From: a virus
Strand: one strand, 5' to 3'
Length of the DNA stretch: 46,647 bases
IMG/VR virus record: IMGVR_UViG_3300045988_053844
Location: 1 to 46,647 of that record
Shown: positions 1 through 46,647 of the stretch, one piece after another
Position numbering within the stretch: position 1 is the stretch's first letter
Layout of the letters: every line of letters starts with the position of its first letter
Position numbers and translations under genes: made by a program
The notes under the pieces: model-generated
What the model was told of the DNA's origin: nothing
What the model saw: the letters and a program-made list of their open reading frames with translations, nothing else
Database searches by the model: none

Positions 1-99
1 ATTTTTTTTGACTTGTTTTTTAGGCGCGGCGGCTATATAATGTAGATAAACAAGATTGGAGGGTAAAACATGAGCAAACAAGCAAGCCAAGCTATAAAG
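1..99 (+). repeat. Terminal direct repeat, left copy (assembly overlap / circular closure)
   Basis: 99 nt identical by eye to 46549-46647. Covers the promoter, RBS and first 10 codons of the 70-342 gene. Confidence 0.95.
8..41 (+). promoter_or_regulatory. Putative sigma-70-type promoter of the 70-342 HTH gene
   Basis: TTGACT 8-13 overlapping TTGTTT 13-18, a 17-nt spacer to TATAAT 36-41, then GGAGGG RBS 58-63 and ATG 70. Confidence 0.4.
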
Positions 100-342
100 T
101 ATGCGCTGGATAGCGCGCGGGTTAAGCGGTCGGCTCTGGCGGCTGCGCTAGGCGTGGCCAACGCACAAAGCATTAATGATAAGTTGAGCCGCGGCCGCTG
201 GTCAGCTGATGAGCTAGCGACGGCGGCGGAACTATGCGGATATAGCCTGGCCCTGGTTGACAAGGCCGGGCGCGTCGCTGTGTCTGTTCCGGCGTCAACG
301 CCGCCAGCAGATAGCGACGGCAGCCCCGCAGAGGGTAAATAA
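70..342 (+). CDS. Small helix-turn-helix DNA-binding protein (Cro/XRE-like), 90 aa
   Basis: GGAGGG RBS 6 nt upstream. The segment VKRSALAAALGVANAQSINDKLSRGRWSADEL looks like an HTH. G+C-rich codon usage unlike the virion genes. Followed by a hairpin terminator. Confidence 0.6.
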   Translation: MSKQASQAIKYALDSARVKRSALAAALGVANAQSINDKLSRGRWSADELATAAELCGYSLALVDKAGRVAVSVPASTPPADSDGSPAEGK

Positions 343-362
343 CAACATTATAAGAGGATAGC

Positions 363-410
363 AACGGCCGCACGCTGGCAGATGTTCAGCGGCGGCCGTT
401 CTTCTTTATT
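363..410 (+). terminator. Rho-independent terminator
   Basis: AACGGCCGCaCGCTG (363-377) pairs with CAGCGGCGGCCGTT (387-400), followed by the T-rich tail cttctttatt. Confidence 0.65.
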
Positions 411-463
411 CAGCAATATTTATAATAGATTGACAGCGTTCACAAAAATATAATAATGTATCA

Positions 464-495
464 TTGACTTAATAGCATTTTTTAGGGTATATAAT
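464..495 (+). promoter_or_regulatory. Candidate promoter
   Basis: TTGACT 464-469, an 18-nt spacer, then TATATAAT 488-495. The layout (TTGACTT...TTTTTTAGG...TATATAAT) resembles the nt 8-41 promoter. Confidence 0.35.
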
Positions 496-528
496 TCAAA
501 ACAAGATAATTAATATAATTTTATTGAT

Positions 529-560
529 GATTGACAGTTTTTATTTGTCAATCTTTTTTT
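529..560. repeat. Perfect 8-bp inverted repeat GATTGACA/TGTCAATC followed by a T7 run
   Basis: GATTGACA at 529-536 and TGTCAATC at 546-553, with a 9-nt loop, then ttttttt at 554-560. Either a weak terminator or a protein-binding palindrome. Confidence 0.4.
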
Positions 561-612
561 ATTGTTGGATTCTTGCAAATAAAGATTATTGATTGTATTT
601 ATATTATTGATG

Positions 613-641
613 TTTACAAAATCTGTTGTGATTGATATTAA
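613..641 (+). promoter_or_regulatory. Candidate promoter of the packaging/late operon
   Basis: TTTACA 613-618, a 17-nt spacer, TATTAA 636-641, about 40 nt upstream of the terS start. Confidence 0.35.
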
Positions 642-677
642 TAATATATTATATAGGTGTTGTAACAAAAGTGTGAT

Positions 678-1034
678 GTGATGTTTAAGATTAAAAGTTT
701 ATTAAGTAATACAAATACACCAACAAGAGGCAGACCTCCGGCAATAGCCACCCAGCCGCAGACGCTGGAAGAATGTGCGGCGCTGCTAAAGCAGCAGGGC
801 GCGGCTGTAGCCGTCCTGGCTGTGCAGGACCTGCAGGCCTATTGGTTAAAAATCATGACTGACGCCAAGGCCAGCAACAAGGATAAGCTAGCCGCGTCAA
901 AGCTGTATGCTGACAGTATAGGCGCGTTTGACAAGCAGACGCACGCTAGCAAGGGTCCGGCTGTGTATCATTGGGGCGCGGCAGATGATGCAATAGTTGT
1001 AAACGATTGTTCAGAAGATGCTACCAAAACATAA
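678..1034 (+). CDS. terS: Putative terminase small subunit, 118 aa
   Basis: Lies upstream of terL. N-terminal TRGRPP DNA-binding-like motif. C-terminal NKDKLAASKLYADSIGAFDKQ resembles the D-R-L-K-A-x-E-L-L-G-K-x-x-G-x-F motif recalled for small terminases. Confidence 0.55.
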   Translation: MMFKIKSLLSNTNTPTRGRPPAIATQPQTLEECAALLKQQGAAVAVLAVQDLQAYWLKIMTDAKASNKDKLAASKLYADSIGAFDKQTHASKGPAVYHWGAADDAIVVNDCSEDATKT

Positions 1035-1363
1035 ACATAGATAGTACTTTTAACATAATCCTTATTATCGGACGTAAAATATTATCCTGCTGCTGCTGAT
1101 TAGCTGGCGGTTCCAGATGTTGCGGCCGTTCCTGCGTGGCTCATGCGGCAGGCCTACCACGTTTTTGTTTTTGTTTGGTGGCTGGTTCTGGCTTTTGTTT
1201 GGCGGCGTTGGCGTTGATGATTTCCCTGGGTTTTCGCAAAATCTGAAATTGATTGTTGCCTTTCCCGCTGGCGTTGAGTGGGGGTGGGGCCCAAAAATTT
1301 CGCAGCCGCCGGGGGAGGTAAATACCAAAAATTACCAAAACGATTTTTTCAAGGGGGGTAAAC
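1035..1363. other. Unusually long (329 bp) apparently non-coding spacer between terS and terL with GT-rich short repeats
   Basis: Only low-complexity ORFs without RBSs are present. Contains ctgctgctgctg and gtttttgtttttgtttgg...cttttgtttggcggcgttggcgttg. Confidence 0.5.
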
Positions 1364-2719
1364 ATGGAAAACGTAATACAGATACCATATACTCCACGAC
1401 CTGCATGGGCGAAGGTGCTGCATAAGGAATTAAGCAGACACCGCTTTGCAGTAATCGTAGCACACCGCCGCTTTGGTAAGACCATCGGAATGGTGAATCA
1501 CCTTATAAGGGATGCTTTGCAGAGTGACTTAATCAGCCCGCAGTATGCTTTGGTAGGTCCGTTCAGTGCACAGATGGAAATTATTGCATGGGGACCATTG
1601 AAGTATTACACAAGCGTCATAGAGGGCATCAAGGTGAATGAAACTAAAAAGTATGTTGAATTCCCCAGTAAAGTACCTGGAGCGCAGGGAGCGAGAATAT
1701 ATATCGTTGGTGCGAATAACCCCGACGCATTACGTGGTACATATTGGGACGGCGTAATACTTGACGAGTATTCGGATATGAAGCCGGAGATGTGGACGCA
1801 GATAATCCGACCTGCAATAGAGAACGGCGACAGAAAAGGCTATTGCTATTTCATCGGTACACCCAAGGGGCAGAACAACTTCTATGAGATGTACAAGAAG
1901 GCCAAGACGAATAAGCGTTACTTTGCGTATTTGTCGAACGTGTACGATAGCGGCATCTTAGACGCAAAGAGCATAGAAGAACTGAAAGAGGATATGCCGG
2001 AGGTAGAATTCAGACAAGAGTATTTGTGTGACTTTAGCGTATCGGCAATCAACGAGCTTTTCAGCCTGGAGGAACTAGATAAGGCTTTCAGTAGAGAGCT
2101 GACAGAAAAGGATGTTCCCTATGATATGCCGCTGGTGCAAGGCGCTGATATAGCGCGCTTTGGCGATGACAGAACGTGTATATGGCAGCGTAAGGGGCTA
2201 ATGGTATATTCACGGCCGAGAGTATATAAGAAGTTGAATACGATGCAGACGGCAGATTATATTGCTTTGGCAATGGATGAAAATAAGGCAGATATGACCT
2301 TTATAGACGTTGGCAACATGGGTGCTGGCGTAGTCGACAGATTGAGGCAGATGGGGTACACGGCGCTAAGAGAGATACCGTTTCAAGGCGCAGCGATTGA
2401 GAATAAGCGATACGAGAATATCAGAGCGGAGATGTACTTCAAGCTAAAAGAGTGGATAGAGGCTGGCGGTGCTTTGCCGGAGGAACCGGGATTAAGAGAA
2501 GAACTTGCAGTCATTCACTATAAGTATTCTAAGAATGGGCGTTTAATGTTAACGCCTAAAGAAGAGATAAAAGAAAAGCTAGGACGTTCACCAGACCTTG
2601 CAGACGGCCTAGTATTAACATTTGCAAGGAACGTTCCGTTAAGACAGTTAGGGCTTGATGATAGAAAGCCTAAAAAGCTAATGTGCAACACGGAGTATTC
2701 GATTATGGAGGCGGTATAA
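1364..2719 (+). CDS. terL: Terminase large subunit, 451 aa
   Basis: Walker A-like AHRRFGKT and Walker B-like GVILDEY, with a C-terminal nuclease-like half (GADIARFGDD, FIDVGNMGAG). Sits immediately before the portal gene. Confidence 0.9.
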   Translation: MENVIQIPYTPRPAWAKVLHKELSRHRFAVIVAHRRFGKTIGMVNHLIRDALQSDLISPQYALVGPFSAQMEIIAWGPLKYYTSVIEGIKVNETKKYVEFPSKVPGAQGARIYIVGANNPDALRGTYWDGVILDEYSDMKPEMWTQIIRPAIENGDRKGYCYFIGTPKGQNNFYEMYKKAKTNKRYFAYLSNVYDSGILDAKSIEELKEDMPEVEFRQEYLCDFSVSAINELFSLEELDKAFSRELTEKDVPYDMPLVQGADIARFGDDRTCIWQRKGLMVYSRPRVYKKLNTMQTADYIALAMDENKADMTFIDVGNMGAGVVDRLRQMGYTALREIPFQGAAIENKRYENIRAEMYFKLKEWIEAGGALPEEPGLREELAVIHYKYSKNGRLMLTPKEEIKEKLGRSPDLADGLVLTFARNVPLRQLGLDDRKPKKLMCNTEYSIMEAV

Positions 2720-2720
2720 A

Positions 2721-2921
2721 ATGGGTGGTATTGCAAAATTATTCGGCGGCGGTAACACACCGACTATTGAAAAGGTGGACCCGGCACCGACTACCGTTGC
2801 GACAAGCAGCGAAGTTGCGACCGGCAGCGATAGTAACAAGAAGAAACGTAAAGGCTTTGCATCTACGCAGACAAGCACTATTGCTAGTGGCGGCGAAGGC
2901 GGCCGTAATACTTTAGGCTAA
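2721..2921 (+). CDS. Small Gly/Thr/Ser-rich protein, 66 aa, between terL and portal
   Basis: GGAGG RBS before the ATG, which follows the terL stop by 1 nt. Low-complexity but coherent sequence. Confidence 0.5.
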   Translation: MGGIAKLFGGGNTPTIEKVDPAPTTVATSSEVATGSDSNKKKRKGFASTQTSTIASGGEGGRNTLG

Positions 2922-2934
2922 GAGGTAACAGCTT

Positions 2935-4707
2935 ATGAACTTTCAAACGATAGCGGCGAGCAAGCCACAGGGAACACTTCCTAGTGACGGGGTGCCGCTG
3001 AAAAAGAACTTGCCGGACCGCCAGCGTTTGGTGCGTAAGCTCAAAAGCATGTACGAGGACAGGCGAGATTGGGAGGACAGATGGAAAGAGATAAGAGATT
3101 ATCAGCTTCCGTTTGTCGGAGAGTTTGACAACACGGCAGACAAGACCAATCCCGCGCGCAGACGTGACTTGAAGATTGTGCATGGCGTAGCTTGGAGAGC
3201 GGCACAGGTATTCGCTGCTGGCGTTATGAGCGGACTTACACCGCCGAGCCGCCAGTGGTTCAGATTTGCATATAGATGGCCGGAACTGAATACGAATGTT
3301 GAGGCTATGAAGGTGCTTGACACAAGACAAGAGATTGTATCAAGCGTGCTTGCAAAGAGCAACTTCTATAACAGCATCCATACTGTATATCTGGAATTGC
3401 CTTTTGGACAGTGCCCGATGGCTATATTCTACGACGCAGAAAACGGCGTGAGGTTTCAGACAATGACAATCGGTACTTATGCACTTGAAGCAGACGGCTT
3501 CGGCAAGGTAACTACTTTTGCAAGAAAGTACGATATGACTTTGCAGCAGCTAGCAGACTGCTTCGGCGTAGACGCTTTGCCCGACAATCTGAAAGGACTG
3601 TTAGACAATCAGACCAATCTTACTAAGAAGTATAAAGTCTGCTGGATGGTAGAGCCTAACAGTGATAAGCTGCCTGGCTACATGGACAGACTGAATATGC
3701 CGTATAGAAGCGTGTACTGGTTGGAAAAGTCAGAGAGTGACGAATACTTGTATGTTGGCGGCTTTGAAGAAGAAGCAGTACCGGTAGCGCGTTATCTTGT
3801 CAGCGGCAATGAGGCATACGCAAGAGGTCCTGCGTGGTTTGCAGAAGGCGACAGTAAAATGCTGCAACTGCTGAAAAAAGATTATCTCACAGCAATAGAG
3901 TTAAAGATAAAGCCGCCGATGCAAGGCAGTCCAAGCCTTATGAATAACGGCGGTATTAACTTGATGCCTGGCGGTCTAACAGCCGTAGATGACCAGACGC
4001 AAGATATGGTTAAGCCTTTGTTCGCGGTTGACCTTGACTTGAAGGACGCGCAGGAAGAAATTATTCGCGTTGAGGATGCTATAAAGAGAGCATACAGTGC
4101 TGATTTGTTCTTGATGTTAGATAACCTTGATAATAGCCGCATGACTGCTAGAGAGGTTATGGAGAGAACGCAGGAAAAACTGCAACAGCTAGGCCCGGTG
4201 GTTGAGCGATTGCAGGATGAATTCTTAACACTGATTCTTCAACGTGTATATAACATCATCGACAGAAGCGGTGGATTCCCACCGGTACCGGAAGAACTAC
4301 AAGACATTTTGAGTGAAGAGGATGTAGAAGTGGACTATATTTCACCTTTGGCGCAGGCGCAGAAGATGAGCGGACTTGTGAATATCGAACAGGCGATAGC
4401 ACAAACCGGACAGATGGCGCAAGTATGGCCAGAAGTTACGAAGAAGATTAACCCGTTGGGTGCTATTACAAAATACTTTGAAATGCTTGGCGTGCCTGCG
4501 ATGGCATTGCGCAGTGATGAGGAAGTACAAGAAATGCTCAAACAAGAGCAGCAGGAAATGCAACGGCAGCAGGAAATGCAGGAAGGCTTGGCAATGGCAC
4601 AGGCTGCGGCTCCTGCGGCAGAGGCGGCCAAAAATCTTACTGCGGCGGCGAATGATTCCAATCCGGCTATTACAAGCTGGCTAGGCGTGCCGGGAGGTTG
4701 GGAATAA
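2935..4707 (+). CDS. Portal (head-to-tail connector, podovirus type), 590 aa
   Basis: Size and position after terL. The N-terminus (RQRLVRKLKSMYEDRRDWEDRWKEIRDY) and the acidic/Q-rich C-terminal tail are typical of T7-type connectors as I recall them. Confidence 0.85.
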   Translation: MNFQTIAASKPQGTLPSDGVPLKKNLPDRQRLVRKLKSMYEDRRDWEDRWKEIRDYQLPFVGEFDNTADKTNPARRRDLKIVHGVAWRAAQVFAAGVMSGLTPPSRQWFRFAYRWPELNTNVEAMKVLDTRQEIVSSVLAKSNFYNSIHTVYLELPFGQCPMAIFYDAENGVRFQTMTIGTYALEADGFGKVTTFARKYDMTLQQLADCFGVDALPDNLKGLLDNQTNLTKKYKVCWMVEPNSDKLPGYMDRLNMPYRSVYWLEKSESDEYLYVGGFEEEAVPVARYLVSGNEAYARGPAWFAEGDSKMLQLLKKDYLTAIELKIKPPMQGSPSLMNNGGINLMPGGLTAVDDQTQDMVKPLFAVDLDLKDAQEEIIRVEDAIKRAYSADLFLMLDNLDNSRMTAREVMERTQEKLQQLGPVVERLQDEFLTLILQRVYNIIDRSGGFPPVPEELQDILSEEDVEVDYISPLAQAQKMSGLVNIEQAIAQTGQMAQVWPEVTKKINPLGAITKYFEMLGVPAMALRSDEEVQEMLKQEQQEMQRQQEMQEGLAMAQAAAPAAEAAKNLTAAANDSNPAITSWLGVPGGWE

Positions 4708-5084
4708 TGAGCGAGCAGTTTAAATATAAATCCAATACCGGCGATGATAGAAGGCAAGCACTGCTGACAGAGTACATGGTAAGAGAACAGGCAAGAAGGG
4801 ATAAAGAGGCCCTGCTTGACCTGCTGGGGAGCGAAAGCGGGCGCTGGTTTTTGATGCGTATGCTTGACGTAACCAAAGTAAACTCTATGTGCTTTACCGG
4901 CAACAGCAAGACTTTCTACAACGAAGGCCGCCGTGATGTAGGCTTAGGCATTATCAAAAGCATTTTAGCACTTGGGCTGCAAGGCATAGAGCTTAAACAG
5001 CAGGCTGAAATGGAGTATGCAGAATTCCAACTAAAGCTACAAGAGCTGGCAGTGGAATATGTAGATAATAACAAGGAGGAATAA
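4707..5084 (+). CDS. Bbp19-like small head-module protein, 125 aa
   Basis: ATG overlaps the portal TAA (TAATG). The motif FTGNSKTFYNEGRRDVG matches my recollection of the Bbp19 family from BPP-1-like podoviruses. Confidence 0.55.
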   Translation: MSEQFKYKSNTGDDRRQALLTEYMVREQARRDKEALLDLLGSESGRWFLMRMLDVTKVNSMCFTGNSKTFYNEGRRDVGLGIIKSILALGLQGIELKQQAEMEYAEFQLKLQELAVEYVDNNKEE

Positions 5085-5087
5085 CTA

Positions 5088-5759
5088 ATGGGCGAGAACG
5101 GCGAAAACACAGTTGTGAACGGCGAAGGCGCACAGCAGCAACCCGATACCGCAGCGCAACAGCAGCAAACAGAACCGACTACTAATGCAACTAATAATAC
5201 AAGTGCTTCCAGCACTATTGCAGGGAACGGAAGTAATGGGCAAGGCGCACAACAGCAGCCCGGCACAGTGAATTATGACTTTGCAGGAGTAGAAATGCCG
5301 GAAGGCTATGAGCTTAGTGCTGATGAGCAAGGACGCTTTGTAGATGTCATTAAAGGCATGAACCTTAGCAATGACCAGGCAAGAGCACTTGCAAAGTACG
5401 GCACAGAGTATGCAAGCCGTGTAGTGCAAGGCGTAGAACAGCTCCGTGCGCAAGAAATTGCTAAATGGGGTGACGAAGCTAAAACGGCACTGGGCGCAGA
5501 CTTGGGCAAAGTACAGGGCCTTTGCGATACTGCCTGCCGTAAATTGGAGGCAATGTATCCGGGCTTGAACGTGCGTGAAGCGTTAGAAATTACTGGCGCA
5601 GGCAATCAAATTGCTATCGTGAGAGCATTTGCGAAACTTGGCGAACTGCTTGGCGAGGACCCCGGCTTGGCTGCACAAAACGGCGCACAAGGCTTAAACG
5701 CTGCGCAAGGCATTGCAGCAAACATGTACCCGAAAACCGACTGGAGCAGGTACAAATAA
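5088..5759 (+). CDS. Putative scaffolding protein, 223 aa
   Basis: Strong AAGGAGG RBS. Lies between portal and capsid. Q/N/T-rich disordered N-terminus followed by a helical Ala/Leu-rich body. Confidence 0.6.
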   Translation: MGENGENTVVNGEGAQQQPDTAAQQQQTEPTTNATNNTSASSTIAGNGSNGQGAQQQPGTVNYDFAGVEMPEGYELSADEQGRFVDVIKGMNLSNDQARALAKYGTEYASRVVQGVEQLRAQEIAKWGDEAKTALGADLGKVQGLCDTACRKLEAMYPGLNVREALEITGAGNQIAIVRAFAKLGELLGEDPGLAAQNGAQGLNAAQGIAANMYPKTDWSRYK

Positions 5760-5801
5760 TTTATTAACTTTTAATTAAAAAACAGGAAGGATGATGAAAC
5801 T

Positions 5802-6803
5802 ATGGCTACTATTGGTTACTCCCAAACTATGAGTGACTTACGAAAGTATTTAACTCCGCAAGGCGCTATTGACCGCGTTATGGAAGTGCTTAACGAATCC
5901 AATCCTATTATGGAAGATATTCGCTGGATGGAAGGCGATTTGCCGATTGGTACTAAAACTACTATTCGTGCAAGCCTGCCTTCTCCGTCTATCCGCCGTA
6001 TTAACCGCGGTACTTCTCCGACTAAAGGCACTGTAAAGCAGCGCATTGATGTATGCATGCACTTGGAGGACCGTTCCTGCGTGGACGTTGAATTGCTTTC
6101 CGGCAAACCGAATCCGCAGGCTTTCCGTATGGCAGAGGACGATGCACACGTAGAAGGCATGGGCCAATACGTCGCACGTCAATTCTTGTACGGCAACTTG
6201 GACGAAGACCCGGACACTTTCAATGGTATTGCGGTACGCTACAATACTTTGACCGACGGCGGCAAAGGCACCCCAGGACACCAGGTAATTTCTGCTGGCA
6301 CTCCTGGTACTAACACTAATGCTTCTATCTACTTTGTAGACTGGGGCGACCGCCGTGTAATGGGTGTATATCCTAAAGGCACCCAGGCAGGCTTGAAGAC
6401 TGAGGACTTGGGCGAAAGTGATGTGTACGACGAGAACAACAAGCCGTTCCGTGCATTGCAGACCTTGTACTCTTGGAAGTGCGGCTTAGCGGTACAAAAT
6501 GTTCGTTCTATTGTGCGCGTGTGCAACATTGATGTCCAAAAGCTTAACTCTTTGACTGACAGTGCGCAACGTGAGCTGATGAATAAATTCATCTTCGCAA
6601 AGAACCGTCTGCAAGACCCGAAAGCGCCGGTTGCGTATGTATCTGACGGCGTATACTCTTGGCTGGAGTGCTATCTGAACAACAAAAACAATGTTCATGT
6701 TACCCGTCAAGACTTCATGGACGCACCGCCTAAACTGTACCTTGCAGGTATTCAGATTAAGAAACTTGACTGCCAAAGCGAAACCGAAGCGGCAGTACAA
6801 TAA
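5802..6803 (+). CDS. Major capsid protein, 333 aa
   Basis: Position after the scaffold, size, highly biased T-ending codon usage suggesting high expression, and a GGAAGGA RBS. Confidence 0.85.
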   Translation: MATIGYSQTMSDLRKYLTPQGAIDRVMEVLNESNPIMEDIRWMEGDLPIGTKTTIRASLPSPSIRRINRGTSPTKGTVKQRIDVCMHLEDRSCVDVELLSGKPNPQAFRMAEDDAHVEGMGQYVARQFLYGNLDEDPDTFNGIAVRYNTLTDGGKGTPGHQVISAGTPGTNTNASIYFVDWGDRRVMGVYPKGTQAGLKTEDLGESDVYDENNKPFRALQTLYSWKCGLAVQNVRSIVRVCNIDVQKLNSLTDSAQRELMNKFIFAKNRLQDPKAPVAYVSDGVYSWLECYLNNKNNVHVTRQDFMDAPPKLYLAGIQIKKLDCQSETEAAVQ

Positions 6804-6822
6804 CCGGAAGGAGTGAATAACA

Positions 6823-7173
6823 ATGATTTTTGACCAGCAAAATATGTACATGGACAATTCCTTGACCAGCAATGTAATTGCGAACGTTGGCGGCGGTGAT
6901 GCGGCCGACCCGTTGTTTCTTGTTATCACTGCGCCGACCGCCTTAGCTACTAGCGGCACTATCACTGCGGCGCTGGAAACTTCCGACAGCGAAAGCTTCG
7001 GCACTAAAACCGTTGTTGCGACTTATACCCTTGCTGCCAGCAAGAAGGGTGTCTTGGTTGCGGCAAAACTGCCGTATGGCATGAAGGCTTTTTCCAGACT
7101 GACTGTTACCGGCGCAAGCGGCGGCAAACTGACTGCTGGCTTGACTGAAACTGTTCCGAACTGGCCGGGCTGA
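6823..7173 (+). CDS. Capsid cement/decoration protein (Bbp16-like), 116 aa
   Basis: Immediately follows the MCP. Beta-rich Ala/Thr/Gly sequence ending in LTAGLTETVPNW, as recalled for the Bbp16 family. Followed by a terminator. Confidence 0.5.
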   Translation: MIFDQQNMYMDNSLTSNVIANVGGGDAADPLFLVITAPTALATSGTITAALETSDSESFGTKTVVATYTLAASKKGVLVAAKLPYGMKAFSRLTVTGASGGKLTAGLTETVPNWPG

Positions 7174-7184
7174 TTTAGTACTTT

Positions 7185-7214
7185 AAGGGGAGGGCGAAAG
7201 CTCTTCCCTTTTTT
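7185..7214 (+). terminator. Hairpin plus T-run after the capsid genes
   Basis: AAGGGGAG (7185-7192) pairs with CTCTTCCCTT (7201-7210) with a 2-nt bulge, then a tttttt tail. Confidence 0.45.
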
Positions 7215-7238
7215 AATAATCAAGGAGGAATAGTTAAA

Positions 7239-7844
7239 ATGCTTAACATTACCGATGTATGTAATATGGCGCTGGCTCATATCGCCAAAGGGCGTATAAG
7301 CAATATAGATGAGCAGTCGGAGTTGGCCAGACAGTGCAAACTGTTTTATGAGCCTACCCGCAAAGAGTTATTAAGAAGCTACACTTGGGGATTTGCAAAG
7401 CGCGTGAGCAAGCTTGCAGAACTTAGTATCGAATCTCCGTACTGGTCCCACGTTTACGCCTACCCCGAAAAGTGCCTTGCTGTGCGCAAGATATTTGACG
7501 CTGACACCGGCGCAATGATAAGGGCAGGCGAACAGCAGCAGGAAGAGTGGGACTTATATATGGCAAGTGACAACGTGCTTGGTATAGGCTGCAATATCCC
7601 TGCTGCGTGGCTTGAATATACCTATGATGTTGACGACGTGGAAATGTTTTCAAGTGATTTTTTGAGCGCGTTTACTCATATGTTGGCGTTTAATATCTGC
7701 GTACAACTGACCGGCAACAGCGGCTTGCAGCAGACGCAGTATCAGCTTGCAATGGCGGCATTACAGAAAGCGAAGTATACCACGGCAAGCGAAAAGAAAG
7801 AATTGCCGGACTATCCGAGCAAATATTTTGACGGGAGGGCGTAA
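7239..7844 (+). CDS. Head-tail adaptor / tail tubular protein A-like, 201 aa
   Basis: AAGGAGGA RBS. Position and size match T7 gp11 (first gene after the capsid, before the large nozzle protein). Confidence 0.45.
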   Translation: MLNITDVCNMALAHIAKGRISNIDEQSELARQCKLFYEPTRKELLRSYTWGFAKRVSKLAELSIESPYWSHVYAYPEKCLAVRKIFDADTGAMIRAGEQQQEEWDLYMASDNVLGIGCNIPAAWLEYTYDVDDVEMFSSDFLSAFTHMLAFNICVQLTGNSGLQQTQYQLAMAALQKAKYTTASEKKELPDYPSKYFDGRA

Positions 7845-7846
7845 TT

Positions 7847-10648
7847 ATGGCTAGTGGGTTAACACCTTATTATTTATTGCAGCCTGCGTTTACCGGCGGC
7901 GAAATCAGCACCGAAGTTGCCAACCGCGTCGATTTAGATAAGTACCAATTTGCGGTGCTGCAAGCCTATAACTGCCTTATCAAGCCGCACGGCCCTATTT
8001 ATCGCAGACCGGGCATGAAGTATATGGCACGAACGAAATATAACGATAAAGCGTGCATCCTGGTACCATTCAACGGCGCAGACAATACCGACTATCTTTT
8101 GGAGATTGGCGAGAAATATATAAGGGTGCATAAGAACGGACTTTATATAAACATAGAAGTTATGACACCGTACACGGCGGATATGCTGCAAGATTTGAGA
8201 TTTGTACAAAGCGCAGACACTATGTTTATTGCAAGCGGCAAATATCCCGTGAAACAGCTTGCAAGATATTCAGACACTGACTGGCGTTTTGCTGATTTTG
8301 AAATTACTGATATGTATTTTGACGAATCAACTACGCTTGAAAATTATAGCGGCATAAGCTATACCGTGCCCGGCTCTTACAATTTCCAACCAACTGTTAC
8401 CGGCGAATATCAAATTGATATAGCTGGCGCAGGCGGCGGCGGTGGTGCCGTTACATGGAGAAGGCACGGAGAACACCAAGTTTATAATTATGCCGCCAAA
8501 GGTGGCGACGGCGGCAGTGGTGAACGCATTATAAAAACTCTAACGCTGACCAAAGGCACAAGTTACACGATTACAGTCGGTAGCGGCGGCAGCGGCGGGG
8601 CTTATGCTCATAGTGCAGGCAACTACGAAGATACAACAGCTACTAGCGGCACTAAAGGCGCAGACAGTACGGCGTGTGGACTAACAGGCAGAGGCGGCGG
8701 CGCAGGCGGCGCGGCTAGCCGTATGTATGGCAAGGACGGCTATTATTCTAATGTTGGCACGCAAGGCATAACATACGGCGCAGGTGGCGGTGCTGCAGGT
8801 GGCGCAGGCGGTACAAGAAGGGGCGGTGTGAGTGGTAAAGCAGGCGCTAATGGCTGGGTAAAGATTTTATATACCGGCAATAAAGAATTGACACCTTCGG
8901 GAACGCAAGGCGATATTACCTTGACGAGCAACAAGAATATTTTCGCTAGCAGCAAGCCTGGCGCGTATATCAAACTTAAACAAGAGATTGCAAGCAAGAC
9001 TGTATCAACCAGCAACGGCACTACTGAAAGAGTGCGCGTAGGCGAAAATTGGAAGGTTATCAGTCACGGAACTTGGAGTGGCAGTTTTGCTATAGAAAAA
9101 AGCGACGATGGCGAAAGTTGGAAGGAATACAGAAAATATACATCTAAAGACGATTACAACCCGTCCGAAAGCGGCAGCGTAACAGAACCGGTATTTTTAA
9201 GGGCGGTATGTACTATCAGTAGCGGTACTTGCACTGTTGATTTAACAGCAATGGCCTACAATGCGGAAGGCGTTGTAAAGATTACTGAAATCACCAGCGA
9301 CAGCACGGCAAAAGCTCATGTTGAAAAAGAGTTAGGCTCAACAGATATGACTACTAACTTTTTATGGGGCGCATGGAGTGAAGAATTCGGATACCCGCAA
9401 ACACTTTGCTTTTTCCAGGACAGACTATGCTTTGGTGGCACGAAGAAGCAGCCTTACATGGTATGGATGAGCAGAACTGGTGACTACGGCAATTTCAGTG
9501 TAGAGAAAGCCAGCGGCACTGTTACCGACGATAGCGCAGTAGCACTTGCGTTTGTGAGCCGCAAGCAGTTTAAGATTTTACACTTGATAGCAAGCACCGA
9601 TTTAATCGTCTTGACTGCGGGTAACGAATGGACAGTAAGCGGTAGCGATACTGTAACACCATCTAAAGCCGTTCCCAAAATGCAGACTACACGCGGATGC
9701 AGCACTGTTGAGCCGTTGATGATTGGCGGCAGAATCGTGTTTGTACAAGGACGTGGAAGCACTGTAAGGGATATGGCATATAGTTATGAAACAGACAGCT
9801 ACGGCGGCAATGACTTAACATTGCTGGCAAAGCATATCATAGAGAATGTACAGATTGTCGACAGCGCATATAAGCAGGAACCCGACAGCACTATATACTT
9901 TGTGAGAAGTGACGGAACTATGGCTTGCTTATCCTACATCATGGAACAAAAGGTATATGCCTGGTCGACGATAGAAACACAAGGCAAGATTGAAGCTGTG
10001 GCAGCAGTGCAGGAAGGCGATGAAGATATTATTTATCTTGTAGTACAGCGAGAGATAAACGGCGCAATAGTACGCAATATCGAATATCTGGCAAAGAATC
10101 CTGCAAAGAGCAATAACCCCGACGATTATATTATGCTTGATAATGCTATTGAGTATAGCACTGCTGAAAAGAGCAGTGGGGAAACAGAGATTGATGCGGC
10201 AGAGTTGGCAGGTGAAAAAGTTACTGTTATCGGTGATGGAAGAATGTATAGCGGACTGACAGTAAGTCAAGACGGCACTGTGACGCTCCCGGCGGCCGTA
10301 CAACACGCTTTTATTGGCTTGCCCTATAGAAGTATCGTGGAACTTCCAAACGTCGAAATTAAGACTGGTGACGGCACTATGCAAGGACGCAAAAAGCAGA
10401 TTAGTAATTGCATCCTGCGTTTAAGTAATTCTCTTGGCGGCATGGTCGGGCCGGATATAAATACTATGGACTTGATGAACTTTGATGAGCAGAACGCAGT
10501 GAGCGATATTAAATTATTTACCGGTGACAAGCATATGACTTTGCCTATTGGCGGCTTTAATAACGAAGGCAGAGTGATTATCGTTACGGATGAGCCATAT
10601 CCTTTTAACTTGCTGGCGGTAGTGCGGGAGGTGTCTTTCGGTGGCTAA
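7847..10648 (+). CDS. Tail tubular protein B / nozzle-like protein with an inserted glycine-rich domain, 933 aa
   Basis: Occupies the T7 gp12 position. Contains an insertion of about 160 aa (nt ~8400-8880) rich in GGGG/GSGG runs. Confidence 0.6.
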   Translation: MASGLTPYYLLQPAFTGGEISTEVANRVDLDKYQFAVLQAYNCLIKPHGPIYRRPGMKYMARTKYNDKACILVPFNGADNTDYLLEIGEKYIRVHKNGLYINIEVMTPYTADMLQDLRFVQSADTMFIASGKYPVKQLARYSDTDWRFADFEITDMYFDESTTLENYSGISYTVPGSYNFQPTVTGEYQIDIAGAGGGGGAVTWRRHGEHQVYNYAAKGGDGGSGERIIKTLTLTKGTSYTITVGSGGSGGAYAHSAGNYEDTTATSGTKGADSTACGLTGRGGGAGGAASRMYGKDGYYSNVGTQGITYGAGGGAAGGAGGTRRGGVSGKAGANGWVKILYTGNKELTPSGTQGDITLTSNKNIFASSKPGAYIKLKQEIASKTVSTSNGTTERVRVGENWKVISHGTWSGSFAIEKSDDGESWKEYRKYTSKDDYNPSESGSVTEPVFLRAVCTISSGTCTVDLTAMAYNAEGVVKITEITSDSTAKAHVEKELGSTDMTTNFLWGAWSEEFGYPQTLCFFQDRLCFGGTKKQPYMVWMSRTGDYGNFSVEKASGTVTDDSAVALAFVSRKQFKILHLIASTDLIVLTAGNEWTVSGSDTVTPSKAVPKMQTTRGCSTVEPLMIGGRIVFVQGRGSTVRDMAYSYETDSYGGNDLTLLAKHIIENVQIVDSAYKQEPDSTIYFVRSDGTMACLSYIMEQKVYAWSTIETQGKIEAVAAVQEGDEDIIYLVVQREINGAIVRNIEYLAKNPAKSNNPDDYIMLDNAIEYSTAEKSSGETEIDAAELAGEKVTVIGDGRMYSGLTVSQDGTVTLPAAVQHAFIGLPYRSIVELPNVEIKTGDGTMQGRKKQISNCILRLSNSLGGMVGPDINTMDLMNFDEQNAVSDIKLFTGDKHMTLPIGGFNNEGRVIIVTDEPYPFNLLAVVREVSFGG

Positions 10649-11138
10649 GAAGTGGACAGTTGAAATACTTGATAATAAGTCAAAAGAAAATGTTGTGCTG
10701 TTGATTGAAGAACTTATGCAAGATATACGGCCGCATGATAAGGAAGATTTGGAAGCAAGCAGTGACCCGGTATTTGTACTCATTGGTAGTATCAAGCTTG
10801 ACGAAGAAACAAGGGTATACCGTGGTGAGGATGGCAAACTGCTTGCGATATTCGGCAAGGGCACTATGGAATGGGGCGCACCAGGGCGCGGTATTTGGAT
10901 GGTTGGCACGAACGAACTTTACAACGGGTACACAAAGAGCCTGCTTTTCAAGGAGGCTAAAAGAGTGCTGAATGAATGGGTGCGTAAGCATGGACTGCTG
11001 CACAATATCGTCTACGAGAAGAACCGCACTAGCATTAACTATTTAAGACACTTGGGGGCGGTATTCTTGGTAGAGCCTAAAATAGGTTGGGACGGCAAAA
11101 AGTTTTATCAGTTTTATATTCCATATAGAGGGGAGTGA
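10641..11138 (+). CDS. T7 gp13-position protein (DUF2833/GNAT-like by recollection), 165 aa
   Basis: GTG start overlaps the nozzle stop, with a GGGAGGTG RBS. The motif LHNIVYEKNRTSINYLRHLG resembles that family. Confidence 0.4.
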   Translation: MAKKWTVEILDNKSKENVVLLIEELMQDIRPHDKEDLEASSDPVFVLIGSIKLDEETRVYRGEDGKLLAIFGKGTMEWGAPGRGIWMVGTNELYNGYTKSLLFKEAKRVLNEWVRKHGLLHNIVYEKNRTSINYLRHLGAVFLVEPKIGWDGKKFYQFYIPYRGE

Positions 11139-11143
11139 ACGTA

Positions 11144-11797
11144 ATGGGTACACTTGGAATCTTAATGGGGCTGCAAACTGTTATGCAGTTAAGCGGCCAG
11201 CATCAGCAGGCCAAACAGCAGGAACAGGCATATAAAGCGCAGGCGCAGGCCGCACAGCAGAACGCGGCTATTATGAGCCGCCAACGTGAGCAGCAAGCAG
11301 AAGCATATGCGCAGAAGCAGAGCCAGCTTAACGATAGAATGAGGCTTGCAAGGGGGCAGGCGCTGGCGGCGGCAGGCAGCAGCGGCCTAACTAGCGGCGG
11401 CAGTGTCAGCGATATTCTTTCAAGCAGTGAGAACGCTTACAGAAAAGACAGCATGAATCTGTTGCAGAATCAGCGCAATGATGCGTGGAGCACTTATGTA
11501 AACGAAGTCAATTACCGCAACCAGGCAAGCGCATATAATGCGGCGGCGAAGAACGCTAAAGCCAACGGCAAAATGCAGATGTTTAGTACGCTTGTAGGTG
11601 CGGCGGCGAACGCTTACTCTAAAGGTATGATTGGCGGCAGCAAGGGAACAACTACGGTAAGCAGTGACGATTGGTACGATGCTAACAGTGATTTCAATCT
11701 TCCTGCTAGCAATATGAACGGCTTCAATCTTTACAACCAGGCAAAGAAGAATAACCAGTTCATGGATAATACAGGCTTTACTAAATGGAACTGGTAA
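11144..11797 (+). CDS. Internal virion (core) protein, gp14-like, 217 aa
   Basis: Hydrophobic N-terminus MGTLGILMGLQTVM, then a Q/A-rich coiled coil. Position follows the T7 order. A GTG at 11135 is an alternative start. Confidence 0.55.
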   Translation: MGTLGILMGLQTVMQLSGQHQQAKQQEQAYKAQAQAAQQNAAIMSRQREQQAEAYAQKQSQLNDRMRLARGQALAAAGSSGLTSGGSVSDILSSSENAYRKDSMNLLQNQRNDAWSTYVNEVNYRNQASAYNAAAKNAKANGKMQMFSTLVGAAANAYSKGMIGGSKGTTTVSSDDWYDANSDFNLPASNMNGFNLYNQAKKNNQFMDNTGFTKWNW

Positions 11798-11809
11798 GGG
11801 AGGTGCAGT

Positions 11810-13930
11810 ATGAAGATTGCAGGTTATCAAGGCAGCGTCAATTTAGGTACCGGTGGCGGTGCGACTGTCAAGGTATCGAGTGACCTTAACGCTTATGGCA
11901 GCGGCGGCAAAGGACTTGCCGCTATTGCCGGTGCCGCCAACAAATGGGCGGTAGCAGTAGAAGCACAGCAGGAAGATGAGGACAAACAGTCCATTCTTAA
12001 TGCTATGGATATATTTAATAAGAGCCGTTATAACATCATGTACAACGATGAAAGCGGCCTTATGAATACAAAGTTAGAAGGCACTGCCGGTGCAGGCGCA
12101 AGCTACACAGAGCAGATAAATAAAGCAAGGCAGGATGTATTAAGTAATACCAAATTGCACAGCCAAAAGAACCAGCTTGCATTAGACCATTTAATGTATC
12201 AGAGCGCACAGCAAGGCTTCCAGACTGTCGACCAATACGAGCAGAAGCAAAAAGAAGCAGTCACTGATTTGCGCTATGACAATAATATTCAGAACTCCTG
12301 CGAGTTTGTACAGAAGAACTGGAACAACCCGCAGGCGCTGCAAGATGAAATTATTCGTACACAGTTGCTGACAAGTGCTATATATGGCAAGCGTGGCGCA
12401 GAGTTTATCGAATCTAAGAGCAGAGCCAACATTGGGCAGGTGGTAGCAAGTGCCGTCGGTGCAAGCATCACCAACGAAGATTATGGCACTATGCGTAACA
12501 TCATGGATAAGTACGGTAGTTATCTGACTGCCAATCAGCGAGCTGCTTTTGAGAAGGTGGCATACGATAAAGAGAGCAGCGCTTTTGAAAGAAATACCGC
12601 TAAAGATTTGTATGCTAAATATGGCGACAATGAAGAAGCGGTACGCAAAGAACTTGAAGGCATGAAAGGATTTAGCGGCGGCGAAAGCGGTAATGATTTT
12701 GAGAATTTGCTAACTTCTTTCGGTATTCAAGAGAGCGGCGGCAATTATAACGCCAAGAATGGCCGTACAGGCGCAAGCGGCAAATATCAGATTTTGCCTA
12801 GTAACTGGCCTAGCTGGAGTCAAGAAGCAGGCTTGCCAGCAGGTGCGGAAATGACACCGGAAAATCAAGAGATTGTAGCACGCTTTAAGTTAAAACAATA
12901 CTATGATAAATACGGTGCAGCAGGTGCAGCGGTAGCATGGTATAGCGGAGAAACTAATGCACAACGCTGGGTGAGCGGTAAAACAACGGATGTATGGGGG
13001 AATACCTGGGACACTCCGCAGCATGGGAATGAGCCTAGTATCAAAGAATATGCAGAGAGTGTTACCAACAGAGCGGGAAGTGTGCGCAGCACTCACAACA
13101 TGAGCCAGGATGAGCAAGACCGCATTATGAAGCAGTACCGCACTATTAAAGCAGACCATGACAGAATAGAAACTTATAAGAAAAACAAACTTTTTGAAGG
13201 GATAAAAAATGAGATATTTGCTATGTTTGGTAACGGCACAAGCTATAGTGAAGCTATGGCGTGGGCTACTAACCAGGCAGGCAGTGACCCCGACAAGTAT
13301 GTAACTTATCGCAATGCTGTTAATGCTATATATGGACCGCAAGGCAGAAGCGGTAGCGGTGGAAGCAGTAACGGAAAACTTGATGACGATGCAATAGGCG
13401 TACTGGAAGATATGCTGCAAGAAGGCAAGTTTTCTAGCATTGACCAATTCTTGGCATACGCTGCTAACAAAGGTGCATCATCTGCGCAGCGTGGGAAGTT
13501 AGAAAAAATATACAAAGATTGGTATAGCGGTACAGGCGAATTTGCTTTTGATATGGAAGGCCTTGTGCAACAAGTCGCAGGTAAAAATGCTGATGCACTG
13601 TACAAGAAGAAAATCCAAAACTATGGGCGGCAATGGGTACGCGCTTATCGCGTAAAAAATCACGGCATGAATCCGGGTGAAACGGAGTTGTTGGAAGCCT
13701 TGCAAAACTGCGTAACTACTAAGGTTTACGGCAGCTATGTTACCGAAAAACATTCATTCTGGTTTGACAGTACAGAAGATATAAAAGCAAGTGACGCAGA
13801 TTTGATTGCACGTGGTATCGCAAGCGTAAATAAAACCGGGGATGATTGGTACGATGTTAAATGGTTGGATGGCACATCGGGCAAAATAAACGGTGCATAT
13901 CTGGCAAAGTTACTGAAAGGAGATTACTAA
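11810..13930 (+). CDS. Internal virion protein with lytic transglycosylase (SLT) domain, 706 aa
   Basis: GIQESGGNYNAKNGRTGASGKYQI (nt 12722-12793) is the SLT catalytic-Glu signature. GGGAGG RBS. Confidence 0.75.
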   Translation: MKIAGYQGSVNLGTGGGATVKVSSDLNAYGSGGKGLAAIAGAANKWAVAVEAQQEDEDKQSILNAMDIFNKSRYNIMYNDESGLMNTKLEGTAGAGASYTEQINKARQDVLSNTKLHSQKNQLALDHLMYQSAQQGFQTVDQYEQKQKEAVTDLRYDNNIQNSCEFVQKNWNNPQALQDEIIRTQLLTSAIYGKRGAEFIESKSRANIGQVVASAVGASITNEDYGTMRNIMDKYGSYLTANQRAAFEKVAYDKESSAFERNTAKDLYAKYGDNEEAVRKELEGMKGFSGGESGNDFENLLTSFGIQESGGNYNAKNGRTGASGKYQILPSNWPSWSQEAGLPAGAEMTPENQEIVARFKLKQYYDKYGAAGAAVAWYSGETNAQRWVSGKTTDVWGNTWDTPQHGNEPSIKEYAESVTNRAGSVRSTHNMSQDEQDRIMKQYRTIKADHDRIETYKKNKLFEGIKNEIFAMFGNGTSYSEAMAWATNQAGSDPDKYVTYRNAVNAIYGPQGRSGSGGSSNGKLDDDAIGVLEDMLQEGKFSSIDQFLAYAANKGASSAQRGKLEKIYKDWYSGTGEFAFDMEGLVQQVAGKNADALYKKKIQNYGRQWVRAYRVKNHGMNPGETELLEALQNCVTTKVYGSYVTEKHSFWFDSTEDIKASDADLIARGIASVNKTGDDWYDVKWLDGTSGKINGAYLAKLLKGDY

Positions 13931-16900
13931 ATGGCTAATGAACCTTTAGACGAATTCGACCGCAGATTAAAGGCAAAAAAGGAATATGCTAATTATGGCT
14001 TTATTGCTGATATTGACAGCGGCTTGTCACCTGCTGAAACTCTAGGCTTTTATGACCTGCAAAAAATGAGTGACGATGAATACAACAAGTTTTCGCAGGC
14101 AGTAAAAAGCAATAGCTCACCGACGATTGATACTAGCAGTATTATCAACGACGATAAGCCGGGCATAGGCACTGCCGTAATGAACGGCCTTAAAGGTTCG
14201 GTGCGTGGCTTATTCGGTGCGGCTAAAGCGGCCGTTGACGCTAATATTGAAGCTCATAAGGGTGACAAGAATGTTGTTAAAGAGTATGACCAATCAGAGA
14301 ACATCAGCAAGGCTTTAGGCTATGTCACCGATGAGATTTTGAAGCGCGAAGAAGTTAAGGCTGATACGGCGGCTGGGCAACTTGGTTATGATTTGGCCGA
14401 AAATGGTATTCAGCTTTTAGTACAGCTTGCACTGACTAAAGGCGCAGGCGCTGCCGGTGCAGGAATGAAAACTGTACACGCTATCAGTATGCTTTACAAT
14501 GGTGCAAACATCAGCGGTGAACAATATCTGCGACTGCGCAAAGAAGGCGTAAACGCAAGCAGAGCGGCAGAAGCAGGCTTGATGAACGCTGTGCCGCAGG
14601 CGGTATTGGAAGAACTGCCGCTTGGCAGACTGCTAAAGAAGATGCCAGCCGGTAGCGGTCTGAAAGCTAAGATTTGGGAAGTCACTAAACGCGGCCTTGA
14701 AGAAGGCGTTACCGAAGCATTGCAGGAATTCCCGGAACAGGCGACGGACTTATGGGCAAAGAACCCAGGTGCAAGTACTGCAAAACTTGCGGAAATGTGG
14801 GGTGAGAACTGGCAGCAGAATTTGAAGGAAGCAGGCTATAGCGGCCTTATCGGCGGTATCCTTGGCGGTACAGTCAGTGGCGTAAGCGTTGCCGTTGACA
14901 GTGCCGTTGAGCACGTAGCCTTGAAAGCGAACGAAGAACGCAAGGCAAAGTTAGTAGCAGACGCTGAACGAATCAAAGAAACAGGCATTAACCCCGAATA
15001 CGCAGGAGCAAGCATTGACGCTATTAATGCTAACGTAGAGGATAATACTGTTACTGTATCAGCGCAGGATTTAGAAGGCTACAAGCAGACTAGCAACAAT
15101 AATAAACTTTTTGAGGAATTGGGAATTACCGAAGAAGAAGTTGCAATGGCTGCGGAGCTGGGGCAGGATATAGATATTAGCCGTGGCAAGTTTACGGCGG
15201 CTATGGCTAAGGACAATGCACTGTTTGAGGCTACAAAAGACAATATGTATTTTGACAGCAACGGCGAATTGTCGGACGGCGGCGCAAAGACACGTAAGGA
15301 ATTGCGAGAAGGCTATAACTTAACCAGGCAAGCAAGTACGGAGCTTGACGCAGAACTTGACGCTATTGTTGACAGCGCTACTAAAGCCGGTATGAATAAA
15401 TCTCATGCTGGCAATTTGCGCTTAGTGCTGGAGAGCCGCGCACTTATTGCAGACCCCGAAAATCCTGCTGCATGGCTGCAAAAGAATAAGCTGCGCTTTG
15501 AAGATGGCGGCAAAGCTAAACAAAAGAATGGCTGGTTTAGCAAGGGAGGAGTGCTTAAAAAAGAGCAATTCTATACTACTAATATTACCGGAAATGAGAT
15601 GGGACACTATTCAGATTTGAAGAGCTTGCAGAAAAAGGCTTTTGCATGGTATAGGGACAACTTGCAAGGCACGAGCGTTCATAATAGTGTATTGGGTGAT
15701 ATTAGAATAGATAAAGGGTATCAAGAAAATAATATTAAATTTGGCACAAGTGGCAGAAAGAAAATGGAACACACTTCCGCTAAAAAAGAAAAACTTTTTG
15801 CATTGCGCTATTTACGTGAAATTATGGAGAATGGTAATTTCGTTACAGAATCTGCGCCGCAAAAAGAAAAACATTCAGACGAGAATTTTTATTATATTCA
15901 TTCTGCACTGAATGTTAATGGTGAAAAACGTTATGTAGTTGTTACAGTAAGAGAACATAATGATAAATCATTATCATATTATAATCATAATGTTTTTAAC
16001 GAAAGTGAGTATAAAAAAATAGAGGACGCGTTCAAGCCCTCGGGTTCCGAGCAATTCAAGGCTCAGCCCAGTATCTCAAACAAAACGTCCTCTTTTGCTG
16101 ATAGTGTATCACAAAAAGCAGATAATTACAAGCAACAAAAAATTGTCAATGGTACACTGAAAGATAAAGGCATGATTTCCCCAATGGATGATGGTACTTA
16201 TGTTATCACGCTTTTTAAGGGCGCAGATGCAAGTACAGTTATCCACGAAACAGGACACTACTTTGTGGAAACCATGATTAACGAAGCATTGGCAGACCCC
16301 AGCAACACAAGACTAAACGCTGATGCGAAAAAGCTCATGGAGTATGCAGGCATTGACGCTGACACATGGGCAAGCGGTGACGTTGAAGCAAAGAGAGCCG
16401 GGCATGAAAAACTGGCAGAAGCATTTGAAACCTACATCATGGAAGGCAAAGCGCCTAGTGTTGGCTTGCGCGGAGTGTTCCAGAGATTCGCTAATTGGTT
16501 ATCAGCTATTTATAGTAAGATAGCAAGAAGTGAAAATGCGGCAGAATTAACGCCGGAAGTACGGCAGGTATTCGACAGAATGTTGGCGTGCCGTGAAGAA
16601 ATTGAAGTTATGGCGCGCATGGAGGGCATATTCGGCGGCTTGCCGGAGAATATAACATCCAAGTTATCAGACCAAAATAAAAAGACCTTGCAGGATAAAA
16701 TCTTGAAGGCTAAAGACAAGGCCGTGGATATTCTGACAAGGCGCGCAATGGCTGATTTCAGCGCAAAGCGCAGAGCTGAAAAGGCTGCTTTCATCGAAGA
16801 AATACGTCCGCAGATTGAGCAGGCAGTAGCGCAAGAACTTGTCAATCGTGCAAGAGTGCAAGTCGGGCAGGAATTTGGGCAAGAATCAAAACTTGCTAAT

Positions 16901-19900
16901 CCCGCAATTATTGCGAGAAAATACAGACACGTTTTAGGAAGCGTACTGCCAAACTATAATGATATGCTGAACGATACTAATGCCAGCATTGACGATATAC
17001 TTAATCCGATAGTTGAGTATCTTCAAGCAGAAGTCGACACATACGGCACACTTTCTAAAGAGCGTGTCGCAAACGCCAAAGATATGCTGGTTGCTATGTT
17101 CAGCAAGTCAAGACAGAAAACCGTTACGAATCCTACATTCGTTGTTGATGAGCACGGCATGGCTCATGCTAACTTTAGGCAGAAAATCAACGAATGGGAA
17201 ACAATCGAAGCTAATCCGCGTAGGCTTGCAAGAAAATACATTTATGGTAATGAGCGCATAAACTATAACGAACTGTTAAAAGATACAAACGGAGCTATTG
17301 ACGATATTTTGAATCCTATTGCTGACAGAATAGAAAGTGAGCTTGCGGAATACCAAGATACAGTCAAGAGTGAACGTGCGTTTTTTATCAATGGCAAGTG
17401 GGGCTACTTCGCCGCAACCAATAGAACAGAAGGCAAGTATGCAAACGATTTTGCAGGCATACCGGACCAGAGTGCAGTCTTGGTTGACTTCGGCGAGATA
17501 GGCAAAGACGGAAAACGTCATTGGACTAAGCGAGCTTTAGAGCAAGCGGATATTGAAGGCCTTGTATTCCATGAAGCAGGCGACAGTATTCGTAATGTCA
17601 ACTGGGTGTCAAGATACGTTCACGATTACGGCGGCAACATAAGCGACTTGACCAGCAAAAAAGGACGCAGGAAAATTGCCGAAAAGATTGCAAGAGGCGA
17701 AGACATAGCGGACTACTACGATTTGCGCAGCACCGGTTTAGATTATGGCGATGCCGAAATTAAGGCAGACTTTAAACATGTTGTCGATGAGCTGGACAGA
17801 CTGCAAGCGTTGAAGCATAGACTTGAAACAGACCCCGAAGGCGTCGACCTGGTAAAAGAAAGTAAGCGCAACCAATTATCGCAGGAGCAAAAAGAACTCT
17901 TTGACCAGATAGCAGAGGAAAACGGCTATGCCGGCGGCTATGAAATGGCAAGAGAGATTGTCGAAGGTTATACCGTCAATGAGAATGAGGGTAGCGACGT
18001 GCAGGATAACTGGGCGAGAAACTACATTCGCAACGGCGGTGACAAAGCAAAGCTCAAAAGCGAAGAAGGCTTGAAAGAGATTGCTGAAACTTTGGTAGAG
18101 GGTGAGCAGCTTACAGAGCTTAACGAGCTTAAAGCCTTGAAGCACGAGCTTGAAACTAATCCGGATAAAGTCGACCTTGTGGAGATGAGCAAAAAGCGTG
18201 CCTTGTCTAACGAGCAGAGAGAACTGTTTGACTGGGTGGCTGACAGTTTGGGCTATGACAGTGGCGATGCTATGGCGCAGGATATTTTGACTTCACCGAG
18301 CGAAAGAGCTATGGTACGTCAAGAGATTGACAAGGCTGTGAACCGCAGATTCCCCGACTTCATGCAGGAGCGTGAGCAGGCAAGAGAAGCGGCAAGGGAA
18401 GCACTCTATAATGACGAGAGCGGCGAAGTGGTGGCACTTGAACAACAGCTTATTGATGAGGCACTCAACGAAATAAGCAACAAGGATATTAAGCAAAAAG
18501 AGCGTGAGAATATTGCTAAAGTGCGGAAGCAGAACGCAGACAATTTTGCTAAACGCTATATTCAGACTTTGCCAGCAGGCGAAGTTATGAAGCCGAGAAG
18601 ATTTGCTATGGCAGAACGCAGAGCGGCGGCTAATGCAAACAAGGCTGCTAAAGCCGGACTTTTGGAAGAAGCGGCTATGTATAAGCAGCAGCAGATGATT
18701 AATCACGCTTTGTATCGTGAAGCAGTCAAGGCCAAACATCAGATTGAAAGCGCAAGAAAGTACGTCAAAAAGCAGATGCACAGCAAGAAAGAAGTGTGGG
18801 GAACAGAGCAGCACTTCTTCCAGATGTGCGCATTGCTGGAGCGTATGGGCTATCACCGCAAGGACTTTAACACCAACGGCAGAGAAGTGCAGCCGCTTAG
18901 CGATTACATTGCAGAGATGCAGGCAAAGTACGGTGACGAAATTATTTCTATGCCGGAGTTTGTTTTGAACCCGAATAATGATTTGACCAATGCACCGCAG
19001 CTTAGCCTTGCGAACTATATGGACGTTATCGACGCACTGAAAAACATTCGTGCTATTGCAAAGCAGGATACGCAGATGAACAAAATCGCCGCCGGTGAAG
19101 CCTTTGAACAGGTTAAGGCTGACACGATAGCGCACCTGCAAGAATTGCCGGTAGAGTATGAGGCGGAGATTGGCAGCGACAGCAAAAAGAGCCTGCGTAA
19201 GCGAATTGTCGAATGGCCTAAAAACTTCATGGCTACGCTGCGTAATGCTGATAACTTCTTCTTGATGATGGATAATTGGACAGAAGGTTATTTTACTAGG
19301 GAATTTTACAACAAAATCAACCATTGCGCAGATATGGAAAGCACGATGCTTGAAGGTTATCAGAAGGAGCTTACAGATGCTTTGCAGAAATGGGAGCCAG
19401 ACAAAGAAACCGGCATTGCGCACGATAAAAGAATTTACTACGAAGAACTTGGCGGCAGCGCAGATAAGCATGCTTTGATTGCTATGCTGTGCAACCTGGG
19501 CAGTGATAGTAATGCTGCAAGGCTGTGTTCGCAAAAACCGGTAGGCGTAAAGAATTCTGATATATGGGTGGAAGAATCGGAGCTTATAGGCAAAGAAGAA
19601 GCAATGCTGCAAACCAAACAAAACCTTATAGAGTTTTTGTGCAAGCATCTGACTAAAGCAGATATTGCCTATGCCCAGGCGCGTATCAATGCAGCAAGTA
19701 AATTCTGGCCTATGCTGGCAGAAGTCAACCGCAGAACAAAAGGCTTTGAGCCGCCTAAGATTGAAGCGTCGCCGCTGGTGATGAAGCTTGCAAGCGGTGA
19801 AAGCGTGGTATTTGAAGGTGGTTACTTCCCGTTGGAGCGTGATACACGTACCGGCAGTATGCCCGGTAAATTCGACAGAATCGACAGTACCGAAGAAGGC

Positions 19901-21286
19901 AGCAGACCGCCGCAGCGGACTTTGGCTACTAATACCGGTTCCAGCAAGGCGCGTACTGGCGGCAAGTATCCCGTCGACTTATCGCGCGGCAGTGAGGTTA
20001 CGGCGGTGAAAAGCACTATTCATGATATTTGTTATCGTGAAACAATGCTTGATTTCAGAAAGATACTGAACGATGAGGATATTTACCGCAACATGGTTGA
20101 GCGTTTAGGCGATACCAACGTAAGACTTTTGAGAGAGTTTTTGCAGGCTTGCGCTAATCCGTACGGCAATAAAACAGCATATATGGCAGAGAATCTGTTT
20201 ACGAAAGCCGCCAACGCTTTACGTAATATCGCAACAAATACGGCTATTATGCTTAACTTCAAAACGGCAATGCAGAACTTTTCTAACATCCTGCTATATG
20301 GTAATAGTGTAGAAGGCTTTACTCATGCCGACGCTTTCAGAGCCTTGTACCGTGGCTTTACAGGTGAAGGCAGGGCAGAAGTAGATGCGATTTGTGCAAA
20401 AAGCGTGTTTATGCGTGAACGCATGGAAGTACCAGACGTTACATTGAGAGATATTCAGAATCGTTCCGACCTTAACTCAATTGAGAAAAAGACGCTGAAA
20501 TATGGTGCAATGCTGTTAGGCTACACTGATATGATGACTGCAAAGCCGGTATTTGCAGAAGCATACATGAAGAAAATCAACGAAGGCAAGACGGAAGAGG
20601 AAGCACTAGACTTTGCGAACGCTGTTATTCGGCGCACGTTAGGCAGCAGCCGAATTCATGATGTATCAAGTCTGCAACGTGGCAGCGGCTTATTCAGACT
20701 GTTTACGATGTTCCAGGGATTTTTCAACACACAGTTTAACCAATGGGACAGAGAAGCACATATCGCCAAAAGGTTATGGAATAGCGGCGAGAAAAAAGAA
20801 ATGGCTGAACGGCTGATTGCTTTCGTTACCGCTAAATGGTTAGGCGTATGCTTGCTGAACGTAGCTATTGCAGAGCTTTCTTTGACCGCGCCTTTTGAGA
20901 AAGACAAAAAAGACGATTGGAATAATCTTGCAAAAGAGCTTATCAACTACCCGTTGTCTATGGGCGGTCCCGTCGGGCAAGCGGCGAACGTTGGTGTACA
21001 GAACTTGCTAGGTATGAGGAACTACGGCTACAGACTGACTGCGGCGCAAGGCTTGATTGACAGAGGCTTTACTGTTGCAAGACGCTTGAACGACGTTGCG
21101 GAAGGCAAGAAAGAACCCGGCGAGTTAATAGAACAAGCAGCATATGTCGCCGGCGCATATCTTGGTATTCCCAGTGGTATCTTTAATATCATATTCAACG
21201 GCATAGATATTGCTGCTGATGATATGGACTTTGAGCTGCAAGACATTTACAAACGCAGGCCAAAAAGCGAACGCAAAAAAGATTGA
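13931..21286 (+). CDS. Giant polyvalent internal virion protein with a zincin HExxH metallopeptidase module, 2451 aa
   Basis: Uninterrupted 7.36-kb ORF in the T7 gp16 position. HETGH at nt 16244-16258. Gly/Ala-rich hydrophobic N-terminal segments. Two internally duplicated modules of about 55-60 aa. Confidence 0.8.
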   Translation: MANEPLDEFDRRLKAKKEYANYGFIADIDSGLSPAETLGFYDLQKMSDDEYNKFSQAVKSNSSPTIDTSSIINDDKPGIGTAVMNGLKGSVRGLFGAAKAAVDANIEAHKGDKNVVKEYDQSENISKALGYVTDEILKREEVKADTAAGQLGYDLAENGIQLLVQLALTKGAGAAGAGMKTVHAISMLYNGANISGEQYLRLRKEGVNASRAAEAGLMNAVPQAVLEELPLGRLLKKMPAGSGLKAKIWEVTKRGLEEGVTEALQEFPEQATDLWAKNPGASTAKLAEMWGENWQQNLKEAGYSGLIGGILGGTVSGVSVAVDSAVEHVALKANEERKAKLVADAERIKETGINPEYAGASIDAINANVEDNTVTVSAQDLEGYKQTSNNNKLFEELGITEEEVAMAAELGQDIDISRGKFTAAMAKDNALFEATKDNMYFDSNGELSDGGAKTRKELREGYNLTRQASTELDAELDAIVDSATKAGMNKSHAGNLRLVLESRALIADPENPAAWLQKNKLRFEDGGKAKQKNGWFSKGGVLKKEQFYTTNITGNEMGHYSDLKSLQKKAFAWYRDNLQGTSVHNSVLGDIRIDKGYQENNIKFGTSGRKKMEHTSAKKEKLFALRYLREIMENGNFVTESAPQKEKHSDENFYYIHSALNVNGEKRYVVVTVREHNDKSLSYYNHNVFNESEYKKIEDAFKPSGSEQFKAQPSISNKTSSFADSVSQKADNYKQQKIVNGTLKDKGMISPMDDGTYVITLFKGADASTVIHETGHYFVETMINEALADPSNTRLNADAKKLMEYAGIDADTWASGDVEAKRAGHEKLAEAFETYIMEGKAPSVGLRGVFQRFANWLSAIYSKIARSENAAELTPEVRQVFDRMLACREEIEVMARMEGIFGGLPENITSKLSDQNKKTLQDKILKAKDKAVDILTRRAMADFSAKRRAEKAAFIEEIRPQIEQAVAQELVNRARVQVGQEFGQESKLANPAIIARKYRHVLGSVLPNYNDMLNDTNASIDDILNPIVEYLQAEVDTYGTLSKERVANAKDMLVAMFSKSRQKTVTNPTFVVDEHGMAHANFRQKINEWETIEANPRRLARKYIYGNERINYNELLKDTNGAIDDILNPIADRIESELAEYQDTVKSERAFFINGKWGYFAATNRTEGKYANDFAGIPDQSAVLVDFGEIGKDGKRHWTKRALEQADIEGLVFHEAGDSIRNVNWVSRYVHDYGGNISDLTSKKGRRKIAEKIARGEDIADYYDLRSTGLDYGDAEIKADFKHVVDELDRLQALKHRLETDPEGVDLVKESKRNQLSQEQKELFDQIAEENGYAGGYEMAREIVEGYTVNENEGSDVQDNWARNYIRNGGDKAKLKSEEGLKEIAETLVEGEQLTELNELKALKHELETNPDKVDLVEMSKKRALSNEQRELFDWVADSLGYDSGDAMAQDILTSPSERAMVRQEIDKAVNRRFPDFMQEREQAREAAREALYNDESGEVVALEQQLIDEALNEISNKDIKQKERENIAKVRKQNADNFAKRYIQTLPAGEVMKPRRFAMAERRAAANANKAAKAGLLEEAAMYKQQQMINHALYREAVKAKHQIESARKYVKKQMHSKKEVWGTEQHFFQMCALLERMGYHRKDFNTNGREVQPLSDYIAEMQAKYGDEIISMPEFVLNPNNDLTNAPQLSLANYMDVIDALKNIRAIAKQDTQMNKIAAGEAFEQVKADTIAHLQELPVEYEAEIGSDSKKSLRKRIVEWPKNFMATLRNADNFFLMMDNWTEGYFTREFYNKINHCADMESTMLEGYQKELTDALQKWEPDKETGIAHDKRIYYEELGGSADKHALIAMLCNLGSDSNAARLCSQKPVGVKNSDIWVEESELIGKEEAMLQTKQNLIEFLCKHLTKADIAYAQARINAASKFWPMLAEVNRRTKGFEPPKIEASPLVMKLASGESVVFEGGYFPLERDTRTGSMPGKFDRIDSTEEGSRPPQRTLATNTGSSKARTGGKYPVDLSRGSEVTAVKSTIHDICYRETMLDFRKILNDEDIYRNMVERLGDTNVRLLREFLQACANPYGNKTAYMAENLFTKAANALRNIATNTAIMLNFKTAMQNFSNILLYGNSVEGFTHADAFRALYRGFTGEGRAEVDAICAKSVFMRERMEVPDVTLRDIQNRSDLNSIEKKTLKYGAMLLGYTDMMTAKPVFAEAYMKKINEGKTEEEALDFANAVIRRTLGSSRIHDVSSLQRGSGLFRLFTMFQGFFNTQFNQWDREAHIAKRLWNSGEKKEMAERLIAFVTAKWLGVCLLNVAIAELSLTAPFEKDKKDDWNNLAKELINYPLSMGGPVGQAANVGVQNLLGMRNYGYRLTAAQGLIDRGFTVARRLNDVAEGKKEPGELIEQAAYVAGAYLGIPSGIFNIIFNGIDIAADDMDFELQDIYKRRPKSERKKD

Positions 21287-21358
21287 CAAAAATTTCACAA
21301 AGTAGCATAGATACGAACCTTTGAAAATGAATGTATAATTAGTTAAAGTGATTTTATT

Positions 21359-21396
21359 AAAAGTAGATATATTTTTATATATCTACTTTTTCTTTT
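21359..21396 (+). terminator. Strong rho-independent terminator between the core-protein and tail-fibre genes
   Basis: AAAAGTAGATATAT / ATATATCTACTTTT forms a perfect 14-bp stem with a tttt loop, followed by a T-rich tail. Confidence 0.75.
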
Positions 21397-21425
21397 GGCA
21401 AAATAATAAAAGGAGGGGAGCTATC

Positions 21426-23615
21426 ATGATTGCTCATGTAGATAACAGAATCACATATAACGGCAATGGAAATGCAACAGAGTTTGCGTATCAGTTTAAA
21501 ATTTTAGACCGAACAGACATTAAAGTTATGCTGACAGACGCAGACGGCAAAGAAAAACTGCTGACTAAAGATTATTATGTTGATGTTGAAAAAAGCGTTG
21601 TACGTTATCCAGGTTACGCAGTTGGCGCTGAAGTGCCGGAGAGCGAAAGACCGGCGGTATTGCCGACGGGCTGGAAACTGACGATTTACAGGGAAGTGCC
21701 GGTGACGCAGGAAACAGACTTGCCCGACCAATATCCTTTTAACCAGGTTGAGGCTATTGGTGACAAATTGACGATGATTGCGCAACAGCTTACCGATACT
21801 ACCGGCAGAAGTTTGAAAATCGGTGTAAGCAAAAGTACTGATATTGATACTGTAATCCCGTGGGAGAACGGCAAGAGCTTTAGAATTAGCGACGACGGAA
21901 AAACTCTTGAATTGTCGGAAGACCCGGCAAAGGTTTTGCCATTGGCGCAAGGTGTTTACGCGCAGACTCAAGCACAAGCACAGAGTGCTGCTGCAAGCGC
22001 AACTGCGGCAGCAAAGAGTGAAGATAGTGCATTCAAATCAGCAGGCGTAGCAGGTAACAGCGCACAGTACGCGAGCTTATCTGCTGCAAGCGCTTCTGAA
22101 AATGCGGAGCTGACGAGTGGTTATAAGCAGGAGGCATTAACCGCCAAGGCTGACGCTGCGGCATCTGCAACCAACGCGAAGGCAAGCGAAGCCAATGCAA
22201 AAACTAGCGAAAACAACGCAGAAGCCAGCAAGGAAGCAGCTCAATCTGCTGCTACTGCTGCTAGTAACTATGCGTCTGCTTCCCGAGGTAGCGCAAATGA
22301 AGCACAGACCTACAAGACCAATACACAAACCTATATGAACAACGCTAAGAATTATAGCGAAAATGTGAATGTATTTATTCCTAGTGTATCTTCTTCTGGT
22401 GTGTTGAGTTGGACAAATAAGGCTGGCTTGGATAATCCTGCTAGTGTAAACATTAAAGGTGCAAAAGGTGACAAAGGTGACACTGGCGCACAAGGTATAC
22501 AAGGTGTAAAAGGCGATAAAGGTGATACAGGTGAGCAAGGCTTACAAGGTATTGCTGGTACTGCTGCTACTATCCGTATTGGTAGTGTGTATACAGGTGA
22601 ACCCGGTACTAATGCAAGTGTTACCAATAGTGGTACTTCTACTAACGCTATCTTGAACTTTACGATTCCAAGAGGTAATCCGGGTTCTGGTGGTGGTACT
22701 TCTATTGATGTGGATGCTGAATTAAGTGATTCCAGTCTGAACCCTGTGCAGAACAAGGTTATCAAAGAAGCCTTAGATGGTAAATTGGGTAAAACTGAAA
22801 CAGCAGCAGCAGCACTTCATGATGGTGCAGGTAATGTCATTGTTGATACCTATGCTAAGAAAACAGATATTACTAATATTACTGTGGATAGCTCACTGTC
22901 CAGCACTTCGACTAACCCTGTACAGAACAAGGTTATATACAGTGCCTTAGAGGACAAAATGAATACCGCAGATGTTCTCTCTGGTTTTGCTTTATTTGGT
23001 GGAGCTACTAACATAAGGTGGCGTGAAGGTACACAATTTGTTGGTTCAATCAACGCTGTGAATTATAGTGGCACGGCTCGTGCAGCAACCCATGATGGTG
23101 ATGGCAATGTAATCACATCCACCTACGCTAAGAAAACAGATATTAGTGGTGTGGTTAAATCTGTCAATGGCACAGCACCCGATGCGAGTGGTAATGTAAC
23201 TATTACGGCTACTGGTGGTGTAAGTACATCCTCTGCAAATACATGGACGGCAGTGCAGGAGTTTTATAATACAAAGACCTTCCGCGCCTGCCATACCGGC
23301 CATTTTGTAGAAGGTACTAGCGATACACCGGTAACTGATACAATGTGGTATACAACAAATGGTGATTTTACTCTTAATCTCTCTAATTTTGCTATGTTGC
23401 TTGGTACGTATGAATCTATTGTATTCTCTGCATACTTTACTGCTGATGCTGACCATGCTCTGACTATCAGTGGTGCAGGCACTATGACATACATAGGTAG
23501 TGCAAGCGATATTGCTATTTCCGGCTCTGGTACACTTCTGACTGTCTGGATGATAAAGAACTCTAATGGTGTTGTAAGTATTGTACAGGCTCATAAGTTA
23601 GGAAGTGGTACATAA
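21426..23615 (+). CDS. Tail fibre / receptor-binding protein with collagen-like repeat, 729 aa
   Basis: AAAGGAGGGGA RBS before ATG 21426, whereas the upstream ATG at 21348 lies inside the terminator. Ala/Ser-rich coiled coil, 11 G-X-Y triplets (22458-22559), and duplicated NPVQNKVI and HDGxGNVIxxTYAKKTDI motifs. Confidence 0.8.
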   Translation: MIAHVDNRITYNGNGNATEFAYQFKILDRTDIKVMLTDADGKEKLLTKDYYVDVEKSVVRYPGYAVGAEVPESERPAVLPTGWKLTIYREVPVTQETDLPDQYPFNQVEAIGDKLTMIAQQLTDTTGRSLKIGVSKSTDIDTVIPWENGKSFRISDDGKTLELSEDPAKVLPLAQGVYAQTQAQAQSAAASATAAAKSEDSAFKSAGVAGNSAQYASLSAASASENAELTSGYKQEALTAKADAAASATNAKASEANAKTSENNAEASKEAAQSAATAASNYASASRGSANEAQTYKTNTQTYMNNAKNYSENVNVFIPSVSSSGVLSWTNKAGLDNPASVNIKGAKGDKGDTGAQGIQGVKGDKGDTGEQGLQGIAGTAATIRIGSVYTGEPGTNASVTNSGTSTNAILNFTIPRGNPGSGGGTSIDVDAELSDSSLNPVQNKVIKEALDGKLGKTETAAAALHDGAGNVIVDTYAKKTDITNITVDSSLSSTSTNPVQNKVIYSALEDKMNTADVLSGFALFGGATNIRWREGTQFVGSINAVNYSGTARAATHDGDGNVITSTYAKKTDISGVVKSVNGTAPDASGNVTITATGGVSTSSANTWTAVQEFYNTKTFRACHTGHFVEGTSDTPVTDTMWYTTNGDFTLNLSNFAMLLGTYESIVFSAYFTADADHALTISGAGTMTYIGSASDIAISGSGTLLTVWMIKNSNGVVSIVQAHKLGSGT

Positions 23616-24007
23616 TGAGAAGATTGTTCTTTGGTGAAGTAAAGGTTGAAGATGGTAGCAAGAAGTGGGATTATGATGAAACAAATAATAAAACAATAGC
23701 TTTTACTGTTCCACCAGGTATTAAAAGAATCAAAGTGTTTGCAGAAGTTGACTATGCTTCGGGAGAGCCGAATATTTACGTGGGTGCTTCTATAAAAAAT
23801 AAAATGACTAATAAAACATGGGGCGAAGGCCTCTCAGAAGCTAATGATGCAGGAGATAACGTGTCCCATCAAGATATTGATTCTATTGTAGGTGTGACTC
23901 CGAATAAAACCTATACATTATATTTTGATTGTTATGCTACATCTGGTGTAACTTTTTCATGGGGTAAAGCAATAAATGCGATGACACCTACAGTTGAAGA
24001 TTATTAA
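23615..24007 (+). CDS. Tail-fibre-associated protein of unknown function, 130 aa
   Basis: ATG overlaps the fibre stop (TAATG). Beta-rich sequence. Confidence 0.5.
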   Translation: MRRLFFGEVKVEDGSKKWDYDETNNKTIAFTVPPGIKRIKVFAEVDYASGEPNIYVGASIKNKMTNKTWGEGLSEANDAGDNVSHQDIDSIVGVTPNKTYTLYFDCYATSGVTFSWGKAINAMTPTVEDY

Positions 24008-24023
24008 GCAAAGGAGAAACAAA

Positions 24024-24524
24024 ATGCAAACAAAATATAAACACAAAGACCAAACCTACTCTAGCATTTACCCACTTTCAGAAGCCTTAGGCAAAGAGGG
24101 TATTTTCATCCCACTATCAATCAGCGATGAATCCTTAGCAGAATTAGGCGTAATCATCACGCATGAGGAAGAACCCTTAGAAGTAATTAAGCAACGCAAG
24201 ATTGCGGAGCTTAAATATCAGCGTGATAAAGCAGAGGTTACTCCCATTGAATACAATGGACATAGTTATGACTTTGATAGTAAAGCCCGTGACAGAATCA
24301 GCGCTGCAATTATTGCGCTGGAACTGCAAGGCGAGGGAGCTACAATAGAGTGGACCACGGCAGATAATGATGATACGCCAGTAACTGCTACCGATTTAAA
24401 GATGATTATTGCTGCTGTGGCGGTGCGCTCAAACAAATTGCATACTGCATATCGTATAGCGAAAGAAAAAGTTGAGGAAGCAACTACGGCAGCAGATGTA
24501 GAAGCTGTGACGTTTGAAGTTTAA
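24024..24524 (+). CDS. DUF4376-like tail fibre assembly/chaperone protein, 166 aa
   Basis: AAGGAG RBS. The C-terminal two-thirds (KIAELKYQRDKAE...YDFDSKARDRISAAI...) matches my recollection of DUF4376 proteins encoded next to tail fibres. Confidence 0.5.
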   Translation: MQTKYKHKDQTYSSIYPLSEALGKEGIFIPLSISDESLAELGVIITHEEEPLEVIKQRKIAELKYQRDKAEVTPIEYNGHSYDFDSKARDRISAAIIALELQGEGATIEWTTADNDDTPVTATDLKMIIAAVAVRSNKLHTAYRIAKEKVEEATTAADVEAVTFEV

Positions 24525-24543
24525 TTTATAGGGGTGTAGTGAA

Positions 24544-24900
24544 ATGATAGAACAGTCTTTAGATGCGGCATTGAACTCTATTATTAACGTCATATCTGGT
24601 TGCGTAATAACGTTGCTTATTACTATGTACCGGCAAAAGAAGAAACAAAATGATGCGTTGAAAGTGGGACTGCAAGCGTTGCTGCGTGACAGAATTATCC
24701 AGGCTTATAATCACTATGTCCAGGATAGAGGATGGATACCTATCTATGCCAAAGAGAGTATCGACGCCTGCTATCGGAGTTACGAGGCGCTAGGTGACAA
24801 TGGCGTGATTGACAGTCTGATGGAGCAGTTAAATGAACTGCCTAACTATGATTTAAAAGAACATGATGAAAAATGTAAGGAGTGTAAGTGTCATGCGTAA
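24544..24900 (+). CDS. N-terminally membrane-anchored protein, 118 aa (lysis-cassette position)
   Basis: One predicted TM (IINVISGCVITLLITMY) followed by a KKKQ stop-transfer and a soluble domain. Confidence 0.5.
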   Translation: MIEQSLDAALNSIINVISGCVITLLITMYRQKKKQNDALKVGLQALLRDRIIQAYNHYVQDRGWIPIYAKESIDACYRSYEALGDNGVIDSLMEQLNELPNYDLKEHDEKCKECKCHA

Positions 24901-25147
24901 AATAATTAATATGTTAAAGAAGAACGACAACGCTTACAGCGTAGGCAGAATCTGCGCTGTGATTGGCTTTGTTGTTTGGGTATTGGTTACACTATGGCTT
25001 GCTTTTTTTGCCAAGACCTGGAGCGGCTACGAGAGTTGTACGCTTGGTATGGTTACACTGCTGCTTGTACAGTTAGGCAATAAGGCTATTGAAACAAGAA
25101 TGTTTAAGGTGAAAAGTGAGGAGCGGAACGATGAGCGATTGGAATAA
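24893..25147 (+). CDS. Putative holin (two TM segments), 84 aa
   Basis: AAGGAG RBS. TM1 ICAVIGFVVWVLVTLWLAFF and TM2 LGMVTLLLVQLG, with a charged C-terminus. Immediately upstream of the lysin candidate and overlapping it. Confidence 0.5.
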   Translation: MRKIINMLKKNDNAYSVGRICAVIGFVVWVLVTLWLAFFAKTWSGYESCTLGMVTLLLVQLGNKAIETRMFKVKSEERNDERLE

Positions 25148-25751
25148 AGCATTAGCGACAGAGATTGCAAAAGGATTGATTAATACAGGAATTGAAGGTG
25201 GCTATGACAGCGTGGCGAAGTCTACGGCTTATGCTTATCCGTCAATCGGCGTGTCACAATGGGAAGGGAATAGAGCAAATGAGCTGCTGAGAGCTATCCC
25301 CGGCGGCGCAGAGTATGCAGACCGCACTTACATTGATATTAAGGCAAGCGGCGAACTGCCGATGCTGAAAGAGTTGTTAAGAAGCGACGCAGGACAACAG
25401 GCACAATTAGAACAGTTGTCACGTGACTGCCTGCAATATGTCGAAGTGCTTCAGCAGGTGCCGACGTTGGACGATACACGTTGCATTATCTATGCCGGAA
25501 TGTGGTGCCCTACATCTACTTGGGTAGTTAAGCGCTTTTTGGCTAACAGATATATGCACGTTGACCTGCGCAGTCTGGAAGCACTCTATAAACTGTTTAA
25601 AAACTACTACTGGGTTGCCGCCGATGTTGGCGAGATGTATAGAGCAGGTTACGCCAATAGAGCGGAAGCTACGTATCAGTACGTCGCTGGCATTGACTTA
25701 ACAACACCATACGGCGTGCCTGCTTATGGGTATGCTGGCAACGGAAGATGA
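25131..25751 (+). CDS. Putative endolysin (lysozyme-like), 206 aa, no obvious cell-wall-binding domain
   Basis: Position after the holin. SIGVSQWEGNRANELL resembles the G-x-x-Q-W-x-G-x-R motif of the lysozyme-like phage family as I recall it. Confidence 0.45.
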   Translation: MSDWNKALATEIAKGLINTGIEGGYDSVAKSTAYAYPSIGVSQWEGNRANELLRAIPGGAEYADRTYIDIKASGELPMLKELLRSDAGQQAQLEQLSRDCLQYVEVLQQVPTLDDTRCIIYAGMWCPTSTWVVKRFLANRYMHVDLRSLEALYKLFKNYYWVAADVGEMYRAGYANRAEATYQYVAGIDLTTPYGVPAYGYAGNGR

Positions 25752-25885
25752 TTTAAAGCTTATGCTTTAGATACAGTCACCGACAAGAGGTTTAGTTATT
25801 CCCTCTCCTATACGTGTAGCATTTTCTGGTATTTTTATTTGCGTAATAGCCGGTGACACATTCTACAATGATTGGAGGTGATACA

Positions 25886-25984
25886 ATGGAAGAACTGAAA
25901 ATGTTTGTGCTTGACAAAAAATTTTGGGTAGGCCTTATTATAGGCTTTACTCTTGGTGCATTGCATCATTATTTCGGATTATAA
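25886..25984 (+). CDS. Small single-TM peptide, 32 aa
   Basis: Strong GGAGGTG RBS at 25874-25880. Sequence MEELKMFVLDKKFWVGLIIGFTLGALHHYFGL. Below the length cut-off of the ORF track. Confidence 0.35.
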   Translation: MEELKMFVLDKKFWVGLIIGFTLGALHHYFGL

Positions 25985-26180
25985 CAAACTACCAGGCACA
26001 TAATAATAATCTTCTACAAAAGGCGTAAATTCGCACAAAAATACTTCGCCTATGAGCGTTTTAAATTTAGTGCCGCTTATGATTTATCCTGCGGCGAGCT
26101 AAAGCCGCTTGTAGGCGAAGTTTGTGCTTCTGACGCGATTTATTATATTTTGCAAATATAGATATTTATATGAGGTAATA

Positions 26181-26591
26181 ATGAAAGATGAAACAAAACG
26201 CAAGATTGATAAAGCTGTTAAGATTGGTCTTATTGTTGCTGGTCTTTTCCTTATCTGCAATGACATTTACTGGCGGTGGCACAGCAGAAGCGGCGCCCCA
26301 GCGGATAACGCTGTCAATCGAACAGTGGAATCAATTCAAAAATCAAACGAATCTGCTGGAAGCGAAGTTGAATCTGGCAGACGAGAAATTGAAGCAGCAG
26401 AAGAACACGTCGACAGAACTGTTGACGCAGTTGAACGAAGCGAAGAAACAGCTCAATCTAACGCAAGAAGCGCTGATGAACTCCAAACACTCATTAGCGA
26501 GTGCCGAGGAATCATTGAATCACAGCGAAGCATTATACAAGAAGTTGACAGAGCAAATGGAATTAGAACGTCGGGAAGCAAAGAGAATTAA
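26181..26591 (+). CDS. Frame-A protein: N-terminal TM plus acidic helical domain (i-spanin-like architecture), 136 aa
   Basis: GAGGT 4 nt before the ATG. TM KIGLIVAGLFLIC, then an E/R/S-rich helical region. Fully overlapped by the frame-B ORF. Confidence 0.4.
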   Translation: MKDETKRKIDKAVKIGLIVAGLFLICNDIYWRWHSRSGAPADNAVNRTVESIQKSNESAGSEVESGRREIEAAEEHVDRTVDAVERSEETAQSNARSADELQTLISECRGIIESQRSIIQEVDRANGIRTSGSKEN

Positions 26592-26655
26592 ATGCCAACG
26601 GAATATTTATGCAAGCAGTGCATTATTATTCTTGCTTTGTGCAGCTGCAAAATAA
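26188..26655 (+). CDS. Frame-B protein: signal-like N-terminus, Leu-heptad coiled coil, C-terminal hydrophobic anchor, 155 aa
   Basis: Its ATG lies 7 nt downstream of the frame-A ATG, in the +1 frame. LLRLVLLLLVFSLSAMTF, then LEAKLNLADEKLKQQ...LYKKLTEQMELERREAK, then IYASSALLFLLCAAA. Confidence 0.4.
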   Translation: MKQNARLIKLLRLVLLLLVFSLSAMTFTGGGTAEAAPQRITLSIEQWNQFKNQTNLLEAKLNLADEKLKQQKNTSTELLTQLNEAKKQLNLTQEALMNSKHSLASAEESLNHSEALYKKLTEQMELERREAKRIKCQRNIYASSALLFLLCAAAK

Positions 26656-26819
26656 AATTATTGGATGGTGTTACGATGGATGAAAAGGAACAAATACCGG
26701 CAGGCATTATTACAATGTTATTAAAAGGTTATGTAGAAACTATTGCTTTTCAAAGGAAACTCATCTGTGCCGCTTTGATTGGTTGGGTGGCAACAGCTAT
26801 TGCTTTTATTTGTATGTAG
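26592..26819 (+). CDS. Small membrane protein, 75 aa (alternative start ATG 26676, 47 aa)
   Basis: ATG directly follows the frame-A TAA in the same frame. IIILALCSC is lipobox-like. C-terminal TM LICAALIGWVATAIAFICM. Confidence 0.35.
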   Translation: MPTEYLCKQCIIILALCSCKIKLLDGVTMDEKEQIPAGIITMLLKGYVETIAFQRKLICAALIGWVATAIAFICM

Positions 26820-26834
26820 GTAGGTGACAACAAA

Positions 26835-27074
26835 ATGGACACACTGCTGAAGAACACGCGGGATTGGTTGCAAACTTCAACGCGGCGTTCATTCAGCGCG
26901 GTATTGGTGGAGGCAAAGATAACACCACGACAGGTAGAAATTTGCGAACTGAAATTTGTGAAAGGCTTGACCAATTATCAGATAGCAGCGGAGCTGAATG
27001 TATCTGTTAAAACGGTAGACAAGGAACTTAATACTGCGTATAAACGAATAACAAATGTATTATCATTCCTTTAA
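26835..27074 (+). CDS. LuxR / sigma-70 region-4 type HTH transcriptional regulator, 79 aa
   Basis: ITPRQVEICELKFVKGLTNYQIAAELNVSVKTVDKELNTAYKRI is a canonical region-4/LuxR-type HTH. Confidence 0.65.
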   Translation: MDTLLKNTRDWLQTSTRRSFSAVLVEAKITPRQVEICELKFVKGLTNYQIAAELNVSVKTVDKELNTAYKRITNVLSFL

Positions 27075-27081
27075 ATGCGGG

Positions 27082-27112
27082 GAGCCGTCCTTTTTAGGGC
27101 GGTTCTTTTTTT
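27082..27112 (+). terminator. Rho-independent terminator
   Basis: GAGCCGTCCT / AGGGCGGTTC forms a stem with two G-U pairs and a tttt loop, followed by ttttttt. Confidence 0.6.
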
Positions 27113-27174
27113 ATGGGGAATATATAGGGATTGTTTTGCTAAAAATCAGTTACACTATAAGTGAGGTGATAAGT

Positions 27175-27597
27175 ATGTACGGACAATATAACCCTTATAT
27201 GGGAGCAACACCGCAGATGCAGCAACGGCTGAATTATTTGCAGCAACAGCAACAGCAGATGTATCAACCAACTATGCAGCAGCCTATGCCTATGACATTG
27301 AAAGGCAGAATTGTTACCGGCATGGATGAAGCAAAGGCAGCTCAAATTGACCTGGACGGAACGAGCACTTTCTTTCCATGCCCTGCCGAAGGAAAGATTT
27401 ACGAAAAACTTATAGGCTTAGACGGCCTGCCGATTTTCAGAGTATATCAAATTAACAATTCGCAGAAGCAGCCTGCATATGCTGAACAAAACATTGTAGA
27501 TAGATTAGTAGAACGTGTGGACAGATTGGAAAAGCAGATTGGAGGGATGAACCATGAACCCGATGCAGATAATGGCAATGTTACAGAACAGCGGTAA
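27175..27597 (+). CDS. Cargo protein 1: Q/M/P-rich N-terminus plus globular domain, 140 aa
   Basis: GTGAGGTG RBS. Begins MYGQYNPYMGATPQMQQRLNYLQQQQQQMYQPTMQQPMPM, then LKGRIVTGMDEAKAAQIDLDG.... Confidence 0.6.
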   Translation: MYGQYNPYMGATPQMQQRLNYLQQQQQQMYQPTMQQPMPMTLKGRIVTGMDEAKAAQIDLDGTSTFFPCPAEGKIYEKLIGLDGLPIFRVYQINNSQKQPAYAEQNIVDRLVERVDRLEKQIGGMNHEPDADNGNVTEQR

Positions 27598-27778
27598 TCC
27601 TATGATGATGCTTACACAATTAGCACAGCAGAATCCTATGATGAGCCGCGCGATGCAAATGGGGCAAGGCAAGAACGAAGTGCAGTTAAAAGAAACTGTA
27701 CGTAACCTTGCAAGGCAACGCGGCATGAGTGACGAACAGTTTACTCAGTTTTTAAGTCAATTCGGTTTAAAGCTCTAA
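27554..27778 (+). CDS. Cargo protein 2: Met/Gln-rich small protein, 74 aa
   Basis: GGAGGG RBS at 27541-27546. Begins MNPMQIMAMLQNSGNPMMMLTQLAQQNPMMSRAMQMGQG. Overlaps the upstream gene by 44 nt. Confidence 0.55.
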   Translation: MNPMQIMAMLQNSGNPMMMLTQLAQQNPMMSRAMQMGQGKNEVQLKETVRNLARQRGMSDEQFTQFLSQFGLKL

Positions 27779-27825
27779 TGCGCGCAATGAGCTTTACATA
27801 TAATTCCTGGAGGTGAAATTTTATC

Positions 27826-28539
27826 ATGGAAGGTGCAAACATTGTTCCGGTAATGGACATGAACAGAAACAACAACTACGGCGACTGCTGGGGCGGCGGT
27901 ATGTGGTTTATGTGGATTATCGTTCTTTTCGCTCTTATGGGCGGCTGGGGCGGTAATTGGAATAACCGCGGCAATATGGGCGCAGAAATCTTTGCTAATG
28001 GCAGTATGACACGTGACCAAATCGCAGACCAATTTTCTATGCAGGATATTAAAGAAGGTATTCGTGGCGTTCAAAATGGTTTGTGTGACGGCTTCTACGC
28101 TCAGAACAGCACTATGCTGAATGGTTTTAATGGTGTACAACGTGACATTATGCAGACCGGCTATCAGTTAGGCAGTCAGCTTTCCGAAAATCGTTTTGCT
28201 CAACAGCAATGCTGCTGCGAAACTAACAGAAATATTGACGCAGTGCGCTATGAGAACGCGCGTAATACCTGCGATATTGTCACCGCAGTAAAAGAGGACG
28301 GCGAAAAGACCAGAGCAGTTCTGATTGCCAACCAAATCCAAGACTTGCGCGACAAGCTGGCAGACCGTGACCGCGACTTGCAGACTGCAAACTTCCAATT
28401 ATCTCAACAGGCGCAGAGTGCAAATCTTATCGGTACATTAAGACCTTATCCGCAACCGGCTTATATTACGAATAGCCCGTATCAAAGCATTGCTGCTAAC
28501 GTAGCCGGTGCTTGTGGCTGTGCGTATAACGCAGGCTGA
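27826..28539 (+). CDS. Cargo protein 3: G/W/N-rich membrane protein with CCCE motif and coiled coil, 237 aa
   Basis: GGAGGTG RBS. NNNYGDCWGGGMWFMWIIVLFALMGGWGGNWNNRG is a TM segment. Also contains QQQCCCETNRN and a helical C-terminal half. Confidence 0.65.
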   Translation: MEGANIVPVMDMNRNNNYGDCWGGGMWFMWIIVLFALMGGWGGNWNNRGNMGAEIFANGSMTRDQIADQFSMQDIKEGIRGVQNGLCDGFYAQNSTMLNGFNGVQRDIMQTGYQLGSQLSENRFAQQQCCCETNRNIDAVRYENARNTCDIVTAVKEDGEKTRAVLIANQIQDLRDKLADRDRDLQTANFQLSQQAQSANLIGTLRPYPQPAYITNSPYQSIAANVAGACGCAYNAG

Positions 28540-28621
28540 AAATAATAAGTTATGTGCATTAACTGCACTGCAAGGGACGGTGCAGGCCGTCCCTATTGCT
28601 TTAATAAAGAGGTGAAAACAA

Positions 28622-29044
28622 ATGATTTGCAATCAGAAATCCGCATTAACAACGGTAGCAACGGCGGCGCAGACTGTTGCAGCGAACGGCTTTGTCGGCT
28701 TCCCTACTAACAATCTTCTGACTGGCGTATCTATTAAGCATCCGGCAGGAAGTACAAGCGTTAACCTTATCCAGGGACTTTACCTTGTGACTTTGAACGC
28801 TGATATTACCCCGACTGCGGCAGGCGATATAGGTTTAAATCTTCTTCGTAATGGTGTAGCAGTACCGGGAGCAGAAGCAACAGTAACCGGTGCAACAGGC
28901 GATACATATAATATCTCCTTTGCTACACTGCTTAGAGTATTGCCTAGTTGCTGTGTGATTGATAATAATGCAGCGTTGCAGGTGCAGGCTACGGCAGCAG
29001 GCACTATCAGCAATGTATCTTTGAGCGTTGTAAAAATGGCGTAA
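28622..29044 (+). CDS. Cargo protein 4: stand-alone BclA C-terminal-domain-like (C1q/TNF-like jelly-roll) protein, 140 aa
   Basis: GLYLVTLNADITPTAAGDIGLNLLRNGVAVPGAEATV and the ending TISNVSLSVVKMA parallel GFYKITVIANTATASVLGGLTIQVNGVPVPGTGSSL...IIIEKVA of the BclA CTD, recalled from memory. Confidence 0.55.
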   Translation: MICNQKSALTTVATAAQTVAANGFVGFPTNNLLTGVSIKHPAGSTSVNLIQGLYLVTLNADITPTAAGDIGLNLLRNGVAVPGAEATVTGATGDTYNISFATLLRVLPSCCVIDNNAALQVQATAAGTISNVSLSVVKMA

Positions 29045-29056
29045 GGGGGCGACGTT

Positions 29057-29506
29057 ATGCACAAACTAAAGAAATATTGGGAGAAGGTAAGCGCTGACCC
29101 AGTAAAGATAACAGAGATGGAAGAAATAGTTTGTGAAGCGTTAGAAGAAGTGCGCGGACGCTGCCCGAGGCTGTTTTGGGATACTGCATATAAACTGCAT
29201 TGTGTAGCTTATGGCCCGCATTTTGACGAAGAGCTTGCAAAAAAGGCAGTTTCCAAAATGAAGAACATTGACGGTACGTGTGGCGAACATTGGACGTTTG
29301 AACAGACTAGCCAATTTGCAGACCAACAGGGAATACGTTGTAAAGCTGATTGGTACTATGTTATGAATATGCTGCATAGTGATTTTGCTGAAATTCTTGG
29401 AAGCGACACTAACAACTACGTGCGTATGGCAAAAGCGTATATAAACGACCCGGACGCATCAGAGGGAAAAGTTCTTGACGCTTGGCTGGCGCAGATGGAA
29501 GCCTAA
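29057..29506 (+). CDS. Cargo protein 5: unknown function, 149 aa
   Basis: AAGGGGG RBS. The motif YGPHFDEELAKKAVSKMKNIDGTCGEHWTFEQT recurs in Firmicute phage hypothetical proteins as I recall. Confidence 0.6.
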   Translation: MHKLKKYWEKVSADPVKITEMEEIVCEALEEVRGRCPRLFWDTAYKLHCVAYGPHFDEELAKKAVSKMKNIDGTCGEHWTFEQTSQFADQQGIRCKADWYYVMNMLHSDFAEILGSDTNNYVRMAKAYINDPDASEGKVLDAWLAQMEA

Positions 29507-29659
29507 CTGTAAACCTTAAAAGTGAAATGAGCACGTATAAAGCACATATAGTATGCAACAGGTATGTAACAAATAGCGTAAAGAATGACTTAAAATAAGG
29601 ATGCTCAATTTACCAAACGTTAATAGAGAAGGCTATCTCAATCAATCACAAATCGCAAG

Positions 29660-29697
29660 AAAAGCCCGTAACCATGCAGGTTGCGGGCTTTTTCTTT
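29660..29697. terminator. Bidirectional rho-independent terminator inside the attP region
   Basis: AAAAGCCCGTAACC / GGTTGCGGGCTTTT forms a 14-bp stem with one G-U pair and an atgca loop, with an A-run before and a T-run after. Confidence 0.7.
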
Positions 29698-29746
29698 ACC
29701 TCCGTTATTTTCAAAAAGTGTCCACAGCTTATAGAAAATAAGCTAC

Positions 29747-29788
29747 GTATGTAACAAGTATGTAACGGGTATGTAACACGTATGTAAC
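29747..29788 (+). repeat. Four tandem 11-bp repeats GTATGTAACnn (integrase arm-type sites)
   Basis: Copies at 29747, 29758, 29769 and 29780, abutting the int stop codon at 29792-29794. Confidence 0.8.
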
Positions 29789-29791
29789 AAA

Positions 29792-30811
29792 CTATATTAA
29801 ATTTATAGCCTCTAATAGCTGTTCCAACGTCTTATGAGTGTAAACCCTTTCCGTTACATCGGAGCTGGCGTGCCCCAAAATTAATTTCTTGATTTTTACG
29901 TTTACGTCTTTATCATCAAGCAGGCTTGCACAGGTGTGACGTCCGTCGCCGGGCAAGTGGTCCATCTTAAACATATTCATTACCGGTTCCCAGTATCTGC
30001 TGCGGTACGTGTCATAGGATATATTCTTTCCCCGCTCATCAGAGAAGATGCATTTGCCGGTGCTGCGTTCGTAGGCAGCCTTGAAGAAGTCGAAGATTTT
30101 ATCAGCAATCGGGATTCTTCTGCCGCGGCCTGCCGCAGTTTTCATGCCGCCAACGAAGAATTTATTTTCAAAGTCAACGTCTGCTTTCTCAACTTTCACT
30201 AGCTCGGTGGGGCGCATACCGGTATAACAGAGGATAAGCACAGCTTGCACTTTTATATCCTGGCTGTTCTCCCATAATATAGCAAGCTCCTTTTTGGTCA
30301 GCGGATTGTGTATCCTGCTCTCAACCTGCGGCGGCAGGCTGGTAAGCTCAACATAATTCTTTACTATAATGTCATTGGCAAGTGCGTACTTGGCCATCAG
30401 ATTACACACGATTCGGATTGCCTTCTTGGTGGCGTAGCCTTTGTCGCAGTCATTAATAATCTGTTGGAATTGCGCTGTCTTAATATCTTTGAACGGTATA
30501 TCCCATAGAGGCGCGCAGCGTTTGTATGCCGCTTTGTATTGGTTGGATTCTTCCTTGCCGTCAACATAGGTTGCGGCTTCCCATCTCTCGTGTACCTGGG
30601 CGAACGTCAAGCCTACGCTTTCTATGTCATAGGGTGATTGATTGTATTCAGCCAGGGCGTTAAGTGCTTCCGTGCGCTTTGCATAGTAGCCTAGTATTTT
30701 CATAAGCTGACGGCCGTCATTGGTAAAGCCCGTTGTAATGCGGACTATATACGGCCGCCGCCGATTCCCGGTTAGTTTTGTAACAGAACCATAGCCGTTA
30801 GGTAATTTCAT
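29792..30811 (-). CDS. int: Tyrosine recombinase / phage integrase, 339 aa
   Basis: N-terminal arm-binding-like MKLPNGYGSVTKLTGNRRRPY. Catalytic-domain motifs TGMRPTEL, HxxR-like (GRHTCASLL) and LGHAS...VYTH. Confidence 0.9.
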   Translation of the reverse strand: MKLPNGYGSVTKLTGNRRRPYIVRITTGFTNDGRQLMKILGYYAKRTEALNALAEYNQSPYDIESVGLTFAQVHERWEAATYVDGKEESNQYKAAYKRCAPLWDIPFKDIKTAQFQQIINDCDKGYATKKAIRIVCNLMAKYALANDIIVKNYVELTSLPPQVESRIHNPLTKKELAILWENSQDIKVQAVLILCYTGMRPTELVKVEKADVDFENKFFVGGMKTAAGRGRRIPIADKIFDFFKAAYERSTGKCIFSDERGKNISYDTYRSRYWEPVMNMFKMDHLPGDGRHTCASLLDDKDVNVKIKKLILGHASSDVTERVYTHKTLEQLLEAINLI

Positions 30812-31173
30812 GTTTAGTTGCTCCTTCCTTTTTCAGTTGTTGCATTTTATGCACATACTGAGGATAACGTGTGTATTGATTCTTTCAAGCGTTTATATGA
30901 AGTTATTATTCACAAATTAAACATATTATCATGATATAATATAAGTAGGTGTTCGGGGCGGCTGTGCGGTCCGGTGTAGGCGCAGTAGACGGCGCAGCTT
31001 CCGTGGGCACATATACAAGCACTTTGTACTTTCATTTTTCGGGGTGTTGAATGAAGTGCAATTCTTGATTCCCTTCTTTCTCCTTTTTTCTAGGTTTTCA
31101 TGTTTTCCAGATTTTTTTCATGCAAGGCAAACCTCCTTTCAAAATTGTGTTTACGATTCGGCAAAAACAACAG

Positions 31174-31210
31174 CAACAATAGCTCACGTGTACGGCGTGG
31201 GCTATTGTTG
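31174..31210. terminator. Hairpin downstream of the minus-strand membrane-protein gene
   Basis: CAACAATAGC (31174-31183) pairs with GCTATTGTTG (31201-31210) around a 17-nt loop, flanked by an A-run and a T-run. Confidence 0.4.
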
Positions 31211-31217
31211 TTTTTGT

Positions 31218-31721
31218 TTATTTATGAAAAGTGTGGGCCATAATATCACAAGCGATATATTCGTATGTAGAGAGATTATAAAGTATTCTTGATGGCACAC
31301 CATGAGGAAATTTCTTTTCCAGCCTTCTAATAATGTTTTGTGTAAATAATTCCGTTGATATATTGTGCGAATAAAAAGATTCAGTATCAGTGCAAATCTT
31401 CAATAGAAAAGTACAACCAGCTATTCCGGATAGCGGTGAGAAAATGCCGTTTGCATATATAGATATAGCGGCTATTGGCAAGCACAGCATACCACCAATA
31501 ACCAAAATTTTAAATGTGAGCTTTGCGAAACCTCCGAATACAAACTTACTAACATATATGCCGGCGTTGGCTTCTAGGTATTCTTGCATATACGGCATTG
31601 TCGGGTAGGGGTAATCAGCGTAAGCATTTCTGACAATCGTTCTTGCTCCTTCCTTGCCGTTGGTAAGAATGAAGTAGCAAATCAGTGTTATTATTGCAAT
31701 CGCAAGAGAAATTTCATACAT
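31218..31721 (-). CDS. Multi-pass membrane protein of the lysogeny module, 167 aa (superinfection-exclusion/Abi candidate)
   Basis: AAGGAGAG RBS before the ATG at 31721. TM segments ISLAIAIITLICYFIL and LVIGGMLCLPIAAISIY...IAGCTFLL. Located between int and the repressor. Confidence 0.55.
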   Translation of the reverse strand: MYEISLAIAIITLICYFILTNGKEGARTIVRNAYADYPYPTMPYMQEYLEANAGIYVSKFVFGGFAKLTFKILVIGGMLCLPIAAISIYANGIFSPLSGIAGCTFLLKICTDTESFYSHNISTELFTQNIIRRLEKKFPHGVPSRILYNLSTYEYIACDIMAHTFHK

Positions 31722-31765
31722 TACAAGCACTCTCCTTTGTAATAAAAAAAATAATGGGCAGCTTT

Positions 31766-31861
31766 TTAGACTGCCCATGTCACGCCTTGCGCTAATGGCA
31801 CAGCGAAAATTGTTTGATAGAGGTTCTTAATCTGTAGGCTTATAGTGTCACTGTCAACCAT
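31766..31861 (-). CDS. Possible 31-aa peptide upstream of the membrane protein
   Basis: GAGGTGG RBS. Sequence MVDSDTISLQIKNLYQTIFAVPLAQGVTWAV. Its 3-prime end overlaps a GGGCAG/CTGCCC hairpin followed by a T-run. Confidence 0.25.
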   Translation of the reverse strand: MVDSDTISLQIKNLYQTIFAVPLAQGVTWAV

Positions 31862-31896
31862 GTTAACCACCTCACTTTCTGTCTTTATTTGATTTA

Positions 31897-31925
31897 ATAA
31901 TAGCACATTTAAATGCAAACTGCAA
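31897..31925 (-). promoter_or_regulatory. Candidate minus-strand promoter for the membrane-protein unit
   Basis: On the minus strand: TTGCAG, a 17-nt spacer, then TGcTATTAT (extended -10). Confidence 0.35.
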
Positions 31926-32176
31926 TTCAAATAATTATCTTTCCTAAAACTCTTTATAATGAGCGAGCTTAGTGGTAGAATATAAATAGGTTCTTAGTGT
32001 TGTAGGCCTGCTTTAATTTGAATGGAGGGCACAATGCAGGTTTTATTGAGTAGGATAATCGGTATATTGCAGGAAGTGAAAGATGAAGAAACGCTGGCTG
32101 TCATATACAGCTTTATCCTTGGACTTGTAGACGAAGATTGATTTTTTATTTGCTGCACTAATTTAAAAGGCATAGC

Positions 32177-32216
32177 AAAATCCCCCGTACCGCGGATGGT
32201 ACGGGGGATTTTTTTA
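32177..32216. terminator. Bidirectional terminator downstream of the repressor gene
   Basis: AAAATCCCCCGTACC / GGTACGGGGGATTTT forms a perfect 15-bp stem with a 6-nt loop, T-run on both strands. Confidence 0.8.
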
Positions 32217-32224
32217 TTTGCCGG

Positions 32225-32599
32225 TTATTTGCTTTTGGCCAGATTGTGAACGAAATCTTCAAATAAAGTTTTCATTTCGGGCGGCAGTTTGAGATATTCC
32301 AAAAACAGATTCTTGGTAAACTCATCATTTGTTTTCAGCAGCTTGCCAACTTGTAGCGCTAATTCTTCGTTGGTCGTGTTCCTGGCACGGAACATTTCAC
32401 CTTCGCCTGCACGCAGCCAATCTTCATTGACATAGAATTCTCGACAGATGTCTTCTATTACTCTATCTGTAATTCCCTTGCCTTCCTTTTCATACTCGCT
32501 GACGGTACTAACTGCACGTCCTAGCTTTGCGCCGAACTCAGAAAGCGTTAGCTTAAATTGCTTTCTTACTAAGGATATTCGACTGTTTATCGTCTCCAT
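32225..32599 (-). CDS. CI-like XRE-family repressor, 124 aa
   Basis: GAGGTG RBS before the ATG at 32599. HTH LTLSEFGAKLGRAVSTVSEYEKG and the typical NEDWLRAGEGEMF motif. Divergent from the early operon. Confidence 0.8.
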   Translation of the reverse strand: METINSRISLVRKQFKLTLSEFGAKLGRAVSTVSEYEKEGKGITDRVIEDICREFYVNEDWLRAGEGEMFRARNTTNEELALQVGKLLKTNDEFTKNLFLEYLKLPPEMKTLFEDFVHNLAKSK

Positions 32600-32763
32600 A
32601 TAATCACCTCGCTTTGCTATATATATTATAGATAATCGAAAGAAAAATAGCAAGGAAAATTTTTCAATTATCGAAAAAAAGATTGACAAAACGAAATGAG
32701 TGTAGTAGTATAATATACGTAAAGCGAATAAAAATTTCGATAAACAGAAAGGAGGGAAAGAGG
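32600..32763. promoter_or_regulatory. Immunity switch region: divergent promoters plus operator-like repeats
   Basis: Minus strand: TTGCTA (32648-32653), 17 nt, TATAAT (32625-32630). Plus strand: TTGACA 32683-32688 with TAGTAT/TATAAT at 32706-32714. T(T/A)ATCGAAA at 32633 and 32668, inverted at 32735. A 17-bp near-palindrome at 32661-32677. Confidence 0.55.
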
Positions 32764-32958
32764 ATGTATAGCTTTAATGAGCTGAGCGAAAGCCAAAAGC
32801 TGACAGCAGAAGAAAAAAAGACCGCTAAACAAATTCTTGGTTTGCTTAACGGTCAGAATCAGGTAGCAGCAAAGCAGATGCTTAACTTCTGTAGCTACGT
32901 AATCGAATGTAATTCTAACGTTGCTGTTGTTTTTGAAGAAGAGCAAGCAGAAGCTTGA
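32764..32958 (+). CDS. First early-operon protein, 64 aa, no clear HTH
   Basis: AAAGGAGGGAAAGAGG RBS. Occupies the Cro position, but the sequence is not obviously an HTH. Confidence 0.5.
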   Translation: MYSFNELSESQKLTAEEKKTAKQILGLLNGQNQVAAKQMLNFCSYVIECNSNVAVVFEEEQAEA

Positions 32959-33091
32959 TGTTGTTATCTGTAGAGATTATCCGGCACTGCTTTTCCTGGT
33001 CAATATAAAAAGCGCAGCCTGGACAATCAATTTTAATACCGGTAGCCATACCTCCGGTAATTGGACATTTTTTAGGCATTTCAATAAACAC
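32915..33091 (-). CDS. Possible antisense zinc-ribbon peptide, 58 aa
   Basis: GGAGGTG RBS 7 nt before the GTG at 33091 (an ATG lies at 33079). Contains CPITGG...CPGC...C. Its 3-prime end overlaps 32764-32958 convergently. Confidence 0.3.
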   Translation of the reverse strand: MFIEMPKKCPITGGMATGIKIDCPGCAFYIDQEKQCRIISTDNNIKLLLALLQKQQQR

Positions 33092-33153
33092 AATATCACC
33101 TCCGTTCTGTAATACCTATTATAGCACGGGAGAGATGGAAAGGGGCGAGAATA

Positions 33154-33318
33154 ATGGAAGTAAAGCAAGAAGTATTCACTGAAAAACGCGTAAAGCGCAC
33201 GGCGGTTGATATGTCCAAACTTAAAGCGGACGGCCTTATGGTTGCAGCCGCATATATGCAAGGCTTGCAGGCTGCCGTAAGACTGTGCGAACAGCAACAA
33301 CAGGTAGTCGGCCAGTAG
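33154..33318 (+). CDS. Small early protein, 54 aa
   Basis: AAAGGGG RBS. Sequence MEVKQEVFTEKRVKRTAVDMSKLKADGLMVAAAYMQGLQAAVRLCEQQQQVVGQ. Confidence 0.3.
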   Translation: MEVKQEVFTEKRVKRTAVDMSKLKADGLMVAAAYMQGLQAAVRLCEQQQQVVGQ

Positions 33319-33373
33319 GGCTGAAATAGAAACAAGCCCCGCGCCTAGCGTCGGCGCGGGCAGGAGGTGTGCT

Positions 33374-33532
33374 TTGAATAAGAACACTGACAAGGATTTG
33401 CAGCAAATCATGGCGGCTGTCTGCTGTGACACGTTGGAAAAGAAAGCCAAAAAGGAAAAGCGCGCTGGCGTTATCGAACGCATGAATCAGCGTTACGAAA
33501 CGGCAATGCGCTTTATGAAAAGGAGGAAATAG
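33374..33532 (+). CDS. Small basic early protein, 52 aa (TTG start)
   Basis: AGGAGG RBS 6 nt before the TTG. Its stop lies 2 nt before the next ATG. Confidence 0.3.
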   Translation: MNKNTDKDLQQIMAAVCCDTLEKKAKKEKRAGVIERMNQRYETAMRFMKRRK

Positions 33533-33534
33533 AA

Positions 33535-33753
33535 ATGCTTGGAAACGTTCCTATTAAAACGGCTGCACGGCTCATGCAGAAAAGCGAGATGTTTGTGCGT
33601 ATGGGCCTGCGTAGTGGCGCGTTACCGTTCGGCGTGGCAATTCACGCCAGCAGTAAAAAGAGTTGGGCTTATCATATCAGCCCCGCAAAATTTGCTGAGT
33701 ACATGGGGATTACGCCTCTTGACTTAGAGGCAGAAGTTTGGAGGTATGAATGA
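33535..33753 (+). CDS. HTH DNA-binding protein (excisionase/regulator-like), 72 aa
   Basis: AGGAGG RBS. IKTAARLMQKSEMFVRMGLRSGALPFGVAI...WAYHISPAKFAEYMG matches a common Firmicute-phage HTH family as I recall it. Confidence 0.6.
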   Translation: MLGNVPIKTAARLMQKSEMFVRMGLRSGALPFGVAIHASSKKSWAYHISPAKFAEYMGITPLDLEAEVWRYE

Positions 33754-33905
33754 GCAGGAAGAAGAGAAAATGCGCTGTGTGCGGCAAAGACTTGTCGCAC
33801 ATGAACTTCTCTAAAGTAGTAGATAAGGAAAGCGGCCTGCTTGTTACCGTGTGCAGCGGAGGCGAGTGCTGGCGCAAGATTGTTATGAAAGGATGGGGCA
33901 AATGA
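33750..33905 (+). CDS. Zinc-ribbon peptide, 51 aa
   Basis: ATGA overlap with the upstream stop. Contains CAVCGK...CSGGEC. Its stop overlaps the next ATG. Confidence 0.4.
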   Translation: MSRKKRKCAVCGKDLSHMNFSKVVDKESGLLVTVCSGGECWRKIVMKGWGK

Positions 33906-34234
33906 GTAAGACTACTAAAGGATTAGTAAAGGCGTTCGTTGTGACTGCTATTCTGCTTGCCGGTCTTATCTTTCTGACTGGCGGCGGTGCCGCAAAACTG
34001 GCCATTAAGGCACATGGTTTTTTGTTCCCTAGTTATAAGCAAACGTTGGTTGCCTACACCGTAGGCGAGGGACAGACGCTGTGGGAGATTACCGGGCGTT
34101 ACATGGACCAACAGGATAAATACCGTGATTGCCGTGAGTTTATGCACGATATAACAGAGTACAACAATCTGAACGGCGTGAAGTGGTTACAAGCGGGACA
34201 ACAAATTATTATCCCGTTATATAAAGAGATTTAA
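33902..34234 (+). CDS. Membrane-anchored LysM-domain protein, 110 aa
   Basis: TM VVTAILLAGLIFLTGGG. LysM signature YTVGEGQTLWEITGRY...LQAGQQIIIP. Confidence 0.65.
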   Translation: MSKTTKGLVKAFVVTAILLAGLIFLTGGGAAKLAIKAHGFLFPSYKQTLVAYTVGEGQTLWEITGRYMDQQDKYRDCREFMHDITEYNNLNGVKWLQAGQQIIIPLYKEI

Positions 34235-34248
34235 GGAGGCATGAAAAA

Positions 34249-35190
34249 TTGAAGGGTAAACTGATTATGACAGTTGAGCAAGCCGCTGACCGCGTGGCGT
34301 GGGAACGCGTCCGCAATAGTGGTATCGGCGGCAGTGATATTGCCTGCATCATGGGACTTAATCCCTGGAAAAGCGCTTACGCACTCTACGCTGAAAAGCA
34401 TGGCGATGTAGAAGCAGAGGACCTTTCCAATAATGAATTTGTTTATTGGGGCACGGTCCTTGAACAGGTTGTAGCTGACAGATTCTGTGAGCTGACCGGT
34501 AAAAAGGTTCGCAAATGCGGCACATTGCAGGATGAAAGCTATGAGTTCATGCTGGCGAACGTCGACCGCCTTGTGGTAGGCGAGAATGCAGGCTTGGAAT
34601 GTAAGACTGCGAACGGCTTTAAGTCGAAAGATTGGGACGGTGACGAGTTGCCGGATAGCTACTATTGTCAGTGTCAATGGTATATGGCTATTACCGGCTG
34701 CGAGAAGTGGTATATTGCTTGCTTGATTGGTGGCAACCATTTTGTATGGAAAGAAATTCCGCGCAACGATGAATTTATTGAAGATATGAGAACGCAAGCT
34801 ATTGTATTTTGGAGTAATCTCGAAAGCAATATCCCGCCGGAGGTCGACGGCAGCGAAAGCACCGCCGCAACCATTGACAAGATGAACAAGGATAAGTTAG
34901 CGGTTGACAGTATCGCACTGCCGAGTGCGGCAGAACAATACATAAAGTGTATTGACGGATTGAACGCAACAAAAAAAGTGCTGCTAGAGCAGTTAGCCCA
35001 GGCGCAGAATGCGTTAAAGCTCATGCTTAACGGCAGTGAAAGCGGCGTGTTTATGGATAGAAAAATCACTTATAAACAGACTGCCGCAAGAGTAACTCTG
35101 GATGATAAGGCACTGAAAAAAGACCTGCCGGATGTATATGCAAAGTATGCTAAGGTTGGCAAGCCTAGTATGAGGTTTACGTTAAAATGA
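34249..35190 (+). CDS. YqaJ-type (lambda Exo-like) recombination exonuclease, 313 aa
   Basis: GIGGSDIACIMGLNPWKSAYALY signature. PD-(D/E)XK-like DRLV...ECK. AAGGAGG RBS 9 nt before the TTG start. Confidence 0.85.
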   Translation: MKGKLIMTVEQAADRVAWERVRNSGIGGSDIACIMGLNPWKSAYALYAEKHGDVEAEDLSNNEFVYWGTVLEQVVADRFCELTGKKVRKCGTLQDESYEFMLANVDRLVVGENAGLECKTANGFKSKDWDGDELPDSYYCQCQWYMAITGCEKWYIACLIGGNHFVWKEIPRNDEFIEDMRTQAIVFWSNLESNIPPEVDGSESTAATIDKMNKDKLAVDSIALPSAAEQYIKCIDGLNATKKVLLEQLAQAQNALKLMLNGSESGVFMDRKITYKQTAARVTLDDKALKKDLPDVYAKYAKVGKPSMRFTLK

Positions 35191-35441
35191 GCCTTACAGA
35201 GCAAGAAGAATTAGGCTTAATCTTCTTCCATAAACGGAAGAAATTAAGTCTGCTGCAAGGTGATGTTGCTAAAATGGTCGGTTTAGAAAAGCCAACTATC
35301 AGCTCATACGAATGCGGCGTAGTAAAAAATATTGCATTGCGCACACGTGTAAAATTGGCACAAGCATTAGACTTGTCGCTGGAAGAAATTTTATATGACA
35401 GCGAAAAAGATTGTTTGAAATTAAGGAGGTTAAAAGAATAA
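35187..35441 (+). CDS. XRE-family HTH protein, 84 aa, inserted between exonuclease and RecT
   Basis: LSLLQGDVAKMVGLEKPTISSYECG HTH. ATGA overlap upstream and TAATG overlap downstream. Confidence 0.65.
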   Translation: MSLTEQEELGLIFFHKRKKLSLLQGDVAKMVGLEKPTISSYECGVVKNIALRTRVKLAQALDLSLEEILYDSEKDCLKLRRLKE

Positions 35442-36277
35442 TGGCAACTATTAATGGTATTCAAAAAAGAAATAATAGCAGTACTGCAAAGGCACCGTCG
35501 CCTTTAAGCTTAGCAATTAACAGCGCAGCGGTCAAAGAACGTTTCGAAAAAATGCTTGGTGAAAACGCCGGCAGTTATCTGTCTAGCGTGTTAACAGTAT
35601 ACAACAACGATAAACTGTTGCGCGCAGCGGATTATCATACAGTGCTTGCAGCAGCAGCTACGGCAGCAAGCCTCAAACTTCAAATCGTGCCAACTCTCGG
35701 CGAAGCATATATTGTTGCTTATGCCGGTATAGCTCAATTTCAAATTGGATACAAAGGTTTAATTCAGCTCGCTATGCGCAGCGGGTATATGAAAAAAATT
35801 ATCATGGTGCCAGTTTATGAGGGAGAGTTGAAACATTGGAATAAATTCGATGAGACTTATGAACTCGGCGAAGCGGTAAGTGATAATGTAGTGGGTTACT
35901 TCGCGGCCATCGAAACAGTTGGCGGTTTTAGAAAAGCGCACTATTCAACCAAAGAGCAGGTACTTGCTCACGCAAAACGCTTCAGCAAGGCGTTCAATAA
36001 AGGACCTTGGAAAACTGACTTTGACGCAATGGCCTGCAAAACAGTCTTGTTGCCTATTTTGAAAACATATGCACCTAAGTCTATCGAATTATTGACTGCC
36101 TTTGAAAATGACGGAAAAGCCGCTGTGCTCAACGAAGAAACCGGCGAGGCTGAATACATCGACGTTGACGCAGAGAACGCTACAGAGCAAGCGCAGGAGC
36201 TTGCAGAGGGTGGCAAGGTTGATACTGCAACCGGTGAAATCTTCACGGCAGAAGAAATTGAAGCAAGCATGAAATAA
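35441..36277 (+). CDS. recT: RecT-family single-strand annealing protein, 278 aa
   Basis: AAGGAGG RBS. Contains the RecT-typical GYKGLIQLAMRSGYMKKI. Confidence 0.85.
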   Translation: MATINGIQKRNNSSTAKAPSPLSLAINSAAVKERFEKMLGENAGSYLSSVLTVYNNDKLLRAADYHTVLAAAATAASLKLQIVPTLGEAYIVAYAGIAQFQIGYKGLIQLAMRSGYMKKIIMVPVYEGELKHWNKFDETYELGEAVSDNVVGYFAAIETVGGFRKAHYSTKEQVLAHAKRFSKAFNKGPWKTDFDAMACKTVLLPILKTYAPKSIELLTAFENDGKAAVLNEETGEAEYIDVDAENATEQAQELAEGGKVDTATGEIFTAEEIEASMK

Positions 36278-36289
36278 CCAAAATCATCG

Positions 36290-36383
36290 GGGACAAAATG
36301 TCCCGAAAAGTGGGGACAAAATGTCCCCCAACTTTGGGACAAAATGTCCCCTAAAAATTTGAAAGGAGCGGGACAAAATGTTG
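36290..36383. repeat. Iteron cluster 1: GGGACAAAATGTCCC palindromes (3 perfect copies plus 1 degenerate)
   Basis: Copies at 36290, 36313 and 36336 (23-bp period) and 36370. The last copy contains the ATG of the next ORF. Confidence 0.85.
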
Positions 36384-36686
36384 AATGTAAAAGCGACACC
36401 GTGCGAAAAAAGTAAAGCAATAGTTCTTGTAGGTAAAGGACACTTTGGCTTCAGTAACAAATTTGCGGACGATTTAGAAGAAGCAAAGCCAGATGCTTTC
36501 GACTTATTCTTTGAGCTTATCAAGGGAGCAGCTGGACTTCATCTTCTTTCTATGTATTCGTATAGAAAGAGCAATCCGAAACGCTGGTATAGATTTTTGA
36601 AGTTCTGCAAGAAGGACGGAAGAATCAAGGTATACCGGAAGAACAATAAAATGGTGTACGAAGTGCTGACATACTTCGAGGAGTAA
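36378..36686 (+). CDS. Unknown protein between the two iteron clusters, 102 aa
   Basis: GGAG RBS. Basic C-terminus (RKSNPKRWYRFLKFCKKDGRIKVYRK). Confidence 0.5.
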   Translation: MLNVKATPCEKSKAIVLVGKGHFGFSNKFADDLEEAKPDAFDLFFELIKGAAGLHLLSMYSYRKSNPKRWYRFLKFCKKDGRIKVYRKNNKMVYEVLTYFEE

Positions 36687-36689
36687 AAC

Positions 36690-37520
36690 ATGGCTGGCAG
36701 GTATTATTGGTTAAAACTCAACGAAAACTTCTTTGAAAGTGATGTTGTTGAGTGGTTAGAGGACCAGGAAAACGGCGAAAAATACGTACTCTTGTACCTT
36801 AAACTGTGCTTAAAATCATTGAAAACTGACGGCGTACTTGTTCGGCAGGTCGGCAAAATGACTATTCAGCATACTGCTGAATCAATCGCTAAACAGACGC
36901 AATTTGATATTGAAATCGTCGAAAGTGCGCTTGCTTTGTTTGAACAAATTGGCCTTATTGAGAAAAACGATAAAGGCGAAAGCTACTTGCCGGAGGTTGC
37001 TAACATGACCGGCAGCGGTAGTGCGTCAGAATCAGCGACTAAGAAAAAGACGCAACGTCAAAATAAAAAGGGACAAAATGTCCCCGAAAAGGGGGACAAA
37101 ATGTCCCCCGAAAAAGGGACAAAATGTCCGACAGAGATTAGAGATAAGAGTATAGAGTATAGAGATAAAGAAAAGGATGATTATCATCATCCTAAAAGAA
37201 ATGACGATGACGAGGAAAAAACGCATACTGAAATTTTTGCCTTGTGGGAGAAAAACATGATGCCGCTTACTCCAATCGTCGGAGAAAAACTGCAAGCCTT
37301 GTTAGGTGAGGTTGGCGAAGCTGCCGTTGAGCAAGGAATACTAGCGGCGGTAGAGCACGGCGCAAGAAACTTTGCGTATGTGCAGACCGTAGCAAGAAAC
37401 TATGCCAGCGGCAACAGCAAGAAGCAAGGCAAGGAATATACAGGCATGGACCTAGTGAACGAATTGTACGGAGGCGAAGAAGATGCTGCAACCGCAGAGA
37501 ATAGCCCAAACGATTGTTAA
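36690..37520 (+). CDS. Replisome organiser (Phage_rep_org_N-like N-terminus plus DnaD-like C-terminus), 276 aa
   Basis: YYWLKLNENFFESDVVEWLEDQENGEKYVLLYLKLCL at the N-terminus. The C-terminal IFALWEKNMMPLTPIVGEKLQALL...FAYVQTVARNY is DnaD-like. Carries internal iterons. Confidence 0.75.
   Translation: MAGRYYWLKLNENFFESDVVEWLEDQENGEKYVLLYLKLCLKSLKTDGVLVRQVGKMTIQHTAESIAKQTQFDIEIVESALALFEQIGLIEKNDKGESYLPEVANMTGSGSASESATKKKTQRQNKKGQNVPEKGDKMSPEKGTKCPTEIRDKSIEYRDKEKDDYHHPKRNDDDEEKTHTEIFALWEKNMMPLTPIVGEKLQALLGEVGEAAVEQGILAAVEHGARNFAYVQTVARNYASGNSKKQGKEYTGMDLVNELYGGEEDAATAENSPNDC
37070..37130. repeat. Iteron cluster 2 inside the replisome-organiser gene (probable ori)
   Basis: GGGACAAAATGTCC(C/g) at 37070, 37093 and 37116, with the same 23-bp period. 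Encodes the linker KGQNVPEKGDKMSPEKGTKCP. Confidence 0.8.
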
Positions 37521-38094
37521 ACTGCAACAGGCAGGAAAACGGATGCCGCAGGACATACGGCCCGGCTTTGACCGCCTGGAAGAAGCGAAACGAATCTTGT
37601 CAGAAACAGTCAACCTTTGGGCAGGAATTTTTAATCAGCAGAATATAGGCCTTGACCGGTGGGAGAAAGCAGAGCAGATTGCGCTTACCTTGACCGGTGC
37701 GAACGGCCTTAACGTGAATATAATCAGCCCGGCGCTCATGCAGGCGGCTTTGAAGCAGGCAGAAGAAGCTCATGTGCAGGAGAATATAAACCGCTGCAAC
37801 ATGGAGAAGTTGAGCGACGGCAAGCCGCTTGCTGATAGGCTGAACAGTATGCTGCTCAAATGGACAACGGCAAAGCTGGCAGAACACCGGCTCATTATGC
37901 CGTATATGCCGCAGAACAAAGATGTGTTTGAATACGGCCGGCAAATTGGCTTGAATGATAACGCTATTGACAATCAATTCCGTATCCTGCAATGCTACAT
38001 GAATGACTTCGCATACAGTTGCAAGCATCATGAACCTTGTAAAAGTAAGTTGCTGAAATGTGGCGATGAGCTTACTTTGGAGGTGCTGGCGTGA
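37483..38094 (+). CDS. Unknown replication-module protein, 203 aa (no P-loop seen)
   Basis: GGAGG RBS. Overlaps the upstream gene by 38 nt. No Walker A motif. Confidence 0.5.
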   Translation: MLQPQRIAQTIVKLQQAGKRMPQDIRPGFDRLEEAKRILSETVNLWAGIFNQQNIGLDRWEKAEQIALTLTGANGLNVNIISPALMQAALKQAEEAHVQENINRCNMEKLSDGKPLADRLNSMLLKWTTAKLAEHRLIMPYMPQNKDVFEYGRQIGLNDNAIDNQFRILQCYMNDFAYSCKHHEPCKSKLLKCGDELTLEVLA

Positions 38095-38522
38095 GGAATT
38101 GGGCGGCATGGGTCGGCATGAAGTACGGCACGTTGACCATTGAAAAGTTTTTAGGTTATGAGGACGCACGAAACACTTATTTTTTAGTGCGGTGCGATTG
38201 CGGAAAGACAAAAAAAGTTAAAACCGGCGAATTCCTGCGAGGGAAAGCGAAATCTTGCGGCTTGCTGAATTGCAAACGCAAAGTCGCTAGACTGTTAGAC
38301 TTGCCGCAACCGCCGAAAAGCGACCCGGAGCCGAATAGAGAAATAACAAGCGCGATTGAAGCGCGCATAAAACCTAAATACTTCTGCAAGGCTGTTGCCC
38401 CAGAGTGCGTGATAAGTACACTCTTACACATCTGCTGCTGTGAGTGCGACAGACCTTGCAAGCGGTGTGAGAATACGCCGCAGAAGTGCGGAGCGAGGGA
38501 GAGAAAGAAATGCAATTCGTAG
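38091..38522 (+). CDS. Cys-rich protein, 143 aa
   Basis: GTGA overlap with the upstream stop. GMKYGTLTIEKF...VRCDCGKTKKV...KSCG is a motif common in phage proteins. C-terminal CCCECDRPCKRCENTPQKC. Confidence 0.5.
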   Translation: MRNWAAWVGMKYGTLTIEKFLGYEDARNTYFLVRCDCGKTKKVKTGEFLRGKAKSCGLLNCKRKVARLLDLPQPPKSDPEPNREITSAIEARIKPKYFCKAVAPECVISTLLHICCCECDRPCKRCENTPQKCGARERKKCNS

Positions 38523-39649
38523 ATTTCTTCGCAGGAATAGGCGGTATTCGCTTAGGCTTAGAGCAAGCCGGGCATAAATGCGTCGGCTTCTGCGAGTTTG
38601 ATAAGTACGCCAGGACAGCGTATAAAGCTATGTACGATACGGAAGGAGAGTGGGAAAACCACGATGTACGAACAGTTAAGCCTTATGACGTTCCAGCCGC
38701 CGACCTCTGGTGCTTCGGCTTTCCGTGCCAAGACATCAGCGTCGCAGGCAAGCAAAAAGGCCTGCAAGAAGGTGAGCGAAGCGGATTGTTTTACGAAGTT
38801 ATGCGACTGCTTGCCGGACGCAGGAAAGAAGATAGACCCCGATGGCTACTCGTTGAAAATGTTAAAAATTTACTTAGCATTGGAAACGGATTTGATTTCG
38901 CAAGGCTGTTGCTTGAAGTGGGGGGGCATGGGTACTCTCTCCAATGGGACACTCTCAACAGCAAAGACTACGGTGTTCCCCAAAACAGGGAGCGCGTGTT
39001 CATTATCGGCTATCTTGGAAACATCCGTGGACGAGAAGTATTTCCTATCCGACCAGCAGACGGCGAGAATCCTTGCGAACTCAACGAGATAACACAAGGA
39101 GTTGCCGATGCTCAAAGAATTTATGACGGCGGCGGACTAGCAAGAACGCTTAAAGGTGAAAGCGGTGGGCAGGGCGGTAAAACAGGCTTGTATGCTGTGA
39201 AAGTGTTAAAGCCGTATGGCTCAACAGGCGGTGTGTGTGGCTTTAAAATTGCCGAAAATAAAACAGGTATAGCGTCAACGTGTGCTGCACATGATTATAA
39301 AGGCATTAGCAGACATAATGGCAATGCTGTTGCCTGCGCGGTGCTAACGCCAGACCGAGAAGAGAAACGGCAAAACGGCAGACGTATAAAAGAGCCGGGA
39401 GAGCCTAGTTTTACTCTTACTGCGCAGGACAGACACGGCGTAGCGCTGCTTGACGAAAATATCCGTATTCGCCGATTAACTCCGCGTGAGTGCTGGCGTT
39501 TGCAAGGCTTTCCTGATGAATACTTTGACAAGGCGAAAGCGGCAGGCATTAGCGATACGCAGTTATACAAACAAGCAGGAAACGGCGTTACTGTTAATGT
39601 GGCACGTGCTATTGGTGAGAGATTAAAGGAGGTTGAAGAACATGACTAG
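38510..39649 (+). CDS. DNA (cytosine-5)-methyltransferase, 379 aa
   Basis: Motifs FVDFFAGIGG (I), FPCQDIS (IV), ENVKNL (VI), QNRERVFIIG (VIII), RRLTPRECWRLQGFP (IX) and GNGVTVNV (X). Confidence 0.9.
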   Translation: MQFVDFFAGIGGIRLGLEQAGHKCVGFCEFDKYARTAYKAMYDTEGEWENHDVRTVKPYDVPAADLWCFGFPCQDISVAGKQKGLQEGERSGLFYEVMRLLAGRRKEDRPRWLLVENVKNLLSIGNGFDFARLLLEVGGHGYSLQWDTLNSKDYGVPQNRERVFIIGYLGNIRGREVFPIRPADGENPCELNEITQGVADAQRIYDGGGLARTLKGESGGQGGKTGLYAVKVLKPYGSTGGVCGFKIAENKTGIASTCAAHDYKGISRHNGNAVACAVLTPDREEKRQNGRRIKEPGEPSFTLTAQDRHGVALLDENIRIRRLTPRECWRLQGFPDEYFDKAKAAGISDTQLYKQAGNGVTVNVARAIGERLKEVEEHD

Positions 39650-39779
39650 CGAAGAACGCGTGAAAGTTGTTAACGATATTGACGATATTTTAGGCGATTG
39701 GACGAACAGCGGCGACGATTTTTATTTGCAACAGGCGATAGCGGCTATTCGTGCAGCGATTGAAAAGGAGAAAGAGTAA
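39642..39779 (+). CDS. Small acidic protein, 45 aa
   Basis: ATG overlaps the end of the MTase gene. The next ATG follows the stop directly. Confidence 0.35.
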   Translation: MTSEERVKVVNDIDDILGDWTNSGDDFYLQQAIAAIRAAIEKEKE

Positions 39780-39953
39780 ATGACGATTAAAGAGCTTTAC
39801 GAATGGGCAGTAAAACATGACGCAGAAAATGAGCATTTAACATTAGATGTTTTGTCGCATTATACTGGTTATGCCACTGGACTTGATGAAAAAATGATTG
39901 TTATAGATAGCGGCAAAAATAAAAAACCTAATGGTGTGCGTATTATAGTGTAG
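39780..39953 (+). CDS. Small protein, 57 aa
   Basis: TAAATG junction with the upstream ORF. Confidence 0.35.
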   Translation: MTIKELYEWAVKHDAENEHLTLDVLSHYTGYATGLDEKMIVIDSGKNKKPNGVRIIV

Positions 39954-39982
39954 GTCATCTTAGAAGTAAAGAAGGTATAAAG

Positions 39983-40438
39983 ATGAGTAAAAATTTAATC
40001 CCGCAAATCGCCAAAATGTTGGGTGTAGAGATTGGCGAAAATTTTAAGATTAAAGGCGCAGACACAGACTATAACGAGTATACTTATTTCTTTGCTGATA
40101 GCGGATTAAAGGTGAAATTTGATAAACATCCAGATGTAATTCCGTCAACCGCTTTTGCAGCGGTGCCAGACTTATTGAATGGCGATGCAGAGGTCATCAA
40201 AATGCCGTGGAAGCCGAAAGAAGGTACTGACGTTTATACATTTAGCTTCACAACACATGAATATAACTCACGATTTTGCCCACATAAAGGCGTTTGGTAT
40301 GTTACCAAATGGAATTGGGCCGGGTTCCCTTGGCAGATTGCTACATTAGACAAAGGCTGGGTATTCCCCACACGTGCAGAAGCCGAAGCTGCGTTACCTG
40401 CTGTGGCTGCGGAAATAGGTGTGGAGTATGAACTATAG
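39983..40438 (+). CDS. Unknown protein, 151 aa
   Basis: GAAGG RBS. Trp-rich segment VTKWNWAGFPWQIATLDKGW. Confidence 0.55.
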   Translation: MSKNLIPQIAKMLGVEIGENFKIKGADTDYNEYTYFFADSGLKVKFDKHPDVIPSTAFAAVPDLLNGDAEVIKMPWKPKEGTDVYTFSFTTHEYNSRFCPHKGVWYVTKWNWAGFPWQIATLDKGWVFPTRAEAEAALPAVAAEIGVEYEL

Positions 40439-40448
40439 GAGGCCTTAA

Positions 40449-40949
40449 ATGAATTATGGCGATAAACATACCGAGGATAGCCTTGTGTCACGTTTGGGGC
40501 GTTTATATGGCATTGAGCGTGGCTTAGATTGCGGCCCCAATATCATAATGGACCAGTACTGGAGAGTATGGGACGGCGGAGAACGGCAAGACCGATACTC
40601 GGGATGCTACGAAGCCGACTTTCTGTACATAACCAATAGTAATTATCTTTATGAGGTCGAAGTTAAAATCAGTATTTCTGATTTTAGGGCAGACCAAAAG
40701 AAAGAGAAGTATCACGACCACCCAGACATTAAAGGCTTTTACTATTTCGTTCCGCAAGAACTTTACAGCAAGTATAAAAACGAAATTAGAGCTACGTGCA
40801 AGGAAAAGGGCGCAGGCTTAATTGTAGATGGTTATCCAATCACAACAGTTTTAAAGCCTAAAGTGCGCAAAGAAGTTAAACCGCTGACCGATAACGGGTA
40901 TATTCATTACCTGCGACTGTTTGCCAAAAAGTGGGTGAGAGAGCGATGA
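40449..40949 (+). CDS. PD-(D/E)XK-fold protein (MmcB-like by recollection), 166 aa
   Basis: ADFLYITNSNYLYEVEVKISISDF gives a D...E-x-K arrangement. AGGAGG RBS. Confidence 0.45.
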   Translation: MNYGDKHTEDSLVSRLGRLYGIERGLDCGPNIIMDQYWRVWDGGERQDRYSGCYEADFLYITNSNYLYEVEVKISISDFRADQKKEKYHDHPDIKGFYYFVPQELYSKYKNEIRATCKEKGAGLIVDGYPITTVLKPKVRKEVKPLTDNGYIHYLRLFAKKWVRER

Positions 40950-41116
40950 AAACAGAAGGAAGGACGAAAACAACAGTTATTAGCTCTAGGCGTAGCAACC
41001 GCGTCTATTTAGTGTTCGACCAAATCAAGGTAACAAAGCCTCGCAGACAGTACTATACGGATGATTGGCGGTGGCAGATGGGGATTATAAAAGAGATTTT
41101 TACTTTTCCCTTCTAA
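40946..41116 (+). CDS. Small basic protein, 56 aa
   Basis: ATGA overlap with the upstream stop. Confidence 0.3.
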   Translation: MKTEGRTKTTVISSRRSNRVYLVFDQIKVTKPRRQYYTDDWRWQMGIIKEIFTFPF

Positions 41117-41119
41117 AAC

Positions 41120-41167
41120 TCCCTTGAAAAAGTTGTAGCTGGGGATAAAAATTCCCTTGAAAAAGTT
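41120..41167 (+). repeat. Two direct repeats TCCCTTGAAAAAGTT, 33 bp apart
   Basis: Copies at 41120-41134 and 41153-41167, each preceded by TAAAA. A partial copy (AATTCCCTTG) lies at about 41510. Confidence 0.7.
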
Positions 41168-41181
41168 TAGGAGGTGAGAAA

Positions 41182-41400
41182 ATGAATAACAAGCCTATAT
41201 GTGGCGAATGGCATGGCAATGACGTTGTGCCGAGCGAAAATGAACTCTGTATTTTTGAAATCAAAGTCGGAGAATCGTCAAAAGGAGACATATTTATTGG
41301 CTACAGGCAATGTGACACAATCGCTAGAGAGAGCTTTGACTGCGAATTCGCATGTTTTGAAGATGCCGTTATTCGCTGGTGCTATATTGATTTAAATTAA
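41182..41400 (+). CDS. Unknown Cys-containing protein, 72 aa
   Basis: AGGAGGTGAG RBS. Confidence 0.5.
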   Translation: MNNKPICGEWHGNDVVPSENELCIFEIKVGESSKGDIFIGYRQCDTIARESFDCEFACFEDAVIRWCYIDLN

Positions 41401-41549
41401 GCCCATGGGTGCGGCGGCTGGGTTGCCGAACGGCAGTAGGTTGCGGACTTGGCAACGGTAGGCCCATTATTGTTATGGACTGATGAAACAGGCCTGCGTA
41501 AAATCCAAGAATTCCCTTGCCGCCGCTTTTTATAAAGGAGTGATACAAA

Positions 41550-41750
41550 ATGAGCAGGTTAGATAGCAAACCAGTAGATGAATTGCAGTTGAAACGCATC
41601 CAAGATTTAAATGTGGCTGCCAAATATCTTGAATACAGAATCAACGAGCTGTGTCCTAAAGGCAGAGAACGAAAGATTGCATTACAAAAGCTTGAAGAAG
41701 TTATGATGTGGGCAAATAAAGCAATCGCGTTTGAGGGTGCAGACGAATGA
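41550..41750 (+). CDS. Unknown helical protein, 66 aa
   Basis: AAGGAG RBS. The motif KIALQKLEEVMMWANKAIA recurs in small phage proteins as I recall. Confidence 0.5.
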   Translation: MSRLDSKPVDELQLKRIQDLNVAAKYLEYRINELCPKGRERKIALQKLEEVMMWANKAIAFEGADE

Positions 41751-41893
41751 TTGACGATGATGAATATTATCCTTGCGATAATTGCGACAATCTCTGCGAT
41801 GAATGGGAACGGCAATACTGCTGTGAACTGTGCCGCTATTACGGCGGTGGGGACGAAATGGAATGTGCCCATTGTGACCCCATGAATATTTAA
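41747..41893 (+). CDS. Cys-rich (zinc-binding-like) peptide, 48 aa
   Basis: ATGA overlap. Contains CDNCDNLCDEW...CCELC...CAHC. Confidence 0.4.
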   Translation: MIDDDEYYPCDNCDNLCDEWERQYCCELCRYYGGGDEMECAHCDPMNI

Positions 41894-41904
41894 GGAGGTA
41901 AAAA

Positions 41905-42261
41905 ATGATTAAATATTACGATATAGAAGCTTTAAGTAACAGAGTTAGATATGCAATTCGCGGAACGTATTTGTTCGGCGAAGACCAAATAGTCGTAGAA
42001 TACGTTATGTATATAAATGGCAGTATTTTTGGTAATGAAATTCTGCAATCTTTTACCAATGATGTGCCGGATTTTATAGACGACGCTTACATTTGTGTCA
42101 AAGGAGATTTAGAAATTGACATAGATGAGGAGTTCGGCAATGTTGAAGAAATTCGCGTCTTTAACAGCAATGGTAAAATAGTGTTCTGCTGCTATGATGC
42201 GGAGGTTTTACAGCAATACCTTGTAGGTGTTGAAATTGTCGGAGTTGAAAATCGGGGGTGA
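41905..42261 (+). CDS. Unknown protein, 118 aa
   Basis: AAGGAGG RBS. Confidence 0.5.
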   Translation: MIKYYDIEALSNRVRYAIRGTYLFGEDQIVVEYVMYINGSIFGNEILQSFTNDVPDFIDDAYICVKGDLEIDIDEEFGNVEEIRVFNSNGKIVFCCYDAEVLQQYLVGVEIVGVENRG

Positions 42262-42265
42262 GGAA

Positions 42266-42544
42266 ATGACAAATGAAAAATTAAACGTCCTGCTGTTCGC
42301 TTTCCGCTATGCCGTGCATAGAATCCCGACGCAGAGTCTGGCGGCTATCCAAAGTGAATTGGTGGAGAATCTCCATGAAATGCCGGATTGGATGTTGGAA
42401 CAAATGGAACGCGACATTGACTGGAATTTTCAGTTAATGGAGATGCGCAGAGGCAAAGACGGCAAGGTTAAGTTTGATGATGACTGCGAATTTCAGCGGC
42501 CGATATTGGAGGCAATTAAACAGGAAAGGGAAGCGAGACAATGA
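42266..42544 (+). CDS. Unknown protein, 92 aa
   Basis: GGGGGTGAGG RBS before ATG 42266. Confidence 0.5.
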   Translation: MTNEKLNVLLFAFRYAVHRIPTQSLAAIQSELVENLHEMPDWMLEQMERDIDWNFQLMEMRRGKDGKVKFDDDCEFQRPILEAIKQEREARQ

Positions 42545-42714
42545 AGTATCTTGTAACCTGGAAGAGTATCGCTTTTCCCGATATGGACTTGCAAACCTGC
42601 GTTGAGGCTGAGAACGCCGATGCAGCGCAGGTTAAGGCAGAAGCAGAAGTGTCGGAAGATTTTAAGGATGTCTATTATGTTGACTATGTGAAGGAGGCAC
42701 AAAAATATGAATAA
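42541..42714 (+). CDS. Small acidic protein, 57 aa
   Basis: ATGA overlap upstream. Overlaps the next start by 8 nt. Confidence 0.4.
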   Translation: MKYLVTWKSIAFPDMDLQTCVEAENADAAQVKAEAEVSEDFKDVYYVDYVKEAQKYE

Positions 42715-43159
42715 AGGGTTAAGCGAATTTATGTATAGCCAGCTTGACGAATTGGAGGAACTGTTCAAGAAAAAGCATGAACAGTATTCCTCCGGCGCAG
42801 ATGAGCTTGCTAATTTTCGCTGCGGCGCGCTTCTGAACGGACGTAGCGACGATGCAGAGGGAATGTTTGAGGAGCTGAAAGCGTATATGGCAAAGCATAT
42901 CGCCTTTGTTTATACTCACGATATTCACGGCGATAAAATCGCTGAAAGTTTGAAGGACATTGCCGTATACAGTCTGATTGGCTTATATATGGCGGAGCTG
43001 GCAAAGGAAGAGGACGAAGAAACATATAGTCTGGGGCCTTGCCTTGATAGTGCTTTAATCGCAGCTGCAAACAAAAGCATTAAAGCTTTTCGCAATTTAC
43101 AAAATGAGCTTAATTCTGGCAATTCAGTACAGAAAAGCAATGAGGATGCAGAAAAATGA
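42707..43159 (+). CDS. All-alpha MazG/DUF1599-like protein, 150 aa
   Basis: AAGGAGG RBS. KKKHEQYSSGADELANFRCGA...KHIAFVY resembles DUF1599 / NTP-pyrophosphohydrolase-like proteins (recollection). Confidence 0.45.
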   Translation: MNKGLSEFMYSQLDELEELFKKKHEQYSSGADELANFRCGALLNGRSDDAEGMFEELKAYMAKHIAFVYTHDIHGDKIAESLKDIAVYSLIGLYMAELAKEEDEETYSLGPCLDSALIAAANKSIKAFRNLQNELNSGNSVQKSNEDAEK

Positions 43160-43581
43160 AATTAACATTTACGATTCCAGGCGAACCGACGGCGCAGGGA
43201 CGGCCTCGCTTGTCTACTCATGGCGGATTTGTAAAAGCATACGACCCGGAGAAAAGCCGCAACTATAAAGCCTACGTCAAACTGTTAGCTAGTGAAGCGA
43301 TGCAAAATATAGGGCTGACGCTCACGGAATTGCCCCTGGGCGTTGAGATAATAGCTGACGTGGGTATTCCTGCCAGCAAGTCAAAAAAATTCAAGGAGCA
43401 GGCTTTAAACGGCTTGCAACTGCCAATCAAAAAGCCGGATGTTGATAACGTCGCAAAGATTATTCTTGATTCTATATCTGGTATTGTCTATAAGGATGAT
43501 AAGCAGATTGTTAAGCTTACAGTTTATAAAAAATATAGTGATATTCCGAAGGTTGAGGTAAAAATTTATAATGTTGAATAA
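43156..43581 (+). CDS. rusA: RusA-family Holliday junction resolvase, 141 aa
   Basis: FTIPGEPTAQGRPR...KKPDVDNVAKIILDSISGIVYKDDKQI is the RusA signature. Confidence 0.85.
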   Translation: MKLTFTIPGEPTAQGRPRLSTHGGFVKAYDPEKSRNYKAYVKLLASEAMQNIGLTLTELPLGVEIIADVGIPASKSKKFKEQALNGLQLPIKKPDVDNVAKIILDSISGIVYKDDKQIVKLTVYKKYSDIPKVEVKIYNVE

Positions 43582-43957
43582 TTGTTTGATACTTGGCTGG
43601 GTAAAATTTGAACCGGATGCAAAAGTTATGAAGAACGGCAAAGAGGTATGCACCCTGGAAATACAGTGTGCTCGCCAATATCGAGATAAAGATAATAAGC
43701 GCGTTTACGATTACATTTCTTGCCGCTGCTTTGTGCCTGGACTGATTAAATATATCAGCAATTTTGTTACAAAAGGCTCGCAAGTTATTGTGGGCGGCCG
43801 CTTCCAGACTGATTTATATGTGGACAGAAACGGCAAAAACTCTAAGGCAAGCTACTTGCTGATGGAGCATTTGGAATGTGTCAGAATTGCGGAAAATACA
43901 GCGCCGTATCCTCCGAAAGAGGAACGGAAAGACCCGCTTGATGATGTGGACTGGTAA
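43571..43957 (+). CDS. ssb: Single-stranded DNA-binding protein (OB fold), 128 aa
   Basis: MLNNCLILGWV...DYISCRCFVPGLIKYISNFVTKGSQVIVGGRFQTDLYVDRNG follows the SSB pattern. Acidic tail ending in DDVDW. Confidence 0.75.
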   Translation: MLNNCLILGWVKFEPDAKVMKNGKEVCTLEIQCARQYRDKDNKRVYDYISCRCFVPGLIKYISNFVTKGSQVIVGGRFQTDLYVDRNGKNSKASYLLMEHLECVRIAENTAPYPPKEERKDPLDDVDW

Positions 43958-43962
43958 AGAAA

Positions 43963-44463
43963 ATGGACTACGCAGAAGCCGCAGATTATGCAGAAAGCTT
44001 ACTCTTTGCAAAAAACGCGATTGGTAAAGCGGTTGTTTCCGCCAGGATGCAGCAGAGGGCGGAACGCTTGGAATTTGATATGAGGACCGGCGGCGATTCT
44101 ACGGCACGGCTCGCGATTCAAGCGGTAACGCCGCTTGCCGCGGTCCGTTGTATTTATCTTGGGCAGGCGTTTTTGGTTTACCAGCCGGAAAAATGGCTGG
44201 ATGTTATGGAACGTTCGCTTCTTCTGTTTCGGCAGCGGTTTGGTGACAAGTCTTATAAGGCGATTCAACATCGGTACGTATACCATTGGACGGTCCGCAA
44301 AATTTCCGTAATTGATGAGATTAGCCCGCAGGTGTATGCGCTTCGCCGCCGCTCGTTCATTGACGGCTTGCTCATGCTGGCGATTCAAGAAGGATTGATT
44401 CGGATTGATATAAACGCGAACAGTTTCCAAAAGGCCAGGGCAGAACAGAAGCAAGAAAAGTAA
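43963..44463 (+). CDS. Sigma-region-4/ArpU-like putative late transcription regulator, 166 aa
   Basis: Last gene of the early operon. AIQHRYVYHWTVRKISVIDEISPQVYALRRRSFIDGLL is region-4-like. Confidence 0.45.
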   Translation: MDYAEAADYAESLLFAKNAIGKAVVSARMQQRAERLEFDMRTGGDSTARLAIQAVTPLAAVRCIYLGQAFLVYQPEKWLDVMERSLLLFRQRFGDKSYKAIQHRYVYHWTVRKISVIDEISPQVYALRRRSFIDGLLMLAIQEGLIRIDINANSFQKARAEQKQEK

Positions 44464-44514
44464 AGGCAGGCGCGCGGCGCTGCCGCTTCCAAACATTAAG
44501 AAAACGCTTGCTAT

Positions 44515-44546
44515 AAAGCCCGGTGCTGCCGGGCTTTTTTGCTTTT
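44515..44546 (+). terminator. Rho-independent terminator ending the rightward early operon
   Basis: AAAGCCCGG / CCGGGCTTT stem with a tgctg loop, then a ttttgcttttc tail. Confidence 0.75.
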
Positions 44547-44681
44547 CGCTTCCCTAAAGTATGTGCCACGCGCGCAGAAAAGGGCCGCCACGTGTTCCAA
44601 TCATGGCAGCCCTAGGATTATACCTGTAAAACATTTCGACTTCAAAAATATATAGCCTGCTCGCATTTATAGGATACAGAA

Positions 44682-44715
44682 AAGCCCCGGGGCGTTTGCC
44701 CTGGGGCTTGTTTTT
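44682..44715. terminator. Bidirectional terminator ending the minus-strand operon
   Basis: AAGCCCCGGGG / CCCTGGGGCTT forms an 11-bp stem with one G-U pair and a 6-nt loop, flanked by an A-run and a T-run. Confidence 0.7.
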
Positions 44716-44735
44716 GAATAGTTTAAGTTGCTGAT

Positions 44736-44939
44736 TCAGCGGTCTAAACAAAAATTGCTTACGCTTGTTCCGTATACTTCCGCCTTATATATGCGGCCGG
44801 GGTTGCCGGTGAAGAACCAGCAAACAAAGAACACTTTCGGTCCGTAAATTGCAACGCTGCAATTATTCGCAAGGTCAATAATAAGATTATGACTATTACG
44901 ACACACGCCGTCAAGCTGATAAAATTTCTTTCGCTTCAC
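44736..44939 (-). CDS. Small Cys-containing beta-rich protein, 67 aa (GTG start; an ATG at 44969 is the alternative)
   Basis: AAGGAGG RBS 7 nt before the GTG. GTGA overlap with the upstream stop. Last gene before the terminator. Confidence 0.4.
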   Translation of the reverse strand: MKRKKFYQLDGVCRNSHNLIIDLANNCSVAIYGPKVFFVCWFFTGNPGRIYKAEVYGTSVSNFCLDR

Positions 44940-45115
44940 TTTAAAGCCTCCTTGATTTCTGCGGTCCATTCGTTCCGGCTTTTAAAGCCGCCTGCTTCCG
45001 CAACCATAGCGGCAATGATACGGCATGAAAAATCATGTTCCGCTTTATGCATTGCCGGTTGCTGGCGAAATTCTTCAATTTTCAGCAATAAATTTAACGC
45101 TTCTTCACGTTTCAT
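44936..45115 (-). CDS. Small helical protein, 59 aa
   Basis: AAGGAGG RBS. Sequence MKREEALNLLLKIEEFRQQPAMHKAEHDFSCRIIAAMVAEAGGFKSRNEWTAEIKEALK. Below the length cut-off of the ORF track. Confidence 0.4.
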   Translation of the reverse strand: MKREEALNLLLKIEEFRQQPAMHKAEHDFSCRIIAAMVAEAGGFKSRNEWTAEIKEALK

Positions 45116-45133
45116 TGCTTCAACCTCCTTGTT

Positions 45134-45772
45134 TTAATAAGCGTTTACCTTCCAATCGTTCCAATCGTCAAAGGTGACAACTGACAGCATTTTACGCAAA
45201 ATGCAAATATTATCTTGGTACGCCGCCTGTTGCTTTTTCAGCATCTGCCAGGCGGCGGCTGCCGCTTCTGCGTCGCTGATGATTTCGGCCGGGCTTTTAC
45301 CGCTGGCCTGCTTTTCCAGGCGCTTCAGCTCGTCGCGCATGTAGTCACCGTTTAAAATGCGGTTATTCCAATCACCGCCGGGGCGGTCCCACGGGCCAAC
45401 CGTAAAGCTCGTATGAACGTGCTCGCGCTTGTCAATGTCATAACTGATTGTTGTTATATCGTAGGTGACAGAGTAGCCGGCGGCGCGGACGGCGTCGCGG
45501 ATAGGCTGCAGCCGTGCGCTTTTCTCGCGCGTTTCCGCCTTGAAAATATCGGTATATGCGATATAGCAGCGACAAACGGCCTGCGCTTCTGCGTTTACCG
45601 CTTCTGCCGCGAAAAATTCGGCGGCGAAATGGTTGGCCAGGTCGGCCACGGTCTGCGCCGGTGTAATACGTGCCACGTGTTCGCGGCATAAACGCCAGCA
45701 TAACGCGCGGCGCGGTTCTACCGCTGCCAGGCTCGTTTCTATAGCTTTCGCTAATAATTCGGCTTTATTCAT
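45134..45772 (-). CDS. Unknown protein, 212 aa, G+C-rich
   Basis: AAGGGAGGA RBS. Ala/Arg-rich sequence using GCG/GCC/CGC codons, unlike the virion genes. Confidence 0.6.
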   Translation of the reverse strand: MNKAELLAKAIETSLAAVEPRRALCWRLCREHVARITPAQTVADLANHFAAEFFAAEAVNAEAQAVCRCYIAYTDIFKAETREKSARLQPIRDAVRAAGYSVTYDITTISYDIDKREHVHTSFTVGPWDRPGGDWNNRILNGDYMRDELKRLEKQASGKSPAEIISDAEAAAAAWQMLKKQQAAYQDNICILRKMLSVVTFDDWNDWKVNAY

Positions 45773-45880
45773 TGTTTATGTCCTCCCTTTTAAATTTTCA
45801 AGGTTCATTTTTTGGCCTGCCTCATCAGTACCGGGGCGGCCAGTCCCCGATATACGCCGCCGCGCTGGCGGCGTTTCGGC

Positions 45881-46441
45881 TTATTGTAACAAGGGCGTTT
45901 CCGGGCGGTACTTTAAAAACTCGCTGCCGTGCAGGTCGCGGATTTGGTCCATGCTCAACGTGCGGCGGACCTTCTTCACCCATTCCCCGGCGTGCCAATA
46001 CCATAATTTTTTCTTGCTGGCCCATCTGCAGCCCGCTTCCTTTAAAACGTCCTTGGCGGCTTTCGTTTCGCCGCCAATCCATAACCAATTACCGCATATC
46101 TCGATTTCAAGGCCTTTCAAGCCCATGAGCACGGCCAGAATTTCGGCGAATTCCGCTTGTTCGGCCAGGATTTCGGCGGCTGTTTTATAGGTGCCGTCGG
46201 CTTTCTTGTTGCGCTGCCACTCCTGGCGGCTTTCGCTTTCGGCAAGTTCGGCGGCGCGCTTGTCGTGCGCTGCACTCATTGCCTTAAATTCGGCGTCCGT
46301 GCCTCCCTTGTCGGGGTGGCAGCTCATGCAGGCTTTTTTAAACGCCTTTTTCAGTTCCTCGATTGTTTCGCAAGCGGCAAAAATCTTTTTCCAGTCCATT
46401 TTCTTTTCCTCCTTTTGTGTTTGTTCTTTTTGTGTAGTCAT
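45881..46441 (-). CDS. J-domain (DnaJ-like, HPD motif) protein with Trp-rich C-terminal domain, 186 aa
   Basis: AGGAGG RBS. IEELKKAFKKACMSCHPDKGG, with HPD encoded at nt 46310-46318. C-terminal LEIEICGNWLWIGGETKAAKDVLKEAGCRWASKKKLWYWH. Confidence 0.75.
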   Translation of the reverse strand: MTTQKEQTQKEEKKMDWKKIFAACETIEELKKAFKKACMSCHPDKGGTDAEFKAMSAAHDKRAAELAESESRQEWQRNKKADGTYKTAAEILAEQAEFAEILAVLMGLKGLEIEICGNWLWIGGETKAAKDVLKEAGCRWASKKKLWYWHAGEWVKKVRRTLSMDQIRDLHGSEFLKYRPETPLLQ

Positions 46442-46548
46442 TTTTAGTTCCTCCTAAATATAGCCATGTTGACTAGTTGTTTGTTTTTATGTCTATGATT
46501 ATAGCGTATGCGGCTATACTTGTCAATAGCTAAAACGGATATTTTTAT

Positions 46549-46647
46549 ATTTTTTTTGACTTGTTTTTTAGGCGCGGCGGCTATATAATGTAGATAAACA
46601 AGATTGGAGGGTAAAACATGAGCAAACAAGCAAGCCAAGCTATAAAG
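46549..46647 (+). repeat. Terminal direct repeat, right copy
   Basis: Identical to nt 1-99. The truncated ATG at 46618 is the same gene start as nt 70, not a second gene. Confidence 0.95.

Follow-up and report, generated by a model that had tools for sequence, protein, structure and literature searches.

A stretch of some 400 nucleotides in a prophage-like virus, whose hosts are gut bacteria with an outer membrane, encodes two proteins in overlapping reading frames. We are confident that both, here called A and B, are real genes. The window, meaning the whole stretch of DNA analysed, is the 46,647 nucleotides of IMG/VR record IMGVR_UViG_3300045988_053844; all coordinates refer to it and all features given with coordinates lie on the plus strand. 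The explanation that we favour overall, with somewhat better than even confidence, is that both frames code under selection and that their products form a lysis-cassette pair carrying out the spanin step without a lipoprotein. Because more than 100 related phages keep the overlap, always just after the gene for a cell-wall-digesting enzyme, A and B probably represent a novel type of lysis pair that breaks the outer membrane.

Frame A (26181..26591, 136 amino acids) runs from the ATG at 26181 to the TAA at 26589-26591 and specifies an N-terminal anchor followed by a long acidic helix. Frame B (26188..26655, 155 amino acids), the +1 frame of A, starts with the ATG at 26188, 7 nt downstream of that of A, and ends with the TAA at 26653-26655. 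The dual-coding overlap (26188..26591) is 404 nt, approximately 98% of A and 87% of B. A Shine-Dalgarno sequence common to the two, GAGGT (26172..26176), can be read directly at a spacing of 5 nt from the ATG of A and 12 nt from that of B. An earlier reading of the sequence only had given these coordinates, with starts 7 nt apart after the same GAGGT, and the sequence bears it out on both points. A pair of starts spaced by 4 or 7 nt behind one Shine-Dalgarno sequence also occurs in loci L092, L093, L099, L100, L102, L126 and L133; in other lineages, for example the Megasphaera-type loci, the start of B has an internal GAGGAGG of its own. The geometry of starts and ribosome-binding sequences is compatible with translation of both proteins. 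The gene called in the window is frame B (P0121).

Is either frame open simply as a consequence of the other? The expected number of stop codons was obtained by resampling the synonymous codons of one frame's protein with the codon usage of the window. In the window overlap 11.4 stops are expected in A given the protein encoded by B, and 8.7 in B given that encoded by A; none is observed in either frame. The third frame of the overlap has 17 stops compared to 14-15 expected. The caveat that a purine-rich coiled-coil gene can generate an open shadow frame is rejected for the window because of these missing stops. Eight divergent homologues also display no stops in either frame against the 7-12 expected in each. 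Under an over-strict null, which uses the codon usage of the region itself, the chance per lineage of observing no stops is 0.01-0.03 for A and 0.05-0.13 for B, over at least 12 deep lineages.

Homologues retain the two open frames almost without exception, in about 102 of 103 distinct sequences and down to approximately 20-30% protein identity, and the third frame is closed throughout. The census comprises 85 of 86 distinct sequences, then 9 of 9 further ones and then 8 of 8 that are the most distant family representatives retrievable. This is the opposite of the outcome, homologues with a single open frame, that the sequence-only reading had named as counting against dual coding. Locus searches with smaller queries, together with direct contig look-ups, turned up no A-family member in which frame B is closed. 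The A family consists of at least 328 called homologues, with 77 representative clusters among 1.84 billion proteins; nearly all of the 77 are 120-145 amino acids long and matched over almost the full length. Since gene callers report only one frame per genome, the other protein of the pair is absent from every annotation. DNA and protein searches of GenBank phages with A and B of the window and of the Megasphaera type returned no match, and those searches provided no cultured phage reference for the pair.

The conservation of each protein exceeds what coding in the other frame would account for. A-A and B-B alignments score higher than every null derived from the protein of the other frame in all 99 inter-group pairs (z 5.5-24), and under a strict null the same is true of A in 30 of 30 pairs and of B in 29 of 30. 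The ratios of observed to expected substitutions are 3.55 for those synonymous in both frames, 1.72 for those nonsynonymous in A only, 1.10 in B only and 0.72 in both, a pattern close to the product of two constraints. Divergence at 4-fold sites in the overlap is 0.083 for A, whose 4-fold sites are the second codon positions of B, and 0.259 for B, compared to 0.315 in the non-overlapping tail of B and 0.31-0.46 in four of five neighbouring genes. The tail of B past the stop of A diverges in a coding-like manner, with 0.449 at third codon positions, 0.238 at the first and 0.161 at the second. Over short evolutionary range selection is weaker on A, with omega of roughly 0.5-0.7, than on B at 0.2-0.3. 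Purifying selection and synonymous-site constraint, the signals that the sequence-only reading had suggested looking for in each frame, are both found, A being the more weakly constrained. On this evolutionary evidence we infer that A and B are both expressed.

These data bear on the two simplest alternatives. The first is that only B is a gene and A a shadow open reading frame arising from purine-rich coiled-coil composition. Such DNA does favour open alternative frames, B is under the stronger constraint and is the frame chosen by the gene caller in the window. Against this, A lacks all of the 8.5-12 stops expected of it in more than 100 sequences from at least 12 deep lineages, its conservation goes beyond anything imposed by B, and it retains a start, an anchor, a C-terminal motif and a cysteine of its own. 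A is also a family of 77 clusters that matches a PHROG, phrog_18860, and at the 4-fold sites of B divergence is lower within the overlap than along B's own tail. We judge this alternative very improbable. The converse, that only A is a gene and B the shadow, draws on the choice of A by gene callers in 328 clusters compared to 54 for B, and on A having a PHROG family when B has none with a clear match. It must contend with the absence of the 7-9 stops expected in B, with 4-fold sites of A that diverge by just 0.083 against the values in neighbouring genes, and with the extension of B, which in every case runs 55-91 nt beyond the stop of A as a coding-like tail that always has a hydrophobic end. 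Moreover, the heptad leucines, cleavage motif and QW motif of B are kept to 20-30% identity and in some lineages B has its own internal Shine-Dalgarno sequence. We give this no more credence than its counterpart.

A third possibility, that programmed ribosomal frameshifting joins the N- and C-terminal parts of A and B in a single fusion protein, is suggested by chimeric sequences, namely P0173 and locus L127, which pass from A to B, and P0174, which passes from B to A. The switch points differ from case to case, and that in L127 coincides with loss of sequence, as would result from indels or assembly errors. The two frames each possess a conserved start of their own as well as a separate targeting segment at the N-terminus, and a frameshift product would have no need of full-length openness in both frames. 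On account of the variable switch points, separate starts and full-length openness we rejected the fusion as the main reading; it is the least probable of the explanations considered.

With A and B taken as separate genes, the properties of the two proteins can be compared. A has a basic N-terminus and then a hydrophobic anchor at residues 15-26 (IGLIVAGLFLIC; 26223..26258), assigned from hydropathy and lying within a helix predicted by AF2 for residues 3-36. The hydrophobic stretch as a whole spans residues 12-26 by hydropathy, a 15-residue segment scores 2.4-3.5 in all 38 members, and the same DNA encodes the h-region of the signal peptide of B. The remainder of A is an acidic helical domain with a net charge of -7, which is also the family mean, predicted by AF2 to form a single long helix of some 87 residues (46-132). 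Family alignment identifies a conserved C-terminal motif at residues 101-127 (LQTLISECRGIIESQRSIIQEVDRANG; 26481..26561), which includes the ectodomain cysteine. Two-component spanins use cysteines in the periplasm to form intermolecular disulfides; among 74 distinct A sequences, 47 carry a single ectodomain cysteine, and a few distant members have two.

B begins with a Sec-type signal peptide (residues 1-35; 26188..26292) composed of an n-region, a 13-residue h-region and, from the family alignment, the cleavage motif A-E-A|A. Across the family this site is kept as TAEAAP or an equivalent (CxA|D/E), and we take it that the signal peptide would be cleaved. The mature N-terminus carries the most conserved motif of B, residues 40-51 (ITLSIEQWNQFK; 26305..26340), which in the alignment conforms to (I/V)xMSxxQ(W/Y/F)NxLK in all lineages and is given in short as ITMSxxQW. 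Two helices, 44-70 and 76-154, are predicted by AF2, with a leucine every seven residues. They are separated by a break at residues 71-75 (QKNTS; 26398..26412), the last of which, Ser75, is invariant. Gln46, Leu78, Leu96, Leu120 and Gln137 are also invariant and Lys51 is nearly so. The B-only tail (26592..26655), recognized from hydropathy and from its coding-like divergence, consists of a basic cluster then the hydrophobic IYASSALLFLLCAAAK, and the hydrophobic tail ends in lysine. B is a basic protein, with a mean net charge in the family of +3. Its topology is uncertain because the basic cluster would be on the presumed periplasmic side of the tail, against the positive-inside rule. The architectures proposed in the sequence-only reading, a transmembrane segment and acidic helical domain for A, and a signal-like segment, leucine heptads and C-terminal hydrophobic anchor for B, are real as judged by hydropathy, the AF2 helices and the leucine periodicity of B.

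A lipoprotein reading was considered, in which A would have a cysteine at the end of its hydrophobic segment and B one near the cleavage region, and rejected as a general feature since there is no conserved lipobox. No canonical lipobox occurs in B in any of 80 sequences, and 73 of the 80 have no ectodomain cysteine; the B of the window has phenylalanine where some relatives carry cysteine near the cleavage region. Lipobox-like matches in A fall inside the hydrophobic segment, with the exception of ITGC in locus L092.

Searches of A and B against Pfam and NCBIfam gave only sub-threshold coiled-coil matches (tropomyosin, SMC, Rad50, EnvC). The names 'peptidoglycan endopeptidase', 'EnvC' and 'CwlO-like' attached to such proteins in databases were judged to be coiled-coil artefacts. 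The AF2 models are of low confidence (pLDDT 62-65) and a Foldseek comparison with BFVD gave no significant match for either. A of the window aligns with the profile of phrog_18860, a family of unknown function, with an E value of 3.9e-8 (residues 9-129 on positions 13-133 of 141), and 32 of 38 A-family members match the same profile, the best at 8.4e-12. For B there is no clear PHROG match. Relatives of A match the Rz-like spanin family phrog_312 (2.9e-7) and phrog_89, phrog_214 and phrog_739, with E values ranging from 3e-7 to 1e-3. These matches are colinear from the N-terminal anchor onwards, but they are modest and coiled-coil bias may contribute. Helical proteins are prone to spurious profile matches. 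The A of the window itself matches no spanin PHROG at E <= 0.1. We regard A as a candidate i-spanin-like subunit.

The genomic setting is that of a lysis cassette. Among homologous loci the pair is always directly downstream of an endolysin gene, and the endolysins represent six families: GH25, Amidase_2, VgrG3-like lysozyme, Peptidase_M15, Amidase_3 and glucosaminidase. In the window the endolysin slot is occupied by a 206-residue protein with an EGGY motif (25131..25751), a role assigned by position only. It has no sequence match in Pfam, PHROG, NCBIfam or the PDB, nor by hhalign with VgrG3-like lysozymes; the equivalent slot of L093, which has the same flanking neighbour genes, holds a VgrG3-like lysozyme. 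Upstream is a small, putative holin-like protein with two hydrophobic segments (24863..25147, probable start 24893). Homologues of this protein, bearing the sequence MRKFLNMLKK, lie ahead of the endolysin slot in L078, L086, L092, L093 and L099, and holin-like reading frames or Phage_holin_4_1 proteins are found upstream of the endolysin in homologous loci. The cassette starts with a 118-residue protein of phrog_4105 (24544..24900, E 1e-23), and its homologues, bearing the sequence LLRDRIIQ, are kept upstream in many loci. Directly downstream of the pair an open reading frame (26676..26819) encodes a 47-residue protein with a C-terminal hydrophobic segment; this small protein is kept after the pair only in the Phascolarctobacterium-phage group (L078, L086, L092, L099).

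The hosts identified, for two branches of the family only, are Phascolarctobacterium and Megasphaera, of the class Negativicutes. Negativicutes are diderm, possessing an outer membrane. Another gene product of the virus is like gp14, an internal virion protein of T7, and proteins of this type are known from phages whose hosts have an outer membrane. A full-text literature search found no description of a spanin or other outer-membrane-disruption factor for phages of Negativicutes.

Do A and B then disrupt the outer membrane? We put the chance that they perform the spanin step at slightly above even. The main alternative accepts both genes and assigns them a different purpose, either the timing and regulation of lysis as holin or antiholin partners or another role such as release of the tether between outer membrane and wall, a block on superinfection or an envelope function in lysogeny. 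In its favour, there is no lipoprotein and both proteins may reside in the cytoplasmic membrane, two starts after one Shine-Dalgarno sequence recall the dual-start control of holin and antiholin, and the pair is flanked by small membrane proteins. However, the position after the endolysin, where spanin genes sit, stays the same over six endolysin families and highly diverged phages, and separate holin-like reading frames are already present upstream of the endolysin. The predicted helical rods of about 90 residues are unlike holins, relatives of A match Rz-like spanin families, and the cassette offers no other spanin candidate despite the outer membrane of the host. We consider a role other than outer-membrane disruption rather unlikely.

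On the spanin-like explanation, A would be held in the cytoplasmic membrane and project its helix into the periplasm, in the manner of an Rz-type i-spanin. B would be exported by way of its cleavable signal peptide, exposing the ITMSxxQW N-terminus, to form a basic, hinged leucine-zipper rod, and the basic cluster and short hydrophobic tail would anchor it in a membrane. Once holin and endolysin had removed the wall, the acidic rod of A could pair with the basic rod of B, and together they would bridge, fuse or destabilize the two membranes, inner and outer, of the diderm Firmicute host. The topologies, the pairing, outer-membrane disruption and the translation of both frames are in each case what we infer.

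A more specific and tentative proposal, which we think possible though doubtful, is that the pair represents an unrecognized class of outer-membrane disruption in phages of diderm Firmicutes, with two subunits from the same approximately 400 nt and no lipoprotein. The overlap itself might create the matched pair, purine-rich DNA specifying an acidic helix when read in one frame and, in the adjacent frame, a basic leucine zipper. With their anchors at opposite ends, these rods could zipper up as a hetero-oligomeric coiled coil that draws together or fuses both membranes. The overlap would in that case serve the mechanism itself and not just genome compaction, and few two-frame overlaps known in double-stranded DNA phages would match it in length and depth of conservation.

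The pair provides a concrete candidate for outer-membrane disruption in abundant human-gut phages of Negativicutes. A lipoprotein-free spanin design has been raised merely as a possibility by Kongari et al. (PMC6139136), and A and B, if spanin-like, would extend the spanin concept to such a design. Some 135 codons common to two structured proteins of similar size, co-evolved to 20-30% identity, make the overlap a rare natural test case for the limits on joint optimization of two reading frames.

Comparison with known systems starts with Rz/Rz1 of phage lambda, since the sequence-only reading had suggested an Rz/Rz1-like arrangement extending the full length. Dual coding, the lysis-cassette position and the diderm hosts agree with that suggestion; the part that fails is the second subunit, as B, with no canonical lipobox in any of the 80 sequences, is not an Rz1-type lipoprotein. 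In both systems the second gene is in the +1 frame of the first, and the pair follows the endolysin in the lysis cassette of a phage whose host has an outer membrane. Like Rz, A is predicted to be anchored at its N-terminus and to extend a helical, cysteine-containing domain into the periplasm, and its relatives weakly match Rz-like PHROGs. The two systems also differ. Rz1 is a short gene within the distal half of Rz (PMC6139136), whereas the overlap of A and B is co-extensive over 404 nt with B continuing past the stop of A. Rz1 is a proline-rich lipoprotein, in contrast to B, a leucine-zipper protein of 155 residues with a Sec signal peptide and a hydrophobic C-terminal tail. Finally, the hosts here are Firmicutes (Negativicutes), not Proteobacteria.

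The unimolecular spanin gp11 of phage T1 resembles B in that B combines an N-terminal export signal with a C-terminal hydrophobic anchor, and one chain of B could in principle span to both membranes. In contrast to gp11, which needs a lipoylation signal, B has an AxA-type site and no lipobox. The periplasmic part of gp11 is mainly beta, that of B a predicted helical coiled coil, and B is always paired with an overlapping partner. The outer-membrane lipoprotein that defines both two-component and unimolecular spanins is missing here, as neither A nor B has a conserved lipobox. The order of signal peptide, partly hydrophobic N-terminal motif, heptads and C-terminal anchor in B is analogous in layout to class I viral fusion proteins and SNARE-like zippers, and acidic and basic helices could zipper similarly, but there is no match in sequence or fold.

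As examples of overlapping genes, phiX174 A/B and D/E, T7 18.5/18.7 and P2 lysB/lysC share with the present pair the use of two frames of one DNA stretch for coding, lowered synonymous-site variation and the rapid evolution of both proteins. To our knowledge, in each of those cases one gene is nested in, or partly overlaps, a longer gene. The products of A and B, in contrast, are similar in size, share their DNA almost completely and have targeting signals at matching positions, an arrangement kept across a family that has diverged to 20-30% identity.

Frame A runs from ATG 26181 to TAA 26591 on the + strand and encodes 136 residues. Frame B, in the +1 frame of A, runs from ATG 26188 to TAA 26655 (+) and encodes 155 residues. 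The overlap is 404 nt and the two ATGs, separated by 7 nt, follow a single GAGG(T) at 26172-26176 (+), 5 nt from the start of A and 12 nt from that of B. Re-reading of the window confirmed the coordinates and protein descriptions of the sequence-only reading, which had proposed a dual-coding locus akin to Rz/Rz1 but overlapping at full length. Upstream, the frame A ORF is formally open as far as GTG 26124; ATG 26181 is the conserved start because homologues carry stops between these two positions. Two start designs are observed. In the window and homologous loci L092, L093, L099, L100, L102, L126 and L133, one SD is followed by a pair of starts spaced 4 or 7 nt; elsewhere, for example in Megasphaera-type loci, B has its own GAGGAGG internal to the coding sequence of A. 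The 196-nt spacer 5′ of the pair (25985-26180) is predicted to form a long imperfect hairpin with a minimum free energy of -56.2 kcal/mol, where shuffled sequences give -41.1 +/- 4.2 (z -3.6). Its sequence also occurs in L079 and L083, and is absent from L075, L082 and L094, where a small hydrophobic ORF stops just 5′ of the SD. The hairpin may act as a terminator or attenuator or mark a processing site; a small insertion is another candidate.

Might the openness of either frame be due to chance? Synonymous codons were resampled from the window's own codon usage with the protein of the other frame held fixed. When the B protein is kept, 11.4 stops are expected in frame A, and when the A protein is kept 8.7 are expected inside B; none is observed in either. 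The third frame carries 17 stops, against 14-15 expected. In eight divergent homologues no stops occur where 7-12 are expected in each. A deliberately over-strict null, with codons drawn from the usage of the region itself, which already carries stop avoidance, gives a per-sequence chance of zero stops of 0.01-0.03 for A and 0.05-0.13 for B. Since such low odds recur in at least a dozen lineages that have diverged beyond shared synonymous sites, neither frame's openness can be explained by chance.

Gene callers pick a single frame per genome, and at least 328 protein clusters represent frame A against 54 for frame B. Homologous DNA from IMG/VR, GTDB genomes and metagenome contigs has both frames open across at least 370 shared nt in 85 of 86 distinct sequences, the sole exception, L127, being a frame-switching deletion; nine further distinct sequences all have both frames open. 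A frame A profile matched 77 clusters among 1.84 billion representative proteins, nearly all of 120-145 residues and aligned across almost their entire length. In eight of the most distant members, for which DNA was fetched, the +1 frame is fully open and retains the B architecture. No A-family member without B was found among the 86 and nine distinct sequences and the eight distant members, and the overlap has the same age as the A family. Homologues keeping a single frame, the outcome that would speak against dual coding, were not seen and the claim stood. Database proteins P0173, P0174 and P0153, and likewise L127:2468-2911, are A/B frame-switch chimeras that join the N-terminus of A to the C-terminus of B, the N-terminus of B to the C-terminus of A, or continue from B in the third frame; sequence loss accompanies the switch in L127. 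The chimeras reflect indels introduced in sequencing or assembly, or else are natural variants that are defective or fused.

Amino-acid identity drops in parallel in the two proteins over 43 unique 475-nt homologues, reaching 57% for A and 61% for B at 70-75% nucleotide identity. Substitution classes were counted on a minimum spanning tree of close relatives (kappa 2). The observed/expected ratio is 3.55 (n = 12) for changes synonymous in both frames, 1.72 for those nonsynonymous in A only, 1.10 in B only and 0.72 in both, roughly the product of two constraints, omega being close to 0.5 in A and close to 0.3 in B. Between genome pairs 70-93% identical, 4-fold-site divergence in the overlap is 0.083 for frame A and 0.259 for frame B, compared with 0.315 in the non-overlapping tail of B and 0.31-0.46 in four of five neighbouring genes; the fifth, the glutamine-rich p180 gene, gives 0.151 from a poor alignment. 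The tail of B beyond A displays a normal coding pattern (p3 0.449 > p1 0.238 > p2 0.161). Constraint is stronger on B, and weaker yet clear on A. For deeper comparisons, A-A and B-B alignment scores were set against scores after codon resampling of the other frame's protein. They exceed every null draw in all 99 inter-lineage pairs (z 5.5-24) and, under the strict null, in 30/30 pairs for A and 29/30 for B; therefore A and B are each conserved in their own right. Openness, homologue census and selection together support the reading of a real dual-coding locus and, judged on sequence, both frames are very probably genuine genes.

Protein A has a basic N-terminus followed by a hydrophobic segment, AVKIGLIVAGLFLIC, and an acidic ectodomain with a net charge of -7, which is also the mean over 38 family members. 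AF2 presents it, at low confidence, as one helix (residues 46-132). Conserved features are TVExI, NxSA and the C-terminal motif LxxLISECxxIxxxQxxIxxVDxAN, and 47 of 74 sequences have a single ectodomain cysteine. Lipobox matches in A lie within the hydrophobic segment, with the exception of ITGC in L092. The window's A matches only phrog_18860, of function not known (E 3.9e-8); several relatives match Rz-like spanin PHROGs, colinear from the N-terminal anchor (phrog_312, 2.9e-7; phrog_89, phrog_214 and phrog_739).

Protein B begins with a Sec-type signal peptide with predicted cleavage at A-E-A|A, placing a conserved (I/V)xMSxxQ(W/Y/F)NxLK at the predicted mature N-terminus. There follow a predicted helix (44-70), a conserved break, QKNTS, a second predicted helix (76-154) with invariant heptad leucines, a basic cluster KRIKxQRN and a hydrophobic tail (12-20 residues) whose last residue is K or R. 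The middle domain is basic, with a mean charge of +3, and a canonical lipobox occurs in none of 80 sequences. The predicted membrane topology of B is uncertain, because the basic cluster sits on the presumed periplasmic side of the tail.

The phage in the window is temperate. Its genes include a T7-like virion module with portal PF12236, GP7 capsid and an internal protein like gp14, together with an integrase (29792-30811). A 2451-aa ORF (13931-21286), located after the gene for the T7 gp14-like protein and another for a 706-aa product, is suspected to encode a gp16-like internal virion protein of giant size; antisense within it lies an ORF of 451 aa (18293-19648, -). The named hosts of pair-carrying phages are Phascolarctobacterium and Megasphaera, which represent two branches of the family only. 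Both belong to the class Negativicutes, Firmicutes with an outer membrane. L099 (CAVCLW010000076.1) and L097 (CAAGQJ010000059.1), contigs that carry this phage family, have been assigned to an Escherichia coli bin and a 'Bacilli bacterium' MAG, placements that we think are binning errors and not true hosts.

The pair closes the late region. Ahead of it come, in order, genes for a phrog_4105 protein and for a small protein bearing two hydrophobic segments, then the gene for a 206-aa protein and a hydrophobic ORF of 43 aa. The genes directly 5′ of the pair in homologous loci are recognised endolysins of six different families: GH25 (L104, L109, L122, L126, L156), Amidase_2 (L095, L100, L102, L128, L161), VgrG3-like lysozyme (L093, L101), Peptidase_M15 (L158), Amidase_3 (L160) and Glucosaminidase (L162). 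Ahead of these are holin-like ORFs or Phage_holin_4_1. In L093, between the same neighbouring genes, the VgrG3-like lysozyme occupies the slot of the window's 206-aa protein. The latter (25131-25751) has no match in Pfam, PHROGs, NCBIfam or PDB sequences; it carries an EGGY motif, sits in the endolysin slot, is well conserved (the best 120 of its 442 database matches show 85-95% identity) and may be an undescribed endolysin family. Directly 3′ of the pair, a 47-aa ORF (26676-26819), acidic at its N-terminus and with a hydrophobic segment at its C-terminus, is kept in the Phascolarctobacterium-phage group (L078, L086, L092, L099) and not in Megasphaera-type loci. Then come a 79-aa sigma-70 region 4 / Q-like HTH protein (26835-27074) and, overlapping the end of its gene, a 180-aa protein (27055-27597, phrog_21718) with a long glutamine-rich low-complexity stretch, whose homologues align poorly and have three codon positions about equally diverged.

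One stretch of DNA encodes two co-conserved proteins in a fixed third place in the lysis cassette of phages of diderm hosts. We slightly favour A and B as lysis proteins of the spanin step, which would act after wall degradation to disrupt the outer membrane. A would be an i-spanin-like subunit of Rz-type layout. The opposite charges of the rods suggest that acidic A and basic B may pair with each other, and the conserved free ends (N-terminus of B, C-terminus of A), with the two anchors lying at opposite ends, suggest a complex that bridges or zippers; both are hypotheses.

Searches of GenBank phage genomes, at DNA and protein level with the window's and Megasphaera-type A and B, gave no homologues, and in full-text literature searches neither spanins nor any other factor for outer-membrane lysis were found described for phages that infect Negativicutes. 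Of the known systems, the embedded Rz/Rz1 spanin pair comes closest; in it, Rz1 has the genetic position, in the +1 frame, that B has here. However, the A/B overlap is co-extensive whereas Rz/Rz1 are nested, B is a structured leucine-zipper protein with signal peptide and C-terminal tail in contrast to the short lipoprotein of Rz1 type, and the hosts are Firmicutes. The pair is not assigned to the two-component or unimolecular spanins because it lacks the lipoprotein expected of them, and is better described as probably working like a spanin than as a member of either class. Kongari et al. (PMC6139136) raise a lipoprotein-free spanin design only as a possibility. If a lipoprotein-free zipper mechanism holds for A and B, it could be categorically new.

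Follow-up and report, generated by a model that had tools for sequence, protein, structure and literature searches.

What use could a phage make of six genes that lie beside its attachment site (attP), are closed off by terminators and code for proteins of odd composition? This question is raised by positions 26835-29506 on the + strand of IMG/VR virus record IMGVR_UViG_3300045988_053844, a stretch of 46,647 nucleotides that we refer to as the window. An earlier note on this DNA described a discrete, terminator-bounded cargo cassette in the moron position and suggested that its products remodel the surface of the host cell or of its spores. Our analysis bears out the description, and finds the cassette to be common to differing phage backbones, whereas it speaks against the suggested role. 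It is best explained as a mobile accessory operon that tailed phages share, separately regulated and without a described function. As a tentative proposal, to which we give appreciably less than an even chance, its sequence suggests a separately regulated operon that would build a membrane-tethered multiprotein complex for the phage, perhaps for exclusion or for control of the host membrane.

All six open reading frames named in the note (g1 to g6) are present at their positions on the + strand, and run in one direction between the lysis genes and the attP/integrase region. The edges of the cassette are marked by a strong terminator 3' of g1 and a bidirectional hairpin 3' of g6. Placement of attP is supported by the adjoining tyrosine integrase gene (29792-30811, minus strand; Phage_integrase 6e-14 and phrog_1 4.6e-45 in profile searches), which is itself outside the cassette. 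Within the attP region (29551-29791, to which no strand applies), arm-type GTATGTAACA repeats at 29551-29573 and 29747-29791 fit an attachment site and stand on either side of a hairpin at 29660-29692. The arms of this hairpin (29660-29673 and 29679-29692) are 93% complementary, with an A-run before and a T-run after, as is appropriate for the closing bidirectional terminator that had been proposed. One related IMG/VR provirus contig stops at position 29614 of the window.

Phage morons are accessory units, each with a promoter and a terminator of its own, that are located between core modules, typically near lysis genes or att. The cassette resembles them in its position between lysis genes and attP, its terminators on both sides and its own leader. 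It is also swapped among unrelated backbones: similarity to related IMG/VR phages ends at 27113 and 29497, that is, at the cassette edges. However, a typical moron has one or two genes, whereas this cassette has six, with a dedicated regulator. Also unlike morons, its core is present in phages that lack lysogeny genes, and within structural or replication regions.

Many gut prophages and phages carry the cassette as a unit, and it is very common in gut viromes. The same gene order is seen at dozens of independent loci. It occurs in Phascolarctobacterium, Megasphaera, Ruminococcus and other metagenome-assembled genomes (MAGs) as well as in phage contigs whose backbones differ. The genes thus travel together, and the set is far beyond chance association. 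An identical cassette protein is encoded beside an integrase in phage-form contigs and beside host genes when integrated, and relatives of g4 are encoded by 379 IMG/VR stretches versus only one plasmid record. Comparison of 34 g4 clusters identifies a conserved core that consists of g2, g3, g4 and a small, beta-rich, cysteine-bearing protein. This last protein is either g5 or a member of an alternative family, here called slot B, that takes the place of g5 in about 40% of clusters. Gene g4 has g2 upstream of it in 26 clusters out of 30, g3 occurs in 22 of 30, and either g5 or slot B in 29 of 32. Frequent accessories of this core are g1, a homologue of which is immediately upstream of g2 in 16 of 29 g4 clusters, and g6 (11 of 32).

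The first gene, g1 (26835-27074), starts 15 nucleotides past the last gene of the lysis region. Its 79-amino-acid product had been read as a LuxR/sigma-r4 helix-turn-helix (HTH) protein, and it exceeds the Pfam cut-offs of both families (Sigma70_r4_2, PF08281, 30.6 bits with cut-off 25.7; GerE, PF00196, 27.1 bits with cut-off 23.5). Like HTH-only GerE/LuxR and sigma-70 region-4 proteins, g1 is essentially the HTH domain alone, with neither a receiver or ligand domain nor sigma regions 2 or 3. It is probably the regulator of the cassette. A terminator separates it from the genes that it presumably controls. This terminator, which the note had also recognized, has a 13-bp stem at 27079-27108 followed by TTTTTTT (dG -18.4). 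In most of the related loci that were checked, a strong hairpin with a T-run occupies the same spot 3' of g1, and its sequence differs. Such a structure would insulate g2-g6 from late or lysis transcription arriving from upstream.

Between the terminator and g2 is a leader (27113-27174), in which we read G-rich boxes (ATGGGGA, 27113-27119; TAGGGA, 27125-27130), a -10-like TATAAG (27156-27161) and a ribosome-binding site (RBS), GAGGTGA (27163-27169). Boxes similar to TAGGGA are also present in the leaders of related loci L005, L007 and L010; TATA(A/G)G/T occurs just 5' of the RBS in L005, L010, L013 and L025, and relatives L021 and L023 carry the extended -10 motifs TGATATAAT and TGATACAAT. A consensus promoter scan of the window detected no full, canonical sigma-70 site upstream of g2. 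We infer that the leader contains a promoter, from which transcription of g2-g6 would begin.

The proteins encoded by g2 and g3 are unusual in composition, and their enrichment in Q and M is evident against the long + strand ORFs of the window (4.7% Q, 2.8% M). The likeliest start of g2 (27175-27597; 140 amino acids, alignment A3) is the ATG at 27175, seven bases 3' of GAGGTGA; the mechanical ORF start at 27055 was rejected, as it falls inside g1 and the terminator. The protein has a Q/M/Y/P-rich N-terminus with a helix (13 Q, 7 M, 5 Y and 5 P in residues 1-42), then a small conserved domain containing beta structure, with the pattern GRxVxxxDEAxAxxIDxDG...IYxK, and a C-terminal helix. Its AlphaFold2 (AF2) model is of low confidence (pLDDT 57.7). 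The g3 product (27554-27778; 74 amino acids, alignment A4) is 16% Met and 16% Gln; the motif NP-x-M/Q occurs in it three times, and FG(L/I)K is conserved at its C-terminus. The start of g3 overlaps the end of g2 by 44 nucleotides, an arrangement that is kept in related loci and that suggests translational coupling.

Gene g4 (27826-28539, 237 amino acids) encodes the candidate membrane anchor. An acidic N-tail is followed by one Gly/Trp-rich hydrophobic segment (residues 21-39), the sole such segment that hydropathy reveals among the cassette products, and then by a long helix (about 115-205). In alignments of the family, the CCC of QQQCCCE is invariant, and the C-terminus, LRPxPxPAYxxxSPY...CGC, is highly conserved. 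The AF2 model is poor (pLDDT 47.6; helices at 29-37 and 115-205), and a Foldseek structure search found no match. The note had called g4 a membrane protein and pointed out QQQCCCE, which is present. The likeness that it saw to YjcZ-type sporulation peptides was not confirmed: NCBIfam yields no match at E <= 1, and the likeness is compositional only. Protein g4 is probably the membrane anchor of a complex, but the hydrophobicity of its segment, 1.69, is barely over the usual transmembrane threshold, which counts against that view. The N-terminal flank is acidic (K+R 0.9, D+E 3.0), which by the charge rule, the one basis for this topology, suggests that the N-tail is outside and the large domain cytoplasmic.

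These features of g4 also invite comparison with the two-component Rz/Rz1 spanins and other bitopic coiled-coil membrane proteins of phages, which it resembles in its N-terminal hydrophobic anchor, long helix, conserved cysteines, Pro-rich C-terminus and proximity to lysis genes; such traits recall an i-spanin plus an o-spanin. One could therefore imagine that g4 acts at the membrane with holin, endolysin or spanin in the execution or timing of lysis, for example as a spanin-like or antiholin-like protein, and the location of the cassette directly 3' of lysis genes in the window, L005, L040 and L041, and of a solitary g4 next to lysis genes in the crAss-like phage cr116_1, would fit. We consider this quite unlikely. 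Unlike the spanins, g4 has a predicted topology that is reversed, with its large domain in the cytoplasm; it has no profile similarity to them and matches no lysis PHROG or Pfam family. Spanins (Rz/Rz1 and u-spanin) are expected to be confined to phages of diderm hosts, whereas the core is also found in phages of the Gram-positive Clostridium perfringens; in several phages it is far from lysis genes. In addition, a distinct spanin-like gene is already present in the window at 26188-26655 (a weak match, phrog_2975, E = 0.022).

Two intercistronic hairpins, GTGCATTAACTGCAC at 28554-28568 and GGGACGGTGCAGGCCGTCCC at 28573-28594 (+ strand), follow g4. A strong GC-rich hairpin immediately 3' of g4, in many cases with a T-run, recurs in almost all related loci, even the distant ones. 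These elements are probably attenuators or RNA-stability elements that set the ratio of g2-g4 to g5-g6, and would probably reduce expression of the latter pair.

The product of g5 (28622-29044, 140 amino acids) had been likened to the C-terminal domain of BclA, and this is confirmed at the level of the family. The single sequence scores 24.1 bits (E = 3.6e-5) against BclA_C (PF18573), short of the Pfam cut-off of 38, and several homologues that are 80-98% identical carry a precomputed PF18573 match. The family profile (A2) matches the F-BclA C-terminal domain (PDB 9H38) along its full length (E = 3.8e-6; profile positions 7-139 with chain residues 13-145), and more weakly BclA chains (E 0.02-0.1). 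Domains of this type (PF18573; 9H38, 1WCK) are C1q/TNF-like jelly-roll trimers of the exosporium nap and endospore-appendage tips of Bacillus, and a C1q-like trimer is predicted for g5 as well. Unlike BclA, however, g5 is a standalone protein with no GXY repeats or collagen-like stalk, no exosporium leader and a host that is likely not to sporulate. It has at least 7926 homologues, the best 120 of which are all about 140-170 amino acids long. Its conserved cysteines are one near the N-terminus and an internal CC. Slot B proteins have no detectable sequence similarity to g5. Neither they nor g5 match DUF3992 (ENA) or DUF4183 (F-ENA) in Pfam, and a search of PDB with the slot B profile matched no ENA chain.

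The last gene, g6 (29057-29506), encodes the 149-amino-acid protein that had been listed as unknown. It can now be assigned to a family, DUF7841 (PF25223; 93.1 bits, cut-off 25.2), to which 1086 representative proteins belong at E <= 0.001. We regard g6 as an accessory partner; in P0386, slot B and DUF7841 are naturally fused into one protein.

The resemblance of g5 to BclA is one argument for the idea that the cassette is a lysogenic-conversion module, the products of which are expressed from the prophage and decorate the envelope or spore as BclA and exosporium proteins do. Its best solved relative, F-BclA, is an endospore-appendage tip protein (PMC12357932), and building blocks of coat and exosporium assemble although they lack signal peptides (PMC12357932 in part). 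The moron position and separate terminators are compatible with this idea, as are the small, Cys-rich beta proteins, the GerE-type regulator and the Q-rich protein, which resemble parts of coats or exosporia. Nevertheless, we judge it very improbable. The nearest genomic relatives are in Phascolarctobacterium, one of them 88% identical and in P. succinatutens, which has been described as gram-negative (PMC11891138). Another Phascolarctobacterium relative, on a 545-kb contig, is flanked by ExbB/ExbD/TonB genes, as expected of a diderm host, and Megasphaera is likewise among the closest hosts. P. succinatutens is not known to sporulate. Proteins g2, g3, g5 and g6 all lack a hydrophobic segment, so that they have no apparent route of export. 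YjcZ, GerQ, DUF3992 and DUF4183 all remained unmatched, and g4 has relatives in MAGs of non-sporulating phyla as well as in a crAss-like phage. The diderm host, the restriction of hydrophobic sequence to g4 and the failed YjcZ profile test together count against the surface or spore-surface remodelling that the note had envisaged.

The distribution of the core outside prophages points the same way. It is conserved in C. perfringens phages without annotated lysogeny genes, and is present in XP41-N3 and PMQ04, both of which have no integrase. In L022, a T4-like phage, it lies between the gene for a 1478-amino-acid tail fibre and neck and baseplate genes. The gene for a receptor-binding protein immediately precedes it in Dulem virus 36, and in L029 it comes after DNA polymerase and RecE. 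Conservation in strictly lytic relatives as virion components, which the note had named as evidence against its reading, is thus seen in part, in the C. perfringens phages and L022, and such occurrences imply that the set is not purely a lysogenic-conversion module. MAG hosts of g4 relatives include Spirochaetaceae, Rickettsiales and Bacteroidales, assignments that may be binning errors.

The positions in L022 and Dulem virus 36, together with the location downstream of tail-fibre and lysis genes in the window and many relatives, could mean that the core forms or assembles a fibre, decoration or ejection component of the virion. Protein g4 might then provide a coiled-coil stalk, or might insert into membranes as an ejection protein, with g5 or slot B as a jelly-roll head, by analogy with T4 fibritin. 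C1q/TNF-like trimers and coiled-coil stalks are frequent in viral fibres, and assembly without signal peptides would suit virions, which are put together in the cytoplasm. This explanation is also unlikely in our estimation: the cassette has its own regulator, a strong terminator that is itself conserved shields it from late-operon transcription, other phages house it in early or replication regions, and its PHROGs have no structural annotation. Exchange among unrelated backbones would also be unusual for parts fitted to one virion.

In XP41-N3, Dulem 39, Dulem 36 and L029 the core has genes for replication or recombination as neighbours, which would suit an organizer of host takeover, that is, a membrane-anchored cytoplasmic scaffold that positions phage replication or assembly, or that blocks host division. 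The predicted N-out/C-in anchor and long helix of g4 would serve such a scaffold, in which low-complexity, Q/M/Y-rich partners could take part. The C-terminal peptide of g4 is also extremely conserved across phyla, which suggests a partner that is itself universally conserved. However, likeness to phi29 p16.7 or EzrA is in topology only, homology to such proteins being absent, and g4, an acidic protein, lacks features of DNA binding. It is not obvious what a C1q-like trimer would do in a scaffold. Finally, insulation of the moron type at the ends of prophages points to expression in lysogens, in which a block to division would be harmful. We therefore rate this possibility as rather unlikely.

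The membrane-tethered complex that we prefer would have the following form. The HTH protein g1 is encoded at the end of the lysis region, ahead of the strong terminator; g2-g6 follow behind their own leader, and the unit ends at the bidirectional terminator beside attP. The cassette products would join into one complex, with g4 as a single-pass anchor whose short acidic N-tail is probably outside and whose long helix and Cys clusters are probably cytoplasmic. Coupled translation would supply g2 and g3 as soluble, low-complexity partners. The predicted g5 trimer and g6 would be less abundant, distal parts, and may attach to g4 via conserved cysteines. Consistent with a single complex are the g2/g3 overlap, the position of the hairpin after g4, the P0386 fusion and the conserved Cys motifs in g4, g5 and slot B. 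Because the core is found in temperate phages and in those without lysogeny genes, in several host phyla, it most likely serves the phage in a conserved process at the host's cytoplasmic membrane. We favour the guess that it excludes other phages or controls the host membrane, rather than decorating spores or cell surfaces.

Superinfection exclusion, in the cases known, is usually the work of a single gene that is tied to one host, whereas the cassette is a set of four to six genes kept across phyla. In PADLOC-DB v2, g2-g6 have no match, so that homology lends no support to a role in defence or exclusion; the sole match of g1 is to the HTH part of a CARF model. The statement that no described system has this composition withstood our searches. 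For g2, g3 and g4, no annotated family was matched in Pfam, NCBIfam, PADLOC or PDB. In PHROGs, g2 matches phrog_21718 and g4 matches phrog_16490, both without an assigned function, and g3 has no family match in Pfam, PHROGs or NCBIfam. None of the 6222 g4 homologues carries a name.

A bolder conjecture, which we regard as possible but doubtful, is that the core, g2-g3-g4 plus a C1q-like or slot B beta protein and with DUF7841, is a new kind of cross-phylum phage machine that self-assembles, is nucleated at the host cytoplasmic membrane and is cross-linked by cysteines or metal, with building blocks like those of spore appendages and exosporia. If this is true, such a machine would be used in sporulating and non-sporulating hosts alike, in a role that has no described counterpart.

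At about 46.6 kb, the window has the appearance of a complete genome of a temperate tailed phage. ORFs whose lengths would suit a terminase and a portal protein lie near its start, and large tail and tail-fibre genes extend to 24524. Between the tail genes and the cassette of six plus-strand genes (g1 to g6, 26835-29506) are genes for small membrane proteins and a weak spanin-like candidate (24544-26819). Beyond the cassette, the minus strand encodes a tyrosine integrase (29792-30811) and a regulator of the repressor type. A homologue of g2 is present on 18 contigs, the longest of which, at 46,661 bases, is nearly as long as the window. The tail region includes a single ORF of 2451 aa (13931-21286), unusually large for a 46.6-kb phage, and then a 755-aa tail-fibre protein. 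The 155-aa protein encoded at 26188-26655 combines a coiled coil with a signal-like segment at its N-terminus and a hydrophobic one at its C-terminus, and weakly matches an Rz-like spanin PHROG (E = 0.022); a unimolecular spanin here would fit a diderm host. The stretch at 44000-46647 departs from the remaining genome, with GC content raised to 0.49-0.53, a sign change in GC skew and ORFs on the minus strand.

Inspection of ORFs, terminators and sequence confirmed where the earlier note had placed the six genes and both terminators: g1 (26835-27074), g2 (27175-27597), g3 (27554-27778), g4 (27826-28539), g5 (28622-29044) and g6 (29057-29506). The start of g2 was corrected to 27175, where GAGGTGA precedes it; the mechanically called ORF start (27055) falls inside g1 and its terminator. 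The 79-aa g1 product exceeds the Pfam cut-offs for Sigma70_r4_2 and GerE, in agreement with its helix-turn-helix (HTH) assignment, and the odd composition previously described holds for g2 and g3. The g4 product has a single hydrophobic segment and an invariant CCC. Its proposed resemblance to YjcZ found no backing in any profile. For the cassette proteins in general, membership in the YjcZ, GerQ, ENA and spanin families was dropped, as profile support was absent. The description of g5 as BclA_C-like is upheld at the family level, though g5 alone, at 24 bits against BclA_C, falls under the Pfam cut-off: a g5 family profile (14 members) matches BclA weakly and, over its full length, the F-BclA C-terminal domain crystal structure 9H38 (E = 3.8e-6), which PMC12357932 describes as the C1q-like head of the tip fibre on a spore appendage. 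The last gene, g6, encodes a DUF7841 protein (93 bits).

Comparisons with known structures and systems were less informative. Profile searches of the PDB with g2, g3, g4, g6 and slot B (a protein family that can take the place of g5) gave only chance-level coiled-coil or spurious matches. Both AF2 models were poor: that of g4, from a 59-sequence alignment, has a pLDDT of 47.6 and resolves no more than one long helix and a TM-like one, and that of g2 (pLDDT 57.7) retrieved nothing from the PDB with Foldseek at E <= 0.001. For g2 to g6, PADLOC gave no match and NCBIfam no significant match. No specific function is supported by PADLOC, Pfam, NCBIfam, PHROGs or PDB.

Look-ups of g4 homologues revealed a recurring order at many sites: an HTH protein, proteins of approximately 142, 75, 240 and 130-143 aa, and DUF7841. 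Integrated copies lie at prophage ends adjoining host genes (a Phascolarctobacterium contig of 545 kb, on which ExbB/ExbD/TonB genes follow shortly after the cassette, a 379-kb contig, and loci L039 and L040), and phage-form copies adjoin an integrase (L038 and L041). Upstream phage genes vary, with a giant SLT/helicase protein in some loci and ordinary holin and amidase sets in others, which indicates that the cassette moves between backbones. Moreover, similarity to related IMG/VR phages breaks at 27113 and 29497, the cassette edges. These neighbours, backbones and break points bear out the earlier view of a cargo cassette in a moron position. In the tail-fibre region of a related prophage (L008), a radical-SAM gene occupies positions 2580-3650; its near-twin, L007, has a DUF4376 tail-fibre gene there.

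Gene presence was counted by searching the collected loci iteratively and grouping them into 34 g4 clusters. The anticipated co-occurrence was found for the core members: g2 is present in 26 of 30 clusters, g3 in 22 of 30, and a small beta-rich, cysteine-bearing protein directly after g4 in 29 of 32, this being either g5 (16) or slot B (13). The flanking genes are less constant (g1, 16/29; g6, 11/32). The families are large, with at least 6222 homologues for g4, at least 7926 for g5 and 1086 representative clusters for DUF7841, and almost no member of the three carries a name. These families seem to be confined to phages: a g4 relative is encoded in 379 IMG/VR stretches and in one plasmid record. 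Plasmid carriage of the cassette was also considered and dropped, the sole plasmid match being an 861-kb replicon.

Slot B proteins are Cys-rich at the N-terminus and match nothing in Pfam or the PDB; distant homology with g5 was rejected (hhalign probability, 0.3%). A DUF7841 search identified a natural fusion, P0386 (243 aa), in which slot B-type residues 1 to ~125 precede DUF7841 at 136-237; judged from its sequence, this protein physically links the two components. Other DUF7841 proteins of 288-377 aa (P0414, P0423 and P0496) carry fused low-complexity regions, either RGG-rich or D/E/R/Y-rich, as well as coiled coils and PPMPPMP tails. These low-complexity parts resemble those of g2 and g3 in style; a g2-like domain was sought in the long fusion proteins and is absent, and Pfam found no further significant domain in them.

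The cassette also has a conserved regulatory anatomy. A strong terminator directly 3' of g1 is kept in most related loci checked, with differing sequences, and is followed in related loci by a 60-130-nt leader with a -10-like box just before the ribosome-binding site. Clear -10 motifs of the extended type are present in the leaders of two more distant loci, and a consensus scan of the window found no canonical sigma-70 promoter. Between the g1 terminator and the -10-like box, TAGGGA/ATGGGGA-like boxes are repeated (27113-27130 in the window, and the leaders of L005, L007 and L010); these are candidate operator sites for g1. The g2/g3 overlap is present in all close relatives. Two hairpins lie between g4 and g5 (28554-28594), and a strong GC-rich hairpin, often with a T-run, directly follows g4 in nearly every related locus. 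Two sequence types recur: g5-type loci have GTGCATTAACTGCAC together with GGGACGG..CCGTCCC, and slot B-type loci have TTCCGC-loop-GCGTGA together with a GC hairpin. These hairpins might serve as an attenuator or as an RNA element bound by protein, and their conservation suggests that g2 to g4 are produced in excess over the downstream genes. Rfam gave only sub-threshold matches, driven by terminators.

Downstream of the cassette, GTATGTAACA repeats flanking the terminator hairpin support the attP reading. The 11-nt motif GTATG(T/C)AAC occurs in six copies, two at 29551-29573 and four at 29747-29791, flanking ~175 bp that hold the bidirectional hairpin; these are probably integrase arm-type sites. 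One related provirus contig terminates at window position 29614.

The best genomic match to g4 (88% identical) is from Phascolarctobacterium succinatutens CAG:287; a contig binned as Oscillospiraceae gives a 98% match, but at 1.5 kb it is too short to trust. P. succinatutens is not known to sporulate. Given the Phascolarctobacterium match and the TonB-system neighbours in L005, a related locus, the host is most likely a diderm member of the Negativicutes; P. succinatutens has been called gram-negative (PMC11891138). The C. perfringens phages XP41-N3 and PMQ04 encode more distant relatives of g4, accompanied by g2, g3 and slot B with gene order kept. Both phages have nearly all genes on one strand and no annotated integrase; according to a recent paper, lysogeny genes are missing from close relatives of this group, whereas CPD1 has an integrase. 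The earlier proposal of a spore-surface or envelope-remodelling module is unsupported, because the likely host is non-sporulating, the non-anchor proteins show no hydrophobic segment usable for export, the large g4 domain is predicted by the charge rule to be cytoplasmic, and the core is found in phages without annotated lysogeny genes.

We propose instead that the products would form a single membrane-tethered complex, based on the probable translational coupling of g2 and g3, the conserved putative attenuator after g4, cysteines that are conserved in the C-terminus of g4, within g5 and at the N-terminus of both g5 and slot B, and the slot B-DUF7841 fusion. The g4 C-terminal region is nearly invariant between Clostridium and Negativicutes phages, which suggests tight self-assembly or a highly conserved host partner. 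In one MAG contig the core is flanked by a tail-fibre gene and by T4-type neck and baseplate genes, and in another it follows DNA polymerase and RecE; in a crAss-like phage, g4 alone adjoins lysis genes. Gene context lends some support to each of three rival readings: a virion accessory, a lysis accessory and a host-takeover scaffold. Our preference for phage exclusion or host membrane control is tentative and itself rather doubtful, and a new kind of phage-built structure seems unlikely.

Regulated phage accessory cassettes are an element type already known, and the protein content of this one matches no described system. Literature searches on DUF7841, on BclA with prophage and C1q, on Phascolarctobacterium prophages and on C. 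perfringens phages found nothing on the cassette. Its families occur in great abundance in the gut viromes of humans and animals, yet have no curated function or solved structure. That a mobile, separately regulated operon is conserved across several bacterial phyla, in temperate phages as well as in those that lack lysogeny genes, points to a function of general use to phages. Experiments can begin from a defined core, a likely anchor protein (g4), a natural fusion joining two components and conserved RNA hairpins that probably set stoichiometry, with C. perfringens phages and Phascolarctobacterium lysogens as cultivable systems. Solving the function would annotate thousands of hypothetical genes together, and could reveal a new mode of phage action on the host membrane or of inter-phage competition.

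Follow-up and report, generated by a model that had tools for sequence, protein, structure and literature searches.

A putative repressor-gated phage locus that combines a J-domain protein gene, a predicted hammerhead ribozyme and interchangeable cargo genes

The morons and accessory hotspots of temperate phages have their own promoter and terminator, lie on the opposite strand and have a distinct composition, and in the immI region of phage P22 (mnt, arc, ant) a strong promoter drives an accessory operon beside the late genes, and a small repressor is encoded divergently from it. To our knowledge, Rki is the one phage J-domain protein that has been characterised so far. It is the product of gene 057w in the T4-like phage RB43, where it binds DnaK and stimulates its ATPase, an effect that needs both of its domains (PMC3486835). 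Phages with J-domain proteins were represented by 137 genomes in a census (PMC13254874). Furthermore, type II hammerhead ribozymes with the same pseudoknot as the one described below cut polycistronic RNAs of prophages (PMC3088659). Here we analyse a locus in the virus record IMGVR_UViG_3300045988_053844 (the window, 46,647 nucleotides), which is an uncharacterised variant of such known phage parts and not a fixed four-gene system (Table 1). In our main reading, to which we assign a probability of about 0.6, a repressor switch, a J-domain protein gene as anchor and a ribozyme with its cargo constitute a three-part accessory expression unit rather than a four-protein machine.

Table 1. Features of the J-domain locus and its surroundings; positions refer to the window.
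Feature	Position	Strand	Remarks
Terminal direct repeat, 99 bp	46549..46647		identical to 1-99
Putative HTH promoter, TTGTTT-17-TATAAT	46561..46589 (= 13-41)	+	by eye; weak -35 hexamer
HTH regulator, 90 aa, allele class A, Cro/CI-type	70..342	+	monocistronic, G+C 0.604
Intrinsic terminator of the HTH gene	363..410	+	9-bp G+C stem, T-rich tail; -31.6 kcal/mol, z = -6.0
Putative operator O1, TAGGCGCGGCGGCTA	46569..46583 (= 21-35)		in the spacer of the HTH promoter
Putative operator O2, TAGCCGCATACGCTA on the minus strand	46502..46516		in the spacer of the J-operon promoter
Putative operator O3, TAGTCAACATGGCTA on the minus strand	46461..46475		in the 5' untranslated leader of the J operon
J-operon promoter, TTGACA-17-TATAAT	46498..46526	-	12/12 sigma-70 consensus positions
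J-domain protein (J), 186 aa	45881..46441	-	N-terminal J-domain, linker helix, Trp-rich C-domain
Type II hammerhead ribozyme, predicted	45811..45881	-	Rfam RF02276, 49.1 bits
212-aa helical protein, optional cargo	45134..45772	-	RBS GGGAGG, 38 nt after the ribozyme
59-aa protein, optional cargo	44936..45115	-	ORF, purifying selection
67-aa protein, optional cargo	44736..44939	-	GTG start; longest ORF to 44969 = 77 aa
G+C-rich hairpin, U-runs on both strands	44682..44709		minus-strand fold -21.8 kcal/mol, z = -4.0
Terminator of the plus-strand early operon	44515..44537	+	predicted hairpin

Given the terminal repeat, the window is a complete phage genome, either circular or terminally redundant, with 46,548 unique bp. 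Because the end of the window repeats its first 99 bases, the gene for the HTH regulator is located 177 bp from the start of J and divergent from it, across the junction, as the earlier sequence-only reading had placed it. An integrase and an HTH_3 repressor are encoded in the window, genes for Terminase_6N, Head-tail_con, GP7 and Bbp19 are present in relatives, and homologues of both the 212-aa protein and J were identified in genomes of Phascolarctobacterium succinatutens. A DNA similarity search against 50,697 deposited phages gave no match. The best explanation is that the phage is a temperate, BPP-1-like podophage of Phascolarctobacterium, a gut Negativicute.

All four open reading frames of the operon are located on the minus strand, in the order J, 212, 59 and 67 aa. 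Their coordinates were recovered and purifying selection acts on all four in relatives, with dN/dS values of 0.06, 0.10, 0.10 and 0.36, respectively, so that the genes first proposed from the letters are real; gene calls at the loci of the relatives were made with a codon-score caller that reproduces the public gene calls. As had also been noticed, this is the only multi-gene unit on the minus strand besides the integrase/repressor module, and the claim that it has its own promoter and terminators is upheld by the consensus promoter and three hairpins (Table 1), of which the one behind the HTH gene spans 363-400. The G+C-rich hairpin, in which both strands have U-runs, terminates the minus-strand operon and also acts as a second stop for the early operon that converges on it; weak matches to Spot 42 and NsiR1 at 44647-44715 were merely this terminator hairpin.

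The description of the unit as rich in G+C holds for J, the 212-aa gene and the HTH gene (0.604), but not for the 59/67 pair. The segment of J, ribozyme and 212-aa gene has a G+C content of 0.535, in the top 0.4% among stretches of equal length, and thus stands out in a windowed analysis, whereas the value for the pair, 0.435, is under the genome mean of 0.451. Nor does the distinctness extend to codon usage, since the scores of J and of the 212- and 59-aa genes are ordinary for this phage. The G+C run CCGGGGCGG, which had been noted earlier, is stem I of the hammerhead ribozyme (69% G+C). Like morons and accessory hotspots, the unit is highly variable between otherwise near-identical genomes; unlike them, it contains a constant anchor gene with a ribozyme, and operators over its promoter.

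The HTH regulator matches the "transcriptional repressor" family PHROG 4583 (8.7e-6) and the PDB 4ich regulator (1.2e-5), and its alleles match the Pfam families DUF6471 (2.1e-5), HTH_3 (2.4e-5) and Phage_CI_repr (3.6e-4), all of these below curated cut-offs. The alleles fall into at least four classes that differ in the N-terminal, DNA-reading half and have the C-terminal half in common. In each of the classes A, B and C, a distinct set of 5-N5-5 palindromes is located at homologous positions, about 35, 102 and 144 nt from the HTH start, and the palindromes of each class overlie both divergent promoters; no clear palindrome was found in the class D regions. The matrix of classes by sites is approximately diagonal, with 2.4 A-sites and no B or C sites in the A regions, and 2.0 B-sites and no A or C sites in the B regions. 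In the window, the consensus of the putative operators is the 15-bp palindrome TAGCC-N5-GGCTA, which (with up to one mismatch) occurs at three sites within 125 bp versus two elsewhere in 46.5 kb. Operator O3 has one mismatch to the palindrome in the window and reads TAGCCAACACGGCTA in relatives. The hexamers of the J-operon promoter are constant across the allele classes and the surrounding palindromes vary; at the site equivalent to the putative HTH promoter, class B relatives have GTGACA-17-TATAAT.

Since the allele classes co-vary with the palindromes over both promoters, the divergent HTH protein is very likely the dedicated regulator of the J operon, which supports the earlier suggestion that the unit has a regulator of its own. 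The regulator gene and the operators have been swapped among relatives as a separate cassette, and the specificities of the switch, at least four, with protein and DNA parts that can be read from the alignment, would be candidate orthogonal repressor/operator pairs for a gut anaerobe. The positions of the sites point to repression rather than activation, and no Firmicute-type LexA box (CGAAC-N4-GTTCG) was seen by eye in the divergent promoter region. We hypothesize that an autoregulated Cro/CI-type HTH repressor binds O1-O3 and thereby gates the consensus sigma-70 promoter. Given palindromes in the leader of the operon and in both promoter spacers, a pulse of operon expression would be expected in a naive cell, after which the accumulated repressor would hold the operon down, also in lysogens, with an allele-specific "immunity." The timing of such an early pulse could be wrong, because terminator-insulated, compositionally distinct units on the opposite strand also typify genes expressed from the prophage.

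The first cistron encodes a protein with an intact J-domain and an additional Trp-rich C-terminal domain, both of which had been recognized in the sequence-only reading. The HPD loop (H42-P43-D44) is invariant in the 36 sequences of the J family, all of which match Pfam DnaJ (36/36, best 1.9e-18), and the family profile matches solved J-domains at 4.9e-10; taken by itself, the window protein reaches 26.1 bits with Pfam DnaJ, just under the cut-off of 27.8. An AF2 model (pLDDT 79) contains helices at residues 17-23, 27-41 and 49-71. Helix I of the window J-domain is short. An alternative start at 46399 would give a protein of 172 aa. In comparisons with DnaJ models only the J-domain part matched, and the G/F-rich, zinc-finger and DnaJ C-terminal parts are absent, so by sequence criteria this is a class C (type III) J-domain protein. 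The C-terminal domain has a Trp-rich beta-beta-alpha-beta-beta pattern in which W119, W121 and W147 are invariant in the family alignment. No relative of this domain was found in the PDB, either by sequence or by fold, and its matches in BFVD were a family member from phage Fnu1 and a marginal DUF5710 protein (33 columns, rmsd 1.1, E = 1.1). This weak structural likeness goes together with a weak sequence likeness, in that DUF5710 was detected in 3 of 36 family members (E = 2e-4, below the Pfam cut-off). Rep_3-type initiators as a class are substrates for remodelling by DnaK/DnaJ. DUF5710 (PF18974) occurs fused to Rep_3 plasmid replication initiators (PMC11233732).

The usual form of J in relatives is a protein of 314 aa, and the shorter protein in the window is a fusion created by an in-frame deletion of 692 bp. 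The deletion joins, at 46415/46416, 9 codons of an upstream 73-aa gene to residues ~137-314 of the longer form. The leading gene in the window is a secondary deletion product. The J family corresponds to PHROG 15863, labelled "unknown," and was recovered from 416 viral contigs and 308 species genomes, mostly of gut Firmicutes, which extends phage J-domain proteins beyond Rki, the sole one to have been studied. J is the only constant gene at the locus among relatives. In unrelated phages, it is found at the same junction, divergent from small regulator and terminase genes, and its other neighbours in that place are entirely different. In some lineages the J operon adjoins the integrase at the prophage end, and in the lytic Fusobacterium phage Fnu1 (131 kb) a family member is located among many small genes, mostly without known function.

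Like Rki, the window protein is a phage class C J-domain protein with an N-terminal HPD J-domain and a family-specific C-terminal domain, and each of the two is encoded by the first gene in a small locus of genes without known function. However, there is no similarity between the two proteins beyond the J-domain. A tblastn search of the INPHARED phages recovered five distant J homologues in total, none from a T4-like phage, and the J-domain proteins of Aeromonas phage 65, which belong to the Rki family, compared to the window model with E values of 0.08-0.2 and a TM of about 0.23, so that neither search places J in the Rki family by C-terminal homology. The phages also differ, RB43 being a lytic T4-like phage and the window phage a temperate podophage of a gut Negativicute, and neither repressor gating nor a ribozyme has been described for rki, whereas both are predicted at the J locus. 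We propose that the HPD J-domain stimulates the host DnaK and that the Trp-rich, DUF5710-like C-domain picks the client or site. As in the case of Rki in RB43, J would most likely serve lytic development or the takeover of the host.

The gap of 108 nt between J and the 212-aa gene is not a spacer but a ribozyme, which starts on the final base of the stop codon of J. The match to the Rfam model exceeds the gathering score of 37 and covers model positions 1-66 of 66, and our own model (R1) gives the window ribozyme 86.4 bits. All core elements (CGAAAC, GUA and CUGAUGA) are present, loops cap stems I and III, stem II has 3 bp and is open, and loop I (UGGCC) forms a pseudoknot with the 3' tail (GGCCA). 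Cleavage is predicted after GUA, between 45853 and 45852. In a small alignment of 10 sequences with an effective number of 2.1, 97.5% of the cells are paired, as compared to 24-44% in slid controls, and six pairs, distributed over all four helices, have changed on both sides; the pseudoknot occurs in the variants GGCC/GGCC, GUCC/GGAC and GCCC/GGGC. The sole variant of the core in relatives, CUGACGA, is a tolerated one.

Every close relative that bears cargo has exactly one copy of the ribozyme after J, and sequence conservation falls from 1.00 to 0.4-0.7 at its 3' end, which makes the ribozyme the exact border between the conserved sequence and the variable cargo. In three relatives that have no cargo, the CUGAUGA core is destroyed (L033 and L062) or the ribozyme is absent (L006). 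For the question of what a phage hammerhead does, natural controls exist in near-identical phages that have or lack cargo and whose ribozyme is intact or broken. Sequence-divergent type II copies also adjoin J in unrelated phages (L007, L082, L144, L152 and L064/L091), and in L083-L088 and L108 J is followed by a type III-like minimal hammerhead candidate in which the core and stems fit and which had no matches in shuffled sequences; it received no Rfam call and its stem II has merely 2 bp. The idea that the hammerhead subtype is specific for J was rejected, because, of the 120 pattern-bearing viral contigs sampled, only 17 have J nearby, nearly all of these being close relatives of the window. 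As the subtype was found away from J in the other 103, the ribozyme may say nothing specific about J.

The window ribozyme and the type II hammerheads of Perreault et al. (2011; RF02276) have in common the core, the closure of stems I and III, a very short stem II that is open, and the pseudoknot, and both are located between cistrons of prophage accessory genes (PMC3088659). Whereas the hammerheads in prophages flank genes in pairs or triplets, the window contains a single copy, and, unlike the prophage cases, this copy is fixed on the stop codon of J at the edge of a zone of cargo exchange. We found no literature that links hammerheads to DnaJ-type genes. If active in the cell, the hammerhead would cut the transcript 29 nt past the J stop codon and so separate a J mRNA, with the stem III hairpin at its end, from a cargo mRNA with a 5'-OH.

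Downstream of this border, the 212-, 59- and 67-aa genes occur in all eight combinations of presence and absence among 55 close relatives, and more than 30 cargo arrangements were observed. None of the pairwise associations between the three genes is significant (Fisher p = 0.79, 0.16 and 0.16), and all three are found together in 12 of the 55. The 59-aa gene occurs alone in 7-8 of them, and the 67-aa gene is present without the 59-aa gene, following the 212-aa gene or other cargo, in 15. In distant lineages, none of the three was seen beside J, which has other neighbours there. Thus, the suggestion that the unit was acquired as one four-gene module, and should recur as such elsewhere, fails, only J being constant. 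An exhaustive search with the 212-aa profile against 1.84 billion representatives returned only 19 clusters, and this protein thus appears confined to the present phage lineage. Its AF2 model is helical (pLDDT 72.6) and had no match better than E = 0.8 among PDB folds; the 59- and 67-aa proteins gave no domain match. We hypothesize that the cargo proteins in the window are interchangeable and probably act independently of each other.

A rather unlikely alternative to the three-part unit is a defence or superinfection-exclusion island expressed from the prophage, so that lysogens would produce J and the cargo, and these would shield the host against other phages; the variability of the cargo may then reflect an arms race, as in the P2/P4 defence hotspots. 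The opposite-strand, terminator-flanked position, the G+C content above that of the rest of the genome, the hypervariable cargo between conserved flanks and the J operons beside an integrase at the prophage end in some lineages are all consistent with such an island. However, operators within and just downstream of a consensus promoter are the layout of a repressed promoter, and since dedicated operators overlie that promoter, constitutive expression in the lysogen is unlikely. The cargo proteins are also small, without detectable relatives elsewhere and without enzymatic domains, and the J family is found in the large phage Fnu1 as well, among its many small genes. Furthermore, the PADLOC models gave no meaningful match for any of the five proteins, as had been anticipated in the statement that the unit matches no described system: searches of PADLOC-DB v2 returned matches at noise level (PtuB, 0.0018, and AbiTi, 0.042, in each case to the low-complexity sequence at the N-terminus of J), and for the 212-, 59- and 67-aa and HTH proteins there was no match in NCBIfam either.

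Within the three-part unit, we also considered the possibility, which we regard as unlikely, that the repressor-gated promoter, J and the hammerhead form a portable "dock," in which cargo is exchanged at the 3' edge of the ribozyme and released in a manner coupled to translation. Since the ribozyme is immediately adjacent to the stop codon of J, a terminating ribosome could transiently block stem II and the GAAA core, in which case the translation of J would set when, and whether, the cargo mRNA is released. If true, this would be a natural translation-coupled ribozyme switch and would give a concrete function to the hammerheads of bacteria and phages, which have awaited one since 2011.

Quite improbable is a second immunity region like that of P22, in which the HTH protein would correspond to Mnt, and J, or the 314-aa form in relatives, may act as a DnaK-using anti-repressor that inactivates the main prophage repressor. 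The two loci are similar in that a strong promoter diverges from the gene of a small repressor, with small genes first and the late or packaging genes alongside, and in that operator specificity is allele-specific, as in immunity regions, and differs between related phages. Moreover, no S24 self-cleavage domain was seen in the main HTH_3 repressor (32225-32689, 154 aa), which makes another route of induction plausible. However, the P22 repressor is a ribbon-helix-helix protein and its operon encodes Ant, whereas the window has a Cro/CI-type HTH protein and a J-domain protein, J shows no similarity to known anti-repressors, and the family member in Fnu1 has no obvious lysogeny context.

Least of all do we believe that the four proteins are one fixed chaperone-hijacking system, or that the 59- and 67-aa genes are a toxin-antitoxin module, since the order of the genes, the short gaps, the overlap of the last two and the recurrence of the full set in 12 relatives are contradicted by the co-occurrence pattern among the 55 relatives and by the contrast between the narrow 212-aa family and the widespread J family. 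A tight gene order in a single genome should not be equated with a multi-protein system. As a type II toxin-antitoxin pair, the 59- and 67-aa genes were rejected, given that their co-occurrence is not obligate and that they contain no toxin or antitoxin domains. Their coupling in the window itself is as first described, the stop codon of the 59-aa gene overlapping the GTG start of the 67-aa gene as GTGA.

The locus led by the gene for the J-domain protein J (45881-46441, minus strand, 186 aa) is best explained, with a probability of about 0.6, by a model that combines a repressor-gated pulse of transcription, hammerhead splitting of the mRNA and recruitment of DnaK by J. In a naive cell, the repressor-gated consensus promoter would fire a transcription pulse, and the operon would be silenced in an allele-specific manner once the product of the divergent HTH gene (70-342, plus strand, 90 aa) accumulates, or in lysogens. 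The hammerhead would separate the mRNA of J from that of the cargo genes, which encode proteins of 212, 59 and 67 aa, and the J protein would bring host DnaK to a client picked by its C-domain, a step for which Rki, the characterised J-domain protein of phage RB43, provides a precedent. Each part is of a known kind, namely phage class-C J-domain proteins, prophage hammerheads and divergent repressor-operon switches, and no description of their combination or of the present J family was found in the searched literature.

Positions 1-99 are an exact direct repeat of positions 46549-46647 (99 bp), which indicates that the genome is complete, either circular or terminally redundant, with 46,548 unique bp, so that features near the two ends of the window are neighbours. 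The divergent region between HTH and J is 177 bp, with promoter hexamers and ribosome-binding sites kept across alleles, and the operon promoter upstream of J is a perfect TTGACA-17-TATAAT. The HTH protein is Cro/CI-like by sub-threshold matches only, and occurs among relatives in at least four allele classes (A-D) whose N-terminal, DNA-reading halves differ and whose C-terminal half is shared. The palindromes over the promoters change with the allele, from TAGCC-N5-GGCTA in class A (the window) to TACCG-N5-CGGTA in class B and CACTC-N5-GAGTG in class C, at homologous positions; for each class, roughly two or more of the matching sites are present, and virtually no sites of another class. Of the three sites in the window, one lies in the spacer of the HTH promoter, one in that of the operon promoter and one in the leader; only two more near-matches were found elsewhere in the genome, about the chance expectation. 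This co-variation at both promoters agrees with the sequence-only reading, which had proposed a self-regulated module with its own regulator, and is strong comparative evidence that HTH is a dedicated, autoregulated factor; that it acts as a repressor is suggested by the positions of the sites. A defence island expressed in lysogens, the state in which the favoured model would have the operon silenced, seems unlikely, and an immI-like anti-repressor module appears quite improbable. The HTH-operator cassette swaps separately from J and cargo. In one locus (L052, 4556-5143), two regulator cassettes stand in tandem upstream of a single J operon, a class A HTH with its operators followed by a class B-type HTH with class B operators.

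The only above-threshold Rfam match in the window is a type II hammerhead (49.1 bits; gathering score 37), which occupies the stretch separating J from the 212-aa gene, its start coinciding with the final base of the J stop codon. The core elements CGAAAC, GUA and CUGAUGA are all present, both stem I and stem III are closed, stem II has 3 bp, and loop I forms a pseudoknot with the 3' tail, as is typical of type II hammerheads (PMC3088659). In a small alignment of ten diverse copies, 97.5% of cells were paired, against 24-44% in slid controls, with compensatory changes in all four helices. Right at the 3' end of the ribozyme, sequence conservation drops from 1.00 to 0.4-0.7. A model built from these copies found exactly one hammerhead after J in each cargo-bearing close relative. 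The core is destroyed in the cargo-less relatives L033 and L062, and the ribozyme is missing from L006. Among unrelated phages, diverged hammerheads adjoin J in L007/L008, L082, L144, L152 and L053-55 and lie upstream of it in L064/L091, and one lineage has a type III-like minimal candidate, not called by Rfam, at the equivalent place. The idea that type II hammerheads are specific to J genes was rejected, as no J gene is present in 103 of the 120 pattern-bearing viral contigs sampled. The unrelated viral contig L228 (IMGVR_UViG_3300036851_000550) has five matches to the pattern, all on the same strand and within 4.4 kb (129-4226), and L172, L182, L206 and L244 have two each, which fits the tandem arrangements reported in prophages. 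In the prophage of Phascolarctobacterium succinatutens CAG:287 (L090, 6544-6614), the hammerhead reads CUGAUGAAGC instead of CUGAUGAGGC, a change that disrupts the first pair of stem II and might make the ribozyme weaker.

The identification of the lead gene as a J-domain protein with an HPD motif was upheld: Pfam DnaJ matches all 36 aligned family members, HPD (residues 42-44) is invariant, and the family profile matches solved J-domains at 5e-10. The Trp-rich C-terminal half is likewise real, with W119, W121 and W147 invariant along with G124, T126, K134 and K144. It weakly resembles DUF5710, and since that domain is fused to Rep_3 initiators (PMC11233732), one might speculate that the client of J is replication-linked. 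The window lacks 692 bp found in L009 (5316-6007), to which the operon is otherwise 99.9% identical. The junction (46415/46416) is in frame, at A-rich microhomology, and fuses codons 1 to 9 of an upstream 73-aa gene to about residue 137 of the usual 314-aa protein, with loss of a phrog_3754-like N-terminal domain and one small gene. By this comparison, the J gene of the window is a deletion product of the 314-aa form, which most relatives keep. Conserved Cys and His/Asp motifs, read in the sequence of the lost domain, suggest a possible papain-like fold. Translation from an internal ATG (46399), which has an AAGGAGG of its own, would yield a 172-aa J, the form called in public annotations of L001 and L003.

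All four minus-strand reading frames of the sequence-only reading are present at the stated positions (44736-46441), as is the coupling of the 59/67 pair (the GTG start of the latter overlaps the stop of the former as GTGA), and hairpin terminators end both the operon and HTH. The four genes are under purifying selection (dN/dS 0.06 to 0.36 across relatives), with an excess of third-position changes. The proposed G+C richness holds for J, ribozyme and 212 (0.535; 13 of the 15 richest 500-bp windows of the genome) and for HTH (0.604), but not for the 59/67 pair (0.435; genome mean 0.451). Acquisition of the four genes as a whole was contradicted by comparison of 168 fetched loci encoding J relatives: among the 55 close relatives, defined by terminase identity of 90% or more, J is present in all, whereas the 212, 59 and 67-aa genes show every one of the eight possible combinations, with the full trio in 12 relatives and not one of the three in 6; no pairwise association among them is significant. 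Interspersed with ten or more further small cargo genes, they form over 30 arrangements. With only J constant and the cargo freely combined, a fixed four-gene system was rejected, and a fixed system or toxin-antitoxin pair is highly improbable. The 212-aa protein is helical, without a fold match found, and its family comprises 19 clusters among 1.84 billion representatives; in one member (P0097, 310 aa), an internal segment of some 100 residues, covering the central region, is duplicated in tandem. In phages with unrelated terminases, J lies at the same junction, where it is divergent from the terminase genes and a small gene of RHH or HTH type, or else it adjoins an integrase; in both settings the neighbours differ from those in the window. 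The family also has a member in the 131-kb Fusobacterium phage Fnu1, amid many small genes, mostly of no assigned role.

The phage is a temperate BPP-1-like podophage: it encodes an integrase, an HTH_3 repressor, YqaJ/RecT, a replisome organiser, a C5 methylase, RusA and SSB, and its relatives carry Terminase_6N, Head-tail_con portal, GP7 and Bbp19 genes. Since Phascolarctobacterium succinatutens genomes encode homologues of both J and the 212-aa protein, that species is the likely host. Given the domain content of the main repressor, prophage induction may not use RecA-stimulated self-cleavage.

Coordinates of features in the window and in fetched loci (L handles)
Feature	Sequence	Coordinates	Strand	Remark
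Tyrosine integrase	window	29792-30811	minus	
Main lysogeny repressor, HTH_3	window	32225-32689	minus	154 aa; no S24 peptidase domain seen
Type II hammerhead ribozyme	window	45811-45881	minus	Rfam scan
gut-2 RNA	L082	3677-3724		
gut-2 RNA	L083	2620-2667		
gut-2 RNA	L084	2951-2998		
gut-2 RNA	L088	3081-3128		
gut-2 RNA	L108	2668-2715		
skipping-rope RNA	L077	11224-11302		
Five-tRNA array	L083	8698-9313		

In one phage lineage, the Rfam gut-2 motifs are located some 3 kb upstream of the J gene. The early operon of the relative L006 (9189-9392) encodes a 67-aa protein with an Acb2/Tad1 hairpin domain (PF24729) of an anti-defence sponge family, and counter-defence genes of the lineage can thus sit there, and not in the J island. 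Finally, the stretch at 400-677, bounded by the terminator of HTH and by the 118-aa gene located upstream of the large terminase, is non-coding and very A+T-rich, with many TTGACA-like and TATAAT-like words and one ORF-free piece of 159 bp at 19% G+C; late promoters or the packaging site could be located here.
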